The notes beneath the pieces are model-generated. The model ran no database searches and had not been told where the DNA came from. It was given only the letters and a program-made list of their open reading frames with translations. This document shows, in pieces, positions 1-64,000 of a DNA stretch of 64,000 bases. Source of the DNA: Candidatus Hodarchaeota archaeon (lineage in GTDB: Archaea > Asgardarchaeota > Lokiarchaeia > Sigyniarchaeales > SOKP01); the NCBI GenBank assembly GCA_048886685.1, contig JBHLKM010000007.1, positions 1 to 64,000 on the forward strand, in the 5' to 3' direction. A program made the translations under genes and the position numbers. How positions within the stretch are numbered: the stretch's first letter is position 1; the number at the start of each line of letters is the position of its first letter.

Positions 1-267
1 AATGTGGAATTTGTTAAAGTTATATCAGATGAGGAAAGTATAGTAAGGGTATTTGAAAGAGGTGTAGGAATCACAAAATCATGTGGTACAGGTGTTTGCG
101 CTTCTGTAGTTGCTGGTTCAATTTTAGGAAAATTCAAAAAAAATACACCGATAACCGTACACAGTGATGGTGGAGATCTAAAAATCACATATTCAGATAA
201 CACAGTTCTTATGGAAGGCCCTGCAAATAAAGTTTTTACTGGCATTATTGAAAAAATAGAAATTTAA
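1..267 (+). CDS. dapF: Diaminopimelate epimerase, C-terminal part (gene starts before the window)
   Basis: RVFERGVGITKSCGTGVCAS catalytic motif, GGDL and MEGPA C-terminal motifs; adjacent to lysA. Confidence 0.93.
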   Translation, partial: NVEFVKVISDEESIVRVFERGVGITKSCGTGVCASVVAGSILGKFKKNTPITVHSDGGDLKITYSDNTVLMEGPANKVFTGIIEKIEI

Positions 268-289
268 TTAAAGTTTTAGAGAAAATCTT

Positions 290-1603
290 ATGAAATATAT
301 TGATTGGTTAAAACAAAAAGGTTTAGAATATAAAGATGGGATTCTACACTTTTCAGATATGAATACTATAGAAATCGCTGAAAAATTTGGAACCCCAATT
401 TATGTAATTAGTGAAGAATTGATAAGGAACCAATATAAAAAATTAAAAAAAGTGTTGGATTCAGAATATAAGAAAAATTCAATACATTATGCTATGAAAG
501 CAAACTCTAACTTATCTCTTTTAAAAATACTTGACTCTGAAGGGGCTAGTTTTGATTGTACCTCTACAGGAGAGATTTATACATGTTTTAAGGCAGGGAT
601 CTCTCCCGATAAAATCATTTATACTGGAAATATGTTTACTAACGATGATTTTGAATTTGCTGTTAAAAATGATATTCTCGTTAATTTAGATAGTATTAGT
701 CAATTGAAAAGATTGGCTAAAATATATGATGATTTAGGAAAAGAAAAGAAAATGATTTCTTTTAGAATTAACCCAGAATTCGGAGCGGGGCATCATACTC
801 ATACTATAACAGCTGGAAAGACCATTAAATTCGGGATTTTAGATGATCAAGTAATCGAAGCATATTCAAAAGCAAAAGAATATGGTTTTAAAGAGTTTGG
901 AACTCATATCCATATTGGTTCTGGAATAATCGATGCTCATGATTTTGAAAAAGCTGCAGATAAATATTTATCAATTATCATGAAGTTAGCTGATACGCTT
1001 GATATAGCATTTGAGTTTGTCGATTTTGGTGGAGGTTTGGGAATACCCTATCGCCCAGAAGAAGATCCTTTAGATTTAGAACTTTATAAAACGGTAGTTC
1101 TTAATAAGTTTAAAGACTTGGTTGAGAAGGGTAATTTTGGAGAACCTGAGTTTATAATAGAACCAGGACGTTATCTATCAGCAGAAGGGTGTATTGTTTT
1201 GTCTCAAATTAATACAATTAAAGATAATGGTTTTAAATTATTTGCTGGGATAAATGCTGGATTTAATACTCTTATACGCCCTACTATGTATGGTTCTTAT
1301 CACCATATTATAACCTGCAATAAAAAAGATAACGAGAAGACATTATCTTATGATATTGTTGGACCTATATGCGAATCGGGTGATATAATTGGTAAAGAAA
1401 GGCAATTTCCGAAGTTAGAAGAGGGTGAATATCTTGCTATACTTGATACTGGTGCTTATGGTTTTACAATGAGTAGTTCATATAATTCTAGACCTAGACC
1501 TGCGGAAATTTTAATAAATAAAGGTGAAACACAAAAAATCCGTGAAGGAGAGACTTTAGAAGATTTAATTAGTAATCAAAAAATTCCTGAACATCTAAAG
1601 TAA
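290..1603 (+). CDS. lysA: Diaminopimelate decarboxylase
   Basis: YAMKAN PLP lysine, HIHIGS, DFGGGLG, IEPGRY, GPICESGD, GAYG..MSSSYN motifs. Confidence 0.96.
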   Translation: MKYIDWLKQKGLEYKDGILHFSDMNTIEIAEKFGTPIYVISEELIRNQYKKLKKVLDSEYKKNSIHYAMKANSNLSLLKILDSEGASFDCTSTGEIYTCFKAGISPDKIIYTGNMFTNDDFEFAVKNDILVNLDSISQLKRLAKIYDDLGKEKKMISFRINPEFGAGHHTHTITAGKTIKFGILDDQVIEAYSKAKEYGFKEFGTHIHIGSGIIDAHDFEKAADKYLSIIMKLADTLDIAFEFVDFGGGLGIPYRPEEDPLDLELYKTVVLNKFKDLVEKGNFGEPEFIIEPGRYLSAEGCIVLSQINTIKDNGFKLFAGINAGFNTLIRPTMYGSYHHIITCNKKDNEKTLSYDIVGPICESGDIIGKERQFPKLEEGEYLAILDTGAYGFTMSSSYNSRPRPAEILINKGETQKIREGETLEDLISNQKIPEHLK

Positions 1604-1698
1604 GCATTCGTATAGCTAACAAAATTAAAAAATATTATAACTTTAATTTAACATTATTATATTGAGATAAGATTATAAGAACTGGGATTATTTGGGCT

Positions 1699-1800
1699 GG
1701 ATACCCTCTAATAGTCTCGATGAAGTGTTGGCGTAATGAAATCTGTACTTAGAATTGAAACTAAGAAGATTGATGATAATACTGATCTGCACTGATATCC
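1699..1800 (+). ncRNA. Box C/D sRNA (about 100 nt, extended architecture)
   Basis: Ordered boxes C (TCGATGA 1717-1723), 12-nt guide, D' (ATGA 1736-1739), hairpin 1740-1771, C' (TGATGA 1771-1776), 15-nt guide, D (CTGA 1792-1795). Terminal stem GGATA 1699-1703/TATCC 1796-1800. TTATAA at 1673-1678 upstream, T-rich tract downstream. D guide is complementary to the archaeal SSU h34 consensus GCAGGUCAGUAU. Confidence 0.75.
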
Positions 1801-1819
1801 TTTATAATTTTATCTCCCT

Positions 1820-2641
1820 CTACAGTCCCAACACTTCGCTTGTTGTATAGATCTTATCCTCCTTAGCAATAGCAACAAATTTAATTGCTTTAATTGAACC
1901 CTCAGCAAAACATTCTCGGCTATGAGCTTGATGTTTCAATTCAATTCTCTCACCTGGTCCGGCATATAAAATTATATGATCTCCAACAATATCACCACCG
2001 CGAATTGAATGAATTCCAATCTCTTCCTTTGCACCTACAGTACGTTTACTAGGACCACGTTGCCTTCCAAATTTCGCAATTTTATCAAAATCAGATCCTA
2101 ATGTATTACTTATAGCTTGTCCTATTTTTAATGCTGTACCACTAGGAGCATCTATTTTTCTATGATGGTGCGCTTCAATTATTTCAATATCCCAATCTGC
2201 TAAATAACTTGTCAACATAGATGCCATTTTAAATAGAACATTTACACCAGTAGCCATATTTGGTGAAAATACTGCAGGTGCATGATTTTTCTTAATTAAT
2301 TCCTCGAGTTTTTCAAAAAATTCTTGAGATAATGCTGTGGTTCCAATAACACATCTAATTCCATTTTCAGCACAAATTATACAATTCTTTTCAGTTGCGG
2401 GGGCAACTGTGAAATCTACAGCCACATTAGGTTTAGTTTGAGAAATAATCTTCTTGAGATCTTTTACATCATCTATTTTTATAATGTTAGGATCTGTCGT
2501 ACCAGCATATAATGCTAATTCTTCACCAATTTTAGTTACATCACAGGCAGCAACAACATCAATTTCCTCATCATCTAAAGCCAGTTTACTTATTAGTTTA
2601 CCCATCGACCCTGTTGGTCCAAAAATCAATAATCTAATCAA
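1820..2641 (-). CDS. dapB: 4-hydroxy-tetrahydrodipicolinate reductase
   Basis: GPTGSMG nucleotide-binding motif, VIGTT, EAHHHRKIDAPSGTA, RGGDIVGDH. Confidence 0.96.
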   Translation of the reverse strand: MIRLLIFGPTGSMGKLISKLALDDEEIDVVAACDVTKIGEELALYAGTTDPNIIKIDDVKDLKKIISQTKPNVAVDFTVAPATEKNCIICAENGIRCVIGTTALSQEFFEKLEELIKKNHAPAVFSPNMATGVNVLFKMASMLTSYLADWDIEIIEAHHHRKIDAPSGTALKIGQAISNTLGSDFDKIAKFGRQRGPSKRTVGAKEEIGIHSIRGGDIVGDHIILYAGPGERIELKHQAHSRECFAEGSIKAIKFVAIAKEDKIYTTSEVLGL

Positions 2642-2664
2642 AAAGAAAACCTCCAGTCATACAG

Positions 2665-3564
2665 TTAAATTAAATCTAATTCTTTAAGAACATTTTTAAT
2701 CTTTTTCTGATTTTCTTTTAGAGGGGGGGTTAAAGGTAATCTCATCCTGACATCCATCAAACCCATCACATCTGCTGCGTATTTAACTGGTCCAGGATTC
2801 GTTTCTATAAACAAAACCTTGAACAAATCATATAATTCCAACTGCATTTCTCTTGCCTTTTTCCATTGATCATTCAGCATGCTATTTGTAAATTCGACCA
2901 TTTTTGAAGGAATAATATTTGAAGCAACACTAATAACTCCTTTACCACCTAACGCCATAATATGATATGTCATTCCATCATCTCCACTTAATACTATAAA
3001 ATCTTTAGGTGTAGTTTTAATGATTTTTGTAATTTGGTCAATATTTCCACTAGCACACTTTATCCCAATGATGTTCTCTTTAGAATATGCTAATTTTGAC
3101 ACAGTCTCCGGTTCTAAGTTTCTCCCCGTCCTACTTGGGACATTGTATAAGATTATTGGTAAAGACACCGAATCAGCTATGGCTGAAAAGTGGTCTATTA
3201 ATGAATGTTGAACAGGTTTATTATAATAAGGGACTACTATTAATAAGCCATCTGCTCCAATCTTTTCAGCATACTGTGCTAAAGAAATTGCCTCTTTAGT
3301 AGAATTGCTACCTGCTCCTGCCAAAACAAATGGATCTTTATTACTTTTACTTGCTTCATCGACTGCAATATCCATGGCTTGATGATGTTCTTCGTGAGAT
3401 AAAGTCGCGCTTTCACCCGTGGTACCCATAGTTAATATTTCACAACCGTTTTCAATTTGAAATCTTATAAATTCCCTATATTTCTCTTCATCTATTGAGA
3501 AATCTTCATTAAAGGGTGTAATCATAGCAGTAATAACATTTTTTATTTTATCTATCTTAGGCAT
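2665..3564 (-). CDS. dapA: 4-hydroxy-tetrahydrodipicolinate synthase
   Basis: TAMITPF, GTTGES, PYYNKP, LYNVPSRTG, GIK, SGDD, ETNPGPVK motifs. Confidence 0.96.
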   Translation of the reverse strand: MPKIDKIKNVITAMITPFNEDFSIDEEKYREFIRFQIENGCEILTMGTTGESATLSHEEHHQAMDIAVDEASKSNKDPFVLAGAGSNSTKEAISLAQYAEKIGADGLLIVVPYYNKPVQHSLIDHFSAIADSVSLPIILYNVPSRTGRNLEPETVSKLAYSKENIIGIKCASGNIDQITKIIKTTPKDFIVLSGDDGMTYHIMALGGKGVISVASNIIPSKMVEFTNSMLNDQWKKAREMQLELYDLFKVLFIETNPGPVKYAADVMGLMDVRMRLPLTPPLKENQKKIKNVLKELDLI

Positions 3565-3779
3565 ATGAAACTCCTTTATTCGAATTTAATCGTAAATTAA
3601 AACAATAATTAGTAAAGTTCATATATAAGATTTTTTAATAACTCTGTGGGCTTTTTTGTTAGAGTTTAAACAATATTCTTTTCGTTCATGTTTAAAGAAA
3701 AAATCAAGATAAGATTATACAAAAAATTATAAGATCTCACACTGACTATTTAATAATCTTTAGCTTAATATTAAATACA

Positions 3780-4781
3780 ATGTCGATAAATCTTTTAGAT
3801 AAATTTCAAGGAACGTTGATTTCGGTGGCAATTGGTGACACTCTGGGTTGTCCCTTTCAAGGAAAGCTTCGGAAAGATATTTACTCCTATTTTCAGGATT
3901 TTAGTCAATTTATAAACGAGTATAAAGACGTTTTCAGAACATATACCGACGATACGCAATTAACAATACATACAGCGAAAGCGCTTATTCAAGGAAATGG
4001 TTTCAACACCTATCATTTCATTAAAGAATATGTGAGATGGCTAGATGATCCTCCAATAGGTCCGGGATATGGTTGTATATCCTCAATTAGAAAGTTAAAG
4101 TATGGTGTACCATGGAAAGAAGCAGCTTCAAATTCGGGAGGGAATGGTACTGTAATGAGAATAGCACCCATAGGTTTATTTTATTGCCAAGACTTAAAAG
4201 GATTAAAAACAACAGCAATTAAATCTAGTATAATTACTCATTCACATCCTGCAGCCTCGGCTGGTGCTGTCGTAATTGCTAGGGCAATTGCTTATTTGAT
4301 TGATAAAAGTCCAGAAACTGGCTTTTCTGAAGATGAGCTTTTTGAAGTTATGATTTCTTCAATTTCTGGTTCTCAAGAAGATATTTGGGAAGAATTTATT
4401 GGAATTCTATATAAATTAAAAGATAATTTAGATATGCCAATTGAGGCTGGTTTAATAAAATTTTCTCAAGCAGGAGTAAAATCTCCATATTTTATTGAAC
4501 AATATATTGGTCAAGCTTTTGTGCATCCATATACTATAAGCACCGTGGTATGCGCACTTTTTATTTTTTTAAAGAGATTATCTTCGTTTGAAGATTGTAT
4601 TTTTGAACTCGCGACTGCTGGTGGAGATAGTGATACAGTTGGGGCAATAGGTGGAAGTTTAGCTGGAGCTTATTTTGGTATGAAAAACATTTCAAATGAT
4701 CTAATAAGGTTGGTTAAGAATCACAAGAAAATCTTGAGATTAAGTGAAGAGCTTTACCGTACATTTGAAAAACGGTTTTAA
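3780..4781 (+). CDS. ADP-ribosylglycohydrolase (DraG/ARH family)
   Basis: AIGDTLG, YTDDTQ, GNGTVMRIAP, ITHSHP, GGDSDTVGAIGG motifs. Confidence 0.9.
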   Translation: MSINLLDKFQGTLISVAIGDTLGCPFQGKLRKDIYSYFQDFSQFINEYKDVFRTYTDDTQLTIHTAKALIQGNGFNTYHFIKEYVRWLDDPPIGPGYGCISSIRKLKYGVPWKEAASNSGGNGTVMRIAPIGLFYCQDLKGLKTTAIKSSIITHSHPAASAGAVVIARAIAYLIDKSPETGFSEDELFEVMISSISGSQEDIWEEFIGILYKLKDNLDMPIEAGLIKFSQAGVKSPYFIEQYIGQAFVHPYTISTVVCALFIFLKRLSSFEDCIFELATAGGDSDTVGAIGGSLAGAYFGMKNISNDLIRLVKNHKKILRLSEELYRTFEKRF

Positions 4782-4795
4782 GAATGGAAAGTTCA

Positions 4796-5365
4796 TTACA
4801 ATAAGATAGTTTGCATTTTTAGAAAACACGAACTACAAAATTTTGCAGGTTTGTTGTCTGTATCCGCAAGGCTATTTGAAAATCGCATTACACAATTATT
4901 ATAACAATGGGGTAAACCAAATGTGTGGCCAAGCTCGTGAATTGCTTCCTTTAATATTCTTTTCTCAAATTTTTTTGTAGTCTCTTGTTTCCTATGGATT
5001 ATAGTATTATTAATATAAAAGTTTTCTCTAAGACGTGCTACCGATATTAATGCAGCATAGGATCCTCTTCTAGCTATTCCGAAAATAAAATTATAGCTCT
5101 TAGTATAAATATCTTTATCCAAAATTCCTAGAATCCTGAAAGATCTCTCATTTTTGGCTCTTTCAATTAATCTTCTTAATATTTTAGGTGCTTTATATTG
5201 GTTTCTTTCTACGTCGTATTCAGCATCTCTTAATTTCATACTTTCTTGGAAGATATCAACTCGTATATTAAATTTATTAAATTCATCCTCCAAATTCTTT
5301 TTTAAATTACTTAAAATTGACTGGCTTATCTCACCAATCTTCATTAAATAGATAATTCTTTTCAT
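4796..5365 (-). CDS. amzA: Archaemetzincin (peptidase M54) Zn protease
   Basis: HELGHTFGLPHC..CVM.FSNS...D.K...FC..C signature. Confidence 0.88.
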   Translation of the reverse strand: MKRIIYLMKIGEISQSILSNLKKNLEDEFNKFNIRVDIFQESMKLRDAEYDVERNQYKAPKILRRLIERAKNERSFRILGILDKDIYTKSYNFIFGIARRGSYAALISVARLRENFYINNTIIHRKQETTKKFEKRILKEAIHELGHTFGLPHCYNNCVMRFSNSLADTDNKPAKFCSSCFLKMQTILL

Positions 5366-5452
5366 TTTGAAATTAAAAGCACATTCATAGATACTAACTA
5401 TTAAATAAATTAGTAACTTCTAAATTAATCGTAACGAAAAATTTTTCCTTTT

Positions 5453-5791
5453 TCAAGCAAAATTTTTTATTATATTTTTAAGGGCTGAGCCGATATTATA
5501 CCAGTATTCTGCAATCTTATCTTTGGAAAAAACTTCGTCTATTCCTCCTTTATTATAAAGATGATCAATTTCTTTTTCATAATCTTCTTGTCCATATTCT
5601 TCAGAAGCAATTTCAATATGATAAAAAACAGGGCAATCATGATAAAATACTTTACAAGTAAAGTGAACGGTTTTCTCTCTTATTGGAAATTCTTCTACTA
5701 ATTTACCATAAGGGCATTAACCAAGTCGATGAAATGGTTTTTTTGCATTTTCGTCAATAATTTCAGATGTATTCAACCATTCACTAACCAT
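5453..5791 (-). pseudogene. Small Cys-motif protein interrupted by one in-frame TAA (5717-5719)
   Basis: Reads MVSEWLNTSEIIDENAKKPFHRLG*CPYGKLVEEFP...TCKVFYHDCPVFYH...NFA* over 113 codons; absent from the ORF track. Confidence 0.6.
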
Positions 5792-6015
5792 TTTTTTCAC
5801 TATGATATTTTATTTCTACTTTAGTTTATATCAATATTAATATATTTAAATAAAAAAGAAAAACATCAACAATTAACGGTAAAACTTTTTTAGAATATTA
5901 ATTTTAATTATCTATACCATTATATAAATAAGATTACCTATTTAATTTTCTATTTATCTCTCTAAAATAAGAGGAATTGAATTAAAACTCTAGAAAGAAA
6001 AGCTAATTTCTCAAA

Positions 6016-6116
6016 GGGAGGGTGGTCTAGCTTGGTATGATACTGTAGGGTTTTCTCTACGGCATGAATCTTGGTTTGGGACCAAGGGGTCGGGGGTTCA
6101 AATCCCCCCTCTCCCA
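6016..6116 (+). tRNA. tRNA-Pro(UGG) with a 27-nt non-canonical intron (6042-6068, position 25/26)
   Basis: Acceptor GGGAGGG/CTCTCCC, D arm GTCT..TGAT, anticodon stem CTTGG/CCAAG with TGG at 6077-6079, T arm GGGGG-TTCAAAT-CCCCC; intron bounded by a BHB-like motif; CCA not encoded. Confidence 0.93.
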
Positions 6117-6167
6117 TTTTAATAAAAAAGGCTAGTTATTAACTATTTCCTCCAATTCTAATGAATC

Positions 6168-6410
6168 TTATGAGTCAAAACAAATTTCAGGTATTAAATC
6201 TTGTAGTGTAGAAAATAATGATAAGATTATCCCGGGATTTTCTGAAGATACAATGTAATATTTCATAACCCTGCTCAATTTTGAAAAAGTGATTTTATCT
6301 TTGAAAAACCTAAATAATTGTTGAATATTGTCATCAAAATCCTTATGTTTTTGAATCCAAGCGACCAGTCTTTTCCTTTTTTTGTTTTTAACCTTTAAAA
6401 TCAATTTCAT
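6168..6410 (-). CDS. Small basic hypothetical protein
   Basis: 80-aa ORF with ATG and a GAGG SD-like motif upstream. Confidence 0.6.
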   Translation of the reverse strand: MKLILKVKNKKRKRLVAWIQKHKDFDDNIQQLFRFFKDKITFSKLSRVMKYYIVSSENPGIILSLFSTLQDLIPEICFDS

Positions 6411-6601
6411 TTATATTTCCTCGATAAAATCTTTTACAAATATTTATTAGACTTAATTTAATTATTATTAAATCTATTTAAACAAGGAGATTTTTAAGAA
6501 AAAAATTAAGTCAGGAATTTTTTCTCAGTTATTACTGGAATATTATAAATTTTATGAGAGACACAAATAATGCAAAAAATTAAACTTTTTTATAGTAAAA
6601 T

Positions 6602-7375
6602 ATGATAAAAGTATCAGGTCTTTCAAAATCTTTTGGAAGTTTTAAGGCTGTAGAGAATCTCGAGATTGATATTCAAAAAGGTGAGATATATGGCCTCATT
6701 GGACCTAATGGTTCTGGAAAAACGACAACTATCTTAGTACTATTAGATATTCTAAATCCAGATCCAGGAGCTCAAATAACTATTGCTGGAAAAAAAATCC
6801 CGAAAAAGATTAATGACGTCTATCATAAAATCGGTTATATGCCCCAAGAGCTATCTCTATATTTAGATCTAACAGTTGAGCAAAATCTTAAATTTTTTGG
6901 AAAAATATATAAAATTCCCAAAGTTATTATTAATTCTCGTATCCAAGAAGTCCTTGATTTGATCAACCTCACAGAATATAAAAAGAGGTTAATCTCCAAA
7001 TGTTCAGGAGGGATGCAAAGAAGATGTTCCCTTGCGGTTGCATTGCTACATGAACCAGAAATTCTAATTTTAGATGAACCTACTGTTGGGATTGATCCTG
7101 AACTTAGAATCGAATTCTGGAATTATTTTAAGAAAATTTCAACAGAAAGAGGAGTTACAATTCTCATTACAACTCATTATTTAGCAGAATCAATCAATTG
7201 TGATCGAATTGGTTTAATGAATAAGAAGATATTAATCTCTGGAACACCCTTAGAGTTAATGGAAAAGGTAAAAAGACTCAAAAATCTGGAAAGATTACCA
7301 GATATGGAGGAGGTTTTTATCCATTACACTCATCAGGAAAAGAGGGAAGAAAATTTAGGAGGGATAGGAAAATGA
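6602..7375 (+). CDS. ABC-2 type exporter ATP-binding subunit
   Basis: GPNGSGKTT Walker A, SGGMQRR signature, ILDEPT Walker B. Confidence 0.93.
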   Translation: MIKVSGLSKSFGSFKAVENLEIDIQKGEIYGLIGPNGSGKTTTILVLLDILNPDPGAQITIAGKKIPKKINDVYHKIGYMPQELSLYLDLTVEQNLKFFGKIYKIPKVIINSRIQEVLDLINLTEYKKRLISKCSGGMQRRCSLAVALLHEPEILILDEPTVGIDPELRIEFWNYFKKISTERGVTILITTHYLAESINCDRIGLMNKKILISGTPLELMEKVKRLKNLERLPDMEEVFIHYTHQEKREENLGGIGK

Positions 7376-8529
7376 CCATTAGTCTGAAGAGAATTATGGC
7401 AATTACACGAAAGAATCTTCAAGCATTATTACACGATAAACGGTCATTAGGATTACTTATCTTCATGCCTATCCTTATGATGTTTCTTTTTGGATATGCT
7501 TTTGGACAACCAGTTAGACATGTACCAATTAAAATTGTAAATTTTGATGAAGGTGGAGAGGGTATCCCTCATATGGGGATAAATGACACAAAATTCTCTG
7601 AATTATTCATAAAATTCCTTGAGGAAGATGATAGAGTGGATGTCGAATTGGTAAATTTAATCACATTTAATCTTTCGAAAGAAATTTTACAAATTTATGG
7701 AGGAAATGATTACTATGCGTTGATCGTAATTCCTATAAATTTTACAGAGGACATGCTGAATTTTTCAAATCATATCTCAATAGCAACATATATCGATGGA
7801 AGTGATCCACAGACGATAAGTTCCGTAATAGGAGCCATCTCAGAAGCTATTGGATCGGTGATAAATGAGATATCAGGAGAAGAATCTCATTTAGAATTAA
7901 ATCTCATCTATATTGCGGGAGATCCAAATTTAAGACCAATTGATTCTCTTGGACCAGGAATTCTCAGTTTTGCACTCTTGTTATTTATGATTTTAACTGT
8001 TACTGGGGGTTTTACTAAGGAAAGACTGACGGGAACTTTGTATAGAGTTAAGTTAACATCCACTTCCAAATCAGAAATGATGATAGGATATTTATTGGGG
8101 AACTCATTAATCGCATTAGTCCAAAGCGCACTTTTACTAGCAATTTCAATAATATTCTTTCAAATCCATATTGTTGGGAATGTTCTGTTGTTATTTTTAA
8201 TACTCTTTATCTACGCAATGTCCTGTGTTGGGCTAGGTATTTTTGCTTCAACCTTTGCCCGAAATGAGCTGCAAGCATTTCAATTCATCCCATTGATTCT
8301 AATTCCTTCATTGTTTTTCTCAGGATTTCTTTTTCCTATAAATTCATTTCCTGTAGTATTTCAATATGTGTCATATTTTATTCCTATGACGTATTCGATA
8401 AGAATTAGCAGAGCAATTATGATTAATGGGTTTGGCATAGATATGTTTTTCATGGATTTCTTAATCATGATTTTATTAACTGGGGTGTTTTTGGCACTTG
8501 CTGTTATAGTTTTTAGAATGAAAAAATAG
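7372..8529 (+). CDS. ABC-2 type exporter permease
   Basis: N-terminal TM, large extracellular loop, C-terminal TM bundle; overlaps ATPase stop (ATGA). Confidence 0.9.
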   Translation: MTISLKRIMAITRKNLQALLHDKRSLGLLIFMPILMMFLFGYAFGQPVRHVPIKIVNFDEGGEGIPHMGINDTKFSELFIKFLEEDDRVDVELVNLITFNLSKEILQIYGGNDYYALIVIPINFTEDMLNFSNHISIATYIDGSDPQTISSVIGAISEAIGSVINEISGEESHLELNLIYIAGDPNLRPIDSLGPGILSFALLLFMILTVTGGFTKERLTGTLYRVKLTSTSKSEMMIGYLLGNSLIALVQSALLLAISIIFFQIHIVGNVLLLFLILFIYAMSCVGLGIFASTFARNELQAFQFIPLILIPSLFFSGFLFPINSFPVVFQYVSYFIPMTYSIRISRAIMINGFGIDMFFMDFLIMILLTGVFLALAVIVFRMKK

Positions 8530-8536
8530 GAAAAAA

Positions 8537-9541
8537 CTATTTGTTCAAGATTTTATTTAGTTCTTTTCTGATTTTATCAGTCTTTTTATCCTTTATCCAA
8601 TATCGGATTTTTGAAGATTTAAGGAGTGTTTGTACTTTTTCATTAAGCTCCATTAACTTTTTTCGGTCTTCTTTAGATAATTGAGGAACTTCTTCTTGAA
8701 TCTTTTCTTTTATCTTTTTAACTTCCTCTTCAATAATCGGAATTGAAATTTGTTCTTTTCCAGTAATTAATCTTTTGCGAAAGATCTCTTTGATACTTTT
8801 TATCCAACCTTTAATCCATGGATAATTGCCTACTTTTAGAGGATCCTTAATTATAATATCTTTCCGTTCAACTATTATCAGGTCATCAGGACAGGAATTT
8901 TCACATGCTCCACAATAGAAGCACTCATCTTCATTACAGGCAATTTTTCCATATTTTTTAACATCTTCCGCTTTTTCAGGGATAAAGAAAGATTCGGTGG
9001 GGCATATATTAACACAAGCTTTACACCCTTGGGGATCACACTTGTGTAGCATGTTTTTTTTAATGATAACTTCTCCTTTTAAGGGAGAATCTATTGAGAA
9101 ACAATGAGTTGGGCATTCTTTTTCGATTTTATAATAGCTTTCTATATGATTTCTATCTCTAACTTCCAAGCATAAGAGACATACCTCATTTTTTTTGTCT
9201 TCAATGCATTTACTCATATCAATTTTATAAAATTTACCGATAGTTGGATACTGTTTCAAATCGATATATCCCTCAGGTTTTATATTCTCATGAAATGCAT
9301 CATTTGGGCAAACAACAGCACAAAGCATGCAATAACAGCATTTCTCATGATCAATTAATATTTTTGGGTTTGTATCATCTAGAATTTCTTGAGCAATTTC
9401 AGGTATCGGTCCGAGTTCAATAGCATCAGTTGGACAGATTAATTTGCATAAAGAACATCCTATACACTTTTTTATGTCATATAATAACCTTTTATCTACA
9501 TTTTGATAGTTCCATTTAAGGATTAATTGATCTTGGGTCAC
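8537..9541 (-). CDS. Polyferredoxin (multi-4Fe-4S, FwdF-like); may start at ATT 9607
   Basis: Several CxxCxxCxxxCP motifs; frame stays open upstream to a TGA at 9617-9619. Confidence 0.85.
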   Translation of the reverse strand: MTQDQLILKWNYQNVDKRLLYDIKKCIGCSLCKLICPTDAIELGPIPEIAQEILDDTNPKILIDHEKCCYCMLCAVVCPNDAFHENIKPEGYIDLKQYPTIGKFYKIDMSKCIEDKKNEVCLLCLEVRDRNHIESYYKIEKECPTHCFSIDSPLKGEVIIKKNMLHKCDPQGCKACVNICPTESFFIPEKAEDVKKYGKIACNEDECFYCGACENSCPDDLIIVERKDIIIKDPLKVGNYPWIKGWIKSIKEIFRKRLITGKEQISIPIIEEEVKKIKEKIQEEVPQLSKEDRKKLMELNEKVQTLLKSSKIRYWIKDKKTDKIRKELNKILNK

Positions 9542-9923
9542 TTCTATATCTTTTTGGATTTCTATTTCTTCTATTTCAATATTCTTATCTTGAGAAGTTT
9601 TTGAAATTTTAAATAATCAACTCATCTATTAAATTAATTTTATTGTTCACTATAGTGATATAACACTTTAAGAAAAAAAATTTATCTATGATATTTTTTA
9701 ACTTGTAAGAATCTAAGAAATGAAAGTTTTAAACTATTAGTTCAGTCATTGTAAATAACATTTTTGTAAATAGTTAACCATAAATATGAAAATTTCTGTA
9801 CTTGATTTGCAAATAAATTTTATTTTGTTTTGATATTATAAATAAGTTTAGGTTGAGTGTAGAAGCAGTAAAATCTTGCTTTAAGGGGTTACTAGATTTT
9901 ATATCAGATGGGAGGCGTTCCAA

Positions 9924-10304
9924 ATAATAAAAATTTTCATTGCTGAGGATGACAGGGATCTTCAAAGGTTGTATGAATTACTTCTTGAAATATCTGGATT
10001 TCAGGTAATGGGTATCGCAAATAATGGTGTTGAAGCGATTGAAATGTTTATAAAATTTAATGAAAAACCTGATATTATTATTTTAGATTATCGAATGCCC
10101 ATAAAGGATGGAATTGATGCTTTAAAAGCAATTTTAGAAATTGATAAAACCTCAAAGATTATCTTTGCAAGTGCAGATATGACTATAAAAGAGAAGGTTT
10201 ATCTTCAAGGAGCTATAGGTTTTTTAGATAAACCCTTTACACATAAGAAATTAATAAGTACATTAAATAATTGTTTAAATATGTCAAGACCGATTAACAT
10301 TTAA
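9924..10304 (+). CDS. Single-domain response regulator (CheY-like REC); probable ATA start at 9924
   Basis: IKIFIAEDD acidic pocket lies upstream of the TTG in the ORF track; phosphoacceptor ILDYRMP, KPF; SD GGGAGG at 9910-9915. Confidence 0.88.
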   Translation: MIKIFIAEDDRDLQRLYELLLEISGFQVMGIANNGVEAIEMFIKFNEKPDIIILDYRMPIKDGIDALKAILEIDKTSKIIFASADMTIKEKVYLQGAIGFLDKPFTHKKLISTLNNCLNMSRPINI

Positions 10305-10369
10305 TATTATTAGATTTTGAGCTCTAAAAATAAGTTTCTTTTGATGAACCTATGTAATATTTCTTTCAC

Positions 10370-10900
10370 TTATGAATAATAATCGTAACTTGTTTGATCA
10401 AAATCATAAATATATTCTATTGGAATGCCATCAGGTTTAAGATCTGGAGGAGCATAAATTAACCTTAAATTAGGAAAGAATGTTCCTATACCCTTCCTTG
10501 CGAGCAAAACTGCAGGATGATCTGCATCCTTAAATATTTCTTCGCTTATTCTCAATGTAATATCCCTACACTGCCTTTCATTTAATACGCCTAAAGAATG
10601 CACATATTCATGTAAAAGAATATGGTAGGTGTAAGCCCAAACAATTTGATAGGGTTGTTGATCTAGGAGTATTTTTAAAGGTGTTTTATTCATGACAATA
10701 TCAGTTCCTGGAGAGAAATGCATACCACCTATAAAAGCACCTCTATACATTCCCATTTCGACCAATCCTAAAGTAAGACCTGCTCTTTGTCGACCAGTTA
10801 CTCTTCGAACGTCTTTCTTTACTCGCTCGAAAATTTCTGGCATTTCTTTTTTCAACTCTTCAAAATCTATTTTAAATACCTCACTATATCTTATATCCAT
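10370..10900 (-). CDS. Zincin-type (HExxH) putative metalloprotease
   Basis: LLHEYVHSLG motif; 9 bp downstream of the ArsR-family gene. Confidence 0.7.
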   Translation of the reverse strand: MDIRYSEVFKIDFEELKKEMPEIFERVKKDVRRVTGRQRAGLTLGLVEMGMYRGAFIGGMHFSPGTDIVMNKTPLKILLDQQPYQIVWAYTYHILLHEYVHSLGVLNERQCRDITLRISEEIFKDADHPAVLLARKGIGTFFPNLRLIYAPPDLKPDGIPIEYIYDFDQTSYDYYS

Positions 10901-10909
10901 ATATCATTA

Positions 10910-11695
10910 CTATATATCAAAAAACCAATCATCTTCGTCTTCTTTTAGAAAATCCATCATGCTGGTTAAATCTTTAAGTAAGTGCCGAATATTTACTTTT
11001 GTCATATCTCTACGGATTGGTCCCATCTCAGAAAAGAACATATCATCCACTAATTTATCGATATTAATCCTTTTGAAATATTTAGCTGGATTGTAAAAAA
11101 GTGTATAAAATATTTCTTTTTCCAGATTAGGTTGTTCTTTAGTTTTGAGATTATCTTCGTATAGTTCAGTCATTAAGCTTTTAAGCTCAACTATAAAGCA
11201 TTCTTTATCGCGTAATAAAGCATTTCTTTCCTTTTCTAAAATATTTGTTTTCTGCTCTATTTCTCTTATTTTTTCCCCTAAAAATCTGAATTTTTGATCA
11301 GGACTTTTAATTTTTTGATAATCAACATGAAAACCTGTATTTCTGAGTTCTAAATTTTCTCTTGTATCATCAATTTTGGATACATTATAGTTTATATTAT
11401 AGTAATCTGGTGTGACATTGATTCTTAAAGATAGATTACTCTTAATTCGATATTTAATATTTCTTGGATCCTCACCATAACTTTCTATTATACCATAATC
11501 TGAGAGCATTTTAAGTTGAGAGTGAATTGCCTGTCTTGAAATCTTTTTCCCAAATGAAGCCGCTAACTCCGAAGCTCCAAGAGGGACTTTTGCTAACTTC
11601 GATAAAATAATCCTCCGTGTTGGATTACCTAATATTTCAAGTAAATTATCTAAACTAAGGAATAAACCCCTTTCTTTTTGTTCTTCTAATTCCAA
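10910..11695 (-). CDS. ArsR-family wHTH regulator with coiled coil (HSR1/Phr-like heat-shock regulator)
   Basis: LGNPTRRIILSKL...ISRQAIHSQLKML..YGII HTH; in an operon with hsp20 and cdc48. Confidence 0.8.
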   Translation of the reverse strand: MELEEQKERGLFLSLDNLLEILGNPTRRIILSKLAKVPLGASELAASFGKKISRQAIHSQLKMLSDYGIIESYGEDPRNIKYRIKSNLSLRINVTPDYYNINYNVSKIDDTRENLELRNTGFHVDYQKIKSPDQKFRFLGEKIREIEQKTNILEKERNALLRDKECFIVELKSLMTELYEDNLKTKEQPNLEKEIFYTLFYNPAKYFKRINIDKLVDDMFFSEMGPIRRDMTKVNIRHLLKDLTSMMDFLKEDEDDWFFDI

Positions 11696-11745
11696 CAGGA
11701 TTACACCTCTTTTTTTATTTTTAATTTCACATTTATTTACTTTTT

Positions 11746-13971
11746 TTATCTATACAATTCTTCGGAAGGTTCTTTAGAATACATTTCATGAGATTTTTTC
11801 GCTTTATCAGCAGATTTTAAAACTTTTTCCAGAGCATCATCGAATTCCGCTCGAGAGATTTTCACTTTTCTTACGGAATCAGCATCTTTAGTATTTACAC
11901 TCGAATCTGATACTGCCTTACGAATAGTGAGAAGTGTTGCTTCTTCACATATTGCTTGAATGTCAGCCCCAGTATAACCTTCTAAATCATGTGCTAATTG
12001 ATTGATATTCACATCAGATGCTAGTGGTTTGTTTCTAAGATGAATCTTAAATATCTCTATTCGCGCATCTTTATCTGGCATAGGTATATCTATATGTCTT
12101 CCAAACCTTCCTGAACGTAAAAGAGCAGGATCAAGCATATCAGGTCTATTAGTTGCTGCGAGTAAGATTACATCTTTTAATCCTTCTAGACCATCCATTT
12201 CTGTTAGTAACTGTGATACAACTTGCTCAGTAACTTGAGAGCTCGCAAATCGTCCACGTATTCCAGCGATTGCATCGATTTCATCAAAAAATATGATACA
12301 GGGTGCTGCAGCTCTCGCTTTTCGAAACGTTTCTCTAACAGCTTTTTCACTTTCACCAACCCATTTTGATAAAAACTCTGGACCTTTAACAGAAATGAAA
12401 TTTACCTCACTTTCATGAGCTAATGCTTTAGCCAATAATGTCTTTCCTGTTCCAGGAGGTCCAAATAAAAGGATACCATTTGGAGGTTTTGAATTCAAGT
12501 GGGAATATAATTCTGGATATTTCAATGGCCATTCGATAATCTCTCTTAGCTGTTGTTTAGCATCTTCTAACCCACCTATGTCTTCCCATGTCTCGGTAGG
12601 TTGACTTATTAATACTTCTCTTAAAGCTGAAGGTTCAATGCTGTTTAAGGCAGATTGAAAGTTTTTCATATTAATTTGGAGATCTATTAAGATTTCAGGT
12701 GGAATTGGTTTATCTAAATCAATTTTTGGAAGGATTTCTCTTATTGCCAACATAGCTGCTTCTTTTGCTAACGCTTCTACATCTGCACCAACAAAACCGT
12801 GCGTTTTTTCTGCCATAAGTCGTAGATCAACATCGTTATGTAAGGGCATACCACGAGTATGAATTAATAAGATTTCATACCTACCATCTGTATCTGGAAC
12901 TCCAATTTCAATTTCTCTATCAAACCTACCAGGCCGTCGAAGTGCCGGATCAATATCATTTACTCGGTTTGTTGCTCCAATAACTATAATTTCTCCTCTT
13001 CCTTCTAGCCCATCTAATAATGAAAGTAATTGAGCCACGACTCTCCTTTCCACCTCACCAGTGACTTCTCCTCTTTTAGGCGCAATTGAATCAAGCTCAT
13101 CGATAAAAATTATTGAGGGAGCCATATCTTTTGCTTCTTCAAACAATTTTCTTAAATTTTCTTCACTTTGACCATAGAATTTACTCATAATTTCAGGTCC
13201 ACTTATTGTTATAAAATGTGCTTCAGTTTCATATGCGACTGCTCTTGCGAGTAAAGTTTTTCCTGTACCAGGTGGACCATGAAGTAAAACTCCTTTTGGG
13301 GGATCAATTCCTATCCGTTTAAATAATTCAGGATGTCTTATGGGTAATTCAATCATTTCACGTATTTTTTGAATTTCTTCCTCTAAACCACCAATATCTT
13401 CATAAGTAACTCTTCTAGTTTCTAATTCTATCAATTCCTTGTGAGTCTTCTCAGATATCGTAATTTTTGTATCTAAATGGATTCTGACAGCAGCAGCTTT
13501 AGGAAAGAAGTCAACAACTATAAAATCGATCCTTCTACCCATTGCATTAAAACTTAATATATCACCCTTGGTAATAACACGATTTTCTAGCATTCGAACT
13601 AATTGTTCAGATCTTCTTAAGATGACAGATTCCTCCACCCCAGCAAACGTTATTCTATCGGCTAAACTAGCATCAATTTTCTGTATTTCTACGATATCAT
13701 CTAAAGATGCAAGTAAATTTCTTCTTAATGAAGAATCTATTCGGATTGTATTAGTACCTCTATCTTCATCTTTTCCAGGGTATAATAGCGCGGCAGTTTT
13801 TTTTCCAGCCATAGGATGAGCAATTTCAATAACATCTCCAGTTTTAAGGTTCATTTCTTCTATTACATTGGGATCAATCCTTATTCTTCCTCTCCCCGCA
13901 TCACCCTTATATGCATCCCAGATTCTTACTTTTCTTCCATTTCCCTTATATTCACGAGTAATCCCGCTCAT
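11746..13971 (-). CDS. cdc48: CDC48/VCP AAA+ ATPase
   Basis: N domain, two AAA modules (GPPGTGKT twice, IFIDELD/IFFDEID, RPGRFDR), C-terminal HbYX-like LYR. Confidence 0.96.
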
Positions 13972-14033
13972 TTTTACATCATCATTTCATTTTTTAATTT
14001 TATCTATATTTCAAATATAATTATTGAAAAAAA

Positions 14034-14657
14034 TTATTTAACTGCTTCTCTTACCTTTATTACTGCTATGCCATTATTTACTTCCATTTCACATTCCATT
14101 AATGAAGATTTAAACGGTAAAGGTATCGATTTCATGAATGAACGTTTCCCATTTTCTGCTGTAAATACTAATTTTCTTCCCCTATCCTCAAATTCAATCT
14201 TGACATTATCTTTAGCCATCCCTGGAATTTCAATCAATATTTCTGAAAGTCCTTCATTGTCGCATATTTCGGTATATGGTTCTATAATATGAGTCTCAAA
14301 ATCACCTTCCTTAAGCTGAGTTGTCTCTAAGGACAATTTGCTTGCATCAATTTCTTTTTTAGATTGTGAATTATATAAATCTTGTAATTTAGGATCCTTG
14401 GACAAATCAACATTTTTTAGGTACTCATGAATATTTTTATCTTCAAGATTCCCTTCAATTTTTATTTCTGGTTTGTCCATTCCTGACTCGAAATGGTATG
14501 ATATTTTAAATCCTTTTACTCTCTCATCATTGGGCCTTTTTCCTAAATTAATTTCTGATTCTGGAATAAATAAAAAATCTACATCAAACATATCAGAGTT
14601 TAATTTAAAATACTTCCTTATTTTATTAATAAAATCTTCAAAATCATCCCTCATCAA
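14034..14657 (-). CDS. Small heat-shock protein (Hsp20/alpha-crystallin)
   Basis: EP..E......I.IEIPG..K..V...NNGI..I alpha-crystallin pattern; first gene of the cdc48 operon. Confidence 0.8.
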   Translation of the reverse strand: MMRDDFEDFINKIRKYFKLNSDMFDVDFLFIPESEINLGKRPNDERVKGFKISYHFESGMDKPEIKIEGNLEDKNIHEYLKNVDLSKDPKLQDLYNSQSKKEIDASKLSLETTQLKEGDFETHIIEPYTEICDNEGLSEILIEIPGMAKDNVKIEFEDRGRKLVFTAENGKRSFMKSIPLPFKSSLMECEMEVNNGIAVIKVREAVK

Positions 14658-14681
14658 TTACCACCTTAATTTTTATTTTAC

Positions 14682-14698
14682 GTCAATTTTTTCTTGAC
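14682..14698. promoter_or_regulatory. Candidate operator GTCAA-N7-TTGAC of the heat-shock operon
   Basis: Inverted repeat between the minus-strand TATA (TTTTTATA near 14727-14734) and the hsp20 SD. Confidence 0.45.
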
Positions 14699-14786
14699 AA
14701 CCACATATCTACAATAACATTTGATCTATAAAAACCTATCGATTCTGAAAAATAAAGAAGGATGGCACCGGATTTTAGTTTCATTA

Positions 14787-16739
14787 TTACGGATAATATT
14801 TGTTTAATAAATTGTCTATTTTATTTTTATCTAAGTTAAAGAGCAAGAAAAATAGAGTGTCAATTATTTTTTTTAAATCAGTCTTATCATTTTTTTCAAA
14901 AGCATTAATTAATTCTTCTTTAAATTGGTAATTTATCTGAGAGGAGTAAAAACCAATAGAGCTCAGTTTGCCTAATAAAGCTTCTAATCTTTTTTTGAAT
15001 TGATTATTTTTAGAGTTATTAACGATTCGAAAAGTAAGAAGTTTTATTAGATCTATAATAACGCATTTATCTTCAGTTTTAAAATTCTCCAGATGTGGTA
15101 TTGGTAATCCATGTTCAAGTTTTGTCTTACTTCTTTTAATGTGAATGTTTTTAGCTTTAAATAAAAAAGAAACAAGTTTAGAATTTAAATAAGCAATAAT
15201 GAACAAGTAATCAATTGCTTTAGCTGCTAATGACCATAGAAAATAGGTATCAGATGTAGCATAGTAAGGATCGGTGGAATAACCGAAAATATTTTCATTT
15301 GAAATATATTTTAAGAAGATTTTTGGGCTCCCATCATAAAAAGGTTCGAGATCAACTAAGTTTTCTTTTCCATCTTCCTCTAATTTTCGTATAAAAGAAC
15401 CTCTTCTTGGATAATAAAAATTTTCGGGATTTTCTTTTGCATTTATCAAAATCTCTCGTAATTTCGTCTCATATTGCTTCAAATATCTGGAAAGAGTGGG
15501 GTATTTCTGCTCAAGCGACCTATTACGCTCGATAGGATTTTGGTTTATAAATTCATTCTTATTAAAATAGATAATATAACTAATGTTATCTTCAGAATTA
15601 TACCCATATTGTTGAATCGATTTGCTTTTGTATACTTTCTTAAGCCGTGATTGCTCGCTTTCACTAAGTTTAGTATAATCTCCGTTAACTTTAAGAAACC
15701 ATTTGTCATTTTCAATTTTTAATTCTTTTCCTTTTTTCAAGATAAAGATATTATCATTGATTAAGATTAAGCCATTGCGCATAATGAAAAAATCTTTTAA
15801 TCTCAAGATTTTTCCATTGGATTTACAATATGTCTCAACTTTATGTACCACACTTTTAACTTCTTGTGGATAGATTAAATTCCAGCTTTTATCATGACTC
15901 AAATCCCTATTAGATAAAGCAGAATTATATCTTCTAATAAACGATGAAACATTATTGCGTATTAAATCTTCAAAGATTTTTTGATTAAATAACTCATGTG
16001 ATCTTTTAGTTCTATTATCTCCTACAATTTGGATTATTTGAATGTCTATGTTTTTTTTCTCCAGTTTTTCTTCTTCAGTTTTTTTCTGTAAAACAAAAAT
16101 ACAATTATGTTGTCCTCTTGCTCCCTCAAATATTTGTAAACGTGTTAGATCAATATATTGAAGAAAGAAGCATTCATTTATTATGTGAGGTTTCAATAAT
16201 TTTATCCCTGTTTTTTGGGATTTCGTAATCCAATAATTTGTGGTAATATAAGAGATAATTCCCCCTGGATTCAGTTTTTCTATGCCTATATGAAGGAAAT
16301 AATAAAATAAATCCATGTTTCCTACAAAATATTTTGCACAAATCGGGTATTTTGATACATAATCTTGAAAAACATCAGCATTATAGTTTTGACCTAAGTA
16401 AGGTGGATTTCCAATTATTATGTCAAATTTTTCACTTTTTTCTGATCCTAAAAAATTATCAAACTTAAAATTAACTTTTGGAAAGGAGTTTAAAAGGAAA
16501 TGTTTAAGGGTTAAATCCATTTCATAGGCAAAAATATTTGAAAACTCATTTTGGATAAGGTATTTTAAAAAAACTCCTTCTCCTACTGCTGGTTCTAAGA
16601 CTTTTAAAGCATGAGTGTAATTTTTGTTATTTTTAATAAAACTAATAACATTTTTTACCATAAATTCTGCGACATAATCTGGAGTAAAAACTTGACCTAT
16701 GGTGCTATTTCTAGGGATCCTATTATTTTTAGATACCAT
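14787..16739 (-). CDS. Orphan N6-adenine DNA methyltransferase (TaqI/Eco57I-like, gamma order)
   Basis: GQVFTP, VLEPAVGEGVF motif I, IIGNPPY motif IV, long target-recognition region; no adjacent nuclease. Confidence 0.88.
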   Translation of the reverse strand: MVSKNNRIPRNSTIGQVFTPDYVAEFMVKNVISFIKNNKNYTHALKVLEPAVGEGVFLKYLIQNEFSNIFAYEMDLTLKHFLLNSFPKVNFKFDNFLGSEKSEKFDIIIGNPPYLGQNYNADVFQDYVSKYPICAKYFVGNMDLFYYFLHIGIEKLNPGGIISYITTNYWITKSQKTGIKLLKPHIINECFFLQYIDLTRLQIFEGARGQHNCIFVLQKKTEEEKLEKKNIDIQIIQIVGDNRTKRSHELFNQKIFEDLIRNNVSSFIRRYNSALSNRDLSHDKSWNLIYPQEVKSVVHKVETYCKSNGKILRLKDFFIMRNGLILINDNIFILKKGKELKIENDKWFLKVNGDYTKLSESEQSRLKKVYKSKSIQQYGYNSEDNISYIIYFNKNEFINQNPIERNRSLEQKYPTLSRYLKQYETKLREILINAKENPENFYYPRRGSFIRKLEEDGKENLVDLEPFYDGSPKIFLKYISNENIFGYSTDPYYATSDTYFLWSLAAKAIDYLFIIAYLNSKLVSFLFKAKNIHIKRSKTKLEHGLPIPHLENFKTEDKCVIIDLIKLLTFRIVNNSKNNQFKKRLEALLGKLSSIGFYSSQINYQFKEELINAFEKNDKTDLKKIIDTLFFLLFNLDKNKIDNLLNKYYP

Positions 16740-16827
16740 CTGATCATAATATTGATTTAAGCCTCTATAAAATTGATGGTAACAATTATTCTCTAAATAT
16801 TAAAAATAATGAGTATGAGGATTTACA

Positions 16828-17970
16828 TTAGATTGCTTCAGGTATTAAAACTATAAAATTACTCCCCTTTCTATAATCCCCTTTTATTCTATCTTCTACC
16901 CAAATTTTTCCGTTGTAACGATCGATTGTTTTTTTCACCAGTGATAATCCAAGCCCCATGCCACCATTAGAAGATTTTTCTTTGGATCCCCTTTGAAAAA
17001 TATGTTTTTTCCTAACATCTTCAATTCCGTCCCCATTATCAATAAATTCTACTTTAAGGTATCTAATTCCTTCAATCTCTTCCTTAGAAATTTTGATTTC
17101 AATATTCACATTTACATTACTATTATGCCTTACTGCATTGAGTAATATGTTTTCAAAGACATCTAATAACAATTCATTAGCATGAGCAATGTAATCTACT
17201 TTATTATAGGAATATTTAAAATTAATTTTTCTAGTCTGAAAACTCTGGTAAAGGAATTTTTCCGACTCCTTTAAAATGGAGTTTACTTTTATTGGCTTTA
17301 ATTTAAATTCTGATTCTTGAATTGTGGATAATTTACGAACGTTATTTATTAATTTAGATCCTCTAGCTACTTGTTCTTTAATGATGCTATACAGTTCTTT
17401 AACAATACTGAATTTTTCTGGATTTTTAATATATAGGGAACTTAATTCTAATGAGGATTGTACATTTTGTAAGATGTTATTAATATCATGAGCAAAAATT
17501 TCTTTATATAGTTTAGCTTGACCAAATGCATCTCGATATTTCTTTTCAGATTCTTTTAGTGCTTCTTCTGCTTTTTTCCGCTCAGTGATATCTCTGCTAA
17601 TTCCAAATAAAACATTCCTATTTCCCCATTTTCCTCTCGTTACTTTGGTTTCTACAGGAATAAGGTCTCCATCTTTAGTAAGTAAAGGTATGGGACATGT
17701 CTCTCGCTTACCCTCGATCATTTCTTTTATTATCATAGCAGCTTCTTCACGCTGATCAGGGGGATGGACCTTTAAAGCGCTTTTCCCAATTAAATCCTCT
17801 TTAGAATAATTTAATCTTTTTAATACAATTGAATTAACATGAAGTATTCGAGATTCAAAATCTAATACAAAAATTAAATCTTCCATTGAATTAAAAAGAT
17901 TTTGGAGATTATTTTTTGTAGTTTCTATTATATTTGAAGGTAAAATCTCACCTTCAATATCAAATTCCAT
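16828..17970 (-). CDS. PAS sensor histidine kinase
   Basis: PAS/PAC, AHDINNILQ H-box, ENILLNAVRH N-box, DNGDGI and GMGLGL G-boxes. Confidence 0.92.
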   Translation of the reverse strand: MEFDIEGEILPSNIIETTKNNLQNLFNSMEDLIFVLDFESRILHVNSIVLKRLNYSKEDLIGKSALKVHPPDQREEAAMIIKEMIEGKRETCPIPLLTKDGDLIPVETKVTRGKWGNRNVLFGISRDITERKKAEEALKESEKKYRDAFGQAKLYKEIFAHDINNILQNVQSSLELSSLYIKNPEKFSIVKELYSIIKEQVARGSKLINNVRKLSTIQESEFKLKPIKVNSILKESEKFLYQSFQTRKINFKYSYNKVDYIAHANELLLDVFENILLNAVRHNSNVNVNIEIKISKEEIEGIRYLKVEFIDNGDGIEDVRKKHIFQRGSKEKSSNGGMGLGLSLVKKTIDRYNGKIWVEDRIKGDYRKGSNFIVLIPEAI

Positions 17971-18109
17971 GGAAACACCATTTATTGTTTTCTACAAATA
18001 AGTTAATTAAATGATAAGGATTATTTATTTAAGATTGAGTTTTTACAAAACTTTAAAAAGAATATTAAGAGATCTAGAAGAAAAGGTAAAATAAGCCTAT
18101 TTTCTAGTT

Positions 18110-19633
18110 TTAATCATGATGATGCTCATGATGCTCCATTTTAATATTAATTGGTTTCAAGTTACCTATTGCCCACCCTGTAACTTCATTCAGGGAAGGA
18201 TGAATAACCATCGAATTATATATAGGCATAAATGAGCCTGCTTCTGGACATGCTCTTTCTAATTTAGGAATATTGCTTTCAACATGAGATTCTGGTAATG
18301 TACAAGTAAAACCAGAATTCATTAAATATACAAAAGGTTGAACCAAAATAGCGGCATTCGGTCCTACAACGTGAGCACCTAATATTTTATACGATTTATC
18401 AACGATTAATTTAAAAAATCCATTATCCACATCATCGTTCTCAAAGCCCATAGCAAAACCTTTTGCAACAGTGGAGTAATTTTTCATCGCAACATAAATC
18501 TCATGTCCTTTTTCAATCGCTTCTGCTTGAGTCATCCCAACATGTCCTACTTGGGGATATGTAAAGATTGCCCATGGCACCGCAGAATAATCTACAGATC
18601 TCTTTTGCTCTTCGGGTCCAAATATATTATTAACACAAATTTCTGCTTCATAATTTGCTTTATGGCGGAACTGATAAAGTCCATTAGCGTCTCCTATACA
18701 CCAAATGTTTTTTTTATTCGTTTCTAGGTATTGATTAGTTTTTACCCATCCTTTTTCATCAGTTACAACTCCAGTTCTCTCTACCTTTAATAAATCTGCA
18801 TTGGAGCGACGCCCAGTAGCAATTAAGATCTCTTCTGCCGATACTTCAATTTCTTTACCAGTTTGCATATTTTGGGCGATAATTGTTTTCAATTTCTTTT
18901 TTCCTTTTGCTTTGATAGCCTTATGATTCGTATATAATGCCATGTATTTCTTAAAGTTTTGTTCTAAAAATCGGCTTATTTCTGGTTCTTCAGTTGGTAT
19001 TAATCGAGGGAGCATCTCTAGTATTATTACTTCTGTTCCCATCGCTGAGAAAATATGAGCAAACTCGGCGGCTATTACTCCACCTCCAATTATTATCAAA
19101 CTTTTCCAAGGTTGTTTTGGGAATTTATCACCGAAAAAACTTCTATTAGTTATATATCCAACCTCTTCCAAACCTTCAATTGGTGGTATAAAAGAACGGG
19201 CTCCTGATGCAATAACAAACCTCTCTCCTTTAAATCTCCCTAACGTTTCCTTTCCATTAATAGATTTGACTTCCATTTCATATTCTCCAACAAATTCACC
19301 AATGCCTTTGCATAAAGTAAGATTTGATAATTGAGATAAACCTTCCTCAATTTGCTTGCTTTCATCAATTTGCGACCACATTCTTTTTGAGATTAATTCC
19401 CAATCAATCTTTTCGATATTGAAATGGATTCCAACTTTGCTTGCATGTTGAGCCTCTCGAATTAAATCCGCAGGATGAACCAATACTTTTGAGGGAATAC
19501 ATCCTCTAGTCAAACAAGTAGCTCCCAATTTTGTATCTTCAATAAGAGCACATTTCATTCCTACTTGAAGCCCAACATTTAAAACATTTAATCCTGCGCC
19601 ACTTCCAATAACTACTAAGTCATATGTTTCCAT
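18110..19633 (-). CDS. Dihydrolipoamide dehydrogenase / mycothione reductase-like flavoprotein disulfide reductase with His-rich tail
   Basis: GSGAG, TCLTRGCIPSK redox disulfide, GGGVIAAE, HPSLNE; ends EHHEHHHD. Confidence 0.88.
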   Translation of the reverse strand: METYDLVVIGSGAGLNVLNVGLQVGMKCALIEDTKLGATCLTRGCIPSKVLVHPADLIREAQHASKVGIHFNIEKIDWELISKRMWSQIDESKQIEEGLSQLSNLTLCKGIGEFVGEYEMEVKSINGKETLGRFKGERFVIASGARSFIPPIEGLEEVGYITNRSFFGDKFPKQPWKSLIIIGGGVIAAEFAHIFSAMGTEVIILEMLPRLIPTEEPEISRFLEQNFKKYMALYTNHKAIKAKGKKKLKTIIAQNMQTGKEIEVSAEEILIATGRRSNADLLKVERTGVVTDEKGWVKTNQYLETNKKNIWCIGDANGLYQFRHKANYEAEICVNNIFGPEEQKRSVDYSAVPWAIFTYPQVGHVGMTQAEAIEKGHEIYVAMKNYSTVAKGFAMGFENDDVDNGFFKLIVDKSYKILGAHVVGPNAAILVQPFVYLMNSGFTCTLPESHVESNIPKLERACPEAGSFMPIYNSMVIHPSLNEVTGWAIGNLKPINIKMEHHEHHHD

Positions 19634-19738
19634 AATTTCATTTTTATCTATATCACTTTTAAATTTTATATTAATAATTTAAATAAATACAGTAAGGGTG
19701 AATAGTCTAAATCAAGATGAAAAAGTGAAATTATACTT

Positions 19739-21760
19739 CTACCGGGCTTCTTGGAGCAATATTACAAAATTACTTCCTTGTTTATAATCTCCTTGCACTC
19801 TATCTTCAACCCAAATATCACCTTTATAACTCTCAAGAATTTTTTTGACGAGAGATAGACCAAGACCCATTCCTTTGCTTTTTAGATTTTTACGTTTTCC
19901 TTTCTCGAATATACTTTTCTTACGATAATCTGAGATACCCATACCATTATCTTTAAATTCCATTTTAATGTATTTCGTATTCTTTAAATAATCTTTACTT
20001 ATATCTACATTAATTTGAATTTTGGGTTTGTTGTTATGTCTAACGGCATTTATCAGTATATTTTCAAATACATCTAATAAGAGATTATTTGCAATTACGT
20101 AGAGCTTCTTTTCTGAAATATTAATTTGAACATCTATATCTCTTGCTTGAAAACTAGTTTTAACATATTCAATTGCTTTCTCTAACAATCGAAAAGATTC
20201 AATTTTTTCTAGATTAATTTCTGACTCATCTATTTTGGTTATTTTTCTGACATTATCAATTAATTTTTTGCCTCTTTCAATTTGTTCAGTTATAATATCA
20301 TATAATTCTTTCAATGTATGGAGTTTTTCAGGATTATTCAAATAAAGAGAGCTAAGTTCCGCTGAAGATTGAATATTTTGGAGAATATTGTTAATATCGT
20401 GAGCAAAAATATCTCTATAGAGATTAGCTTGATAATAGGCTTTTCGATATTTTTCTTCCGATTCTTTAAGTAATTTTTCAGATTCAAATTTCTGAATGAT
20501 AATTCCCATTTGTTTACCAATCGCGACCAATAACTCTGATTCATTTTCAGAAAGAATTTGATGAGTAGGGGCCCCTACATTCATACTTCCTACATATTTG
20601 TCCTTTGAACGGAGTGGAACAATTGCAGCGGAATGAACTCCTAATTCTTTTGAACCTTTCATGAATTCAGAGAAATCTTCGATATAAAACAAATTATTCT
20701 TGTCAAATACAGTACTAAAAAGACCTTCTGATATATCGACATCTTCAACCGCGGCAATAAAGTCAGGATGAACATTCTTGTGAAGCACTAGTATATTATG
20801 ATGAGTTTCAGGATTATAAAGATAAATTCCTCCTCTGTCGAAACCTACTGTATCAAGCACTTGATCATAAGATTTTTCTAAAAATTCTTGAAGATTTGTG
20901 GACTCATTCCCTAAAGTTATTATTTTATTTAAGACGGATAATGCTTCACTTCGTTCCTCTACTTTTTGTTCAGCAATTTTTTTTTCTGTAATATCTAGAG
21001 TAGCTTCAACAACTCCAATTATATTATTATTTAAATCCTTTACAGGATAACCTGCTACACGCCATATTCTCCCCTCTGGAGTTATAATTTCATTTATTAC
21101 TGGTTTTTGAGTTTTTAATGATTTTACTACAGGACATCCGTCACATGGTTCTTCTCGATCGTTCCAAACCTGATAACACTTAAGTCCGGTTAATTCTTCT
21201 GGAGAAGTACTTACAGAGGCCGCGGCAGCTTTATTAGCCCAGATAATAGTGTTATCTGTAGTTTGATATACTATATGTTCTAGAAGACTTTCCAAAATCA
21301 CCGATTTTTCATTCTCAGATTTCAATAAATCATATTCTACTTTCTTCTGTTTAATAATTTCTTTAGCTTCAATAAGCTCCGATTGTCGGTCAAAAATTGT
21401 AACTAATCTACCAGAGGGTAATTTATAAATATAAAGTTCTGTCCAACCGTTGACTCTGTCATCCTGGTAAAAAGCAGTTGGAGAACGTTCTGACTTTCCC
21501 GTTTTCCATACCCTTCTTAAAGCATCTACGAATCCAAACTCTTCTACGTTAGGAAATAAATCGGATAGATTTTTTCCGACGACTTCCTCCCGTTTTATTT
21601 CACCTATACGTAATCCTGCTTTATTCATTTCTCTAATTATAAAATTTTCCCCTTCATCGAGTGTCTCATAAATTGCTACACCACTACTAATATTTTCAAT
21701 AAGTTCCTTGAATAATTCTTCAGATTCATACAACTCTAATTCTATCAATTTTACCCACAA
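19739..21760 (-). CDS. PAS-PAS-GAF sensor histidine kinase
   Basis: Two PAS domains (one with a KCY..W.....PC..CP motif), GAF, AHDINNILQ H-box, HATPase. Confidence 0.92.
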   Translation of the reverse strand: MWVKLIELELYESEELFKELIENISSGVAIYETLDEGENFIIREMNKAGLRIGEIKREEVVGKNLSDLFPNVEEFGFVDALRRVWKTGKSERSPTAFYQDDRVNGWTELYIYKLPSGRLVTIFDRQSELIEAKEIIKQKKVEYDLLKSENEKSVILESLLEHIVYQTTDNTIIWANKAAAASVSTSPEELTGLKCYQVWNDREEPCDGCPVVKSLKTQKPVINEIITPEGRIWRVAGYPVKDLNNNIIGVVEATLDITEKKIAEQKVEERSEALSVLNKIITLGNESTNLQEFLEKSYDQVLDTVGFDRGGIYLYNPETHHNILVLHKNVHPDFIAAVEDVDISEGLFSTVFDKNNLFYIEDFSEFMKGSKELGVHSAAIVPLRSKDKYVGSMNVGAPTHQILSENESELLVAIGKQMGIIIQKFESEKLLKESEEKYRKAYYQANLYRDIFAHDINNILQNIQSSAELSSLYLNNPEKLHTLKELYDIITEQIERGKKLIDNVRKITKIDESEINLEKIESFRLLEKAIEYVKTSFQARDIDVQINISEKKLYVIANNLLLDVFENILINAVRHNNKPKIQINVDISKDYLKNTKYIKMEFKDNGMGISDYRKKSIFEKGKRKNLKSKGMGLGLSLVKKILESYKGDIWVEDRVQGDYKQGSNFVILLQEAR

Positions 21761-22198
21761 TTCACTTTTTATTAATGAACGACTTTAATGTATTCAAATA
21801 AATTAGGATACTTCCAATTTCTGATCAAATTCAGCAATCAAGTTAAACCACAATAATAGTCGACTAATTATATTTAAACTTATCTACTAAAATTTTGAGA
21901 AATATCACCAATATTAACTATAGGAATCTCCGATAAGCTCTAAGTTTTAGGGAAAAAATAGAATTTAAGAGTAAAACAGTAAAGTTGAACCCATTATAGA
22001 CTTTCTAAAAGAATAGTGTCATCTGGTATAATTGGCTCATCAATTTTTATTTTTCTTAAAAATAATACCGCAATTAGGTAAAAAAACCTTGCGAGGTGAA
22101 TAATATTTAAAAATTAATGGGATTTGAAATAGTTTTGTAGAAATATATGAAATTTTATATTAAAAGTTAAAATATTTGATTAAAAAAAAAGAAAAAAT

Positions 22199-23686
22199 TT
22201 AAGCTAACATTGAAGGCAGTATTCTAGCTAACGGAACTGCTAAACCACCGAGTAATGAACCGATTGAGCTTAATTTCTTGAGATAATCTTTAATATTCTT
22301 TGTCACCTTCACAGTTCTAGTCTTTCCTTCTATTATTGTGCCATCTTCAGAGAGTAAGAAAATTTGGATTGTTTGTTCTCCCACTTCTCTTGGTTCCAAG
22401 GTTAACCAAGTTGTATCCCCATTTTCCAGCATTGTAGATAGAACTCCCGCAATATCTCTCTCTTCAGAGGAAATTAATGGGATTGGTGAATTTGGTATAT
22501 TAAAAGTACCTCTACCTTCTACTTCAATATCAAGTTTTAACTTATTGGGCTCAAATCCTGGGGCATTGATTTTGATTGCGTATTTTTTAGCCTCGGGAGA
22601 GTTATTAAACAAAAAGCAAAATACATTTAATTCTGAATTAAGATAAACTACTTCTTGAGCAGTAGAGTCCAAATAAATTGGATCTTTCGATAATCTCTCA
22701 ATATTATCTGCTAATTCTAACTGTAGTCGGTCGATTATGTTGAAAAAACCAGGATTGAATTTTTTAATATAATTAAAGAGTTTATAGATATCATTTGCTG
22801 AGAAATACCACGCACCTTCCACGTATACACCTTTCTCATCATTAAAATTATCCGAATCTACATCAATCACTTCCCTTAATTCTTGAATAAATTGTTCTTC
22901 AGTTAATACATCTTGGAATTTTAAATAATATAGAAATAGAATTTTCTCTATTGCAAACGTAATGGGTAATTCATCTTCTTCCTGTTCCTTTATTTTTTGT
23001 ATAAAACTAGGTGTTAATATTTTGTTCAATTCTCCTAAATACTCATCCCATTTAAGAAATGTTACTGGATCCAAGTGGTTTGATAAAATTTCTGCGAAAA
23101 AGTTATCTAAAAATATTTGATGAGTTGTTGGTTTATAAAAGTCTTGTAAGCCGTTTACATCATGGATGTTAAGGTTTAAACTACGGATTAGTATTGACAA
23201 ACCTAGACCTACTAATGCAAAACCAGCAGCAGCAAATCCTACATCAAGCCAATCTATCACGATCATGATCACAAATAAGACTATTGCTGTAAAACATATC
23301 AACGAGATAATTTTTAGCAAGTTTGTGACTCTTTTAACGCTGCTTGAAAGTAAATCAAATCCATCCAGGCTATCTATTGGTCTACCTCGCTGTCGTTCAA
23401 ATTTTAATCTCATTTTAAGTGAGCTTTCAGTAGAACTGGCACCTAATAATAACATAACGGAATTAAATGCATAAATGACCAATATAACTAAATAAATAAT
23501 TTTTAATGTAAAATCAAGTGCTTGAATGAAAGCCAGAAGTGTAATAATTAAAAAGACTATAGGTAATACAAAGAGTAAAAGTTTCCCCACCTTTGATATG
23601 TATCGTATCATTTTACCCTGAAATTTTTCTTTCTTGATGATTTTCGATATACTCTTTTCTAAATTTCTTGTCATATGTTTTAACAT
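22199..23686 (-). CDS. Hypothetical membrane protein (4 N-terminal TM, soluble domain, C-terminal hydrophobic tail)
   Basis: 495-aa ORF; hydrophobic segments visible. Confidence 0.75.
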   Translation of the reverse strand: MLKHMTRNLEKSISKIIKKEKFQGKMIRYISKVGKLLLFVLPIVFLIITLLAFIQALDFTLKIIYLVILVIYAFNSVMLLLGASSTESSLKMRLKFERQRGRPIDSLDGFDLLSSSVKRVTNLLKIISLICFTAIVLFVIMIVIDWLDVGFAAAGFALVGLGLSILIRSLNLNIHDVNGLQDFYKPTTHQIFLDNFFAEILSNHLDPVTFLKWDEYLGELNKILTPSFIQKIKEQEEDELPITFAIEKILFLYYLKFQDVLTEEQFIQELREVIDVDSDNFNDEKGVYVEGAWYFSANDIYKLFNYIKKFNPGFFNIIDRLQLELADNIERLSKDPIYLDSTAQEVVYLNSELNVFCFLFNNSPEAKKYAIKINAPGFEPNKLKLDIEVEGRGTFNIPNSPIPLISSEERDIAGVLSTMLENGDTTWLTLEPREVGEQTIQIFLLSEDGTIIEGKTRTVKVTKNIKDYLKKLSSIGSLLGGLAVPLARILPSMLA

Positions 23687-23886
23687 CTCTTGAATTAGAA
23701 TTATTTTTTAAAATAGTGTAATTAGAATAATAGAACTCGATATTTATAATATTTCCGCATAAATGTTTGTGGGAAGAACAAGAATTTAAAAAAAATTTTA
23801 AATTTTATATATTTTAAATAGAATAATCTTAATTATTATTGCTTTACTCTTAGTACATATTAAGGAATCAGTGTGATTTTAACACT

Positions 23887-24858
23887 ATGAGCGAAATTAA
23901 AGATTCTGTTATTATCGATATAAAAGATCTCAAAAAACATTTTAAAGAAGTTAAAGCAGTTGATGGTGTATCTTTAAAAATTAAGAAAGGGGAATTATTT
24001 AGCATTCTTGGCCCAAACGGAGCAGGTAAGACTACGTTAGTAAGGATGTTAACGACTGTTCTCACACCAACATCTGGGGATGCTTTTATTGATGGATATA
24101 GCATTTTAACAGGAAAAAAAGAGATTGTACAAATAATTGGAGTATGTCCCCAAGATATTACTATTTATGAGGTTCTAAGAGCTGAAGAAAATGTGGAATT
24201 TGTAGCAGCTATGCATGGAATCCCTCGTAAGGAAACAAAAGAAAAGGCAATCGCATTATTAGAAAAATTTGGTATAGCTGGAAGGAGAGACTGGTCTAAG
24301 CATTTCTCAGGAGGCATGCAGCGCCGCTTAAATCTCGCAATGGCTTTAGTATTTGAACCAAAAATTCTTTTTCTCGATGAACCTTCAGCCGGTCTTGATC
24401 CTCAAGCGAGACGGCTTGTATGGGATTTTATTCGGGATTTAAAGAAAGAGGATATAACTATTATACTTATGACTCACGATATGCAAGAAGCAGATGTTCT
24501 TTCAGACTATGTTGCTATTATCGATCAAGGAAAAATCATTGCTCAAGGCACTCCAACTGAACTGAAGGAGAAATATGGAAGTGATAATTTACTTGAAGTA
24601 TCTTTTTTAAATCAAGAAGACGTCGAAACCGCAAAAAAGAATTTAGAAAAAATAAGTTTTGTGGCAGATTGGAAAGAATATGATAAGAAAGGTAGAAAAA
24701 CATTATTAATACCTTTCCAAGGGGGGTTAAAAAATCTTGTGAAAATCCTACAACAAGGAATCATTGAAAATATCGATGAGGTTGAAAATATAAAGTTTAG
24801 GCAAAATTCTCTTGAAGACGTATTTTTAAACTTAACTGGGAGGCGATTACGAGATTGA
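23887..24858 (+). CDS. ABC-2 exporter ATP-binding subunit (DrrA-like)
   Basis: GPNGAGKTT, FSGGMQRR, LFLDEP. Confidence 0.93.
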   Translation: MSEIKDSVIIDIKDLKKHFKEVKAVDGVSLKIKKGELFSILGPNGAGKTTLVRMLTTVLTPTSGDAFIDGYSILTGKKEIVQIIGVCPQDITIYEVLRAEENVEFVAAMHGIPRKETKEKAIALLEKFGIAGRRDWSKHFSGGMQRRLNLAMALVFEPKILFLDEPSAGLDPQARRLVWDFIRDLKKEDITIILMTHDMQEADVLSDYVAIIDQGKIIAQGTPTELKEKYGSDNLLEVSFLNQEDVETAKKNLEKISFVADWKEYDKKGRKTLLIPFQGGLKNLVKILQQGIIENIDEVENIKFRQNSLEDVFLNLTGRRLRD

Positions 24859-25655
24859 AATTATTAGAGAATAAAGCCGTTCAGATTTCCATTAAAAATT
24901 TAAAAGATAAAATAAGACATTGGCAATATGTCTTTTTTTCCCTTCTTTTGCCTATTATGTTCACGGTGATGTTCTATTTCATGTTCGGTTCCGAAGAAGA
25001 TCCCACTGGACGAACTGATTTTGATTACAGTTTTCCAGGAATGATTATGTACGCAATAGGTATGGGAACTATGAACGCTGCTATTATGTTTGCTCAGGAT
25101 AAAGGATCTGGTATGTTGGATCGTCTAGACACTATGCCTACAGGGAGGAAAAACATGTTTTTAGGAGCCTTAATTTCTGAATCATTATTCCTAATGCTTC
25201 AGATAGTCATTATGTTTTTTATTGGCTATGTGCTGCTAGGTCTCTATTTTGAAGGTCCATTAGAATTATTCATTGGATTCTTAATAGCTGTTGTGTTTGG
25301 TATGTCTGCTGTAGGACTTGGGATTACTATTGCTAGTGTATCCAAAAATGTTGAGGTAGCTAACGCAGCCTCCTTACTAGTATTTATGATACTTATCTTT
25401 CTCTCAGGAAGTATGATACCATTTGAAAGTCCAATTGTATTTTTTACACCACCTTTTTGGGCTAAACAGTTATATCTACAATTAACTGTTTTAGGAGACG
25501 GATTTGGTGATCTTCTATATAGTGGTTCATTAATAGGTGTCACTTCTGAAACCATTCCAATTACTCTAGGGATTGGATTATTAATTGTATTTACCTATAC
25601 AATAATTTTCATAATCTTGGGAATTATCATTTTCCAGAAAAAGACCAAATTTTAA
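24855..25655 (+). CDS. ABC-2 exporter permease
   Basis: About six TM segments; overlaps ATPase stop. Confidence 0.88.
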   Translation: MKLLENKAVQISIKNLKDKIRHWQYVFFSLLLPIMFTVMFYFMFGSEEDPTGRTDFDYSFPGMIMYAIGMGTMNAAIMFAQDKGSGMLDRLDTMPTGRKNMFLGALISESLFLMLQIVIMFFIGYVLLGLYFEGPLELFIGFLIAVVFGMSAVGLGITIASVSKNVEVANAASLLVFMILIFLSGSMIPFESPIVFFTPPFWAKQLYLQLTVLGDGFGDLLYSGSLIGVTSETIPITLGIGLLIVFTYTIIFIILGIIIFQKKTKF

Positions 25656-25719
25656 AATGCAAAATTACAAATTCTAAGATTAATTTTCATTCTTAATACT
25701 ATAAAGAGCTTATTCTACT

Positions 25720-26745
25720 TTGTATTCTGTTAAGTTTAACTCTGAAGTCAATCAAATTGAGGATGTTTATCAAATTAAGATTGATGTCCCATGGGCTGTA
25801 AGATTCGTTAGTCTGTATACGTTTAAGATTAAAGATAAAATTATTCTGTTCGATTCCGGATTGGATATGGGTAATTGGAGTAAGTTGTTCTTCTTAGCTC
25901 TAAAAGATATTAACCTAACTGTCCAAGATATTGACTATTGTTTTATTTCACATAATCATTCTGACCACGTTGGACTAGCGGGAACCTTAAAACAAATGAA
26001 TCCAAATCTTAAAATACTAATGAGTGATATCACTGCTAAGACCCTGAAATGGGAAAATGAACAAGAAAATTTGGATGAGTTAGACCAAGAAGCTAAAAAA
26101 GTAGCCTTCCAAATGATAAAGTATGGATTTAATGAAAGGAAGGCAGAAAGAGTAGTCCAATTTTTTAGTTTTTGGCCTCAATTTCGTAAGTATCAAAAGC
26201 CAGACATAATTTTAAATGATGGTGATAGAATTTTAGAAGATTTAGAAGTTATTTGGACCCCAGGACACAGTTTTGGTCATATCTGTCTTTTTAATACAAA
26301 AAAGAAGTATCTTTTCTCAGGAGATCACATACTTTCGAGAATCACACCTCACATTGGGAATTATATTATTCCTAAAGTTCTGATAGAAGAATACGAAAGT
26401 TATGACTTTAACAATATATTAAAGCATTATCTAAATTCTTTAGATCGAATCGATAAGTTAAACACAAAAATTATCTTTCCTGCTCATCAAGAAATTATAT
26501 ACGATCCTCATAAGCGTATTACAGAAATCAAAGAACACCACAAAAATAGGTTATCAGAAATATCAAGAGTAATAAAAGACAATCCTTTACCACCCTCTAA
26601 AATTTCCCAAATACATTTTGGAGATATAGATGATATGAATTCATTTTTAGCACTTTCCGAAGTACTTGGTCATCTATTTTTCCTTGAAAATCAAGGTTTA
26701 GTGAAATCTATTGAAAGAAATGGAAAAATTTTGTATTACAGTTAA
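25720..26745 (+). CDS. Metallo-beta-lactamase-fold hydrolase with C-terminal winged helix
   Basis: SHNHSDHVG, TPGHS, SGDH, PAH motifs. Confidence 0.88.
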   Translation: MYSVKFNSEVNQIEDVYQIKIDVPWAVRFVSLYTFKIKDKIILFDSGLDMGNWSKLFFLALKDINLTVQDIDYCFISHNHSDHVGLAGTLKQMNPNLKILMSDITAKTLKWENEQENLDELDQEAKKVAFQMIKYGFNERKAERVVQFFSFWPQFRKYQKPDIILNDGDRILEDLEVIWTPGHSFGHICLFNTKKKYLFSGDHILSRITPHIGNYIIPKVLIEEYESYDFNNILKHYLNSLDRIDKLNTKIIFPAHQEIIYDPHKRITEIKEHHKNRLSEISRVIKDNPLPPSKISQIHFGDIDDMNSFLALSEVLGHLFFLENQGLVKSIERNGKILYYS

Positions 26746-26789
26746 ATTTAGATAAAATATTTTATTCTAAATAGAATATAATTATTATA

Positions 26790-27389
26790 ATGTTTAATTG
26801 GATTAACCTTATTATATTAATTATTGCAACCGCACTAATGGCATTTTTCTACGTTAAGAGTGTAGGTCCAGCAGCTTTAGAACAGAAGATCGGTCTAAAT
26901 GCATATACAAGATGCGCTTATTATCGAATCATCGCAAGTGTGTTTGAAATAATTGTAATTATCAATTACTTGTTTTATTTTATTCTCCCGCTTCCTATTC
27001 CAATTCCTCGTTTCTTTTTTTGGAATTATTTGATTTCGGTCATTATTAGTGTTGTTATTTTATTTCCTAGTCTATATATTATGTTAAAAGGACTTAAAGA
27101 TGCAGGAAGAGAAGCCCTTTTCCCAGCTAAGGAACATACGCTTTATGAAGGGATATATGAGAAAATTCGGCATCCACAAGCATTAGGAGAAGCCTTTCTA
27201 TGGTGGAGTGTCGCTTTGATTTTAAATTCTCCATTTTTATTTCTATATTCTATTATTTGGTTTCCCCTATTTTATTGGTTTTGTAAAACGGAAGAAAGGG
27301 ATCTAATAATAAGATATGGGGAATCCTACACAGATTATAAAAAACGAACAGGGATGTTTTTTCCAAAAAGAAAGCGTAAGAGTAAGTAA
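26790..27389 (+). CDS. Isoprenylcysteine carboxylmethyltransferase/PEMT-family membrane protein
   Basis: GIYEKIRHPQ, EERDL..RYG..Y..YKKRT. Confidence 0.82.
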   Translation: MFNWINLIILIIATALMAFFYVKSVGPAALEQKIGLNAYTRCAYYRIIASVFEIIVIINYLFYFILPLPIPIPRFFFWNYLISVIISVVILFPSLYIMLKGLKDAGREALFPAKEHTLYEGIYEKIRHPQALGEAFLWWSVALILNSPFLFLYSIIWFPLFYWFCKTEERDLIIRYGESYTDYKKRTGMFFPKRKRKSK

Positions 27390-27455
27390 ATTCTTTTATC
27401 ATTCCTATCTCCTTATAAATTCGAATATAAAAAAAGAGAAATAAAATAAATTATA

Positions 27456-29015
27456 TTATTCAGGTTCAATTTCATATTCAATTCCATATGAAATTTGTTC
27501 CATTAAAATATCTCTTAATCTAGGAGTAATAGGACGTCCTTTCTTATGAATAGCCCGTCCTACAATCGCTTCTGCCGCTTCTAAGACCATTTCTGAGAGT
27601 GTAGGATGACTATGTATAGTAGCTGTTATATCTTCAATAGATAATCCATTTTGCATAGCTAATGTAATCTCAGCAATCAATTCTGGAGCTCCTTCACCAA
27701 TACAGGAAGCCCCAACGATTTGAGTTGTATGTTTATCTGCTAAAATTATTAAAAGACCCTCTTCTCCTAAACATTTTGCCTTTCCCAGACTACTATATGG
27801 AAATTGCCCAACCAAAACATCTATGCCAAAATCTTTAGCTTGTTTTATCTTTAATCCCACTGAACCTATGTTTGGACTCGTAAAAATTGTTGAGGGCACA
27901 ACTCTATAATTTGTTCTTTTAGGATGGTTTTTATATATTCCAAGACTCGAAAGAGCATTTGCAACAGCTATATCTCCTTCATAACTAGCTACATGTGCAA
28001 GCATAATTCCTCCCGTCACATCTCCTATAGCATATATTCCATTTACAGAGGTTTCTAATGTTCCAGGATCAACTTCAATTGCTCCCCTTCTTGTTTCAAT
28101 TCCAATCTCTTCCAATCCTAAATTATTTGATACTTTATTTCTACCTATTGAGACCAGACATAAATCTGCTTCAAAAATTAATTTTTCTGCGTTTTCAATT
28201 TCTTCTATTGGGATTAAAGCGGAACAGGTTGTAGCTCTTACGCTCGAGCCAGTATTCTCAACGGCTAAGACATTTTGAGATGTAAATATCTTAATACCCA
28301 TTGAATCAAATTTTTTTTGTAATTGTTTTATTATAATTGGCTCTTCTGACGCAATAGGAAAGGGAAGATATTCTAAAAGTGTTACCTCGCTCCCAAAAGT
28401 CGCAAAGATGTCCGCAAATTCACATCCAATTACCCCCGCACCAATAATTAATAATCGCTTTGGGATAGTCTTAAAATTAGGATCTAAAATATCATCACTA
28501 GTTAATATTCTCTCATGGTCGACATTAAAATTAGGAATTAAAGCAGGAGTAGAGCCTGTGGCAATAATGATTCTTTTAGCAATAATAGTCTCATTATTAT
28601 TTTCTCCTTGAATCAAAACCTTATAACCATCTTTGGCATTTCCACCCATTATCTTAGCATGTCCTATATAGATATCATTCTTCCATGATTTTTGAAGATT
28701 TTCAATACCTATTCCAAGTTCTTTTACAATGTTATTTTTTCGTTCTACGACTTTACTGAAATCAACTTTATAGCCTTTGATTTCAATCCCAAACTCTTCT
28801 GCTTTTTTAAGTTTCTCAATTAAATGCGCAGAAGCAAGTAGAGCCTTAGTAGGGATACAACCACTATTTAAACATGTCCCACCTAACTTGTTTTTTTCTA
28901 TTAATGCAACTTTAGCCCCATATTGCGCTGCTCTTATAGCACTGTGATAACCTCCTGGACCTGCTCCAATAATTGCTAAATCATATTGCTTATCTACTCT
29001 TTCTTCTTTAGGCAT
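27456..29015 (-). CDS. lpdA: Dihydrolipoyl dehydrogenase
   Basis: GAGPGGY, GGTCLNSGCIPTK, GAGVIGCE, MLAHVA, HPTLSE. Confidence 0.92.
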   Translation of the reverse strand: MPKEERVDKQYDLAIIGAGPGGYHSAIRAAQYGAKVALIEKNKLGGTCLNSGCIPTKALLASAHLIEKLKKAEEFGIEIKGYKVDFSKVVERKNNIVKELGIGIENLQKSWKNDIYIGHAKIMGGNAKDGYKVLIQGENNNETIIAKRIIIATGSTPALIPNFNVDHERILTSDDILDPNFKTIPKRLLIIGAGVIGCEFADIFATFGSEVTLLEYLPFPIASEEPIIIKQLQKKFDSMGIKIFTSQNVLAVENTGSSVRATTCSALIPIEEIENAEKLIFEADLCLVSIGRNKVSNNLGLEEIGIETRRGAIEVDPGTLETSVNGIYAIGDVTGGIMLAHVASYEGDIAVANALSSLGIYKNHPKRTNYRVVPSTIFTSPNIGSVGLKIKQAKDFGIDVLVGQFPYSSLGKAKCLGEEGLLIILADKHTTQIVGASCIGEGAPELIAEITLAMQNGLSIEDITATIHSHPTLSEMVLEAAEAIVGRAIHKKGRPITPRLRDILMEQISYGIEYEIEPE

Positions 29016-29056
29016 TTTTAATCCCTCATTTCTTTTAAGGATAATTTAAATTAAAA

Positions 29057-29656
29057 TTATAACAAAAATTTTGATTTTGGGATGAATAAAATATTGGATT
29101 TTACGTCGTGTTCTTTCAATTGTTTCATTATTTCAACTAGAATATTCTCCTCTCCAACGTGTACAAAAGTCAAATCTCTACTATCTCGATCCTTTATAAC
29201 ACTTAAAATCTTTTTAACAATTGATTCAACTCGAATCTGTTGATTTATATAATAGTTTAATTCTCTCATTTCATTTGAATAATAATCAATTAAATAGCTC
29301 AGCTCTTGAGCCCCTGGAGAATTTTTATTTTTTAATAAATCATAAGATTCTTTTAATTCATTATATTTATTTTGAATCTGACTTATTTGGCTTGAAAAAT
29401 GCCCTTTAACATAATGTGGTAATTCAATTGTGAAATAAGGGATTTCAAATTCATTAAATACTTTTGCTAGATGAGTTTCGTTAAATTCTCGTAAACTCAT
29501 ATATCCTAAATCTATCACAGCAAATTTTACCGGTATTTCCTTGAATTTTTCTATTAATTCTTCAACTTGTTTTTCTGTTATATCCTCATGCATATCTCTT
29601 AAGAGATACACGGAAAAATTATTATCCATCAAGGTTTCGAACATTATACTGTCCAT
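29057..29656 (-). CDS. Hypothetical protein (alpha/beta with coiled-coil insert)
   Basis: 199-aa ORF with SD AAGGTG and a long A-rich leader. Confidence 0.75.
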   Translation of the reverse strand: MDSIMFETLMDNNFSVYLLRDMHEDITEKQVEELIEKFKEIPVKFAVIDLGYMSLREFNETHLAKVFNEFEIPYFTIELPHYVKGHFSSQISQIQNKYNELKESYDLLKNKNSPGAQELSYLIDYYSNEMRELNYYINQQIRVESIVKKILSVIKDRDSRDLTFVHVGEENILVEIMKQLKEHDVKSNILFIPKSKFLL

Positions 29657-29883
29657 TTTTTTTTTACACCTTTTTCTGTAATTTTTTTTTTTTATTCTTT
29701 TTTATTTTTTATGGAAACGATCAATTTTTGATCTAAACAAATAATGTAATATATGCATCCCCGCTATTCCGAGTATCATATTCTTAACCCATTACCCACT
29801 CGGAATACAAATGACCGTCGTAATTCGGAAAAGCTGATCTTTTCCAATAATATAATATTGAATATAATATATAAATGTTTCGG
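29657..29883 (-). promoter_or_regulatory. Strong BRE/TATA promoter followed by a ~190-nt structured 5' leader
   Basis: CCGAAA-CA-TTTATATA at 29883-29868; hairpins at 29827-29845, 29765-29807 and 29719-29733. Confidence 0.55.
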
Positions 29884-30204
29884 AAAGTGATCAGTGATTG
29901 ATATCATAACGAAAAAGTGTATGCGTGAAAATGATCATAGATGTTTTGCAATTTGTAAAAATCAACTAATAATATTTTATGGGATAAGATCAAAAATCTA
30001 AATATACTATAATCTAATTATAAATTGGATGTAAAATCATGTAAACACATAATATGATCTCTTAAACTATCTTTTTTCATTTATTTTTTTCTGCCAATTT
30101 ACTATTTTATAAGAATTTAAATCATATCATATCGGTTATTTTAATTGCCTAATTCTAATTTTTAAGTTAAAAATAAATAGAGGTTTGAACAAAAAATAAT
30201 CTTT

Positions 30205-30492
30205 ATGATAACTTAATGGACCCCATATCACAAAACAAATGAATGGCTTAAAACATTTAGGCAAGTACAAGAGAAAATTCCACCCTTCATAAAAAAAAGG
30301 CGAACCCCTGATGAAGAACGAGGCATTAAAGGATGCAATCTCATTATGGTCGAAAAAGGAAACGCTGACGAAGTTATGATTGAAATTTCTAAATTAATTG
30401 CTCCATTTTGGAAAGTTGAAGGTTTTGCAATGAAGATTGAATCGATTTTATCAATGAGAGACTCTTTAAAGACAATCGGGGCAAGTCTTTAA
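30205..30492 (+). pseudogene. Small hypothetical protein with in-frame TAA at 30214-30216
   Basis: MIT*WTPYHKTNEWLKTF...GIKGCNLIMVEKG...KVEGFAMKIE...GASL*; protein-like frame of ~95 codons with GAGG upstream. Confidence 0.55.
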
Positions 30493-30565
30493 TTATTCAA
30501 ATTTATTTTTTTTTTCTTATGATTATTCTTTTGAAATTTATCTAAATTACATAAAATTTGGAAAA

Positions 30566-32062
30566 TTATTTAACAATATGCAGCCCCTTCTTTTCTAAAT
30601 CCTTAGGAAGTTGAATGATATTTTTATTGAGAGTTATGTCCAAAGTTTTAAGGGAATGAAGAGAGCTTATCGATTCAGGAAGATCTGATAACTGGTTTCC
30701 CCTCAGATTGAGTTCTTCTAAATTTGAAAATGAATCAATCCAACCAGGAAGAGTTGTAATATTATTCCAGCTTAAATCAAGTTTTTTAAGAGAAGTTAAG
30801 TTCTTGAATGATTCAGGTAAGGTTGATATGTGATTATTAGGCAAAATTAATACTTCTAAAGAATCTAATGAACCAATTGATTCGGGTAATACTTTAATAT
30901 TATTGTCATACAGATTCAATTCGGAAATTGGTGGCAAAAAGTCAAACCACTCTTCTATTTTAGGTAAGGATTTGTTTCCACCTAGACTTAATTTTTGTAG
31001 AGAACTTAAATTTTTTATCCATTTTGGAACACTATTCAAATTATTTAGGCCTAATTTCAATTTTTGAAGCGAGTAAAGCTCCTTTAATGATGATGGTAGA
31101 GTATTTAATCTATTCCCATGTAAATTTAAGACTTCAAGAGAAGATAAATTACCTATTGAAGGTGGGAGATTTTCTAATCTATTATTTTTTAAATCAAGCT
31201 TTTTCAAATTTTTTAGTGTGCCAATAGAAGGAGGAATTACTGTTAATTGATTGTATCTTAAATTTAAATATGCTAAAGTTTGTAAGTTTTTAAACTGATC
31301 TGGCAATTTATATAAATTATTATGGCTCAAATCTAAATATGTAAGAGAATTTAAAGAAAAAATAGAGTCAGGAACTTTTCCAAGTTTGTTACTTTTTAAT
31401 TCTATCTTCTTAAGATGCTCAATAACGCCAATAAATTCAGAGAGATACTTTAAAATTTTCCATCCAAAAGTTTCATTACTGGCAAATGTTAGATCTAACT
31501 CTACTATTAAGCCATCCTCTATGTGGTAATTAAACTCTTTTAATGTATCTTTTAAATGTTTAATAACGATATAATTATTAATGATTTCTGCTAAGTTTTT
31601 CGTATTTAGGTTTTGAATTTCTTCAGTTTTAAGGAGATTTTTCAAGCTTTTTATAAATTTAAGATCATCAATGCTCTTTATCTTATCAAATAGGACTGAT
31701 TTTGCTTTTTGACTGTTTAGTTCTTGTATAATTGAAACTATAGTCAATAATAATTGCCACGATTTTTCATGATCCAAAGCCCATTTTAGCGGAGCTAAAG
31801 CTTTCTCCTGAAATAGAATTTTCAAACTTTGAGCACTAAGCTCTCTTATCTCCAGGTTAGGATCAGATACTAATAGATCTTCTAAAACAGAAAAAACTTT
31901 ATCATTATTTACCCCAATTCTTAGAAGTGTTTCAATACAGTCTTGCCTAAGCTCAATTAAATCATTATTTCCTATTAAATAGATTAGTGAATCTGCTGCT
32001 GTTAATTTATCAATTTCCCCTTTTTCTAGATCATCATAGATTTTTTTAGGATTTAAAGCCAT
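30566..32062 (-). CDS. HEAT-repeat plus leucine-rich repeat protein
   Basis: N-terminal HEAT-like helices (LEDLLVSDPNLEIRELSA), then many LxxLxLxxNxLxxLP repeats. Confidence 0.92.
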   Translation of the reverse strand: MALNPKKIYDDLEKGEIDKLTAADSLIYLIGNNDLIELRQDCIETLLRIGVNNDKVFSVLEDLLVSDPNLEIRELSAQSLKILFQEKALAPLKWALDHEKSWQLLLTIVSIIQELNSQKAKSVLFDKIKSIDDLKFIKSLKNLLKTEEIQNLNTKNLAEIINNYIVIKHLKDTLKEFNYHIEDGLIVELDLTFASNETFGWKILKYLSEFIGVIEHLKKIELKSNKLGKVPDSIFSLNSLTYLDLSHNNLYKLPDQFKNLQTLAYLNLRYNQLTVIPPSIGTLKNLKKLDLKNNRLENLPPSIGNLSSLEVLNLHGNRLNTLPSSLKELYSLQKLKLGLNNLNSVPKWIKNLSSLQKLSLGGNKSLPKIEEWFDFLPPISELNLYDNNIKVLPESIGSLDSLEVLILPNNHISTLPESFKNLTSLKKLDLSWNNITTLPGWIDSFSNLEELNLRGNQLSDLPESISSLHSLKTLDITLNKNIIQLPKDLEKKGLHIVK

Positions 32063-32246
32063 ACCATCTTAAGATTTAGTATTATCGAATAAACCTAATA
32101 ATATTATATATTATTAAATTTTTTCAATCAAAAAAACTCCAATAATTAGGGAGATCCTATTAAATAAAAAGAAATTAAATATTAATAAGAATAGGAAGTA
32201 AAAACTTTAATCTATTTTACGTAGTTATAAAGCTGATTATTTTAAA

Positions 32247-32816
32247 ATGAAAGTAATTGGTATAAATGGCAGCCCCAATCCAAGAGGTAATACTTTTCAG
32301 TTAATTGAAATGGTTTTTGATGCAATAAAAGAAGTAGATAATGAAGTGCAAACTGAATTAATACAACTAGCCGGAAAAACAATAAATTCATGCTTATCTT
32401 GTTATAAATGCTTTAAGAATCAAGATAATAAATGTGTTCAAGAAGATGATCTTAATAAATTATATGTGAAAATGATCGAGGCTGATGCAATTATACTTGG
32501 AACACCGGTATATTTTGGGGATGCTACTGGAAAAATAAGATGTTTTATTGAGAGAGCAGGATTTCTCGCTTTGGCAAATAAAAGACCATTAACAAGAAAA
32601 ATTGGTGCTATAGTCATAGCAAAAAGAAGGCAAGGTGGAATACAAGCTTTGAATACGATGAATTTCTTTTTTTATATAAGCGGGATGATTATTGTTGGTT
32701 ATGCTATGGGAATCGGGACATATCCAGGTGAAGTTCAGGATGATACTGAGGGAAAATCAGATATGAGAATTCTGGGAAAAAATATTATATGGCTTTTAAA
32801 TAAACTTCATAGGTAA
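32247..32816 (+). CDS. Iron-sulfur flavoprotein (Isf)/NADPH-dependent FMN reductase family
   Basis: GSPNPRGNT, CLSCYKC...C cluster motif, GTPVYFG. Confidence 0.88.
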   Translation: MKVIGINGSPNPRGNTFQLIEMVFDAIKEVDNEVQTELIQLAGKTINSCLSCYKCFKNQDNKCVQEDDLNKLYVKMIEADAIILGTPVYFGDATGKIRCFIERAGFLALANKRPLTRKIGAIVIAKRRQGGIQALNTMNFFFYISGMIIVGYAMGIGTYPGEVQDDTEGKSDMRILGKNIIWLLNKLHR

Positions 32817-32858
32817 CTTTTTCTTTTGAAAGTAGATAGAAATAAAAAAAAATGTTGT

Positions 32859-33959
32859 CTAGTTTAGTTTAGCAACTTCAATTATTGCTTTAGCAATAGC
32901 TACTGGTTCGATTTCTTCAATAAAATGTCCAGCTTTTTCAAAAGATTTGATATGTCCCTGAAGCTGAGGTAAATTTTCAACCCATTGTTGCATAACCTCA
33001 TCTTTAGCTGATGGATCCCATTTTCCTATAACAGCCCGAACGTCAATATTTTGTCCGTCAGGCCCCCAAACCTTACTAATATTGTCTTGTATAAAGCGAT
33101 AAAAAGGAGATGTATCGCGTTCCCCGAGGTTGGGTTCCTTGTAGGTATTCCCATGTCCCCAGACTGGTGTCTGAAGCACTAAACGTTTTGAACTTAATAC
33201 ATTTTTATCCGATTGAAATTGTTCTCTGAAGAATTTTTGAACAGGAGTTTCATTCTCTGAAAAACTTCCGGTTTCTCTTGAAGCGGCAAGTAAATTGGGT
33301 AGGGCGGCTATTAATTCTTGTGGATCCTCGGGATTATAAAAAATAGCAAAGGAGGTAAATGCACCCCATAAATTGTTTGGAATAATATTCGGTGTATTAG
33401 CCCATGGAAACTGTTTTAATGGATAATTTTCATAGGTCATACCTGATTTCGGAAATGGGAATACTGTACTATTTAAGATGACAAGGTTGAACACACGATC
33501 GGGCTCTTTTAAAAAAGCCCCGATACCAATTGGACCTCCCCAATCATGAATGATAAGTGTCACTTTCTTTAAATCAAGATGTCTTATTAGTTGGGATAAA
33601 TTATCAGCATGATCCATACAAACCATTTCAAATGAAGCTTGATCAGATAAGCCAAAACCAATATGATCCATTGCTATAATTCTGAACGGTTTTTTGGCAG
33701 TTTTTATAAGATGAGCAATGACATTTCTATATGTATATGAAGATTCAGGATTGCCATGAACAAAAACGATTACCTCTTCGGGATTGCCTTCTCCATGACT
33801 GCTGTCTCTGAAAAATATTTTTTTCCCGGCATCAATTCCTTCTGAAATTTCAAACCAATATCCACAACCTTTTGGATAATAATCAGATGGAATGCTGGTC
33901 ACTGGAGTGTTGCTGGGGATCGATTTTGAATTTGACTTTAAGACTATTTTAATCACCAC
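32859..33959 (-). CDS. Haloalkane dehalogenase/OleB-like alpha/beta hydrolase
   Basis: HGNP, DHIGFGLSD, HDWGG Asp nucleophile, AGHFIEE. Confidence 0.82.
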   Translation of the reverse strand: MVIKIVLKSNSKSIPSNTPVTSIPSDYYPKGCGYWFEISEGIDAGKKIFFRDSSHGEGNPEEVIVFVHGNPESSYTYRNVIAHLIKTAKKPFRIIAMDHIGFGLSDQASFEMVCMDHADNLSQLIRHLDLKKVTLIIHDWGGPIGIGAFLKEPDRVFNLVILNSTVFPFPKSGMTYENYPLKQFPWANTPNIIPNNLWGAFTSFAIFYNPEDPQELIAALPNLLAASRETGSFSENETPVQKFFREQFQSDKNVLSSKRLVLQTPVWGHGNTYKEPNLGERDTSPFYRFIQDNISKVWGPDGQNIDVRAVIGKWDPSAKDEVMQQWVENLPQLQGHIKSFEKAGHFIEEIEPVAIAKAIIEVAKLN

Positions 33960-33988
33960 TTATTAATTCAACTTAATTAAAAAAAAAG

Positions 33989-35836
33989 TTAGAATCCCCC
34001 GTAGCTTTGACCTCTTATATTGTTTAGAACGATCTCATCTAATTCGCATAGTTTCTTAGTGGATTTGACTCTGTACTTATAATTCAAGTACTTGTTTATG
34101 AGTTTATATTTTAAATTACTCCTTCTCATATCTTTTCTGACCTGTTTCGGAATTTTATTTGGATATTCAGTAATATAGGGGATATCATCATCTTTTATGG
34201 TTTTATCCTTGTTATAGAGATATCGCTTAGCGGGTTCTTCTCTAGGTTTTCTACCAAATGGATCAAATAGGTGTTTCATCTTGAAATTCACAGCAGCCTG
34301 TTCAATATTTCTGCTAATCATTTCCATCATTGGAGTAGGTTCACCAATAAGATCTCTAAATCTTTCGTCTGCTTTATAAACTCTTCTCCTTACAACTCCA
34401 TTAGGAGCAAAACGATCCATTGCCCCTAACATACTCCATGATATAGCGGAACTCCGTTTAAACAATTGAGATCTATGCTCCTGCATTAGAGCATTATCAG
34501 AATTCAAACAATATTCATAACCATTAAGAGTAACTTCTAGTCTTCTTAACATTGATGGACCCCACGTTTTGTACATCAAATCGTACCCATATTCTGTCAG
34601 ATTCAATGTTTCATGAGTTTCTAAAGAAATATTTTTCTGTGCTCCACTCCAGAAATGTACGTCTTCCCAAGGCACTTCACATACTCTTCCCTGTTCCCTA
34701 AGCTTACGCCATAATTCAGTTCCGGGGAACGGACTTAAGCGGGTTAATTGTTGATAAGTAGGTTTACACGCAATAAAATAATTAAGATCTTCATACATAT
34801 TAGCATGATTATGATAATCCCAACCACATATCCATGCTCCAAGAGTACGAATTCCCATTGAATGAAGTTTATGAAAAACATCTCTAGCATCAGCTTCTTT
34901 TACTTTCCGGTAGCCATGTTCTCCTGCAAATTTAGATTCTACACCAATGAATACCGCACCCATTCCTGTTTCAGGAATGGCATCCCATCCATAATTACTA
35001 GCGAAATGATATACAAAATCTACCGACCCAAAACCTGTCCAGTCAACATTTTCTACAAGATCTAAATTATTCATCCATTTTTCCTTGGTTTTCACCATCC
35101 ATCTTGGGTGACGAAAATGGTCTTCTTCGATTACAAAGATTGATGAAAGCTGTTTAAAGTGTTTACGATAAAGCTCAACATGGTCAACAAAATCTTCGGG
35201 TGAGAGAATTTCAATTCGTTTCTTTCCAAACATTTCAGTTGTTGAACAAAAATCACATCCGCCAGGGCATCCCAATCCTGTTACAAGAAATCCAAGACCA
35301 CCTCTAGGGTATTTATTGAGAAAAGGAGGAGCTCCACCGCACTTAGGCATTAGTTTTTGTTGGATGGGACGATTTGCGTCCTCCCCAAGCAAATTACGAA
35401 GGAATTCTACTCCTTCACCCACAACTACATGATCTACATACTTCTTTTTAGTTTCCTCATCATATTGTGCGGCAAAAGCTTGAGCGCCATAACTTCCTAG
35501 AAGAATTGTTGTCTCTGGAGATTTTTCTCGTATATATTTACACATTTTCATAACCATGTCAAGGTGTACAGGAAATGCACTTATTCCAATATACGCATAT
35601 TGTTTATCTACCTCTTCAGTGAAATTATTCCAGCGCGGATACTCAAGTAAAGTTGCAGGAGTATTAACATTTTGCGCTAAAATGTGATTTGCATAACAGT
35701 GGGTATGAGAAACAAGAGAAAAAATATCATCTCCGTGAGTGAATCGTTGTCCAGTGGCATCTGTGAGGCTATCATTCGCAGGGAGCGAGGGGTAAGGATA
35801 ACATGGGGTTGTTAACAAAATTCGATCTGTAATCAT
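33989..35836 (-). CDS. B12-binding-domain radical SAM protein
   Basis: N-terminal B12-binding-like domain (ILLGSYGA...VVGEG), GCPGGCDFC motif, PFPGTEL. Confidence 0.85.
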   Translation of the reverse strand: MITDRILLTTPCYPYPSLPANDSLTDATGQRFTHGDDIFSLVSHTHCYANHILAQNVNTPATLLEYPRWNNFTEEVDKQYAYIGISAFPVHLDMVMKMCKYIREKSPETTILLGSYGAQAFAAQYDEETKKKYVDHVVVGEGVEFLRNLLGEDANRPIQQKLMPKCGGAPPFLNKYPRGGLGFLVTGLGCPGGCDFCSTTEMFGKKRIEILSPEDFVDHVELYRKHFKQLSSIFVIEEDHFRHPRWMVKTKEKWMNNLDLVENVDWTGFGSVDFVYHFASNYGWDAIPETGMGAVFIGVESKFAGEHGYRKVKEADARDVFHKLHSMGIRTLGAWICGWDYHNHANMYEDLNYFIACKPTYQQLTRLSPFPGTELWRKLREQGRVCEVPWEDVHFWSGAQKNISLETHETLNLTEYGYDLMYKTWGPSMLRRLEVTLNGYEYCLNSDNALMQEHRSQLFKRSSAISWSMLGAMDRFAPNGVVRRRVYKADERFRDLIGEPTPMMEMISRNIEQAAVNFKMKHLFDPFGRKPREEPAKRYLYNKDKTIKDDDIPYITEYPNKIPKQVRKDMRRSNLKYKLINKYLNYKYRVKSTKKLCELDEIVLNNIRGQSYGGF

Positions 35837-36081
35837 AATTTAATCCTTTTTTTAATATTTTTCAAAATTTAAATTATTTATTGTAGTCCTCTTTATTAAT
35901 CACAATTTATCTGATTGTATATATAAATTTTGTCGATTTAAACCTTAAGCATTAAATAATTCAAGCGTTTTGTGAGATATAACTCTATAAATAACTTCTT
36001 ATTGTTTTTCACTTTAGACATTTGAAAATATGTTTTACTAAAAAAATCTCTATAGAAATTAGATTAATTAAAAGCGTTGAG

Positions 36082-36900
36082 TTACTTCTTTTCAGAATTT
36101 TTTATTTGTTTTGTTAATTCTTCCACCTTTTTTTCTAATGTCTTGATTGTCTTCTTCAATTCTTCTTCTGTTTGTATTCTTTCTAATGTATTAGTAAAAG
36201 TAGCAACCATATACATGGGGGAGATTTGAAAGGCGTGAACTTCAAAAGCTCCTTTTATTTCGCCATGTTCATAATCAAATCTGTTTGTCTTCCAGTCTTT
36301 TCCTTCAGCAGCAGCCTCACGGTATCGATCTGGAATTTCTGACTCTATCAAAGGCGGAAATGCTTCTTCAATAGTTTTACCTACAAATTGCATGTTATCA
36401 ACCTTAAGAATTTCGTCAGCAGCAGGATTAGCACCTATAAAAACTAGTCGCCCATCTTCAAATAAATGATACATATGAATACCAATTGGAATTGAATTAA
36501 AGAGATTTAATAAATTTTCTTGCGATTCTCTTAGTTTTTCTTCCGTTTCCTTGATATCTGTGACATCTTCACCTGAACTCAAAGAAGCAACAATAATTCC
36601 ATCATCGTCATATAATAGTGCATTATGCCAGGAGATCATCCTAATGTCACCCCTTTTAGTTATTATTGGATTATTATAATATTCAAAAGGTTCTACATCT
36701 CCATTGATTATCGCTTTAAATACATTTTTAAGCTCTTCCTTATTCTCTTTAGGAATGCATACATCAAACCAATTCTTTCCTATTAACTCGCCCTCATCAT
36801 AATGAAGAATTTCGTAGCCTTTTTTATTTAATAGAGTAATGTTACCCTCTCTATTTAATGCTACAAGGATAACCCCAGCTAAATCTAAATAGTTTTTCAA
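36082..36900 (-). CDS. Tandem PAS-domain protein with C-terminal coiled coil, no kinase domain
   Basis: Two PAS/PAC domains; possible ATA/ATT start at 36936/36933 after SD AAGGTGA. Confidence 0.85.
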   Translation of the reverse strand: MKNYLDLAGVILVALNREGNITLLNKKGYEILHYDEGELIGKNWFDVCIPKENKEELKNVFKAIINGDVEPFEYYNNPIITKRGDIRMISWHNALLYDDDGIIVASLSSGEDVTDIKETEEKLRESQENLLNLFNSIPIGIHMYHLFEDGRLVFIGANPAADEILKVDNMQFVGKTIEEAFPPLIESEIPDRYREAAAEGKDWKTNRFDYEHGEIKGAFEVHAFQISPMYMVATFTNTLERIQTEEELKKTIKTLEKKVEELTKQIKNSEKK

Positions 36901-37141
36901 CTTATCTTTAGATCTCTCTGTTGGCTCTTGAATTATTGTTTCACCTTTTATAGTAATAACTTAATTAACCAATATGGTTTTTTACTATTTACAATATTGT
37001 TAACGAGTTTTTAAACGTTTGCTAGATGATATTAGTGTATAATCATAATATCTGTTATATTGAGCCTTCTTAAAAAAGTGAAAATAATATAAAATATAAT
37101 ATTTTTAATCCCAGAAATTAGTATAGATTTAAGTCGTCAAA

Positions 37142-37708
37142 ATGTCATTGGTCATTGAAAATTTAAAAGAAGCAATTAATGGGGAGAGTAATGCGAAACG
37201 AAAATATGAATTTTATGCTCAAAAAGCTAAAGAAGAAAATCTTCCTGAAGTTGCTCATTTGTTTAAAGCTATATCAATAACAGAAGCAATTCATATCAAA
37301 AATCATGTAAGAGCTCTCCAAGTTCTAATCAATAGAGAGGTAAAGATTGAAGATTTCATCGATGTGAACGAAGTCGCTTTAAAAGACAATGTTAAAGATA
37401 CTAAATCAAATCTACTTGATGCCATAAATGGAGAAACTTATGAAACTAAACAAATGTATAAATTATTCCTTAAAAACTCGAAGAAAGAAGGAAATGATGT
37501 TGCTGAGCTATCTTTTTCATTAGCGAGAAAAGTGGAGAAAGTTCATGCTGGAATTTGTAGTAAATATTTGTAACAACTTGAGAAAAATGAAAATATAGAG
37601 AAAAGAAAAGTTTTTGTATGTCAAATCTGTGGCAATGTAGAATTTGATGTTCCCCCACAGGTATGCAATCTCTGTGATCATAACCAGAAATTTTTTAATG
37701 AAGTTTAA
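37142..37708 (+). pseudogene. rbr: Rubrerythrin with in-frame TAA (37571-37573) before the rubredoxin-like domain
   Basis: GES.A..KY, EAIH, GETYE..MY, EKVH diiron ligands; after the stop the frame continues FVCQICG...CNLC..to TAA 37706-37708. Confidence 0.85.
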
Positions 37709-38415
37709 GCAGTAGCAATTAGTTGATCGAGCACAGTTCCTATTCCAAATGAAGCGAGAAAAGCCACTATTCCGATTGATACCATCTCTAAACCACTCCT
37801 GATTTTATGTTCTCCTGTAATCTTCGTTTTTAAAGCCCCTACAATAAATAACATTGAAAATGAGATAATAGAAGATAGAACTAAAGATACTAATCCCAAG
37901 TCGAATAGATAAGCAAATAATGTCAAAAAAGAACCAAAAACAAATGCAAAAAAAGTTAATATCGCTCCTATTATAGAATTCTCCGGTTCCTCTAATCCTA
38001 ATTCACTTTTAGTTAAGAAATCTATCCATACCTGTTTATTTGAAGTTATAGATTCTACACAGGCATCTAGTGTTTGTCCTTTCATACCCATTTTTTCAAA
38101 AATATCTCTAACTTCCTGCTTCTCTTCCTCAGGAAAGAGTTCAATTTCAGCTCTTTCTCTTTTTAATTCATTTTTAATATAATTATATTCTGATTTGCTC
38201 GAAATATATTCACCAAGTCCCATACTAATTGCTCCAGAAACCATTGCCGCAAATCCAGTTATCAAGACAATAGCATTATTACCAGTTGAAGCCAATGTTG
38301 CAGCTGCTACACCAACTAATAATGTAAATGTTGAAATTAAACCATCATTTAATCCTAAAATAATACTTCGGATCTTTCCGCCCCCTGTAATATGTTCTTC
38401 TTGTTTAGAACTCAT
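37705..38415 (-). CDS. VIT1/CCC1 family Fe/Mn transporter
   Basis: ILGLNDGL, SGAISMGLGEYIS, cytoplasmic acidic domain. Confidence 0.92.
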   Translation of the reverse strand: MSSKQEEHITGGGKIRSIILGLNDGLISTFTLLVGVAAATLASTGNNAIVLITGFAAMVSGAISMGLGEYISSKSEYNYIKNELKRERAEIELFPEEEKQEVRDIFEKMGMKGQTLDACVESITSNKQVWIDFLTKSELGLEEPENSIIGAILTFFAFVFGSFLTLFAYLFDLGLVSLVLSSIISFSMLFIVGALKTKITGEHKIRSGLEMVSIGIVAFLASFGIGTVLDQLIATA

Positions 38416-38541
38416 CTTAAATCACCATAAAATATAAACAGAAATAATAATAAACTATCTAAAAAATCTATTATTGAAAAAAATTACTTAATTACTTTAG
38501 ATTATATTTAATCCAAAAAAGAAAAAATTCCCGTCTTTAAA

Positions 38542-39630
38542 ATGAGTGATTTAGATATAAAAGAGATTAAAGAGTTACTGGAAGAATTCCCATTATTTCA
38601 AGATAAAGAGATTATTTCAAAATTTATAGTAGGGGAAAAACTTTCTCAGAGAGAAATTCTACGTGCTCTTCATATGTCATTTCCACTCTTTACCCTCGTT
38701 ATATTGAATAAACGATTTGAAATGAATAAACAAATCGCTGAAAATGAGTGGTCTAAAGCTAAAATTCAGAAATTAAATAATGTGGGAGCGGTTAAAAAGT
38801 TAACGATTATACCACTAATCGATTTCCATGCAGAAGGTAATTTTTCTATAGAAAAAGGTGTTTCTTATTTTATTAAAGCTGATGAAATTGGTTTATTATT
38901 TGATACAGGCTTAAATTCTGAAGATGAACACCCTTCTCCACTTCTCAAGAACATGGAAGCTTTAAGAATCTCCCCAGAGGACTTTAACTACATTTTCATT
39001 TCCCATTTACATGGTGATCATGTAGGCGGCGCTAAATGGGCTAGAAATAGCACTTTCTCACTTTCAGGCACACAACAAAATTTAAGTCATGTGAATGTAT
39101 TTAGCCCAGTTTCAATGAACCACCCAACTGCTACTGTCAACCAAGTGAAAGGTCCTACTATTATAGCTAATGGTATTGCCTCCATAGGATCGATTCAGAG
39201 TCCTATGTTTTTCTTTGGACAAACTTTCGAACAAGCCTTAGCAATAAACGTAGAGGGAAAAGGTATAGTAGTTGTTGTAGGCTGTGGACATCAAGGAATC
39301 CAAAAAATTATTGACCGCGTTGAAGCTCTTTTTGATGTTCCCATTTATGGAATTATAGGAGGGTTACATTTTCCAATCCCAGAATTTCCAGGTGAGGATA
39401 TCACTTGGTCTGGATTGCCTATTTTTAAGTTTGTTATGACAAGAAGACCCCCATGGGAACCATGGCATAACAATGATAGAGATTTTGCATTAGATTACCT
39501 TAAAGCTAGAAATCTTAAACTTGTATCATTATCTCCTCATGATAGTAGTATGGAGAGTATCCTTGCTTTTGGGGAGACTTTCAAAGAAGCTTATACTGAA
39601 ATAAAGGTTGGTAAGACTATCAATATATAA
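38542..39630 (+). CDS. Metallo-beta-lactamase-fold protein (DHPS-like MBL subfamily)
   Basis: LLFDTG, SHLHGDHVGG, EQAL, GCGHQG, IGGLH. Confidence 0.82.
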   Translation: MSDLDIKEIKELLEEFPLFQDKEIISKFIVGEKLSQREILRALHMSFPLFTLVILNKRFEMNKQIAENEWSKAKIQKLNNVGAVKKLTIIPLIDFHAEGNFSIEKGVSYFIKADEIGLLFDTGLNSEDEHPSPLLKNMEALRISPEDFNYIFISHLHGDHVGGAKWARNSTFSLSGTQQNLSHVNVFSPVSMNHPTATVNQVKGPTIIANGIASIGSIQSPMFFFGQTFEQALAINVEGKGIVVVVGCGHQGIQKIIDRVEALFDVPIYGIIGGLHFPIPEFPGEDITWSGLPIFKFVMTRRPPWEPWHNNDRDFALDYLKARNLKLVSLSPHDSSMESILAFGETFKEAYTEIKVGKTINI

Positions 39631-39638
39631 TTATTAAA

Positions 39639-40709
39639 TTGATGACATTTATGAAAAACAAAATAATGGATAGAGAAATAACTCAACGGAAAAATAAGCT
39701 ATTTTCTAAATTGGCTTTTGCGGCAAAAGAAGCTAAGGATAGTGGAGGGAAACCATTTATTTTCCATTTTCTTACTACGTTACGATGTAATTGTGATTGT
39801 GAGTCTTGTCTCTGGAAAGATAACTCTGCTAAAAATGAATTATCGCTTGAAGAAATAAAGCGTATTTATTTAGAAGCTAGGGATGCTGGGTTTTTTATAA
39901 CCATTCTTTGGGGTGGTGAGCCTACAGTCCGTCGAGATATTACAGCAATTATAAAATTTATTAAACATGAAGCCAAATTTGCCTTTATAGGAATGGTTAC
40001 TAATGGTTATCTTATTCCTAACCGGATCTCCGAATTTGGAAATGATCTTGACCTTATTCTTATGTCTCTTGATTCTCCCATACAAGAAGAGCATGATCAA
40101 ATTAGAGTTTTGCCTGGATTGTATGAGAAGATAATGGAATCTGTCAATTTAATTAAAAGTGGTTATCCCCATATCTCTTTACAATTCAGTTTTTCTATTA
40201 GCAAATATAACATTCATCGTGTAGATGAGATGATAACACTCGGGGATAAATTGGAGGTTCCCATAGCATTTAATGTGATAAATACAGTACGCCATTATTC
40301 AACCGGGGATGTAGATGAAAAAGGACAACTTTCCGCGACTAGCCAAGAAATAAGTAATACCTTCTCAAGAATATTGGAATCAAAAAGGAATGGCTCTCAT
40401 ATACTAAATTCAGAAATGTATTTGAAACATTTTATTGGCGGGAAAAAATCTTATCGATGTCATGCCAGAAAGGTCTTCATGTATGTTAATTCCAATGGTG
40501 ATATTGAAGATTGTTTAAGATTAGATAACCCAATCGCTAATCTACGAGAAATATCCGTTAAAGAGGCTATGAATTTACCACGATTTCAGCAATATCTAAA
40601 AGATACAGAAAACTGCGATAGCTGTAATTCTCCTACAATGATCGATACGAGTTATGTGTGGGAAGATTGGAGTTTAATAACGAAATCAGGAGGAATTACT
40701 TTTGGTTAA
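39639..40709 (+). CDS. Radical SAM protein with C-terminal SPASM/twitch-like Cys domain
   Basis: CNCDCESC, WGGEP, TNG, C...GDIEDC...CDSC. Confidence 0.88.
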   Translation: MMTFMKNKIMDREITQRKNKLFSKLAFAAKEAKDSGGKPFIFHFLTTLRCNCDCESCLWKDNSAKNELSLEEIKRIYLEARDAGFFITILWGGEPTVRRDITAIIKFIKHEAKFAFIGMVTNGYLIPNRISEFGNDLDLILMSLDSPIQEEHDQIRVLPGLYEKIMESVNLIKSGYPHISLQFSFSISKYNIHRVDEMITLGDKLEVPIAFNVINTVRHYSTGDVDEKGQLSATSQEISNTFSRILESKRNGSHILNSEMYLKHFIGGKKSYRCHARKVFMYVNSNGDIEDCLRLDNPIANLREISVKEAMNLPRFQQYLKDTENCDSCNSPTMIDTSYVWEDWSLITKSGGITFG

Positions 40710-40756
40710 CTACACAAATTTAAAATCTCACATTAATAATAAATGGTGGAAGGTTA

Positions 40757-41590
40757 ATGTCTGAAATTATCACTAAAACACTTCAATCAGATGTTGGTAA
40801 GTTAGTGTATTACAAACTAGTCGGTCACAATAAAGATGTAGTTATTATTTATATTCATGGCTTAGCTCCTATATCTTATCTCTTTGTAAAAGTGTTTGCT
40901 GAACAATACCATGAATATTCTCTTTTTGAATATTCATTTCTAATCCCTAACCTAATAGGATTCGGTGAATCTGAAAAACCCGATAATCTGGACATATATA
41001 CTGTAGAAAAACAAGGTCAATGTCTATATGATCTTTTACTCTCAGAAAATGTCAGTAATGTAATCATAATGGGTATCTCCATGGGAGGTCCAGTCGCGAT
41101 ATCTCTTATAGATAAAATAAAAAATCAAAAAAATAGCAAAATCAAAGTAAAAGGATTATTTTATCTTGAAGGGAATCTTGATATAAATGATGCCTTTTTT
41201 ACCTCGATAATAGTTAAACATACATTCGAACAATTCAAGGAACAGTATAACTCGTGGGTTGATAATTTAATTAAAATGTCGAAACCAGAAGATGAAGAAT
41301 ATTTGGAGGGTTTCCGTGAAATGGGCCCCTATCCAACCTGGGGAATGTCTTATGATTTAGTTAAATTGTCAGAAAGTAATCAGTTGTTACCTCATCTTCA
41401 ACAATTAAGTGATTTTCCTATGTATTTTGTTTTTGGGGAAAAGAATAAAGGAAGGTTTACCTCAGAATCTCTAGTTAAAAACGCAAATCTACCTGTTATT
41501 TACATCCCTAACGCAGGACATTCAATGCGGCAGGATAATCCAGAAGGCTTCTGGAAAATTACGAAAGAATTGTTTAAAAATTGTCTTTGA
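40757..41590 (+). CDS. Alpha/beta hydrolase
   Basis: IHG, GFGESEKP, GISMGG, AGH. Confidence 0.85.
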   Translation: MSEIITKTLQSDVGKLVYYKLVGHNKDVVIIYIHGLAPISYLFVKVFAEQYHEYSLFEYSFLIPNLIGFGESEKPDNLDIYTVEKQGQCLYDLLLSENVSNVIIMGISMGGPVAISLIDKIKNQKNSKIKVKGLFYLEGNLDINDAFFTSIIVKHTFEQFKEQYNSWVDNLIKMSKPEDEEYLEGFREMGPYPTWGMSYDLVKLSESNQLLPHLQQLSDFPMYFVFGEKNKGRFTSESLVKNANLPVIYIPNAGHSMRQDNPEGFWKITKELFKNCL

Positions 41591-41662
41591 AGGAATCCTT
41601 TAATAATTCTTATATTTAATAAAGAAAAAATAAAAATATAGTTTCTTTTGGTAAAAATTAAA

Positions 41663-42112
41663 TCAATTCTCCTTCTTCATTTCTTTAATAACTTTATCTC
41701 TGTCTTCAACTTTAAGCTCAAGTATTATTCTGCCCCATCCTCCACATTTTAATCCTATATCAAAACAACCAACTCTTTTAATTCTCATTTCATTAGGATC
41801 AACATCAGCATAGAATAGTTCTTGAGCTGCAAAAATTAATCGCTCCATCTCGCTCAATGCATAAATACAAACACGCTTAGGGTTTAATTTGGTAAGTAGA
41901 TTTCCTGGACCATCGAAGTAAAATTTATCACCAGCTTTATGTAAACTGGCACATCCATGTGAATCTACAACTTCAATTATAATCGTTTTTTGTAATAAAG
42001 CAGGGATTTTCAAAATAGCTTCTTTATTTCTAGGATTTTTCAACCAAAGTTCCATTTCTTCATCTGAGTATCCTAATTGACTTTTGATAAAGTTAAGAGT
42101 TTCTTTAGACAT
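41663..42112 (-). CDS. Cys-motif hypothetical protein (TIGR04076-like)
   Basis: GC..H..GDKF...C..AL...C.D pattern. Confidence 0.6.
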   Translation of the reverse strand: MSKETLNFIKSQLGYSDEEMELWLKNPRNKEAILKIPALLQKTIIIEVVDSHGCASLHKAGDKFYFDGPGNLLTKLNPKRVCIYALSEMERLIFAAQELFYADVDPNEMRIKRVGCFDIGLKCGGWGRIILELKVEDRDKVIKEMKKEN

Positions 42113-42239
42113 AATTATTTTTTCCCTCTATCATTTTAATTTATGTCTAATCAATGATTGCAGAACATATATTACTTTTTGATTGACTTATCAATTTAAT
42201 AAAAAAGATAAATAAATAAGAATTTCAGACTTAGTTACT

Positions 42240-43169
42240 TTAAGCCTTGATTACCTCAACCAATTTAGGAAAGATACGAGTATAATGTACAGCCATACAA
42301 TGTACGCCTGCTAACAATCCTTTTGATTTTAATTCCGTAATGAAAGGTTTGAAAAATTCATAATTTAATTGATCATATATCTCTTTTTGTTCTTTCTTAT
42401 CGGTGACATCTGTTTTAACTCTCTTCCACCTTGCTAGTATGTCTTTGGGCACATCAACACCAGGAACAAACATATCAAATCCCTTCGCAATTCCATAACT
42501 TTTCATAGGGAAGATTCCAAGAAATGCTGGTACGTTATATTTCCTTATTTCCCTTAAAAACTCAGCCGTCATATCTATATCATAAACCACTTGAGTTTGG
42601 AAGAATTCTGCTCCAGCTTCAGCTTTTCTGCCAATTTTCAATATTTCAGCTTCCATAGGATCTGCATTAGGATTGGCAGCTCCTCCTACATGAAGTTTAG
42701 GTGGGTGTTCAATTTCATGACCATTAATCGAACCTTTATCAACCATCTCCCTTACAAGTTTTATTAGTGTTGCTGAATCTAAATCAAAGACAGGTTTGGT
42801 TTCCGGACAATCACCCAATGCTGTATGGTCACCTGTAAGTGAGAGAACATTACGTAAACCTAATGCTTGAGCTCCCATAATCTGCCCTGCAATCCCAATT
42901 TTATTACAATCCCTTACTGTCAATTGCCATACACATTCTAAACCAGTTTCTGTTTGAATAATATGAGATGCTGCCATTGAATTAATAGTTACTATTGCTA
43001 AAGGACTATCGGTTACATTTGCAGCAACAACATAAGGTGCCATTTCTTTTGCTTCCTGAATTGTGTGAGAAAGATCACATGTCTTTTCTGGTTCTAACTC
43101 TCCAGTTAAAACAAATTCCCCCTTTGCTATCATTTCACCTAGTTTTGAATACGCTTTCTTTTCTGACAT
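42240..43169 (-). CDS. metF: Methylenetetrahydrofolate reductase
   Basis: ANVTD, QLTVRD.N, LSLTGD, AGAEFFQTQVVYD, GVH.M. Confidence 0.9.
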   Translation of the reverse strand: MSEKKAYSKLGEMIAKGEFVLTGELEPEKTCDLSHTIQEAKEMAPYVVAANVTDSPLAIVTINSMAASHIIQTETGLECVWQLTVRDCNKIGIAGQIMGAQALGLRNVLSLTGDHTALGDCPETKPVFDLDSATLIKLVREMVDKGSINGHEIEHPPKLHVGGAANPNADPMEAEILKIGRKAEAGAEFFQTQVVYDIDMTAEFLREIRKYNVPAFLGIFPMKSYGIAKGFDMFVPGVDVPKDILARWKRVKTDVTDKKEQKEIYDQLNYEFFKPFITELKSKGLLAGVHCMAVHYTRIFPKLVEVIKA

Positions 43170-43175
43170 TACTAA

Positions 43176-43841
43176 TTACCTCCAAACTACTTCTCGTTGA
43201 TGGCCTGATTCACTCCAATTTACAGGATCTCTTAATTTAGTAAATAAATCTAATCTTCCTAAGTCTTTTAATCGGTTAAAAATTAACACCCAACCACAAT
43301 CCTTTTCATAATCGCCAACTTCACATTTACCACGAACCATTCCACCACATGGTCCATTCATAAGTGATTTTGCACAAGTTGTAATAGGACAAATTCCACC
43401 AGTCTCATTTAATAAACAATCCCCGCATCCACGACAGCGCTGATAAAATCTACCAATTCTCTCTGTCATTCCCATAAATTCTGTATTGGTAGCAATAAAC
43501 ACAGGGATTTCTGGATGCTTTCTAGAAAGAACTTGCGTGATACTAGCTACTCCTAATCCACAACTTAATGTTAGTATTGCATCTATTTCTCCTAACTCTT
43601 CGTCTATTTTGCGAAAATCTTTCATCATAACTCTATTATCACATACTTCTTCAGGAACAATAGTTATCACAACTTCAAATCCCTCTTGCTCCAATTTCTC
43701 TGCCATTTCCTTTGCGCCTTCTGTACCACCAGTTTGACACATCGCAGCACAACTTCCACATGAGACAAGCCCGATTTTATTTACGTTCTTTAAAGCGCCT
43801 AAAACTTCTTCAAATGGTTTTTTCGTTGTTATTATTGTCAT
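43176..43841 (-). CDS. metV: MetV / MTHFR C-terminal-domain Fe-S/Zn partner subunit
   Basis: C..CA..C..GG, SCGLG, CRGCGDC, GGICP..CAKSLMNGPCGG...CE...CGW; directly upstream of metF. Confidence 0.88.
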   Translation of the reverse strand: MTIITTKKPFEEVLGALKNVNKIGLVSCGSCAAMCQTGGTEGAKEMAEKLEQEGFEVVITIVPEEVCDNRVMMKDFRKIDEELGEIDAILTLSCGLGVASITQVLSRKHPEIPVFIATNTEFMGMTERIGRFYQRCRGCGDCLLNETGGICPITTCAKSLMNGPCGGMVRGKCEVGDYEKDCGWVLIFNRLKDLGRLDLFTKLRDPVNWSESGHQREVVWR

Positions 43842-44003
43842 TTTCTAATTCAATCTATAATTTTTAATTTTTATTGTAAACTTTAATTATTGAAATTAAT
43901 CATGATATTTATTATATTAAGTTATAAAATGTAATGTTTTCGAAAAGAAAAATATTAAAAACAAAAATTTATTAAAGATGTAAAAAAAATAAAAAATTAG
44001 AAT

Positions 44004-45497
44004 TTAAAATATCCCTTCCCACACCATTCTCTCAGCCTTGAAAGGATCATCCACTAACTTTACTTCAGTGCCAAAGAACATTGTAGATCTATTTTCAAGG
44101 TCATAAGGATTCCATTTAGGAATACCCTCATGGTTAGGTGTTCCATCCCTTGCAAATGAAATCCAAGAGTTCATCATTTTTTCACTTAGAATGTCGGTTT
44201 CTTTACTTTTTTTCGGAGTAATTCCTCTTGCATTATCCCCAAATCTTCCAAAAACAAAAGCAATTTCGAGTGCATGACAAGCCCCTAATTTTCCTCCCAT
44301 TTCAGGTGATTTATATGTAAAAAGATAAGAATAAACGTTAGGTTGATGTTTACATTGAGCTTCTGCTAATCGTATACCCGAGATTCTAAACCTAAAATCT
44401 GTTGATATTGCATCTAGAATTTCCTGAGGTTCTCCTTTCCGTGTTCTTTTGTATGTCTCGATGATTTTCTTAGTTACCCTCTCATCTTGATTAAAACGAC
44501 TTATCATCCTGTGGGTTCTTTTAAATAAACCCTCTTCGTCGAGAATTTCCCTTGGAGGGGTTATAGCTGTATATAATTTCGCTTCATCCTGATTTGTACC
44601 TACTATAAGTTCCACATCAGAGGCAAAGCCATCCCGAATCGCTTCAAGCGGATGTTTTGGTAATGTGTTACTATCAATATAAATGCCATATGGAAAATTC
44701 CTACCTTTTGCACGAGCTTCCAATTCCATTTTAGTTTGGACTTCCACTATTTTTTGTGTTGGTACTTTTTTTAATGCTTCAATGTCGATTTTTTTTATGC
44801 CTAGCTCAGTCATGATATGTTCAGCTCCTCTAACTCCACGTTTTGGATTAAACCAACCAGGATGAGCCGCTCCACTTTGAGAAATTACCCGATTAAACAA
44901 TCCTTTTGCTGGAGGCATCGCCATTAAAGTAGAAACTGCTGCTCCACCAGCAGATTCACCAAAAATTGTCACATTGTTCGGATTACCCCCAAAAAGTGTG
45001 ATGTTATCTCGAACCCATCGAAGTGCTGTAATTTGATCCAATTGCCCTAGATTCGCAATTTCGTCTTGAATGAAAATATAGCCGAATATTCCAAGACGGT
45101 AATTTATTGAAACGATAACTATATTACCGAGTTTTGCTAAAATCGTTCCGTCCGTTCTTGAACCGCTGCCAAAAGAAAAACCTCCTCCATGTATCCAAAA
45201 TAAAACGGGACGCTTAGCATCATCAATTTTCGGCGTCCATACGTTTAAAGTTAAACATTTCTCTTCATCTTGTAATGGACGTGGTTGAGGCGTGAAAAAG
45301 GACTCTCTCTGGGGAACATCGGGACCGAATTTTGTACAATCGAGTACACCACTCCAAGGTTCTTTTCGGATAGAGGGTTTGAATCTCAGTCCTCCGACAG
45401 GTGGTTCTGCATATGGAATCCCCTTGAATTTTTTTATCCCCCCTCTTTCATATCCTTTAATTTTGCCCTGTTTGGTTTCAAGAATTATCTCGTTCAC
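44004..45497 (-). CDS. Type-B carboxylesterase
   Basis: GIPYAEPP, WIHGGGF, FGESAG, ISQSG, ACHALE. Confidence 0.93.
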   Translation of the reverse strand: MNEIILETKQGKIKGYERGGIKKFKGIPYAEPPVGGLRFKPSIRKEPWSGVLDCTKFGPDVPQRESFFTPQPRPLQDEEKCLTLNVWTPKIDDAKRPVLFWIHGGGFSFGSGSRTDGTILAKLGNIVIVSINYRLGIFGYIFIQDEIANLGQLDQITALRWVRDNITLFGGNPNNVTIFGESAGGAAVSTLMAMPPAKGLFNRVISQSGAAHPGWFNPKRGVRGAEHIMTELGIKKIDIEALKKVPTQKIVEVQTKMELEARAKGRNFPYGIYIDSNTLPKHPLEAIRDGFASDVELIVGTNQDEAKLYTAITPPREILDEEGLFKRTHRMISRFNQDERVTKKIIETYKRTRKGEPQEILDAISTDFRFRISGIRLAEAQCKHQPNVYSYLFTYKSPEMGGKLGACHALEIAFVFGRFGDNARGITPKKSKETDILSEKMMNSWISFARDGTPNHEGIPKWNPYDLENRSTMFFGTEVKLVDDPFKAERMVWEGIF

Positions 45498-45552
45498 TAT
45501 TAGACCATCTCTCTAAATTATCCCCTAATTTTATTTCTCATAAAATTATTAA

Positions 45553-46539
45553 TTATCTCAAAATAAATTTCTGAACGTATTGATTTACACTTTCATAAGC
45601 TTTTCTACTTTCGGGTAGTTTCTCTCCAAAATTTTGAAATACATGAGTCATGTTCTCATATACTTCAAGTTTAACCTCTACTCCATCTCTTTTTGCCCGT
45701 TCGGCTAACATGGTTGAGTTGTCTACTAATGCTTCAATTCCACCAGCCTGAATAAGTAAAGGAGGTAATCCTTTTAGATCAGCAAAAACTGGTGAAATTA
45801 AGGGATTATTAAGTGGTTCCTTCTGAGCATATAATTTTGCCATGTTTACAATTCCATCCTTATCTATTAAAGGCTCAAATTTTTTGTTTCTAATAATAGA
45901 TTCTCCGCTTCCTGTAAGATCCGCCCATGGTGACATCAAAACTGCTGCTGCGGGAAGTAGTATATTTAACTCTTTAAGCTTTAATAAAGTTGCGATTGCT
46001 AATCCGCCACCCGCTGACTCACCACCGATAATCATCTTTTTCGGGTCAAAACCTCTTGATATCAACCACTTGTATGATTCAATTGCATCTTCTAAAGCTG
46101 CTGGAAAAGGGTGTTCTGGCGCTAAACGGTATTCAATATTCAAACATCGTAAATGAGTGGCTCGCGAAAGGTGATAGGGGATTATTCGACGGCTTTTTAA
46201 ATTTCCCATGATATATCCTCCACCGAATAAATTATAAAACACTTTATCTTCGTGAGCTCCAGGAACAGAAATCCACTCTGCAGGAATGTTCCCAATTTTA
46301 AATTGTTCAATTACTACGTCTTTGGGGATACTTTTCGCCCTTTCTTCACCTAAATTGTCTGAAATATAGCGATTGAATTCTAGCATTGTTTTTGCATCCA
46401 CATTTCCAGAAGCTAAATCCCTATATGATATACCTTTTTGAGACGCAAACTCTCTACCTACCTTTCTTCTAAATTCAAAACTTTCCTCTATTAAATCACC
46501 AAGTTCCTTATGAACTTTCGAAATTTCTTGATATGCCAT
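45553..46539 (-). CDS. Hormone-sensitive-lipase-family esterase
   Basis: FGGGY (for HGGG), YRLAPEHPFPAA, GESAGG, HVFQ. Confidence 0.9.
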   Translation of the reverse strand: MAYQEISKVHKELGDLIEESFEFRRKVGREFASQKGISYRDLASGNVDAKTMLEFNRYISDNLGEERAKSIPKDVVIEQFKIGNIPAEWISVPGAHEDKVFYNLFGGGYIMGNLKSRRIIPYHLSRATHLRCLNIEYRLAPEHPFPAALEDAIESYKWLISRGFDPKKMIIGGESAGGGLAIATLLKLKELNILLPAAAVLMSPWADLTGSGESIIRNKKFEPLIDKDGIVNMAKLYAQKEPLNNPLISPVFADLKGLPPLLIQAGGIEALVDNSTMLAERAKRDGVEVKLEVYENMTHVFQNFGEKLPESRKAYESVNQYVQKFILR

Positions 46540-46720
46540 TTTTACTCACCAAATTCATTATTAATTATTAAATTATAAATTTAAAATTCATTAAATTGTT
46601 TATGCAGATTTTTAATTTTGGAGATATTTCAAAATTATTCCTATAATTGATAGAAAATAGAAATAGTAATTAGCAGATGTGTTACCAGAATAATGATTTG
46701 ATTATTGAATATAAATTAAT

Positions 46721-48535
46721 TTATTGAGTAAAAATTTCATTAATCACAGTTCTAAGAGCAGCAGGTTTATCGAGGCCCAACATCTCGCTGGTTTTGACTG
46801 ACTTATTGAGCGCTTGCCATATTTCCGAATTCTCCCGAATCGCTTCTGAAAAGCGGGTTAACTTCTGCAACGCGGGATAAGATTGGCCTTTAATTACGTA
46901 GCATGCCAAAAAGGGATCAACGGGGTTAATAAGGATTGTATTTTCTCCAATTCTGATACGGTCAATGGATTTGGAGAACAATTCAGAACTGAACGTATTA
47001 AACGCTGACATAAAAGCGCTAAAAATATCATCAACATCCCATTCACCTACAAATGTATGATTGAAGTATGTAACCCCGCTACTGTCCATAATAAGAAGCA
47101 AGATAGGTTCTTCATCTTCTATCTCAGGAGCTTCAATTACCCCCCTATCTTGTAAACGTTCAAGTACACCATCAATAGACGCTAACTTCAAGCGTTCTGC
47201 CACTGATGCTTGCGTTTTCTTAAAAGATTCCCAGAGATTTAATTCTTCCAATAATTTATCATGCTCTCTCGATATCTCGGTTGCTAATAGTTGGAGACCG
47301 TGTTCATCTGCAATTTTTTGTGCTTCAGCTAACAATCTTCTCGCTTCCACCAAATTTATTTGAACCAGAGCTAATTTCGCCTGGAAGAGTTTTACGTTAG
47401 CTAATAATGAATATGAATTTCGACGTATCGCATTTCTCTGTAAGAGATCTATAAGAGGGAAAATGTCATCCAATATTTCCATCTGATTGGTTAACTGAAA
47501 TTCTTGGAAATATATATCACATAAATTAATTAAGGCCAAGTGAATAAGACCCCCCCCTTCTTCTATAAGATTTTTTAAAATATGTTCTGCTTTGACACGA
47601 TCACGCATTCTACTGCTTGATTTCAATATTAGTGCAGTAGTTAACTGATATATATAATTTATAGCAGCAGTAGACTCATGTCTCTCGTTAAGAAGTTTAA
47701 ATTCGTCAAAATAGTGTTGCAATTCATCATTTTCTTTTTTGATAAGAAAAATGAGTATAATTACATAGTATGTCCCAGCTATCCAATATCCTTCCTCAAA
47801 TTTTTTATAGATTTCAAGACTACTTATATAATATTCTAACGCACGGTCAAAATCTCCTTTATAGTAATATATTGCTCCCATAAGACGGTAAAACTCTGCT
47901 TTCTCAAAAAGAGGTCCGTGATAATTTGACTTAGAAATTAAAGAAATGGCTTTTTCACCACATGATAGTGCGAGATTTAATTCTCCTTTGAAGAAATAGA
48001 CCCAACCCTTTAATCCCTGTACGAAAGTGAGTATAAATGAAAGTGGATCTTTTTTTTCATAATATTCTATACATTTATCAGCATATTCTAAGCTCTGATC
48101 AGGTTTTCCAAGGAAAAAGTCTCTCGTGGCATAAATAGCATCCATATCTGCTTCTATTTGTGGATAATTCAATAAATCTTCCTGATGAATTGATTTAAAA
48201 AGGCTATCAATCAGTTCATAATTCTTAACAAGTTCAACATACTCAGCAAATGTTGCAAAAACCGACCATTTGACATGAAGCGCATCAAAGGAAAAGATAG
48301 CTTTATTAAATTCTTGACTAGTTTGGTAAAGGTTTTCAGCGGTCTGAAGTGCTAATTCGAATTCTCCGAGCCAAAAAAAGAGAAAACTTTTAATCCCTTG
48401 AATATTTAATCTCTCTTCAAGTGTTAAAGCTTCTTTTTGTTCCAAATCATTTAAATATTTAACAGTTTCTTCAAATTCTCCATTATCAATTAAGGTCTTT
48501 GCTTTGATTATTTTCTCAGAAGGTAGAATAATCAT
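46721..48535 (-). CDS. TPR-repeat protein with a C-terminal longin/roadblock-like alpha/beta domain
   Basis: TPR helices (GAIYYYKGDFDRALEYY); C-terminal ILLLIMDSSG..F...FSAFMSAFNTFSSELF...IDRI domain. Confidence 0.8.
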   Translation of the reverse strand: MIILPSEKIIKAKTLIDNGEFEETVKYLNDLEQKEALTLEERLNIQGIKSFLFFWLGEFELALQTAENLYQTSQEFNKAIFSFDALHVKWSVFATFAEYVELVKNYELIDSLFKSIHQEDLLNYPQIEADMDAIYATRDFFLGKPDQSLEYADKCIEYYEKKDPLSFILTFVQGLKGWVYFFKGELNLALSCGEKAISLISKSNYHGPLFEKAEFYRLMGAIYYYKGDFDRALEYYISSLEIYKKFEEGYWIAGTYYVIILIFLIKKENDELQHYFDEFKLLNERHESTAAINYIYQLTTALILKSSSRMRDRVKAEHILKNLIEEGGGLIHLALINLCDIYFQEFQLTNQMEILDDIFPLIDLLQRNAIRRNSYSLLANVKLFQAKLALVQINLVEARRLLAEAQKIADEHGLQLLATEISREHDKLLEELNLWESFKKTQASVAERLKLASIDGVLERLQDRGVIEAPEIEDEEPILLLIMDSSGVTYFNHTFVGEWDVDDIFSAFMSAFNTFSSELFSKSIDRIRIGENTILINPVDPFLACYVIKGQSYPALQKLTRFSEAIRENSEIWQALNKSVKTSEMLGLDKPAALRTVINEIFTQ

Positions 48536-48782
48536 TGGTGTTGCAATTTATTTTCATTGAATTTAAAAAAATGGAAGTAGCTTTCCCTTTTAAGCCTTGT
48601 GTACCACAATTTCGATTCAAGATTTTTTTTTTTTTAGTTTTTCAAAGAAATTTTCATTAAAATCAGACGCTGAATTTACATTTCCATTCCAAAAGAAAGA
48701 TATTGAGCAAAGTATGTATTATCACTTAAACGTGAAGAATCAATTAAAATTATATAAGAAAATTTATATAAGAAAAAGTAGT

Positions 48783-49052
48783 TTATAAAGGAAATACTTC
48801 CTCCGCTTGCGTCTCATCAAACTCTATCTCGCGCAATTTAATCCGAATCTCGCGAGGGGTGTAGGATTTTCTTAACAGCTCCAAAATCGCATTGTTAAGA
48901 TTAGTTAAATTATCCATCGCTGCTTGACGAAAAAAATTCTGCTCGTTAAAGTTGATATTAATGATTTCGTATAAGCCGGTCAGGCACTCCCGAATATCGC
49001 GATAATTTTCCATCGCATCTTCCAATTTTTCTAATTTTTCTTCTTGACCCAT
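48783..49052 (-). CDS. Small helical hypothetical protein (89 aa)
   Basis: ATG with SD GAGGG and an A-rich leader; GC higher than flanks. Confidence 0.75.
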   Translation of the reverse strand: MGQEEKLEKLEDAMENYRDIRECLTGLYEIININFNEQNFFRQAAMDNLTNLNNAILELLRKSYTPREIRIKLREIEFDETQAEEVFPL

Positions 49053-49094
49053 CTTATTCCCTCAATTTTTTTTTGTGTTCTAATTAAATAATAT

Positions 49095-49573
49095 GATCGA
49101 TCATATTTAAATGGTGATCATTTTGGGATATTATGTTGCGTTAATCACAAAAAGTGTGATCGGTATATTCCATAATGATCATATTGAAAAGCTTTTCGTT
49201 TGGGAAATAAAAATGTCAATGCTTGTTTTTCTCGATCAAAATGCGCACTTTTCGTAGTTTTTTAGTTGGTTATTATCGATCCCGAATACTGTCGAAAAAA
49301 AATTGTCTTTTTTGATCATTTTTTCAGTTGCTCCATGACAGAAAAATTACTATCATATTAAGATAGGTGCGTTTTCGTGCCTTCATCCTTATAAATTTTT
49401 GCATGATCGTCCTGACAAAAATGCAAAATTTACTGAATAATCCGATCGTTCCCATTAAGATGGGCATTCCTTTTTCGGTCATGAATGCTAACAAAAAAAG
49501 TACAAAAGAGAAATTTTGACAGATTCCGGAAAGAAACAGTACTTTTCTTGACCGAAAGCATTTATATATGATC
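49095..49573. promoter_or_regulatory. GATC-dense divergent control region with mirrored TATA-TGATC promoters
   Basis: 11 GATC in ~480 bp; CATTTAAATATGATC (minus, 49113-49099) and CATTTATATATGATC (plus, 49559-49573). Confidence 0.6.
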
Positions 49574-49652
49574 ATTGAATTAGTATAATTGGGAAAAAAA
49601 TAATAAAAAAACAACCGAAAAAAGTTAAAAAATTAGGATGTGAGAACAGAAA

Positions 49653-49994
49653 ATGGAACCACTTCAAAAAATAGAGGAAGAAGCCCAGGCAATAACCGAC
49701 ACACAGAGGAGTCAAATTTATGAGTTTGCCCGCGAAGTCAGTAAGGACACCTTAGAGGAAGTCTGTCCAGCACTGCTCAACATAGCCATTGAATCAGAAA
49801 GGGGGTTGCTCAAAAACCAGCTAGGGAACGTGATATTCCACCTTCAAAAAAACGAGCGCATCAACACGGTCATTGGTTTACAAAAGCTCATTGATGCGGC
49901 ATTAATAGTCAATCCTGAGGCAATGTTCAAGATTTTCGAGGAATCGGATACGGATGCCCAAGCTCTCGGCAAAAAAATAAAAGCAGTATTATAA
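49653..49994 (+). CDS. Small helical hypothetical protein (113 aa) with two homologous fragments elsewhere in the window
   Basis: Strong BRE/TATA promoter; homologous remnants at 51441-51482 and 59689-59799. Confidence 0.8.
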   Translation: MEPLQKIEEEAQAITDTQRSQIYEFAREVSKDTLEEVCPALLNIAIESERGLLKNQLGNVIFHLQKNERINTVIGLQKLIDAALIVNPEAMFKIFEESDTDAQALGKKIKAVL

Positions 49995-50001
49995 TTTTTT
50001 T

Positions 50002-50399
50002 TCACTCACCTATCTTCATTATATTAAGCTCTGTTATTGCAGATTGAGATTTAAAAAAATCCATATAAATACCTCCCCAAGTAAATCCTTGAATTGAACA
50101 CCTAGGCAATTTGTATACGATCCCTTCTGGTCCTAACATCACAAAAGATACTCCTATTCTCAGAAGTCCAAGAATTAAATAGTATAGAGTAAAACCACCA
50201 GAGACTACCATACAAGTACTAAGAATAATTACCCTATATTCCGGAATAAAAATTGACAATATTATTCCAAATATTAACCCGAAAATTAATATATAGCATT
50301 TATGATATCTTCAGGAGAAGATATCATCCCAAATTCATAGTTTCCTTCTTGATAGTTATGAAATTGCAATAGGTACTCCTCTAAATTTTCTATACTCAT
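50002..50399 (-). pseudogene. Degraded membrane-protein gene
   Basis: SD plus ATG at 50399 (MSIENLEEYLL...) hits a stop after ~37 codons; hydrophobic 85-aa frame 50002-50259 continues downstream. Confidence 0.45.
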
Positions 50400-50656
50400 T
50401 TAACCCTCTATATTTATTTTATCCCATCAGATTATTATTCTATACTACTGTTATTATTTCTTCAATATTTAACATTTCTGTAAGAAAAAAATCCAATTTT
50501 ATAACTTTAATTTCTGATGGAGCTTTTTAGCCGCATTTTCGTCATTTTTGTCACTACAAAAGATTTGGGAAAGTTAGAAGTCCAAGTAAAAAATTAAAGC
50601 CCTAAAAAAATAATAATAAAATCTTTTTGTTCATATATTATTAATAGGGCATTATC

Positions 50657-51388
50657 ATGACTATAAGAAAGCTTATAAAAAATGTTTTAGAAAGAGTTAT
50701 AAAAATATTTAGTATTTTTGTACTTTATAGTTCTGTCTTAGTAGGAATCCTCGCTCCAATGTTACTTATTGTCGGAGGTTTCTTCAAATTTCTTGATCAC
50801 TTTCATTGGATTTCTTGGTTTTTTGCAGATCCAACAACTTATTCAAAAGATCTTATAGTTTGTTGGTTGAATTCAGTTTTACATTGCTCTTTTTTTTACT
50901 CAGATACCTGGGTGTATTTAAACGTAATGATATTTGTAGCGGGTCTTATTCTTTTCATTATTTCTTTGGCATGTCTAGTAATTGGAATTAGAAAGAATGC
51001 GGGGTTAGTACAAGAGAGAATATATAAACATATAAGACATCCTCAAAATTTCTCTATTATTATTATGGCTTTTCCATTATTCTTTTATCGATATGGATTT
51101 AGGTTAGGAGATTTTATCTCATGGATTCAATTTATATTCCTAATAATTATCTATTCTGATCTTGGAGATATTAAATTAAAAAAGAAGTATCCAGAAGAGT
51201 TCCAATCATACTATGAAAATACTGGTTTTTTTCTTCCCAGGATTTTCCCTTATCGAATTAGCTATTATTTCTCTGCCATCTATAACAAAAAGTATCGATA
51301 TCCATTTCTACTTCTAATTTATATCCTAACTATTTATGTACTCTATCAACTTTTTTTGATTTTACCATTTTATTGGGCAACAATATAA
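50657..51388 (+). CDS. ICMT/PEMT-family membrane methyltransferase-like protein
   Basis: IYKHIRHPQ, LKKKYPEEFQSY..NTGFF; multiple TM segments. Confidence 0.75.
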   Translation: MTIRKLIKNVLERVIKIFSIFVLYSSVLVGILAPMLLIVGGFFKFLDHFHWISWFFADPTTYSKDLIVCWLNSVLHCSFFYSDTWVYLNVMIFVAGLILFIISLACLVIGIRKNAGLVQERIYKHIRHPQNFSIIIMAFPLFFYRYGFRLGDFISWIQFIFLIIIYSDLGDIKLKKKYPEEFQSYYENTGFFLPRIFPYRISYYFSAIYNKKYRYPFLLLIYILTIYVLYQLFLILPFYWATI

Positions 51389-51440
51389 ATAAACTTCTCT
51401 TTAATGATTCATAAAGACATTGAGAATCAATGACAATCCT

Positions 51441-51494
51441 GATGCCCAGCAACTCGCCAAAAAAATAAAGGCAGTATTATAAGTTTTTTTCATT
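51441..51494 (+). repeat. Displaced diverged copy of the 3' end and terminator of the 113-aa gene (partner 49953-50006)
   Basis: gatgcccagcaactcgccaaaaaaataaaggcagtattataa versus gatgcccaagctctcggcaaaaaaataaaagcagtattataa; DAQQLAKKIKAVL* versus DAQALGKKIKAVL*. Confidence 0.85.
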
Positions 51495-51526
51495 CTTATT
51501 TTAATTCAGTCAAATTGATCGAGTTT

Positions 51527-51615
51527 ACTTTTAAGACAATCGGAATTTTAGGGTTCTTTCCCCACACGTTCTTGTTTTCCAGGATATTATTTTTCATGAG
51601 ATTTTATATCTTCTA
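51527..51615 (-). repeat. Displaced copy of the 3' end and downstream region of the flavodoxin-family gene (partner 52068-52160)
   Basis: ~90-bp direct repeat starting acttttaagacaatcggaattttagggttctttc and containing ttatttttcatgagatttt (stop and last codons). Confidence 0.9.
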
Positions 51616-51705
51616 ACTTAAGATTATAGCTGAATCCATCCCAAATATCCGGATCAAAACTATTTTAAATTAATCTATTATCTTTTACTAATAACGAACT
51701 TCTAT

Positions 51706-52059
51706 TTGTGTCTTATGTTTTTCTTAAATTCATATAGCTATCATATACCACAACAAATTCTTGGTTTTCTCATAGTTTTTGGAATCCCATTGTTGATCCT
51801 TTTTGAATTATACTTCACAAAAATACGGAAAATAAAACAGGTCAAGATAATATTTGGAGTTGTTTCGATCATTTATGGTTCAGTTATTATCATCATAGCA
51901 ATATGGGGAAATATAGAATTTACAAAATATTTAGAAAATAGGGAGTATTCTATACTAGGGCCCGATTATCGCTTTATTTTTATTTTATGTATCGGACTTT
52001 TTATAATCTTAGTCATACGTGGAATGATTTTAATTAATAAGAGCAAGTATGTTGAATAA
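51706..52059 (+). CDS. Small 3-TM membrane protein flanked by direct repeats
   Basis: 117-aa hydrophobic ORF; exact start uncertain. Confidence 0.65.
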   Translation: MCLMFFLNSYSYHIPQQILGFLIVFGIPLLILFELYFTKIRKIKQVKIIFGVVSIIYGSVIIIIAIWGNIEFTKYLENREYSILGPDYRFIFILCIGLFIILVIRGMILINKSKYVE

Positions 52060-52131
52060 AATAACCAACTTTTAAGACAATCGGAATTTTAGGGTTCTTT
52101 CTCCACACGTAAGATCTTGTTTCCCAGGATA

Positions 52132-52719
52132 TTATTTTTCATGAGATTTTTTATCTTCTAGTAGTTTTACTGCTTTTCTTCCTAGGTTGTACGCTTTTAA
52201 CAATTCATCTTTTTTTTCTAATATTTTTCCTTTTTGATAACAAGCAGGGACACAGATATCCCCAATATAATTTCCTCTAAGAACTTGAATTGTTAATTTC
52301 ATTGGTTCAGTGATAAAACGACTATGCTCATAATCATCCCTACCAAACGTACATAATATTATGTGCCCTTTACTATTAAATCTATCAGCATAACGAGGAT
52401 TATTAAAATATGAAGAAAACCTATCAATAAAACATTTCATTTGTGCGGAAACACCATGCCAATAGAGAGGACTTGCCCAGATGATGAGATCAGATTCTAA
52501 AAATTTATTTAGAAGTTGGGGGTAATCATCATCTGCCCGTAAATCTTCTCTGTTTCGACTATCATCGACTACCTCACCGATAGGTCTTATGTGAAAATCA
52601 TCTAAATAGATTTTATCAACCAAAGCTCCTACTGATTTTGCTCCCTTTAAAACTTCATCTGCCAATAAATCCGAGTTCCCTTTTTTTCTAGGACTTCCTA
52701 ATAATGCTAAAACTTGCAT
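52132..52719 (-). CDS. Flavodoxin-like/NADPH-dependent FMN reductase (Isf-like, Cys cluster motif absent)
   Basis: GSPRKKGNS, ASPLYW..VSAQMK.FIDR. Confidence 0.85.
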   Translation of the reverse strand: MQVLALLGSPRKKGNSDLLADEVLKGAKSVGALVDKIYLDDFHIRPIGEVVDDSRNREDLRADDDYPQLLNKFLESDLIIWASPLYWHGVSAQMKCFIDRFSSYFNNPRYADRFNSKGHIILCTFGRDDYEHSRFITEPMKLTIQVLRGNYIGDICVPACYQKGKILEKKDELLKAYNLGRKAVKLLEDKKSHEK

Positions 52720-53166
52720 AATAATAGCAATAATATGAAAGTTGTTTTAGATTTTATCATTATTTAGGAAATAGGATATACATTATTGATGTTATCTCAG
52801 TTAGTTTGTAAAACAAACTATAATAGCTATCTTAATTTTATGATCTTCTCTTTAATATGCCTATTAATCCACCTAGAATATCATACTATATAAAAAAAAA
52901 AGATTTAGGAAAGTTAGATTTCTTTCATAATTTTTTATGGATTTTTTGTAAGAAAGTCTTTTGTTATAGTCAAGTTCTGATTTTGAGAAAGGAATTAGAC
53001 TCCAATAGTATTCTAAGATCTAGTAAAAGGGTCATTAATAGGGCGATCAGAATCGAAGAGATAATGTGAACTTTTAAATAATTATACTAAATTAAATAGA
53101 TTACTGGAATTAAATAATATGCAAATTAAATAGAATGTAATAATTAAATAGAGGTTAATATTTGTT

Positions 53167-54048
53167 ATGGGAAGACTTAATGAAAAAGTTGCGGTGATTA
53201 CTGGGGGCTCAAGTGGTATAGGGAAAGCGACTGTTGAGCTCTTCATTAAAGAGGGTGCTCGCGTTGTGTTTGGTGATATTCTTGATCAGCAAGGAAAAGA
53301 GATTGCTGAAAAACTTGGGGATAATGCTTCTTATATCCATACGAATGTAAGATTCGAGTCCGACATTAAAGCTTTATTAGACCTTGCTGTTAATAAATAT
53401 GGGAGAATTGATATCTTATATAATAATGCGGGTTTTGGGGGTGCATTAGGATTAATTGAGAATATTCCAACCGATGCATTTGATGTAACAATGGAGGTTT
53501 TATTCCGAAGTGTATTTTTGGGAATAAAGCTTGTAACCCCAATCATGAAGGAACAAGGTTCAGGAAGTATAATAAGTACGTCCAGCGTAGCTGGTATGCA
53601 TGGAGAAGGGCTTCACATATATAGTTCAGCAAAAGCGGCGATTATTCAATTTACGCGTTCTGTTGCAAAAGAACTTGGTGAATATGGCATTCGTGTAAAT
53701 TGTATTTGTCCAGGCGTTATCGCAACCCCTATATTTGGAAAAGCATTTGGACTCCCCCAAGATCAGGCGGAAAGGATGGCTGAAATGATTAAGGCTATGC
53801 CAACAGAAAACCAACCTATAAATCGTAGAGGAATTCCTGAAGATATAGCTAAAGCAGCTTTATGGCTTGCAAGTGAAGATTCTGGATTTGTAACGGGGCA
53901 TGCATTGATAGTTGATGGAGGGCTTTTGGGGGGCCCAAAATACTCAAAATCTATTGAAAGTTATGAAATGATCGCAAAAACCCTAAAATTGGGAGATTTA
54001 GAGGACATTTTCAATAAAGTAAACGAAAGAATCGCTGAAAGTAAATAG
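53167..54048 (+). CDS. Short-chain dehydrogenase/reductase
   Basis: TGGSSGIG, NNAG, SS, YSSAK, VNCICPG. Confidence 0.93.
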   Translation: MGRLNEKVAVITGGSSGIGKATVELFIKEGARVVFGDILDQQGKEIAEKLGDNASYIHTNVRFESDIKALLDLAVNKYGRIDILYNNAGFGGALGLIENIPTDAFDVTMEVLFRSVFLGIKLVTPIMKEQGSGSIISTSSVAGMHGEGLHIYSSAKAAIIQFTRSVAKELGEYGIRVNCICPGVIATPIFGKAFGLPQDQAERMAEMIKAMPTENQPINRRGIPEDIAKAALWLASEDSGFVTGHALIVDGGLLGGPKYSKSIESYEMIAKTLKLGDLEDIFNKVNERIAESK

Positions 54049-54251
54049 CACATAAAATTATAATATTTTTTTCACTCTTATTTTATCTCAATCGATTCTT
54101 AAATCGGCGCAAAACTAAAAGTCGGGTGAATATTGAAGAAAAACAACGTATTGATCTTGACTACTGATACTTTAAATCATAGATATCTTCAATTTTCTCA
54201 TAGAAAAAATCATAAATATACTAATATTTTTAACATTAAATTGTCAAAGAA

Positions 54252-55847
54252 TTGATGGAAAAAATGAGTAATTCAGTTATTAAAACTGTTGATTTATTTT
54301 ATAATCCAAAGTCAGTTGCAGTAATTGGTGCTTCGAAGGTTCCAATGAAAGGTGGGAACCGTATAGTTAAAAATCTATATAGAAATGGCTACAAAGGTCA
54401 GATTTATCCTGTTAATCCCAACTATAATGAAGAAGATGAACTATGTGGTTTCCAATTTTATAAAACTGTTTTAGATATAAAAGGGGAGGTAGATCTTGCC
54501 ATTTTTTATGTAAACAATCGTATTGCAACTAATATTCTTAAAGATTGTGTTAAGAAAGGAATAAAAGCGGCAATAATCCAAAGCGCTGGTTTTGAGGAAG
54601 TGGGGGTAGAAGGGTTAAAATTAAGGGATGAAATTGCTGCTATTACAGAAAATTTCTCTAAATTACGTATTATTGGTCCTAATTGTATGGGAATCAGTCG
54701 CTTCGATGGGGATTATGATGATAAAAAAGGAGGTTTCTTCACTGGACAATTTACTCTTAGGAATTACAAAAGAGGTAATGTGGCGATCATCACCCAGAGT
54801 GGTTTCTTGAATGGAGGAATAGCGCCACTGATTTTTCGTCAGTATCCAAATCTTGGATTTAGGTACATCATTTCAATTGGAAACAAGATGGACTTGGGAG
54901 AAAATGAATTTTTAGAATACATATTAGAAGATGATACTGTGAATGTCATTGCGATATATTTAGAGTCATTTAAAGACCCTAGAAAATTCATCTCTTTATG
55001 TAGAAAAGCAAAACAAATGCCTAAAAAAACTATTATCCTTGTAAAAGGTGGAAAAACAAGCCAAGGGATGAAAGCAGCTTCTAGCCACACAGGTGCTTTA
55101 GCTGAAGATGAAAGACTAATTGACGCTATTATAAAACAAGCAGGAGTTATTCAAGCAAATAATTTTTTTGAAATGTTCCAATTTCTAAGAACATTTTCCA
55201 TGATGTATAAATCCGGTAAAAAATTCCCTAAGAAAGGAAATATCGCTCTTGTTGTTGGGAGTGGAGGTATGGGAACTGTAATGGGGGATGTTGCTATGAA
55301 ATATGGTTTAAAGTTCCCTGAATTTGGTGAGAATAGTTATAACATTCTTAAAAGTGTATTCCCTGATTGGATGCCTCCAAACCGATTTGCTCTCGTTGAT
55401 TCTTGGCCTACAATGGAAAAAGCAATGATGGATGCAGCTAAAAAAGCCAAAAGTACTACTAAAAAATCACCGAATAAGACTACTACAAATGAAAAAGAAA
55501 TGAATCCATTTCGTATGATGGGTTCTTTTGGAAATGTTATGGACGTAATTCAAAGAGCCGTTTTAGAAGAACCTAAAATAGAAGGATTGTTCACATCAAT
55601 GCCAGGTGGTCCAAGAGGACGTGAAGGAACAATGGGTTTTATGACACCGATGCTTGAACGCATAGCAAAATACCCGAAACCCGTTTTCTTTTATTCAGTA
55701 ATGGAAAGTGAGGAATCTTTGGAGATGTTACGGTTGTATGGCAAGTATAATATTCCTTTTTTTAACAGAACTGAAGATGTTGCCAAGAATTTTGCGATTT
55801 TGGTCCAAGAAACAAAGATTAAAGAAAGATTTTTAAAAACATTTTAA
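54252..55847 (+). CDS. Acyl-CoA synthetase (NDP-forming), alpha-subunit/CoA-binding family
   Basis: PKSVAVIGAS, IGPNCMG, ITQSG, AASSHTGALA phospho-His motif. Confidence 0.9.
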   Translation: MMEKMSNSVIKTVDLFYNPKSVAVIGASKVPMKGGNRIVKNLYRNGYKGQIYPVNPNYNEEDELCGFQFYKTVLDIKGEVDLAIFYVNNRIATNILKDCVKKGIKAAIIQSAGFEEVGVEGLKLRDEIAAITENFSKLRIIGPNCMGISRFDGDYDDKKGGFFTGQFTLRNYKRGNVAIITQSGFLNGGIAPLIFRQYPNLGFRYIISIGNKMDLGENEFLEYILEDDTVNVIAIYLESFKDPRKFISLCRKAKQMPKKTIILVKGGKTSQGMKAASSHTGALAEDERLIDAIIKQAGVIQANNFFEMFQFLRTFSMMYKSGKKFPKKGNIALVVGSGGMGTVMGDVAMKYGLKFPEFGENSYNILKSVFPDWMPPNRFALVDSWPTMEKAMMDAAKKAKSTTKKSPNKTTTNEKEMNPFRMMGSFGNVMDVIQRAVLEEPKIEGLFTSMPGGPRGREGTMGFMTPMLERIAKYPKPVFFYSVMESEESLEMLRLYGKYNIPFFNRTEDVAKNFAILVQETKIKERFLKTF

Positions 55848-55906
55848 CCTTTGGAATGGTGCTTGTACTTAGTTATCTTATTTGGTTCGGAATCCATTCC
55901 AACAAG

Positions 55907-56071
55907 CTATTTATTTCACAAAAAATATTTTCGAATATAAAAAATATATAATTGAGGAAAATTTTAGTTATAAGTTTAATAATTCAATAAATTGCTTTAC
56001 TCCTCGATTTGGATCATATTGCATATGTGGATTGGTAGAACTAGATATAATGAAAGTATTTTCAGGAAATC
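55907..56071 (-). repeat. Displaced diverged copy of the 3' end and downstream region of the PLP-enzyme gene (partner 59802-59968)
   Basis: FPENTFIISSSTNPHMQYDPNRGVKQFIELLNL* versus FPENTSIIPSSATPHMYYDPNRGVKQFIELLKL*; coding parts offset by 3897 bp. Confidence 0.9.
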
Positions 56072-56130
56072 CATTATATAGACTATGTCTATAAAGATAG
56101 ATTTAAATATCTAATTTAGTAATAATAAAA

Positions 56131-56625
56131 TTGAGGATCGAAATGAAATACTTACATTCAGTAGCTATAATTGGTCTTATAGGGAGTTTATTATTAATAT
56201 ATGGTTTTTTTGCTTTATTAAATTACATCTTTGAATATGCGACAATTTTAAGTGGATTTGGTTTGACATATCAAATTATTAGCTCAGATCTTCTAACATT
56301 TTTTATTTTAAATGCCATATTGCAATTGATTTTTGGAATAATTGCGTTGATTTCTTCAATATTTGTGATTAAAGAAAAGAAAATAGGTGTTTACATTTTA
56401 TTTTGTATTGGTATTATTACTTCAATATTTATGTTTATAGTTATCTATCCACGTCAAGAATATATGTTATCACCAGATATAACATTAATTATTGGACCTA
56501 TACGATTATTATCTAATCATACAATTGATATTACTCCTTTTATTATTCTAATTGCTGGATTATTACCCTTTATCCTTAAATCTGATGAGTGGGTAATTAT
56601 CAACAAAGACAAAAAGATTAGTTAA
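56131..56625 (+). CDS. 4-TM hypothetical membrane protein
   Basis: 164-aa hydrophobic ORF. Confidence 0.7.
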   Translation: MRIEMKYLHSVAIIGLIGSLLLIYGFFALLNYIFEYATILSGFGLTYQIISSDLLTFFILNAILQLIFGIIALISSIFVIKEKKIGVYILFCIGIITSIFMFIVIYPRQEYMLSPDITLIIGPIRLLSNHTIDITPFIILIAGLLPFILKSDEWVIINKDKKIS

Positions 56626-56815
56626 TGTCTAATAGTTTAATAGTCTAATAGTGGTTTTAATTTTTCTTGGAATAATAACATTGGTAGTTGTCTTACTTTT
56701 TGCTCCCGGTAGAAGTGAAAAAATTTTTGGTATTCTAACTTTTCTTGCTGTACTTCTTATAGTTATTCCCTTTTTCATCTTTATGTTATTTTATCAAAAG
56801 ATAAGATCTAGTTAA
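56625..56815 (+). pseudogene. Translationally coupled 2-TM small protein frameshifted by an 8-bp tandem duplication
   Basis: TAATG overlap at 56623-56627; (c/t)taatagt three times at 56629-56652; removing one unit joins the ATG to VVLIFLGII...QKIRSS*. Confidence 0.6.
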
Positions 56816-57005
56816 TTTTATTTAATTTAATCAACGTTTTTTTGCTGTTTTTTCCTTAATTATCTATACTATAAAATTGATATAGAGAGTATCAAATTCG
56901 AACATCAACTGTTTTGATTTGTAAGATTTAAATTGAATGGAACTTATAGGAAGTAAAGCATAACACTCTCTATAATCCAATGGTATATATAGAGATCAGA
57001 AAAAA

Positions 57006-58094
57006 ATGAAAGAGAATAAAGTTATTACTGATATAGAGCAGCTAACCCCGGAATGGTTGACGAATATCTTCAAGAATAAGGGTTACCTTAGCCAAGGAAA
57101 AGTTACAAAAATAATTAAGAAAAAATCGCAAGAAACCATTACTTCTTTTGTGTATTTCTTAGAGCTAAACTTTTCAACTGATGCTCAGACAGAACCACCT
57201 TCTCGTGAATTAGTTGTAAAAATTTCAAAACACAATGATGAGTTCAAAATTTACGGGAGACAAGAAGCTAAATTTTATAATATCATAGCTGAAAACATGA
57301 TTGAAATGCCAATTCCAACTTGCTATGATGCGGTATTTTCTGAAGAAACTGGTTTGTCTCATATTATCCTTGAAAATATATCGAAGACCCATGAAACATT
57401 GTTGAACTTTCCTTTTGGACCACCTCCTTCAAAACAACATTTTGAAAAAGCGATTGATAGTTTAGCAGAAATTCATGCTTTTTGGTGGGATCATAAAAAC
57501 CTTAAGGAATTATCTAAACAATCAAGAGGACCTCTTTCTCTTTTTTTAACAAGAGTAAGAAAAGAGGCACTTCAACGTTTTTTAGAAGACGTTGGAGATA
57601 AAATGAGTGATAACAGAAAATCACTATTGAAGAAAATATTTTCATTATATCCCCAAGCAGTAGATGAGCGAATCGCAAAAAAAAATCTAACTATAATACA
57701 TACTGACGCTCATTTAGGGCAATTTTTTTATCCAAAAAATAATGATAATGAAAAGTATAAAGCGATACTAAGTGATTGGCAAGGTTGGAATATCGGTGTA
57801 GGAGGTCTAGATCTAGCATATATGATTGGGCTTTTTTTATCCCCCGAAAACAGACGTTTAATGGAAAAAAAACTTATCAAACGTTATCATAGCCATCTTA
57901 TTAAGTTGGGCATAAAAAACTATAACTGGGATAAGTGTTGGTATGATTACAAATTATTTACATTTTTAAACATTTACCACTGTATCTGGTGGTGGAATGT
58001 GGGTATGGTTTCTTCTTCCTTCTTCTGGGCTAGATTAGAAACATCCATTGCTACCATAGAAGATTTAAATTGTATGGAACTTTTAGAAAGCTGA
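57006..58094 (+). CDS. Aminoglycoside/choline kinase-like phosphotransferase (EcKL-like)
   Basis: LVVK, QEAKFY, LA.IHA, IIHTDAHLGQ (HxD), SDWQ, DLAY. Confidence 0.85.
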   Translation: MKENKVITDIEQLTPEWLTNIFKNKGYLSQGKVTKIIKKKSQETITSFVYFLELNFSTDAQTEPPSRELVVKISKHNDEFKIYGRQEAKFYNIIAENMIEMPIPTCYDAVFSEETGLSHIILENISKTHETLLNFPFGPPPSKQHFEKAIDSLAEIHAFWWDHKNLKELSKQSRGPLSLFLTRVRKEALQRFLEDVGDKMSDNRKSLLKKIFSLYPQAVDERIAKKNLTIIHTDAHLGQFFYPKNNDNEKYKAILSDWQGWNIGVGGLDLAYMIGLFLSPENRRLMEKKLIKRYHSHLIKLGIKNYNWDKCWYDYKLFTFLNIYHCIWWWNVGMVSSSFFWARLETSIATIEDLNCMELLES

Positions 58095-58248
58095 AGTACC
58101 TTTAAGAACTGAAAGAACAAAGTCATAACAGTTTCATAATCCCAATTTTTTAGGTTATTAAGAGTCTATTTTTAATAGTTCTATAAGCATACTTATATAA
58201 ATGCTTTGAAAAAAACAACATTTATTTGATGAATAATTATATTTTATT

Positions 58249-59568
58249 TTATACTTGTTTTCGGATTAAATATTTTCTAAGGTATACTAGAGAAATCACG
58301 ATTATTAGGATATGTAGAATATAAATATTTCCTAATGAAATGGTTAGTCTATCCCCATTGCCATCTTCAAATAATTCAACACGAGATAAGAAATATACCG
58401 AATTGTCTGGAGAATAAGTTCCAGCAACAATATTATTACCATCAGACGAAATTGCTACTTTAGATACAGCATATCCGGTTTGGTAACTCCACAATGGTAC
58501 AGAACTAGAATTTTCGAAAAAGGAGATCTTATTTTTCTCATAGCCTGCTATTAAATAAGTACCATTTGAAGATATCGCAACTGAATTTACATTATTATCC
58601 ATTTCAGGAGTTTCATAGCTCCATAGGTGTGTTTTTGGTAAAGTTGTTGAATTATCAAACAAATAAATTGTACTTTGTAAAGTACCAGCAATTATATAGT
58701 TATTATCGGATGATATAGCTATTGTTTGTACACTTGGGGTGGGAGTATTATAGCTCCATAAAGGAGTGGAACTATCTTTTTGAAAAAGATAGACATGAGA
58801 ATCTAGAGTTCCTGCTGCAATATTATTACCATTTGCCGAAATCGATACAGAATAAACCCATGATCCAGTATGGTTATTCTATATTGGCAATTTAGGAGTA
58901 GAAATCGAATTATTGAATAGGTATACGTATGAGTCATAACCTCCTGCTACAATATAATTTCCATCAGCCGAAATTGATACCGAATTTGGAGTATCAGATC
59001 TTAAAAAGTTCCACATAGGTGTTTTTGGTGTTGTAATTGAATTATTAAATAGATAAATTTTATTATCACCACCTGCTACTGCTATATATTTTCCATCCGA
59101 AGAAATAGCTACATCTTGTACTACTTTAATCGCTGTTTGATAACTCCATAGTGGGGTTTTTAGGGTTGCAACTGATTTGTTAAATAAATAGATTTTACCT
59201 ATACTAGACCCCGCTACAATATAATTCCCATTTGAAGATATCGCAACTGTCTGAACATTATTCCCTGTATTATAGCTCCATAATGGTGTTGAATTTGAAT
59301 TCTCGAAAAAGTAAACCTTATCATCATTGCTACCTGCTACAAGATACTTCCCATCGGAAGATATATCTACTGACCATATTGCCCCTTCTGATCTATAAAT
59401 CCATGCTAAATTAGTTCCTGAACTCTGTGGATGAATATTATATCTATCATTTATTTTTCTGGAAATTTCACTCTCTTTGAGAAAATTGAATGTTGTCTGA
59501 ATGCTTATTAAAAATGTAAAAATAAATATGAACTTAATAATTATTATTTTTTTTCTCATTGTTACCAA
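58249..59568 (-). pseudogene. Membrane-anchored WD40/PQQ-like beta-propeller protein split by one TAG (58879-58881)
   Basis: Repeats V.IS.DG.Y.VAG..D..VYLF....TPLWSY continue in frame across the stop, which sits where the repeat Trp is expected; N-terminal signal/TM and C-terminal TM. Confidence 0.85.
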
Positions 59569-59688
59569 TCTAGAATTAGTTTGTCTGATAAATAATGTAC
59601 AAAAATTGTCTTTAGGTTAAGATTTATTTAATCAAATACATAAGCTTTCTGCTAAAATATTTAGATTTAAAACTTTCTTATTTGAAAA

Positions 59689-59799
59689 ATGGAATCACTC
59701 TATAAAATAGAGGAAGAGGCCATAGGAATAACAGATTCGTAACGAGCTCAAATTTACGAGTTTGCCAGGTCAGTTAGTAAAGAAGTCCTGGAAGAGGTG
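59689..59799 (+). pseudogene. 5' fragment of a homolog of the 113-aa gene (49653-49994)
   Basis: MESLYKIEEEAIGITDS*RAQIYEFARSVSKEVLEEV versus MEPLQKIEEEAQAITDTQRSQIYEFAREVSKDTLEEV. Confidence 0.85.
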
Positions 59800-59864
59800 T
59801 ACTATTTATTTTGTAAAAACAATTTCCAAGTAAAAAAAAAATAAATAATTCAGAAAAATTTTAG

Positions 59865-61040
59865 TTATAATTTTAATAATTCAATAAATTGTTTTACTCC
59901 TCGATTTGGATCATAATACATATGTGGAGTGGCAGAACTTGGTATAATGGAAGTATTTTCAGGAAATCTTCCCGTGAAATTAACAATAATACTTTTAGAT
60001 TTGATACTTTTTGTAGAATTAATGGCTCCGATGAAAGCAATCAACCCACTTTTTTCAAGTTCAAAAAATTTTAAACCTAATTCAATGGTAGGATACACTC
60101 TCGCGTTGACCAATTCTCTAATTATATTTTCCTTATGATTGAGGATATCCTTGTTTGAAACCTGTGATGTGAGAATTCTTCCACCGTCTTTTCTCCAACG
60201 GACAAATCTTTCTATAGCATATATAGGTTTAGAACTTCCTAATGTAGTTTCAATATCCGAAGTTTCATATGTCCTTTCCTTAAATACATCTAAAGGATTA
60301 TTACCCATGGAGTGCTCATTTAAAGCATCAACAATAGGCGTTGATACATTACTTACTGGTTGAACCACTAAAATCTCGGGACTTAAATTCACTTGCGAAG
60401 CATATTCAATGAATCCTATTGGACCTACACCTCCAGATACAGTCTGGACATAACATATATCATTATTTAATAGATTCATATGATCTAATACAAAACCAAT
60501 TTGACCATATGCAGCTGTTTTTAGATTTGCATCAGCTAGAACAACCTTATATGATTTTGACATCTCTTTCATGAGTTTTGTGGCAAAATTTCTTATATTA
60601 TCTAGTGATGAATTTCTTAAGATAATATATTTCACATAAGGATTGTTTTCAATTACACTTTGAGATACTTTGAAAGAAGAGATTTCAGGAACCAACAAAA
60701 TTCCTTTGATTTCCTTCTTTGATTCAATATTATACTTTTTTAGTGATCTCGCCAGAGATTCAACTGTATTTCCAGATGAAGTTGAGATTATATAGTCAAT
60801 TTCATTCTTATCATATACATGAAGTAAATACTGACAATCGACGTCTTTAAAAGTTGGTGTACTCCAGCATATACAAAATACTTTTTTATTAGGTATTAAC
60901 TCAGGGATATATCTAACAGATATAGGTATGATTGGAAAATATTCGGATTGGATCTTCCTTCCTGTCAATTTAAAATAAATGTTATCACTAAATTTCCAAT
61001 TATTTCCTCCAATATAACTTGAAGAAATTGTATTTGTCAT
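59865..61040 (-). CDS. Divergent fold-type II PLP enzyme (threonine/cysteate synthase-like)
   Basis: TPTFKD (Schiff-base Lys), TSSGNT, YVQTVSGGVGP phosphate loop, VNFTG. Confidence 0.75.
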   Translation of the reverse strand: MTNTISSSYIGGNNWKFSDNIYFKLTGRKIQSEYFPIIPISVRYIPELIPNKKVFCICWSTPTFKDVDCQYLLHVYDKNEIDYIISTSSGNTVESLARSLKKYNIESKKEIKGILLVPEISSFKVSQSVIENNPYVKYIILRNSSLDNIRNFATKLMKEMSKSYKVVLADANLKTAAYGQIGFVLDHMNLLNNDICYVQTVSGGVGPIGFIEYASQVNLSPEILVVQPVSNVSTPIVDALNEHSMGNNPLDVFKERTYETSDIETTLGSSKPIYAIERFVRWRKDGGRILTSQVSNKDILNHKENIIRELVNARVYPTIELGLKFFELEKSGLIAFIGAINSTKSIKSKSIIVNFTGRFPENTSIIPSSATPHMYYDPNRGVKQFIELLKL

Positions 61041-61058
61041 AGTTCTTCTTAGAAAAAT

Positions 61059-61229
61059 TTAAGGATTGTTACACCACAAAGGTTCTTTTGGAGGGAGAAT
61101 ATCTTCACATTTTTCTTTCACATCACAATCTCGACAGATAGTTGAAATACTTCTAAAATTTCCATAACACGATGGTAAAATTATTATAATCGAGACATAA
61201 TTATCGGATTTAATCTCATTTTTGCTCAT
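61059..61229 (-). CDS. 56-aa Cys-rich peptide (not in the ORF track)
   Basis: SD GGAG plus ATG; MSKNEIKSDNYVSIIIILPSCYGNFRSISTICRDCDVKEKCEDILPPKEPLWCNNP*; ends 18 bp before the PLP gene. Confidence 0.65.
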   Translation of the reverse strand: MSKNEIKSDNYVSIIIILPSCYGNFRSISTICRDCDVKEKCEDILPPKEPLWCNNP

Positions 61230-61362
61230 TTAAGTTTTCTCCTAAATTTTTTGATGGATGTAATACTCATTGAAAATAGTGACACAAATATTTAAAGTTT
61301 ATGATGCATTATGACATAATTAATGACATAAAATTATTTTCAAGTCAAAAAAAGGTGTTTGA

Positions 61363-61938
61363 ATTATATCTCATGAAAGAAAAGGTCAAAAGAACTCGGT
61401 TCATGCTACAATTTCCCATGAATCTTATGAAATTTTACAGCAATATAAAGAAGAATTTGGTTCAAAGTCTGCTGTTGTAGATGCTGCACTCAAATCGTTG
61501 AAGAAATCTAAAGAACCACACTTAGAGGATCAAAAAAGAGTATGGTGTAGAGCCAGAGATGAACTAAATATGCTCTTGGTTGGAAAAACGACCTTTCTTA
61601 GTTATATTAAAGGTAAAGTTAAGGAGGCTTACACAAAAAATATTGCTGTTGAAACAATTGAATGGTATTTAGGAAAAAGGATAGAAAGTATGACTTTACA
61701 AGAATTTTTGGGAGGTCTTAAAGGAATGTGGCTTGTTGCTAATTATTTTTATAGTATAGAATTAGAAAAAAATGAAAAAGGTACTTATCAAATGAGATTC
61801 AATCATGAATTGACAAAAGATTATAGCATTTTCTGGGCAGAATACTTCGAGAAGCTATTGATCGATAATTGGGGATGTTTTATTGAGGCTTTCATCCGCA
61901 ATGAATCTTTTTATTTAATTATTAGGAAAGAATTATGA
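61363..61938 (+). CDS. Ribbon-helix-helix regulator with a C-terminal putative ligand-binding domain; probable ATT/ATA start
   Basis: KNSVHATISHESYEILQQYKEEFGSKSAVVDAALKSL RHH pattern upstream of the track TTG; SD AAGGTG at 61352-61357. Confidence 0.7.
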   Translation: MISHERKGQKNSVHATISHESYEILQQYKEEFGSKSAVVDAALKSLKKSKEPHLEDQKRVWCRARDELNMLLVGKTTFLSYIKGKVKEAYTKNIAVETIEWYLGKRIESMTLQEFLGGLKGMWLVANYFYSIELEKNEKGTYQMRFNHELTKDYSIFWAEYFEKLLIDNWGCFIEAFIRNESFYLIIRKEL

Positions 61939-61968
61939 TAAATTCTCTTTATAGTTATCTTAAAGATA

Positions 61969-62880
61969 TTAAAATGAGGAGGCTATCTCTTCCATAAAGG
62001 TCTCCTTTTCATCTTTGAATCCAGTTATGACAAAAATGAATTGTTTACAGCCCAAGTCAACATACTCTTGTAATACATTGATACAGTTGTCATACGTACA
62101 ATAAATGCCCTTTTCCACCCCCAAAGCACTAATTTTCTTATTTAAATCTATTTTATTCTTTCCAATCAAAAAGTTCCCACTCCAGGATAATTCAATATCT
62201 TCTATTTTCCGTTCGAGTATATCACAGTATTCTTGTAGAATGTGTACCTTTCTTTTGTATTCTTCGATTGAAGCACCCCATCTGTCCCAGATATTTCCTA
62301 TTTCAGCTGCGACCTTTAGCGTATATTTTTCTCCACCCCCTCCAATCATGATCGGAGGATGCGGTTTTTGTAAGGGCTTTGGTTTACAGATTGCTTCCTT
62401 TGCTTCATAGAATTCTCCTTGAAAACTCGTACTTTCTTCAGTCCAGAGCTTTTTTATGAGAGTTATCCCTTCTCTCATTTGATTCACTCTAGTAACTGGG
62501 TCTCTGAACGAAAATCCATAAGCCTTGTATTCCTCCTCCTTCCAACCAGCGCCATAGCCAAATATTAACCTTCCTTTGGAGATAACATCAATTGTGGCTG
62601 CAATTTTAGCAGTTAGTGTAGGACTTCTAAAAGAATTACACGCTACCAAAGGTCCAAGTTTGATTGATTTTGTTTCCACTGCTAACGCAGATAGCAGTGT
62701 CCATGCCTCGAAAACACTTCCCTCATTAAAAGGGCCCCACATAAAGTGATCCATAGCCCAAAGAGAATCATAACCCAATCTTTCACATTCCTGTGCCATT
62801 TTTCTAACGGAATTGTAATCAGACCTATACAACATATCCGGTGTGGCATTTATAGTCACTCCAAACTTGATTTTACTCAT
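61969..62880 (-). CDS. LLM-class (probably F420-dependent) oxidoreductase
   Basis: GYDSLWAMDH, EAWTLLSALA, GRLIFGYGAGW, PKPLQKPHPPIMIGGGGEK. Confidence 0.9.
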   Translation of the reverse strand: MSKIKFGVTINATPDMLYRSDYNSVRKMAQECERLGYDSLWAMDHFMWGPFNEGSVFEAWTLLSALAVETKSIKLGPLVACNSFRSPTLTAKIAATIDVISKGRLIFGYGAGWKEEEYKAYGFSFRDPVTRVNQMREGITLIKKLWTEESTSFQGEFYEAKEAICKPKPLQKPHPPIMIGGGGEKYTLKVAAEIGNIWDRWGASIEEYKRKVHILQEYCDILERKIEDIELSWSGNFLIGKNKIDLNKKISALGVEKGIYCTYDNCINVLQEYVDLGCKQFIFVITGFKDEKETFMEEIASSF

Positions 62881-63021
62881 AATAAACCATCCTCGAATAA
62901 ATATGATAATTTATATTATTATAAACAATTTAATCAATTTATAATACAAAAAAAACTATTTTTTTTAGAGTTTAAAGAAGTAAATTATCAGCTTTACAGT
63001 AGCAATAATATTGTTTTATTT

Positions 63022-63999
63022 TTATTTATAATTTTTATAACGATATAAATTCGAAAAAGCTTTAGCTGCCCTTGAAAAGCTGCGGAATCCAGGTATTTCC
63101 AATTCAATTAACTTTTTTTTAAAATCTTTACCGATTGAATTAGGAATATTTAACATGAAGGGTTTTCTCAATTTATCGCATATTTCTTTGTATCTAATTA
63201 ATTCTGCATAAAACTTTTTTAATCTTTCTTCATCTTGATCTATTCCTCTCCATCTAGGTCCTGGATTAAGTTGAATAACACCTGATATATACTCTTCACT
63301 AATAGCTAGTTTGAACAATTCATATCGGATTTCTTCATCTCTAAGATCCGGAAGATCTAAAGGATTTGTTATAGAACCTACTCTGATTAATTTTTTCATT
63401 TTGGAACGAGTGGGTTCTCGAATTTCAGGAACATCTATTCCAACATTCAAACGAGCAATTGAATCTACGCCTAACACTGAAGATCCTCCACTATAAGTTA
63501 TCATAAGTATACTATTATGTTTTGGTTCACAATTGGGACAAAATCTAAACAATACCGCAGTGTCTATTAATTCATCGTATGATATTATTTGGATCGCATT
63601 TGTTTGTTTGAATATGGAATTCCATATTTTATTTTGTGATGCTAAGGATCCTGTATGACTACTCGCTGCTCTTTTTCCTAACTCTGAAATTCCACCTTTC
63701 AATAGAAGTAATGGTTTCTTATTCTTCTTCAATGAATCGAAAAAAATTCTGCCCTCAAATTCAGGTGTTCGAAATTGAGAAAAACCTTCCATATAAGATA
63801 AAATAACTTCTGTATGTTCGTCTTTATTATAGTAATCGATTAAATCTGAAGATCTAAGAGAAATAGAGTTGCCTATACTCGCCGCATAAGAAAAATAAAC
63901 GCCTCTGTTATTTAGACTAGAAACAATCCGATTAGTAAGATCCCCACTCTGTGAAACTAAGGCAAAATTACCTGCTTTTTCACTAAAACGTTCGCTATA
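63022..63999 (-). CDS. Acyl-CoA synthetase (NDP-forming) family, partial (starts beyond the window)
   Basis: Frame open to the window edge: GNFALVSQSG...SIGNS...AASSHTGSLA, NPLD. Confidence 0.85.
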   Translation of the reverse strand, partial: YSERFSEKAGNFALVSQSGDLTNRIVSSLNNRGVYFSYAASIGNSISLRSSDLIDYYNKDEHTEVILSYMEGFSQFRTPEFEGRIFFDSLKKNKKPLLLLKGGISELGKRAASSHTGSLASQNKIWNSIFKQTNAIQIISYDELIDTAVLFRFCPNCEPKHNSILMITYSGGSSVLGVDSIARLNVGIDVPEIREPTRSKMKKLIRVGSITNPLDLPDLRDEEIRYELFKLAISEEYISGVIQLNPGPRWRGIDQDEERLKKFYAELIRYKEICDKLRKPFMLNIPNSIGKDFKKKLIELEIPGFRSFSRAAKAFSNLYRYKNYK

Positions 64000-64000
64000 T

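Follow-up and report, generated by a model that had tools for sequence, protein, structure and literature searches.

Yeast Gm1428, the site of snR56, and human Gm1490 lie in helix 34 (h34) of the small-subunit (SSU) rRNA (PMC2794176). The snR56/SNORD25 site can be traced back to LECA, and an archaeal counterpart was identified for just ~3 of the LECA snoRNA sites (PMC3511168). snR56 is moreover listed among the single-guide snoRNAs with extra base-pairing beside the target (PMC3116282). Among archaea, Pyrobaculum sR32 has been detected by RNA-seq, guides with chaperone-like double contacts have already been proposed, and long guides with inserted hairpins are known, for example the ~90-nt Mka sR30 (PMC4644070). 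A second point of comparison is the k-junction, a motif of the TPP riboswitch, the DUF-3268 RNA and Haloarcula marismortui J4,5 and J94/99 (PMC4005666, PMC10573300). L7Ae did not fold the two k-junctions that were tested, for which steric blocking was proposed (PMC10573300), and no box C/D guide with a k-junction motif is found in either of these papers.

The element described here lies on the plus strand of the window (the whole stretch of 64,000 nt that was analysed) and, judged from its sequence and from that of its relatives, is a real, conserved box C/D guide sRNA of Loki-type Asgard archaea. It sits in a 216-nt gap on which lysA (290–1603, plus strand) and dapB (1820–2641, minus strand), both named from their translated sequences, converge; it is located 3′ of both genes. 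Blastn with 1653–1816 retrieves it at E<1e-19 from 32 of 35 same-genus genomes. A pattern made of the D guide and box D occurs, usually once per genome, in 96 of the 132 other family genomes, the reversed-pattern control being near zero, while a covariance model adds more family members and one genome in each of two sister families and finds a single copy in this genome. Across 61 loci examined, 45 adjoin lysA. Searches with strict filters retrieved no homologue from genus g22 or from the complete family-f2 genomes G043, G049 and G054; a lysA–dapB gap of g22 (L189, G216) lacks the sRNA and contains a different long AT-rich hairpin instead. Rfam, including the C/D models to which the first-pass annotation had pointed, gave no match at gathering level, and two genome-wide C/D scans of this genome were both noisy (77 against 33 control hits, and 20 against 75). 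In the literature searched, the coverage of which was incomplete, we found no description of Asgard C/D sRNAs, nor of any three-way junction that combines a C/D motif with a conserved 5′ loop.

Conservation was assessed on 169 distinct, partly redundant homologues that could be parsed and on an alignment, A1, of 56 homologues. The sequence letters and the order of the boxes (C, D′, C′, D) are as the first-pass annotation had them, but its registers for C and C′ are not: the base claimed as the first sheared G is a G in just 103 (C) and 84 (C′) of the 169 homologues, and the true boxes lie 3 nt downstream, where both read AUGA-N-(G/A) in essentially all 169. Box C is AUGAAGU at 1720–1726 (AUGAAGA in 89, AUGAAGU in 61 and AUGAUGA in 11 of the 169), box D′ is AUGA at 1736–1739 (155 of 169), box C′ is AUGAUAA at 1773–1779, and box D is CUGA at 1792–1795, invariant in A1. 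With the registers corrected, the expected conservation in relatives is borne out across the 169 homologues, and the four boxes are able to form two kink-turns, as in archaeal box C/D sRNAs. Boxes C and C′ are each preceded, directly after a hairpin, by a 3-nt bulge (1719–1721 and 1772–1774) ending in U, which is present in 71 of 73 homologues. This bulge-final U is the base recognised by L7Ae, and the arrangement corresponds to the predicted geometry of a standard kink-turn. In 56 of 56 homologues the G of box C is paired to the C in box D (G–C at 4b/4n), and the adjacent 5b/5n pair, 1726 with 1791, co-varies (U–A in 26 and A–U in 20 of 56). The 4b/4n pair of C′/D′ is A·A, that is, degenerate.

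The guides, given at first as 12 nt (D′) and 15 nt (D), become 9 and 12 nt. The D′ spacer (1727–1735) is 9 nt long in 166 of 169 homologues and degenerate, with a conserved core G-R-C-R, and the D spacer (1780–1791) is 12 nt long in 160 of 169, a combination that departs from the typical, though not obligatory, archaeal pair of ~12-nt spacers. Nor do the boundaries 1699–1800 hold, since the conserved folded unit spans ~1664–1816 (~155 nt): the folding z-score is −3.3 for 1662–1819, with a mean of −3.7 over 25 homologues, versus +0.4 for 1695–1805. The 5-bp terminal stem once thought to close the shorter RNA is private to this genome, its 3′ arm following box D in one of the 169 homologues.

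As no 16S or 23S gene was found in the assembly of this genome, rRNAs of the same genus stand in for them: three full 16S and four near-full 23S, along with ~25 further Asgard 16S. G027 was left out of the genus set; its linked 16S–23S contig (L043 and L057, on G027:C18) is just 66–68% identical to the other genus 23S and is probably a contaminant of that assembly. The genus 23S genes L053–L055 and L064 span 3.4–4.0 kb against 2,987 model positions, which suggests that they carry insertions or introns.

On the genus 16S, positions 1779–1790 pair with 1157–1168 over 12 bp, where at least 10 bp had been anticipated, with one G·U at D+6; C1787, the D+5 base, stands opposite the first G of CAGGUC, genus 16S position 1160. 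On these same-genus sequences the duplex thus has the at least 9–10 bp and the Watson–Crick pair at D+5 that are expected of a guide, and D+5 is a Watson–Crick C in all core variants. The D guide duplex (1780–1791) is the best in the 16S, none of 40 shuffles reaching its energy, and the run length of the spacer is equalled by one of 60. The core 10-mer is identical in 152 of 169 homologues, a minority of copies having guide changes or a 1-nt insertion, and the h34 target site does not vary among the family 16S sequences. For the numbering we took C1192 and G1207 to be the E. coli landmarks. These, together with the alignment in the supplement of PMC4644070, place the target at position 1197. 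Comparative evidence thus supports, as first proposed, the assignment of the D guide to G1197 of 16S helix 34 as its predicted target, the snR56/SNORD25 site.

Yeast snR56 (RF01188) and SNORD25/U25 (RF00054), of clan CL00049, have the same target G and the same guide-to-box register, seen also in the Rfam snR56 model; the snR56 guide, however, precedes box D′, whereas the Loki guide precedes box D. Covariance models of the clan gave no match to 1705–1805 at E≤10, the family threshold not being reached. In the crenarchaeon Pyrobaculum calidifontis, sR32 has the same D guide bar one base, in the D position and in the same h34 register, but it is 49 nt long, lacks hairpins and carries another full guide, whose site falls ~20 nt further downstream on 16S (PMC4644070, additional files), whereas the Loki sRNA has ~155 nt, a 9-nt degenerate D′ spacer, a G·U at D+6 and three helices. 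Short sRNAs of the Asgard families f21 and f26 (L078–L083, L121–L123) share target and register, with the guide before D′ as in snR56. Like the Loki sRNA they have C′ after a hairpin with a 3-nt bulge; unlike it, they have a perfect G–C at D+6 and no such loop in the position of P2 (see below). The D+6 G·U, immediately next to the target, is nearly fixed in the Loki family, while Pyrobaculum and other Asgard families have G–C there. The f21 loci tested are not beside lysA or dap genes, and L078 (f21) matches the snR56 model weakly (18.2 bits, E 0.97; cut-off 54). The second spacer of L078 and L079 holds an 8-nt complement of the h34 5′ strand, and the f21 sRNAs have a conserved sequence upstream of box C.

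Since Pyrobaculum sR32 has a G1197 guide, the target is not an Asgard–eukaryote signature. The initial description as a eukaryote-style guide in an Asgard archaeon is right in that an Asgard C/D sRNA is directed at G1197, but the guide shared with sR32 weakens that framing, as do the double contacts of a chaperone-like kind already proposed for archaeal guides. Guides for G1197, placed before box D or before D′, are found in Pyrobaculum as well as in Loki and several other Asgard families, and this spread gives the debate over homology and convergence one more case.

In function the sRNA would be unremarkable, adding a guide to those for an established Nm site; what sets it apart is that the guide is embedded in a fold of ~155 bases and three helices, with the C/D motif in a three-way junction. 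The outer stem P1 pairs 1664–1679 with 1801–1816 over 16 bp and shows covariation: among 17 pairs counted, 95% of cells are paired and 10 pairs have two-sided changes. Its ~55 G·U cells versus 6 A·C cells identify it as a plus-strand RNA rather than a DNA repeat or a promoter pair. The P2 hairpin (1684–1718) ends at the box C bulge, with 0–1 unpaired nt before the bulge in 119 of 169 homologues, and has two-sided changes in six of its eight counted pairs. What had been taken for a 5′ extension is the 3′ arm of this covarying hairpin. The hairpin that had been noticed between D′ and C′ is indeed there (P3, 1740–1771); it has a conserved 5-bp base, is 96% paired with two-sided changes in three of five pairs, and varies from 12 to 33 nt in length. 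Over the whole structure, 94.5% of cells are paired, against 88.4% after shuffling and 39–49% after sliding. The covariation sought in the lysA–dapB region of relatives amounts to 21 pairs with two-sided changes, although these covariation counts take in related, non-independent genomes and are overstated. RNAalifold independently recovers P1 and P2.

The 9-nt P2 loop (1696–1704, core GGAUAC) is nearly invariant, the core being present in 119 of ~122 genuine matches to a pattern that did not demand the loop. Its distance from box C is 15–16 nt in 78 of 80 homologues, as opposed to the variable length of P3. A fixed sequence at a fixed distance argues that the loop is positioned and selected. 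With 1705, it is complementary to 16S 1081–1087 (E. coli numbers) over seven Watson–Crick pairs in 78 of 80 homologues, although a 7-bp rRNA match is expected by chance for such a loop (60 of 60 shuffles). The 790 loop of 16S is probably a T-loop, and the P2 loop has in common with it the 9-nt size, the closing GG/CC and five identical loop bases. The P2 loop may possibly pair with 16S 1081–1087, or it may copy the 790 loop as a docking or protein-binding motif.

P1 and P2 would place the C/D kink-turn in a three-way, k-junction-like arrangement. The third helix lies on the non-bulged strand, between 1n and −1n, as k-junctions have it; a three-nt loop and tandem G·A/A·G pairs are likewise common to both, and the difference from known k-junctions is that the non-canonical helix is here formed by boxes C and D. 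The linker lengths obtained by free-energy folding are noisy. The tension between L7Ae binding and a k-junction might be relieved in one of several ways: P1 may be trimmed from a precursor, linkers of a few bases may leave room, or the C/D end may assemble differently. The architecture lends itself to a direct in vitro test of how L7Ae and Nop5 handle the junction and of the need for outer-stem trimming.

The D′ spacer is not a credible methylation guide, because its D′+5 base varies (110 G and 8 A among 119) whereas the candidate rRNA sites near h34 are invariant in all paired genomes, so that no fixed target fits. Inspection by eye of the ARAGORN list gave no convincing tRNA targets. The core of the spacer has three possible partners, namely the D guide, the h34 5′ strand and the five bases 3′ of the target. 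In pairing with the D guide, both positions of the spacer that vary between purines lie across from a U, and where one homologue carries a C in its guide the spacer base facing it is G; taken alone, this duplex is weak, at −2.4 kcal/mol, and one homologue breaks the pairing. The h34 5′ strand (1064–1069) shares first rank with one other 16S window when 31 spacer variants are scored, with a best value of −7.7 versus −5.2 to −7.1 for eight column permutations, and the sister-family homologue L085 pairs with this strand over 8 bp. The five bases just 3′ of the target are an energetically weak partner (rank 249 of 1480); they fit a dual-guide geometry and the extra base-pairing of yeast snoRNAs including snR56 (PMC3116282).

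We are fairly confident that the element is a single-guide archaeal box C/D sRNA methylating G1197 via L7Ae, Nop5 and fibrillarin. Genes for L7Ae-family, Nop and fibrillarin proteins are all encoded by this genome, with matches to PF01269 (E 3e-78) and PF01798 (E 4e-62) adjacent on C15 and two PF01248 genes. We infer that plus-strand transcription between lysA and dapB would give an RNA, or precursor, of ~155 nt with ends close to those of the conserved unit, and that L7Ae, Nop5 and fibrillarin would assemble on the two kink-turns, the canonical helix of which would be supplied by a hairpin, P2 for C/D and P3 for C′/D′. Within the pre-ribosome, the 12-nt D guide would anneal to the 3′ strand of 16S helix 34, where G1197 would presumably be 2′-O-methylated by fibrillarin. 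In the free RNA the D′ spacer would most likely form a weak duplex with the D guide; once the RNA is bound, it may provide a short extra contact beside the target.

A more ambitious proposal, which we put forward tentatively and consider rather unlikely, is that the RNA grips the SSU head at three sites, with the D guide on the h34 3′ strand, the D′ spacer on 1064–1069 and the P2 loop on 1081–1087, the C/D kink-turn being a true k-junction in the mature RNA; alternatively, the P2 loop would structurally mimic the 790 loop. The contacts at 1064–1069 and 1081–1087 would be colinear and antiparallel along the RNA. If this were true, h34–h37 would be held open during assembly, an archaeal parallel of the eukaryotic extra-pairing and chaperone snoRNAs. 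The first-pass annotation had also envisaged three SSU-head contacts; the two beyond the D guide fail as named, while the h34 5′ strand and 1081–1087 survive as candidates.

A related and in our judgement improbable reading is that the RNA binds helix 34 chiefly to assist the folding of the SSU head, as a chaperone, and causes little or no methylation, the k-junction blocking the normal catalytic C/D module. The G·U fixed next to the target, the heavy conserved scaffold, the resistance of k-junctions to L7Ae-induced folding and the possible extra contacts at 16S 1064–1069 and 1081–1087 would all suit such a role. They have to be set against the Watson–Crick C at D+5, the canonical length of the D spacer, the L7Ae-recognised U that closes the bulge and the fact that G1197 is a known Nm site, all of which favour the methylation guide. 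Very unlikely, to our mind, is a DNA element (a MITE bounded by inverted repeats, or a pair of facing promoters), or a fold regulating the lysine genes in cis from their 3′ side, that would match rRNA by chance. Although the arms form a 16-bp inverted repeat with a TATA-like word, both flanking genes belong to the lysine pathway and a few genomes have tandem duplications of the 3′ half, a MITE would be dispersed whereas this genome has one copy, and the G·U bias of the P1 arms is foreign to a strand-symmetric repeat; L088 and L091 replace the TATA-like word on both arms, the sRNA is 3′ of both genes and fixed beside lysA, and the same guide recurs in unrelated contexts in other Asgard families.

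Smaller still is the chance that the D′ spacer directs a methylation to the beginning of the 23S rRNA, at C4 if counted from the Rfam model start. Positions 1725–1734 do pair with 23S 1–10, the 5′ strand of helix 1, over 10 bp with one G·U in four of four full genus 23S, and nine genus sequences show no variation in this target; however, box C itself supplies two of the ten pairs, the commonest variant (A at spacer position 7, in 81 of 119) breaks the pairing, and 11 of 40 shuffles do as well. The 102-nt RNA of the first-pass annotation, with its 5-bp terminal stem, 5′ extension on h39/h40 and D′ guide on h38, we regard as hardly tenable. Its D′–h38 contact does correspond to an 8-bp match (1726–1733 with 16S 1079–1086, genus numbering), and h38 takes one of the first three ranks when windows are scored for the spacer set, but 35 of 60 shuffles pair equally well, h38 varies in the family without the spacer following, and the spacers of G200, G269 and G223 mismatch their own h38. 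Besides the rarity of the terminal stem, the 7-mer of the extension recurs in 5 of 169 homologues, and the h39/h40 target octamer is absent from the three genus 16S and the four genus 23S, a 7-mer of this target being found just at 16S 607–613, outside the head. The least probable of these readings, to which we attach almost no weight, makes the 5′ part a leader of the U3 kind that would pair with the start of 16S: in this genome 1669–1698 pairs with 16S 1–30 at −13.1 kcal/mol, yet over 80 homologues a median of 25% of other 16S windows pair equally well, the segment is already paired within P1 and P2, and there is no match to a U3 model.

Several further features were observed around the sRNA and its homologues. 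A divergent lysA-adjacent paralogue (L180, L181 and L184 in genus g18, also L234, L289 and L337) keeps the P2 loop and the boxes; its D guide carries a 1-nt insertion, and its P1 is weak or missing. In G204 this paralogue lies 380 nt from a canonical copy, the box D of which is CUAA. Partial second copies, containing the 3′ part alone (from D′ or box C onwards, without P2), are found ~1.1–4 kb away in five genomes (L107, L108, L111, L118, L185) and are partial tandem duplications. An A-rich word at 1620–1640 of the window, ~30 nt upstream of P1, is semi-conserved within the genus; it could be a promoter element of the sRNA or the U-tract terminator of the dapB transcript on the minus strand. 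Elsewhere in the window, ARAGORN reports a tRNA-Pyl(CUA) at 6016–6116, of which Rfam matches 6044–6116 as tRNA. A CTTGG/CCAAG anticodon stem is present there around TGG, and the gene is probably a tRNA-Pro(UGG) in which a non-canonical intron of ~27 nt lies near the D arm.

Follow-up and report, generated by a model that had tools for sequence, protein, structure and literature searches.

Three intact genes in an Asgard archaeal contig are each followed by unrelated DNA (the cargo) and then by a displaced, diverged copy of their own 3′ end (the scar). These pairs, A, B and C, lie in the analysed window, the first 64,000 nt of contig JBHLKM010000007.1 from a 4.4 Mb Promethearchaeia metagenome-assembled genome (MAG), and the same geometry recurs in at least 13 clean pairs throughout the genome, these three included, and in relatives. 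This arrangement of genes and scars is non-random. We consider it a little better than an even bet that A to C are the scars of three separate gene acquisitions within a hypervariable island, and favour, with guarded confidence, one-ended illegitimate recombination, anchored by homology, with DNA from close relatives as the best reading of their origin. Homology-facilitated illegitimate recombination (HFIR) was one of the two routes named in the preliminary description of this DNA, and fits the data best.

Three gene tails and their displaced copies

All three direct repeats were recovered at the coordinates first proposed for them, with the order intact gene, cargo, displaced tail. In each, the 5′ edge is abrupt and falls within the 3′ coding part of the intact gene, and the repeat extends beyond the stop codon by 13 nt (A), 64 nt (B) or 63 nt (C). 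Pair A is anchored on gene X (49653-49994, plus strand), a 113-aa gene that belongs to the core gene set of the genus and anchors the hypervariable island on its left. Its final 13 codons, stop and downstream DNA (49953-50007, plus strand) reappear as scar A at 51441-51495 on the same strand, over 55 nt with 85% identity (E 2e-9). The intervening cargo (50002-51388) comprises an 85-aa minus-strand ORF that is doubtful as a gene and a 243-aa multi-pass membrane protein (50657-51388, plus strand), and returned neither a Pfam match nor a recombinase.

Pair B is anchored on an FMN_red/flavodoxin-like gene, assigned by Pfam (52132-52719, minus strand), the tail and downstream sequence of which (52068-52160, minus strand) match scar B, a remnant of about 9 codons and about 60 nt of downstream DNA (51527-51615, minus strand), over 93 nt with 92% identity and a single 4-nt indel. 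Cargo B is a single 117-aa membrane protein (51706-52059, plus strand) with a paralogue at C7:65562-65924, beside another scar. For the flavodoxin-like gene, homology with relatives that are 88-89% identical ends a few bases from the start of repeat B and, on the other side, 62 nt upstream of the start codon.

Pair C is anchored on a fold-type II PLP enzyme (59865-61040, minus strand), an accessory gene found in 4 of the 17 congeners surveyed for it and for gene X; in all four it adjoins a conserved divergent partner, represented here by a 146-aa gene (61498-61938, plus strand). The PLP-enzyme tail (59802-59968, minus strand) and scar C (55907-56071, minus strand), which retains 33 codons, the stop and the DNA beyond it, share 86% identity over 167 nt (E 5e-49). 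Cargo C (56131-59568) carries a 164-aa membrane protein (plus strand), an EcKL/APH-type kinase (57006-58094, plus strand) and a WD40 propeller gene (58249-59568, minus strand) interrupted by a single in-frame TAG at 58879-58881. Abutting repeat C, and absent from the preliminary description of the finding, is a decayed relic of an X homologue, limited to its first 38 codons (59686-59799, plus strand; 74% amino acid identity, one in-frame stop). On its other side, scar C runs into an older context (53167-55847) formed by an SDR gene (53167-54048, plus strand) and an ADP-forming acyl-CoA synthetase-like gene (54252-55847, plus strand), the latter read from its translation, outside the Pfam scan.

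Scars A and C are in frame up to the homologous stop, as claimed from the outset. The ancestral convergent gene pair proposed from scars A and B stands as far as its geometry goes: the two scars lie about 30 nt apart, and their reconstructed stops are separated by 104 nt, an ordinary convergent spacer. No relative showed gene X adjoining the flavodoxin-like gene or the synthetase gene adjoining the PLP gene, which leaves the ancestral pairs for A to C as reconstructions only.

Recurrence in the genome and in the island of gene X

Across the genome, the flanking repeats are 55-223 nt long and 80-94% identical, and their anchors are ordinary genes (X, the flavodoxin-like gene, the PLP enzyme, a proteasome subunit, NrdD and a regulator). 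The scar lies distal to the intact gene in 13 of 14 tail pairs, and short local repeats are direct in 158 instances and inverted in 6. Gene 5′ ends show 5-6 equivalent cases, the same geometry also adjoins tandem genes, and no motif common to the 13 targets or their joints was found. Cargo can consist of a single 354-nt ORF, and case M has no cargo ORF. Within the window, the earlier impression of mainly small membrane or surface proteins, often decaying, roughly holds (the 243-, 117- and 164-aa membrane proteins and the TAG-broken WD40 gene); genome-wide the cargo is mixed, including methyltransferases, oxidoreductases, regulators and a Ras-family GTPase, and it does not form the variable surface-gene array proposed.

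The island starts at gene X and ends at a 199-aa gene (C7:73290-73889), and its length among congeners ranges from 3 to 23 kb. Gene X was present in 17 of 17 congeners, with conserved synteny upstream and different downstream DNA in every species. In four congeners X has left displaced fragments of its own, with 5′ boundaries that vary: the first residue retained is 97 here, 60 in G002, 13 and 60 in G016 and 33 in G001. These last three genomes hold arrays of X fragments, and one of the G016 fragments is a near-complete second copy (residues 13-113).

Profile searches agreed with the initial statement that no integrase is in view. Pfam revealed no integrase, transposase, nuclease or restriction-modification (RM) gene in window cargo, in cargo from cases D to L or in relatives' islands. 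The search for tyrosine recombinases that had been recommended, extended to the whole genome, returned a single PF00589 match, far from the loci, and no match above cut-off to PF00239 (serine recombinase), PF01609 (DDE_Tnp_1) or PF07282.

Origin of the displaced tails

The comparison for empty sites, proposed between strains and run here on congeners, provided them for cases F (proteasome subunit) and I (NrdD) and for none of A to C. In 13-14 congeners the proteasome gene directly abuts the genes that here come after scar F, which retains the ancestral C-terminus and downstream DNA; likewise, nrdD directly abuts the gene that here follows scar I in 14 of 16 congeners. In both cases, the orphan tail thus sits in the ancestral context, and in the empty-site congeners tail and scar both align to one single target. 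Cargo I was transferred between species in recent times: it shares 89% identity (core 92-95%) with a gene that occupies this site in G006, where no scar is present, against only 80% for the flanking nrdD. The stretch of high identity with G006 excludes the nrdD tail; such a donor, if it was one, is not G006-like. No donor allele was found: tail and scar were mutual nearest relatives among 14-19 congener copies in every case tested, and a large protein database held no live PLP allele with the C-terminus of scar C.

Pooled over the 13 pairs, the differences between tail and scar number 54/48/105 at the three codon positions (p = 7e-7), with a pN/pS of 0.29, and the reading frame is kept in 10 of 13 scars. 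Synonymous and non-synonymous differences number 13:0 in case J and 8:3 in case G. As the differences are mostly synonymous, in one pair exclusively so, several scars appear to be former working alleles and not target duplications. This claim, made initially for A and C, is borne out by the pooled set, and clearly by J and G; it is unproven for A and C themselves, and pair C, with 2 synonymous against 7 non-synonymous differences (pN/pS about 0.9), looks like decay, its non-synonymous changes falling on positions conserved in 19 homologues. Taken on their own, A, B and C hold too few data, and C, A, F and H equally fit copies that were identical and then decayed.

Such initially identical copies are what insertion with long target duplication (ILTD) would produce. 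In that model, the gene end would suffer a staggered break or gap, to be filled in on both sides of an inserted fragment, leaving two copies, both resident-derived, of which the distal one then decays. We regard this explanation as unlikely, with a small but appreciable chance of being right. It accounts for inserts flanked by 55-223-nt direct repeats without mobile-element genes, as described for bacterial RM genes (PMC2853133), for the alignment of tail and scar to a single target in empty-site congeners, for the ratios in C, F, H and A, which are near expectation for one constrained and one neutral copy, and for the strikes of scar C on conserved positions. However, neutral decay of a copy cannot account for J, where P is about 1e-6 on this hypothesis, or for G, and the pooled pN/pS lies below the 0.5 or more expected (z about -3.8). 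Moreover, identity nowhere rises above 94%, even though younger pairs would be the easiest to detect, whereas the repeats reported in that source are 93-100% identical, and the cargo here does not consist of RM genes. Integrative elements carrying a replacement tail on attP, of the e14/phage 21 in icd type, with a tyrosine or serine recombinase since lost or acting in trans, would yield a geometry identical to that of icd and pseudo-icd′ (163 bp) around e14 (PMC6379469), and the same genes are hit in several species, resembling an attB hotspot. We nevertheless hold them to be very unlikely, considering that no recombinase was found in any scanned cargo ORF or in relatives' islands, that the assembly has one PF00589 match and none to PF00239, that the boundaries at X vary among genomes, with no constant att boundary, that the 13 target sequences are unrelated, that cargo can be as small as the 354-nt ORF, and that 5′ ends show the same geometry.

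The remaining explanations have lower probabilities still. Tandem duplication of the whole gene or of a segment, after which most of the second copy was lost to deletion and decay, could draw on the nearly full second X of G016 and on the tandem paralogues common in the genome, but what separates the copies is unrelated cargo with no second copy of anything, the DNA past scars F and I is the ancestral neighbour in congeners, and the synonymous-only divergence of J does not fit; we deem it highly improbable. Equally little credence is given to a by-product of the genus's own cassette system, in which accessory-gene packets meet at a conserved repeat of ~50 nt. This repeat family is genuine: its 41-45 copies form co-oriented arrays and flag variable regions of this same kind, one copy lying at window positions 48636-48689 and another 48 nt from scar J; yet nhmmer --max found no copy, even degenerate, at the A, B or C joints, none occurs within 2.8 kb at 8 of the 13 loci, 5 of those 8 having no copy on their contig, and the tail repeats are unrelated to it. 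With this repeat absent from the A, B and C joints, boundaries variable at X, 5′ ends and tandem genes also hit and targets devoid of a motif, the specialised cassette process at convergent terminators envisaged at first finds no support. Finally, strain-chimeric misassembly was a concern in a MAG scaffolded from short reads, whose contamination stands at 8.4% and whose assembly contains 13 gaps of 100 N, but we find it scarcely credible. No gap lies within or close to loci A, B or C. The assembler's largest k-mer was apparently 77, judging from the 77-nt overlaps that flank the 100-N scaffold gaps, and the longest exact run common to tail and scar is 12-39 nt depending on the pair, so that the assembly graph could not be tangled by these repeats; a false joint from cargo to mid-gene requires a common k-mer, and none exists. 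The independent assemblies of G001, G002, G007 and G016 show the same signature.

Under the favoured reading, one-ended illegitimate recombination anchored by homology, incoming DNA from a close lineage would bring other genes preceded by a copy of the resident gene, complete or comprising at least the 3′ part. Of the two donor ends, one would pair by homology within the common gene, while the other would be joined illegitimately inside or just past the 3′ end of the resident gene; equivalently, a break in the 3′ part of the gene could invade the donor copy, copy its tail and the cargo, and be end-joined back. The gene would emerge intact with a replacement tail and the cargo next to it, and the resident tail, displaced downstream and still attached to its old neighbours, would decay. 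Repeats of the event at the same anchor would make the island grow outward, and a dedicated recombinase would not be required. RadA-type pairing and end joining could provide the enzymology, and A to C presumably arose in the same way as the better-resolved cases. A point against this reading is that, in the bacteria for which measurements exist, HFIR occurs several orders of magnitude less often than ordinary homologous recombination (PMC5361080). A bolder possibility is a directed capture of genes at gene ends in Loki-type Asgard archaea, without a known recombinase, which would act often enough to be a main route of accessory-gene entry and island growth in the genus, beyond a chance by-product; breaks favoured at gene 3′ and 5′ ends and repaired from sister-lineage DNA would be an example. 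We consider this quite unlikely.

Significance and comparison with known systems

Although Asgard genomes are thought to have acquired foreign genes in large numbers, recognisable mobile-element enzymes are nearly absent from this assembly. Against this contrast, the scars would offer a readable record of accessory-gene entry, in units of one or a few genes, beside conserved anchors, from close relatives and, in several species, time and again at the same spots. They would also delimit island borders and order events, the older scars lying further out.

Like integrons and integrase-less attC clusters, these loci accumulate serial gene-sized units beside a fixed point, with older ones pushed outward. 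Integrons have a conserved site at every joint and IntI, whereas here the A, B and C joints have no attC-like site, nhmmer with the genus repeat, a separate feature, detected nothing at them, and IntI is absent, the distant PF00589 match being the only one in the genome. In Escherichia coli, e14 and phage 21 in icd likewise bring a replacement 3′ end and leave the original 163-bp end as a far-side pseudogene, but these are prophages with an element-encoded integrase and a fixed att site (PMC6379469); here, no recombinase was found in or beside the inserts and no constant boundary at gene X, and the cargo may be one gene. ILTD (Nobusato et al. 2000, cited in Furuta et al. 2010, PMC2853133) comes nearer. 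As that paper presents it, small gene units without mobile-element genes are flanked by long, variable direct repeats that overlap gene 3′ ends, with both repeats corresponding to a target that is single-copy in empty-site genomes; here too, inserts free of mobility genes have direct repeats of >30 bp matching one empty-site target. The cases it recounts are bacterial RM genes, none from archaea having survived its screen. The repeats described here are more diverged, several show allele-type synonymous divergence, and the pooled set departs from near-identical or constrained-plus-neutral copies, with which C, F, H and A are singly compatible.

The arrays of displaced C-termini at Rhs/CdiA and T6SS effector-immunity loci, for which HFIR has been proposed (Jackson et al. 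2009, as cited in Kirchberger et al. 2017, PMC5361080), share further traits. As the latter describes them, new DNA comes after the intact gene, together with older 3′ ends that are orphaned and co-oriented with it, and successive events build arrays without a recombinase, the proposed anchor being the conserved part of the gene. Pairs A, B and C and the 10 others similarly display same-orientation orphan 3′ ends split by unrelated DNA, with variable joints and no recombinase. They differ in that the anchors are ordinary genes and not polymorphic toxins, without immunity-gene logic, that the new tails are near-identical alleles and not new functional tips, that 5′ ends are hit too, and that the host is an Asgard archaeon. 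The mechanism is of a known kind and not a new principle, and the value of these scars therefore lies in their documentation and in the testable model that they provide.

Displaced gene ends at the edge of a hypervariable island

The three direct repeat pairs reported in the preliminary description (A, B and C) were all recovered at their positions in the window (C7:1-64000 of the assembly), each consisting of the end of an intact anchor gene (the tail), intervening cargo and a displaced copy of that end (the scar). Pair A (49953-50007 versus 51441-51495; 55 nt, 85% identity) is anchored in X, a core 113-aa gene on the forward strand (49653-49994), pair B (52068-52160 versus 51527-51615; 93 nt, 92%, one 4-nt indel) in an FMN_red/flavodoxin-like gene, and pair C (59802-59968 versus 55907-56071; 167 nt, 86%) in a gene assigned by Pfam to fold-II PLP enzymes. 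The repeats start abruptly within the 3′ coding part of the anchor gene and extend beyond its stop codon by 13 nt (A), 64 nt (B) and 63 nt (C). As initially proposed, the reading frame is kept in scars A and C, where it stays open through to the homologous stop. Directly abutting repeat C, positions 59686-59799 hold a further copy of X, decayed and limited to its first 38 codons. A 439-codon gene on the reverse strand (58249-59568), for a WD40-propeller protein with a signal peptide and a C-terminal transmembrane anchor, holds a single in-frame TAG (58879-58881) at the Trp position of the other repeats. The gene has either become a pseudogene very recently or is read through at this codon.

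X was found in all 17 congener genomes compared (given G numbers below), with syntenic upstream genes of 309, 221 and 89 aa, and the region 3′ of X is species-specific throughout, as far as a 199-aa gene (C7:73290-73889). Since this downstream region differs among species, pairs A-C fall at the left border of a hypervariable island that spans, from X to the 199-aa gene, 2.9 kb in G004, 5.4 kb in G002, 10.9 kb in G001 and 23 kb here. Displaced pieces of X also occur in the congeners, each closest to the X of its own genome: residues 60-113, containing stops, 3.9 kb from the gene in G002; residues 13-113 at 7.3 kb and a second fragment (residues 60-110) in G016; and residues 33-80 in G001. As the fragments start at residues 13, 33, 60 and 60 in the congeners and 97 in the studied genome, a fixed att site at X is disfavoured, and no recombinase-type gene was found in the islands 3′ of X in G001, G002 and G016. 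In the conserved block upstream of X, a second insertion (43841-48783) with a 604-aa TPR-like gene and two esterase/lipase genes separates the 221-aa gene from the 89-aa gene; in congeners these two lie next to each other or almost so. The insertion ends at a copy (48636-48689, reverse strand) of a conserved ~50-nt intergenic repeat.

Neither a donor allele nor an empty site was found for A-C among the relatives compared. Four of the 17 congeners have the PLP gene together with its 146-aa partner, with different downstream DNA each time, hence the lack of an empty site for C, and no live allele with the scar-C C-terminus was present among 61 PLP homologues. When metagenomes and the genome collection were scanned with the flavodoxin-like protein, three metagenomic relatives with an 88-89% identical gene were retrieved, the homology ending within a few bases of the start of repeat B on one side and 62 nt before the start codon on the other. 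All lie in other contexts and therefore offer no empty site for A or B; the C-terminus and neighbours are different in each. No relative shows the ancestral convergent arrangements, in which X would face the flavodoxin gene and an acyl-CoA synthetase-like gene would face the PLP gene; both pairs are reconstructions.

Pairs A-C and the other loci described below are probably not artefacts of the assembly (4.42 Mb, 47 contigs, 31% GC). No N gap lies near any repeat locus. The assembly contains 13 scaffold gaps of 100 N with overlaps of 77 nt on their borders, suggesting that 77 was the largest k-mer; as tail and scar never share an identical run of more than 39 bases in any pair, the repeats could not tangle the assembly graph. 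The same scar signature also appears in independent congener assemblies. When the genome was compared with itself, nine of the 13 gaps gave perfect direct repeats of 77 nt with 177 nt spacing (gap positions include C4:18386, 188342 and 207889; C5:10858; C11:15015; C12:81576; C22:10993; C24:1102; C38:4750) and were discarded as assembly artefacts, the inspected one (C4:18386) being a gap with its duplicated 77-nt overlap.

Recurrence in ordinary genes

Comparing the genome with itself for short local repeats (40-300 nt long, less than 20 kb apart) yielded 158 direct against 6 inverted repeats. Thirteen form clean tail/cargo/scar pairs, namely A-C and ten others (D-M) on contigs C4, C5, C6, C8, C9, C15, C19, C23 (twice) and C34, with repeat lengths of 55-223 nt and identities of 80-94%, the scar being distal to the intact gene in every case. 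A further five or six pairs are arranged in mirror image, at the 5′ ends of genes, for instance a radical-SAM head relic outside the window (C7:65914-66039) separated by an SDR gene from the real head (66863-66988). The process is therefore not limited to 3′ ends, nor to the convergent terminators where the preliminary description had placed it. The radical-SAM relic covers the first ~36 codons, with the first Cys of CxxxCxxC changed, and lies beside a 120-aa membrane gene paralogous to cargo B. Similar displaced fragments were found downstream of nrdD in G007 and of an Lrp/AsnC gene in G004, G007 and G014; longer fragments of this regulator were left uncounted because they may be stand-alone RAM-domain genes.

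Among the anchors are genes for a proteasome beta subunit, an ABC transporter, NrdD and an Lrp/AsnC regulator. The cargo consists of ordinary accessory genes, encoding enzymes (methyltransferases, ICMT/PEMT-like membrane enzymes, glyoxalase, oxidoreductases), surface proteins of the DUF285, beta-helix and beta-propeller types, regulators and a Ras-family GTPase. The latter (C23:29642-30181; Pfam Ras, E 5e-49) lies in cargo bracketed by a displaced FMN_red-SCP2 gene tail, placing a eukaryote-signature gene in mobile accessory DNA.

The absence of an integrase noted in the window extends to the whole set: the cargo encodes no integrase, transposase, nuclease or restriction-modification enzyme, and the search for tyrosine recombinases (PF00589) gave a single match in the whole assembly, probably the chromosome-dimer resolvase (C2:183383-183856). 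PF00239 (serine recombinases) and PF01609 (DDE_Tnp_1) had zero matches assembly-wide, and PF07282 (TnpB) nothing above cut-off. Recognisable mobile-element enzymes are nearly absent from this assembly, although such elements may have been lost from the MAG during binning. An origin from homing endonucleases or mORFs was rejected, LAGLIDADG, HNH and GIY-YIG domains being absent from all cargo, and aloposons, elements with giant genes that insert at tRNA genes (PMC8813620), are not relevant here.

Alleles, duplicates and newcomers

Counted over coding sequence only, the tail-scar differences of the 13 pairs are distributed as 54/48/105 over the three codon positions (chi-square p = 7e-7), with a pooled pN/pS of 0.29. 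Insertion of the cargo with a long target duplication (PMC2853133), which would leave two identical copies of which one decays freely, predicts a value of at least about 0.5, and the pooled data reject this value (z about -3.8). Pair J, which has 13 synonymous differences and no non-synonymous one (P about 1e-6 if the copies had arisen by duplication), also stands against it. These results, together with pair G (8 synonymous versus 3 non-synonymous), the frames still open in 10 of the 13 scars and the lack of any pair above 94% identity, indicate that several scars are former working alleles, displaced recently relative to the divergence of the two alleles. Duplication nevertheless remains a live rival for individual cases: pair C shows 2 synonymous versus 7 non-synonymous differences, with scar changes at positions conserved in all close homologues, and C, F, H and A are compatible with copies that were initially identical, or nearly so, and then decayed. 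The earlier view of the scars as former alleles consequently holds for several loci genome-wide and is not established for A-C.

Two other origins fare less well. An integrase event of the e14/icd type (PMC6379469) would displace a gene end in a similar way, but fails on two of its defining features, a recombinase in or beside the insert and a constant att boundary. The ~50-nt junction repeat of the genus (core GGTAAATTCAGCGTCTGATTTCAATGAAAATT; 41-45 copies here) is a very improbable source of the scars, as it is absent from the A, B and C joints and from most other loci. This repeat forms arrays (C15:89-112 kb, C25:0.8-11.2 kb, C12:153-167 kb, C34 and C19), often at contig ends, in which copies are co-oriented regardless of the orientation of neighbouring genes; it also occurs 3′ of the flavodoxin gene in metagenomic relatives, and an Rfam scan of one array matched no family.

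Empty sites were observed for two cases. At the proteasome gene (case F), 13-14 congeners lack the DUF285 cargo, and immediately 3′ of the gene they have homologues of the two genes located beyond the scar in this genome; the scar keeps the family C-terminus, now with a nonsense change, and is followed by DNA resembling that of G017. In 14 of 16 congeners, nrdD (case I) is directly followed by the gene that adjoins the scar here. The scars thus remain in the older surroundings, to which the cargo was added later. Cargo I, an ICMT/PEMT-like membrane gene (C15:66188-66950), occupies the same site in G006 (C21) with no scar, and the two copies are 89% identical (92-95% in the core) against only 80% for the flanking nrdD, arguing for a recent interspecies move as a single-gene unit. 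For F, I and J, no congener allele was nearer to the tail or the scar than these are to each other.

A proposed one-ended recombination with DNA of relatives

We lean, by a modest margin of confidence, towards homology-anchored, one-ended illegitimate recombination with relatives' DNA as an account of all features. Donor DNA would come from relatives of varying closeness, its homologous end pairing within the shared gene and its other end being joined illegitimately in or near the end of the resident gene; donor and resident contexts would part at or near the stop, giving the outer boundary there. Such one-ended events would explain the intact gene, the direct orientation and the variable inner boundary, as well as the truncated gene relics in the cargo, the missing recombinases, the hotspots at island borders and the range of tail-scar divergence.

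Among the matches listed, no paper combined illegitimate recombination with Asgard or Loki archaea. The same mechanism has been proposed for the orphan 3′ ends of Rhs and T6SS loci (PMC5361080). Scars of this kind are thus known, and here they affect ordinary genes throughout an Asgard genome and in its genus.
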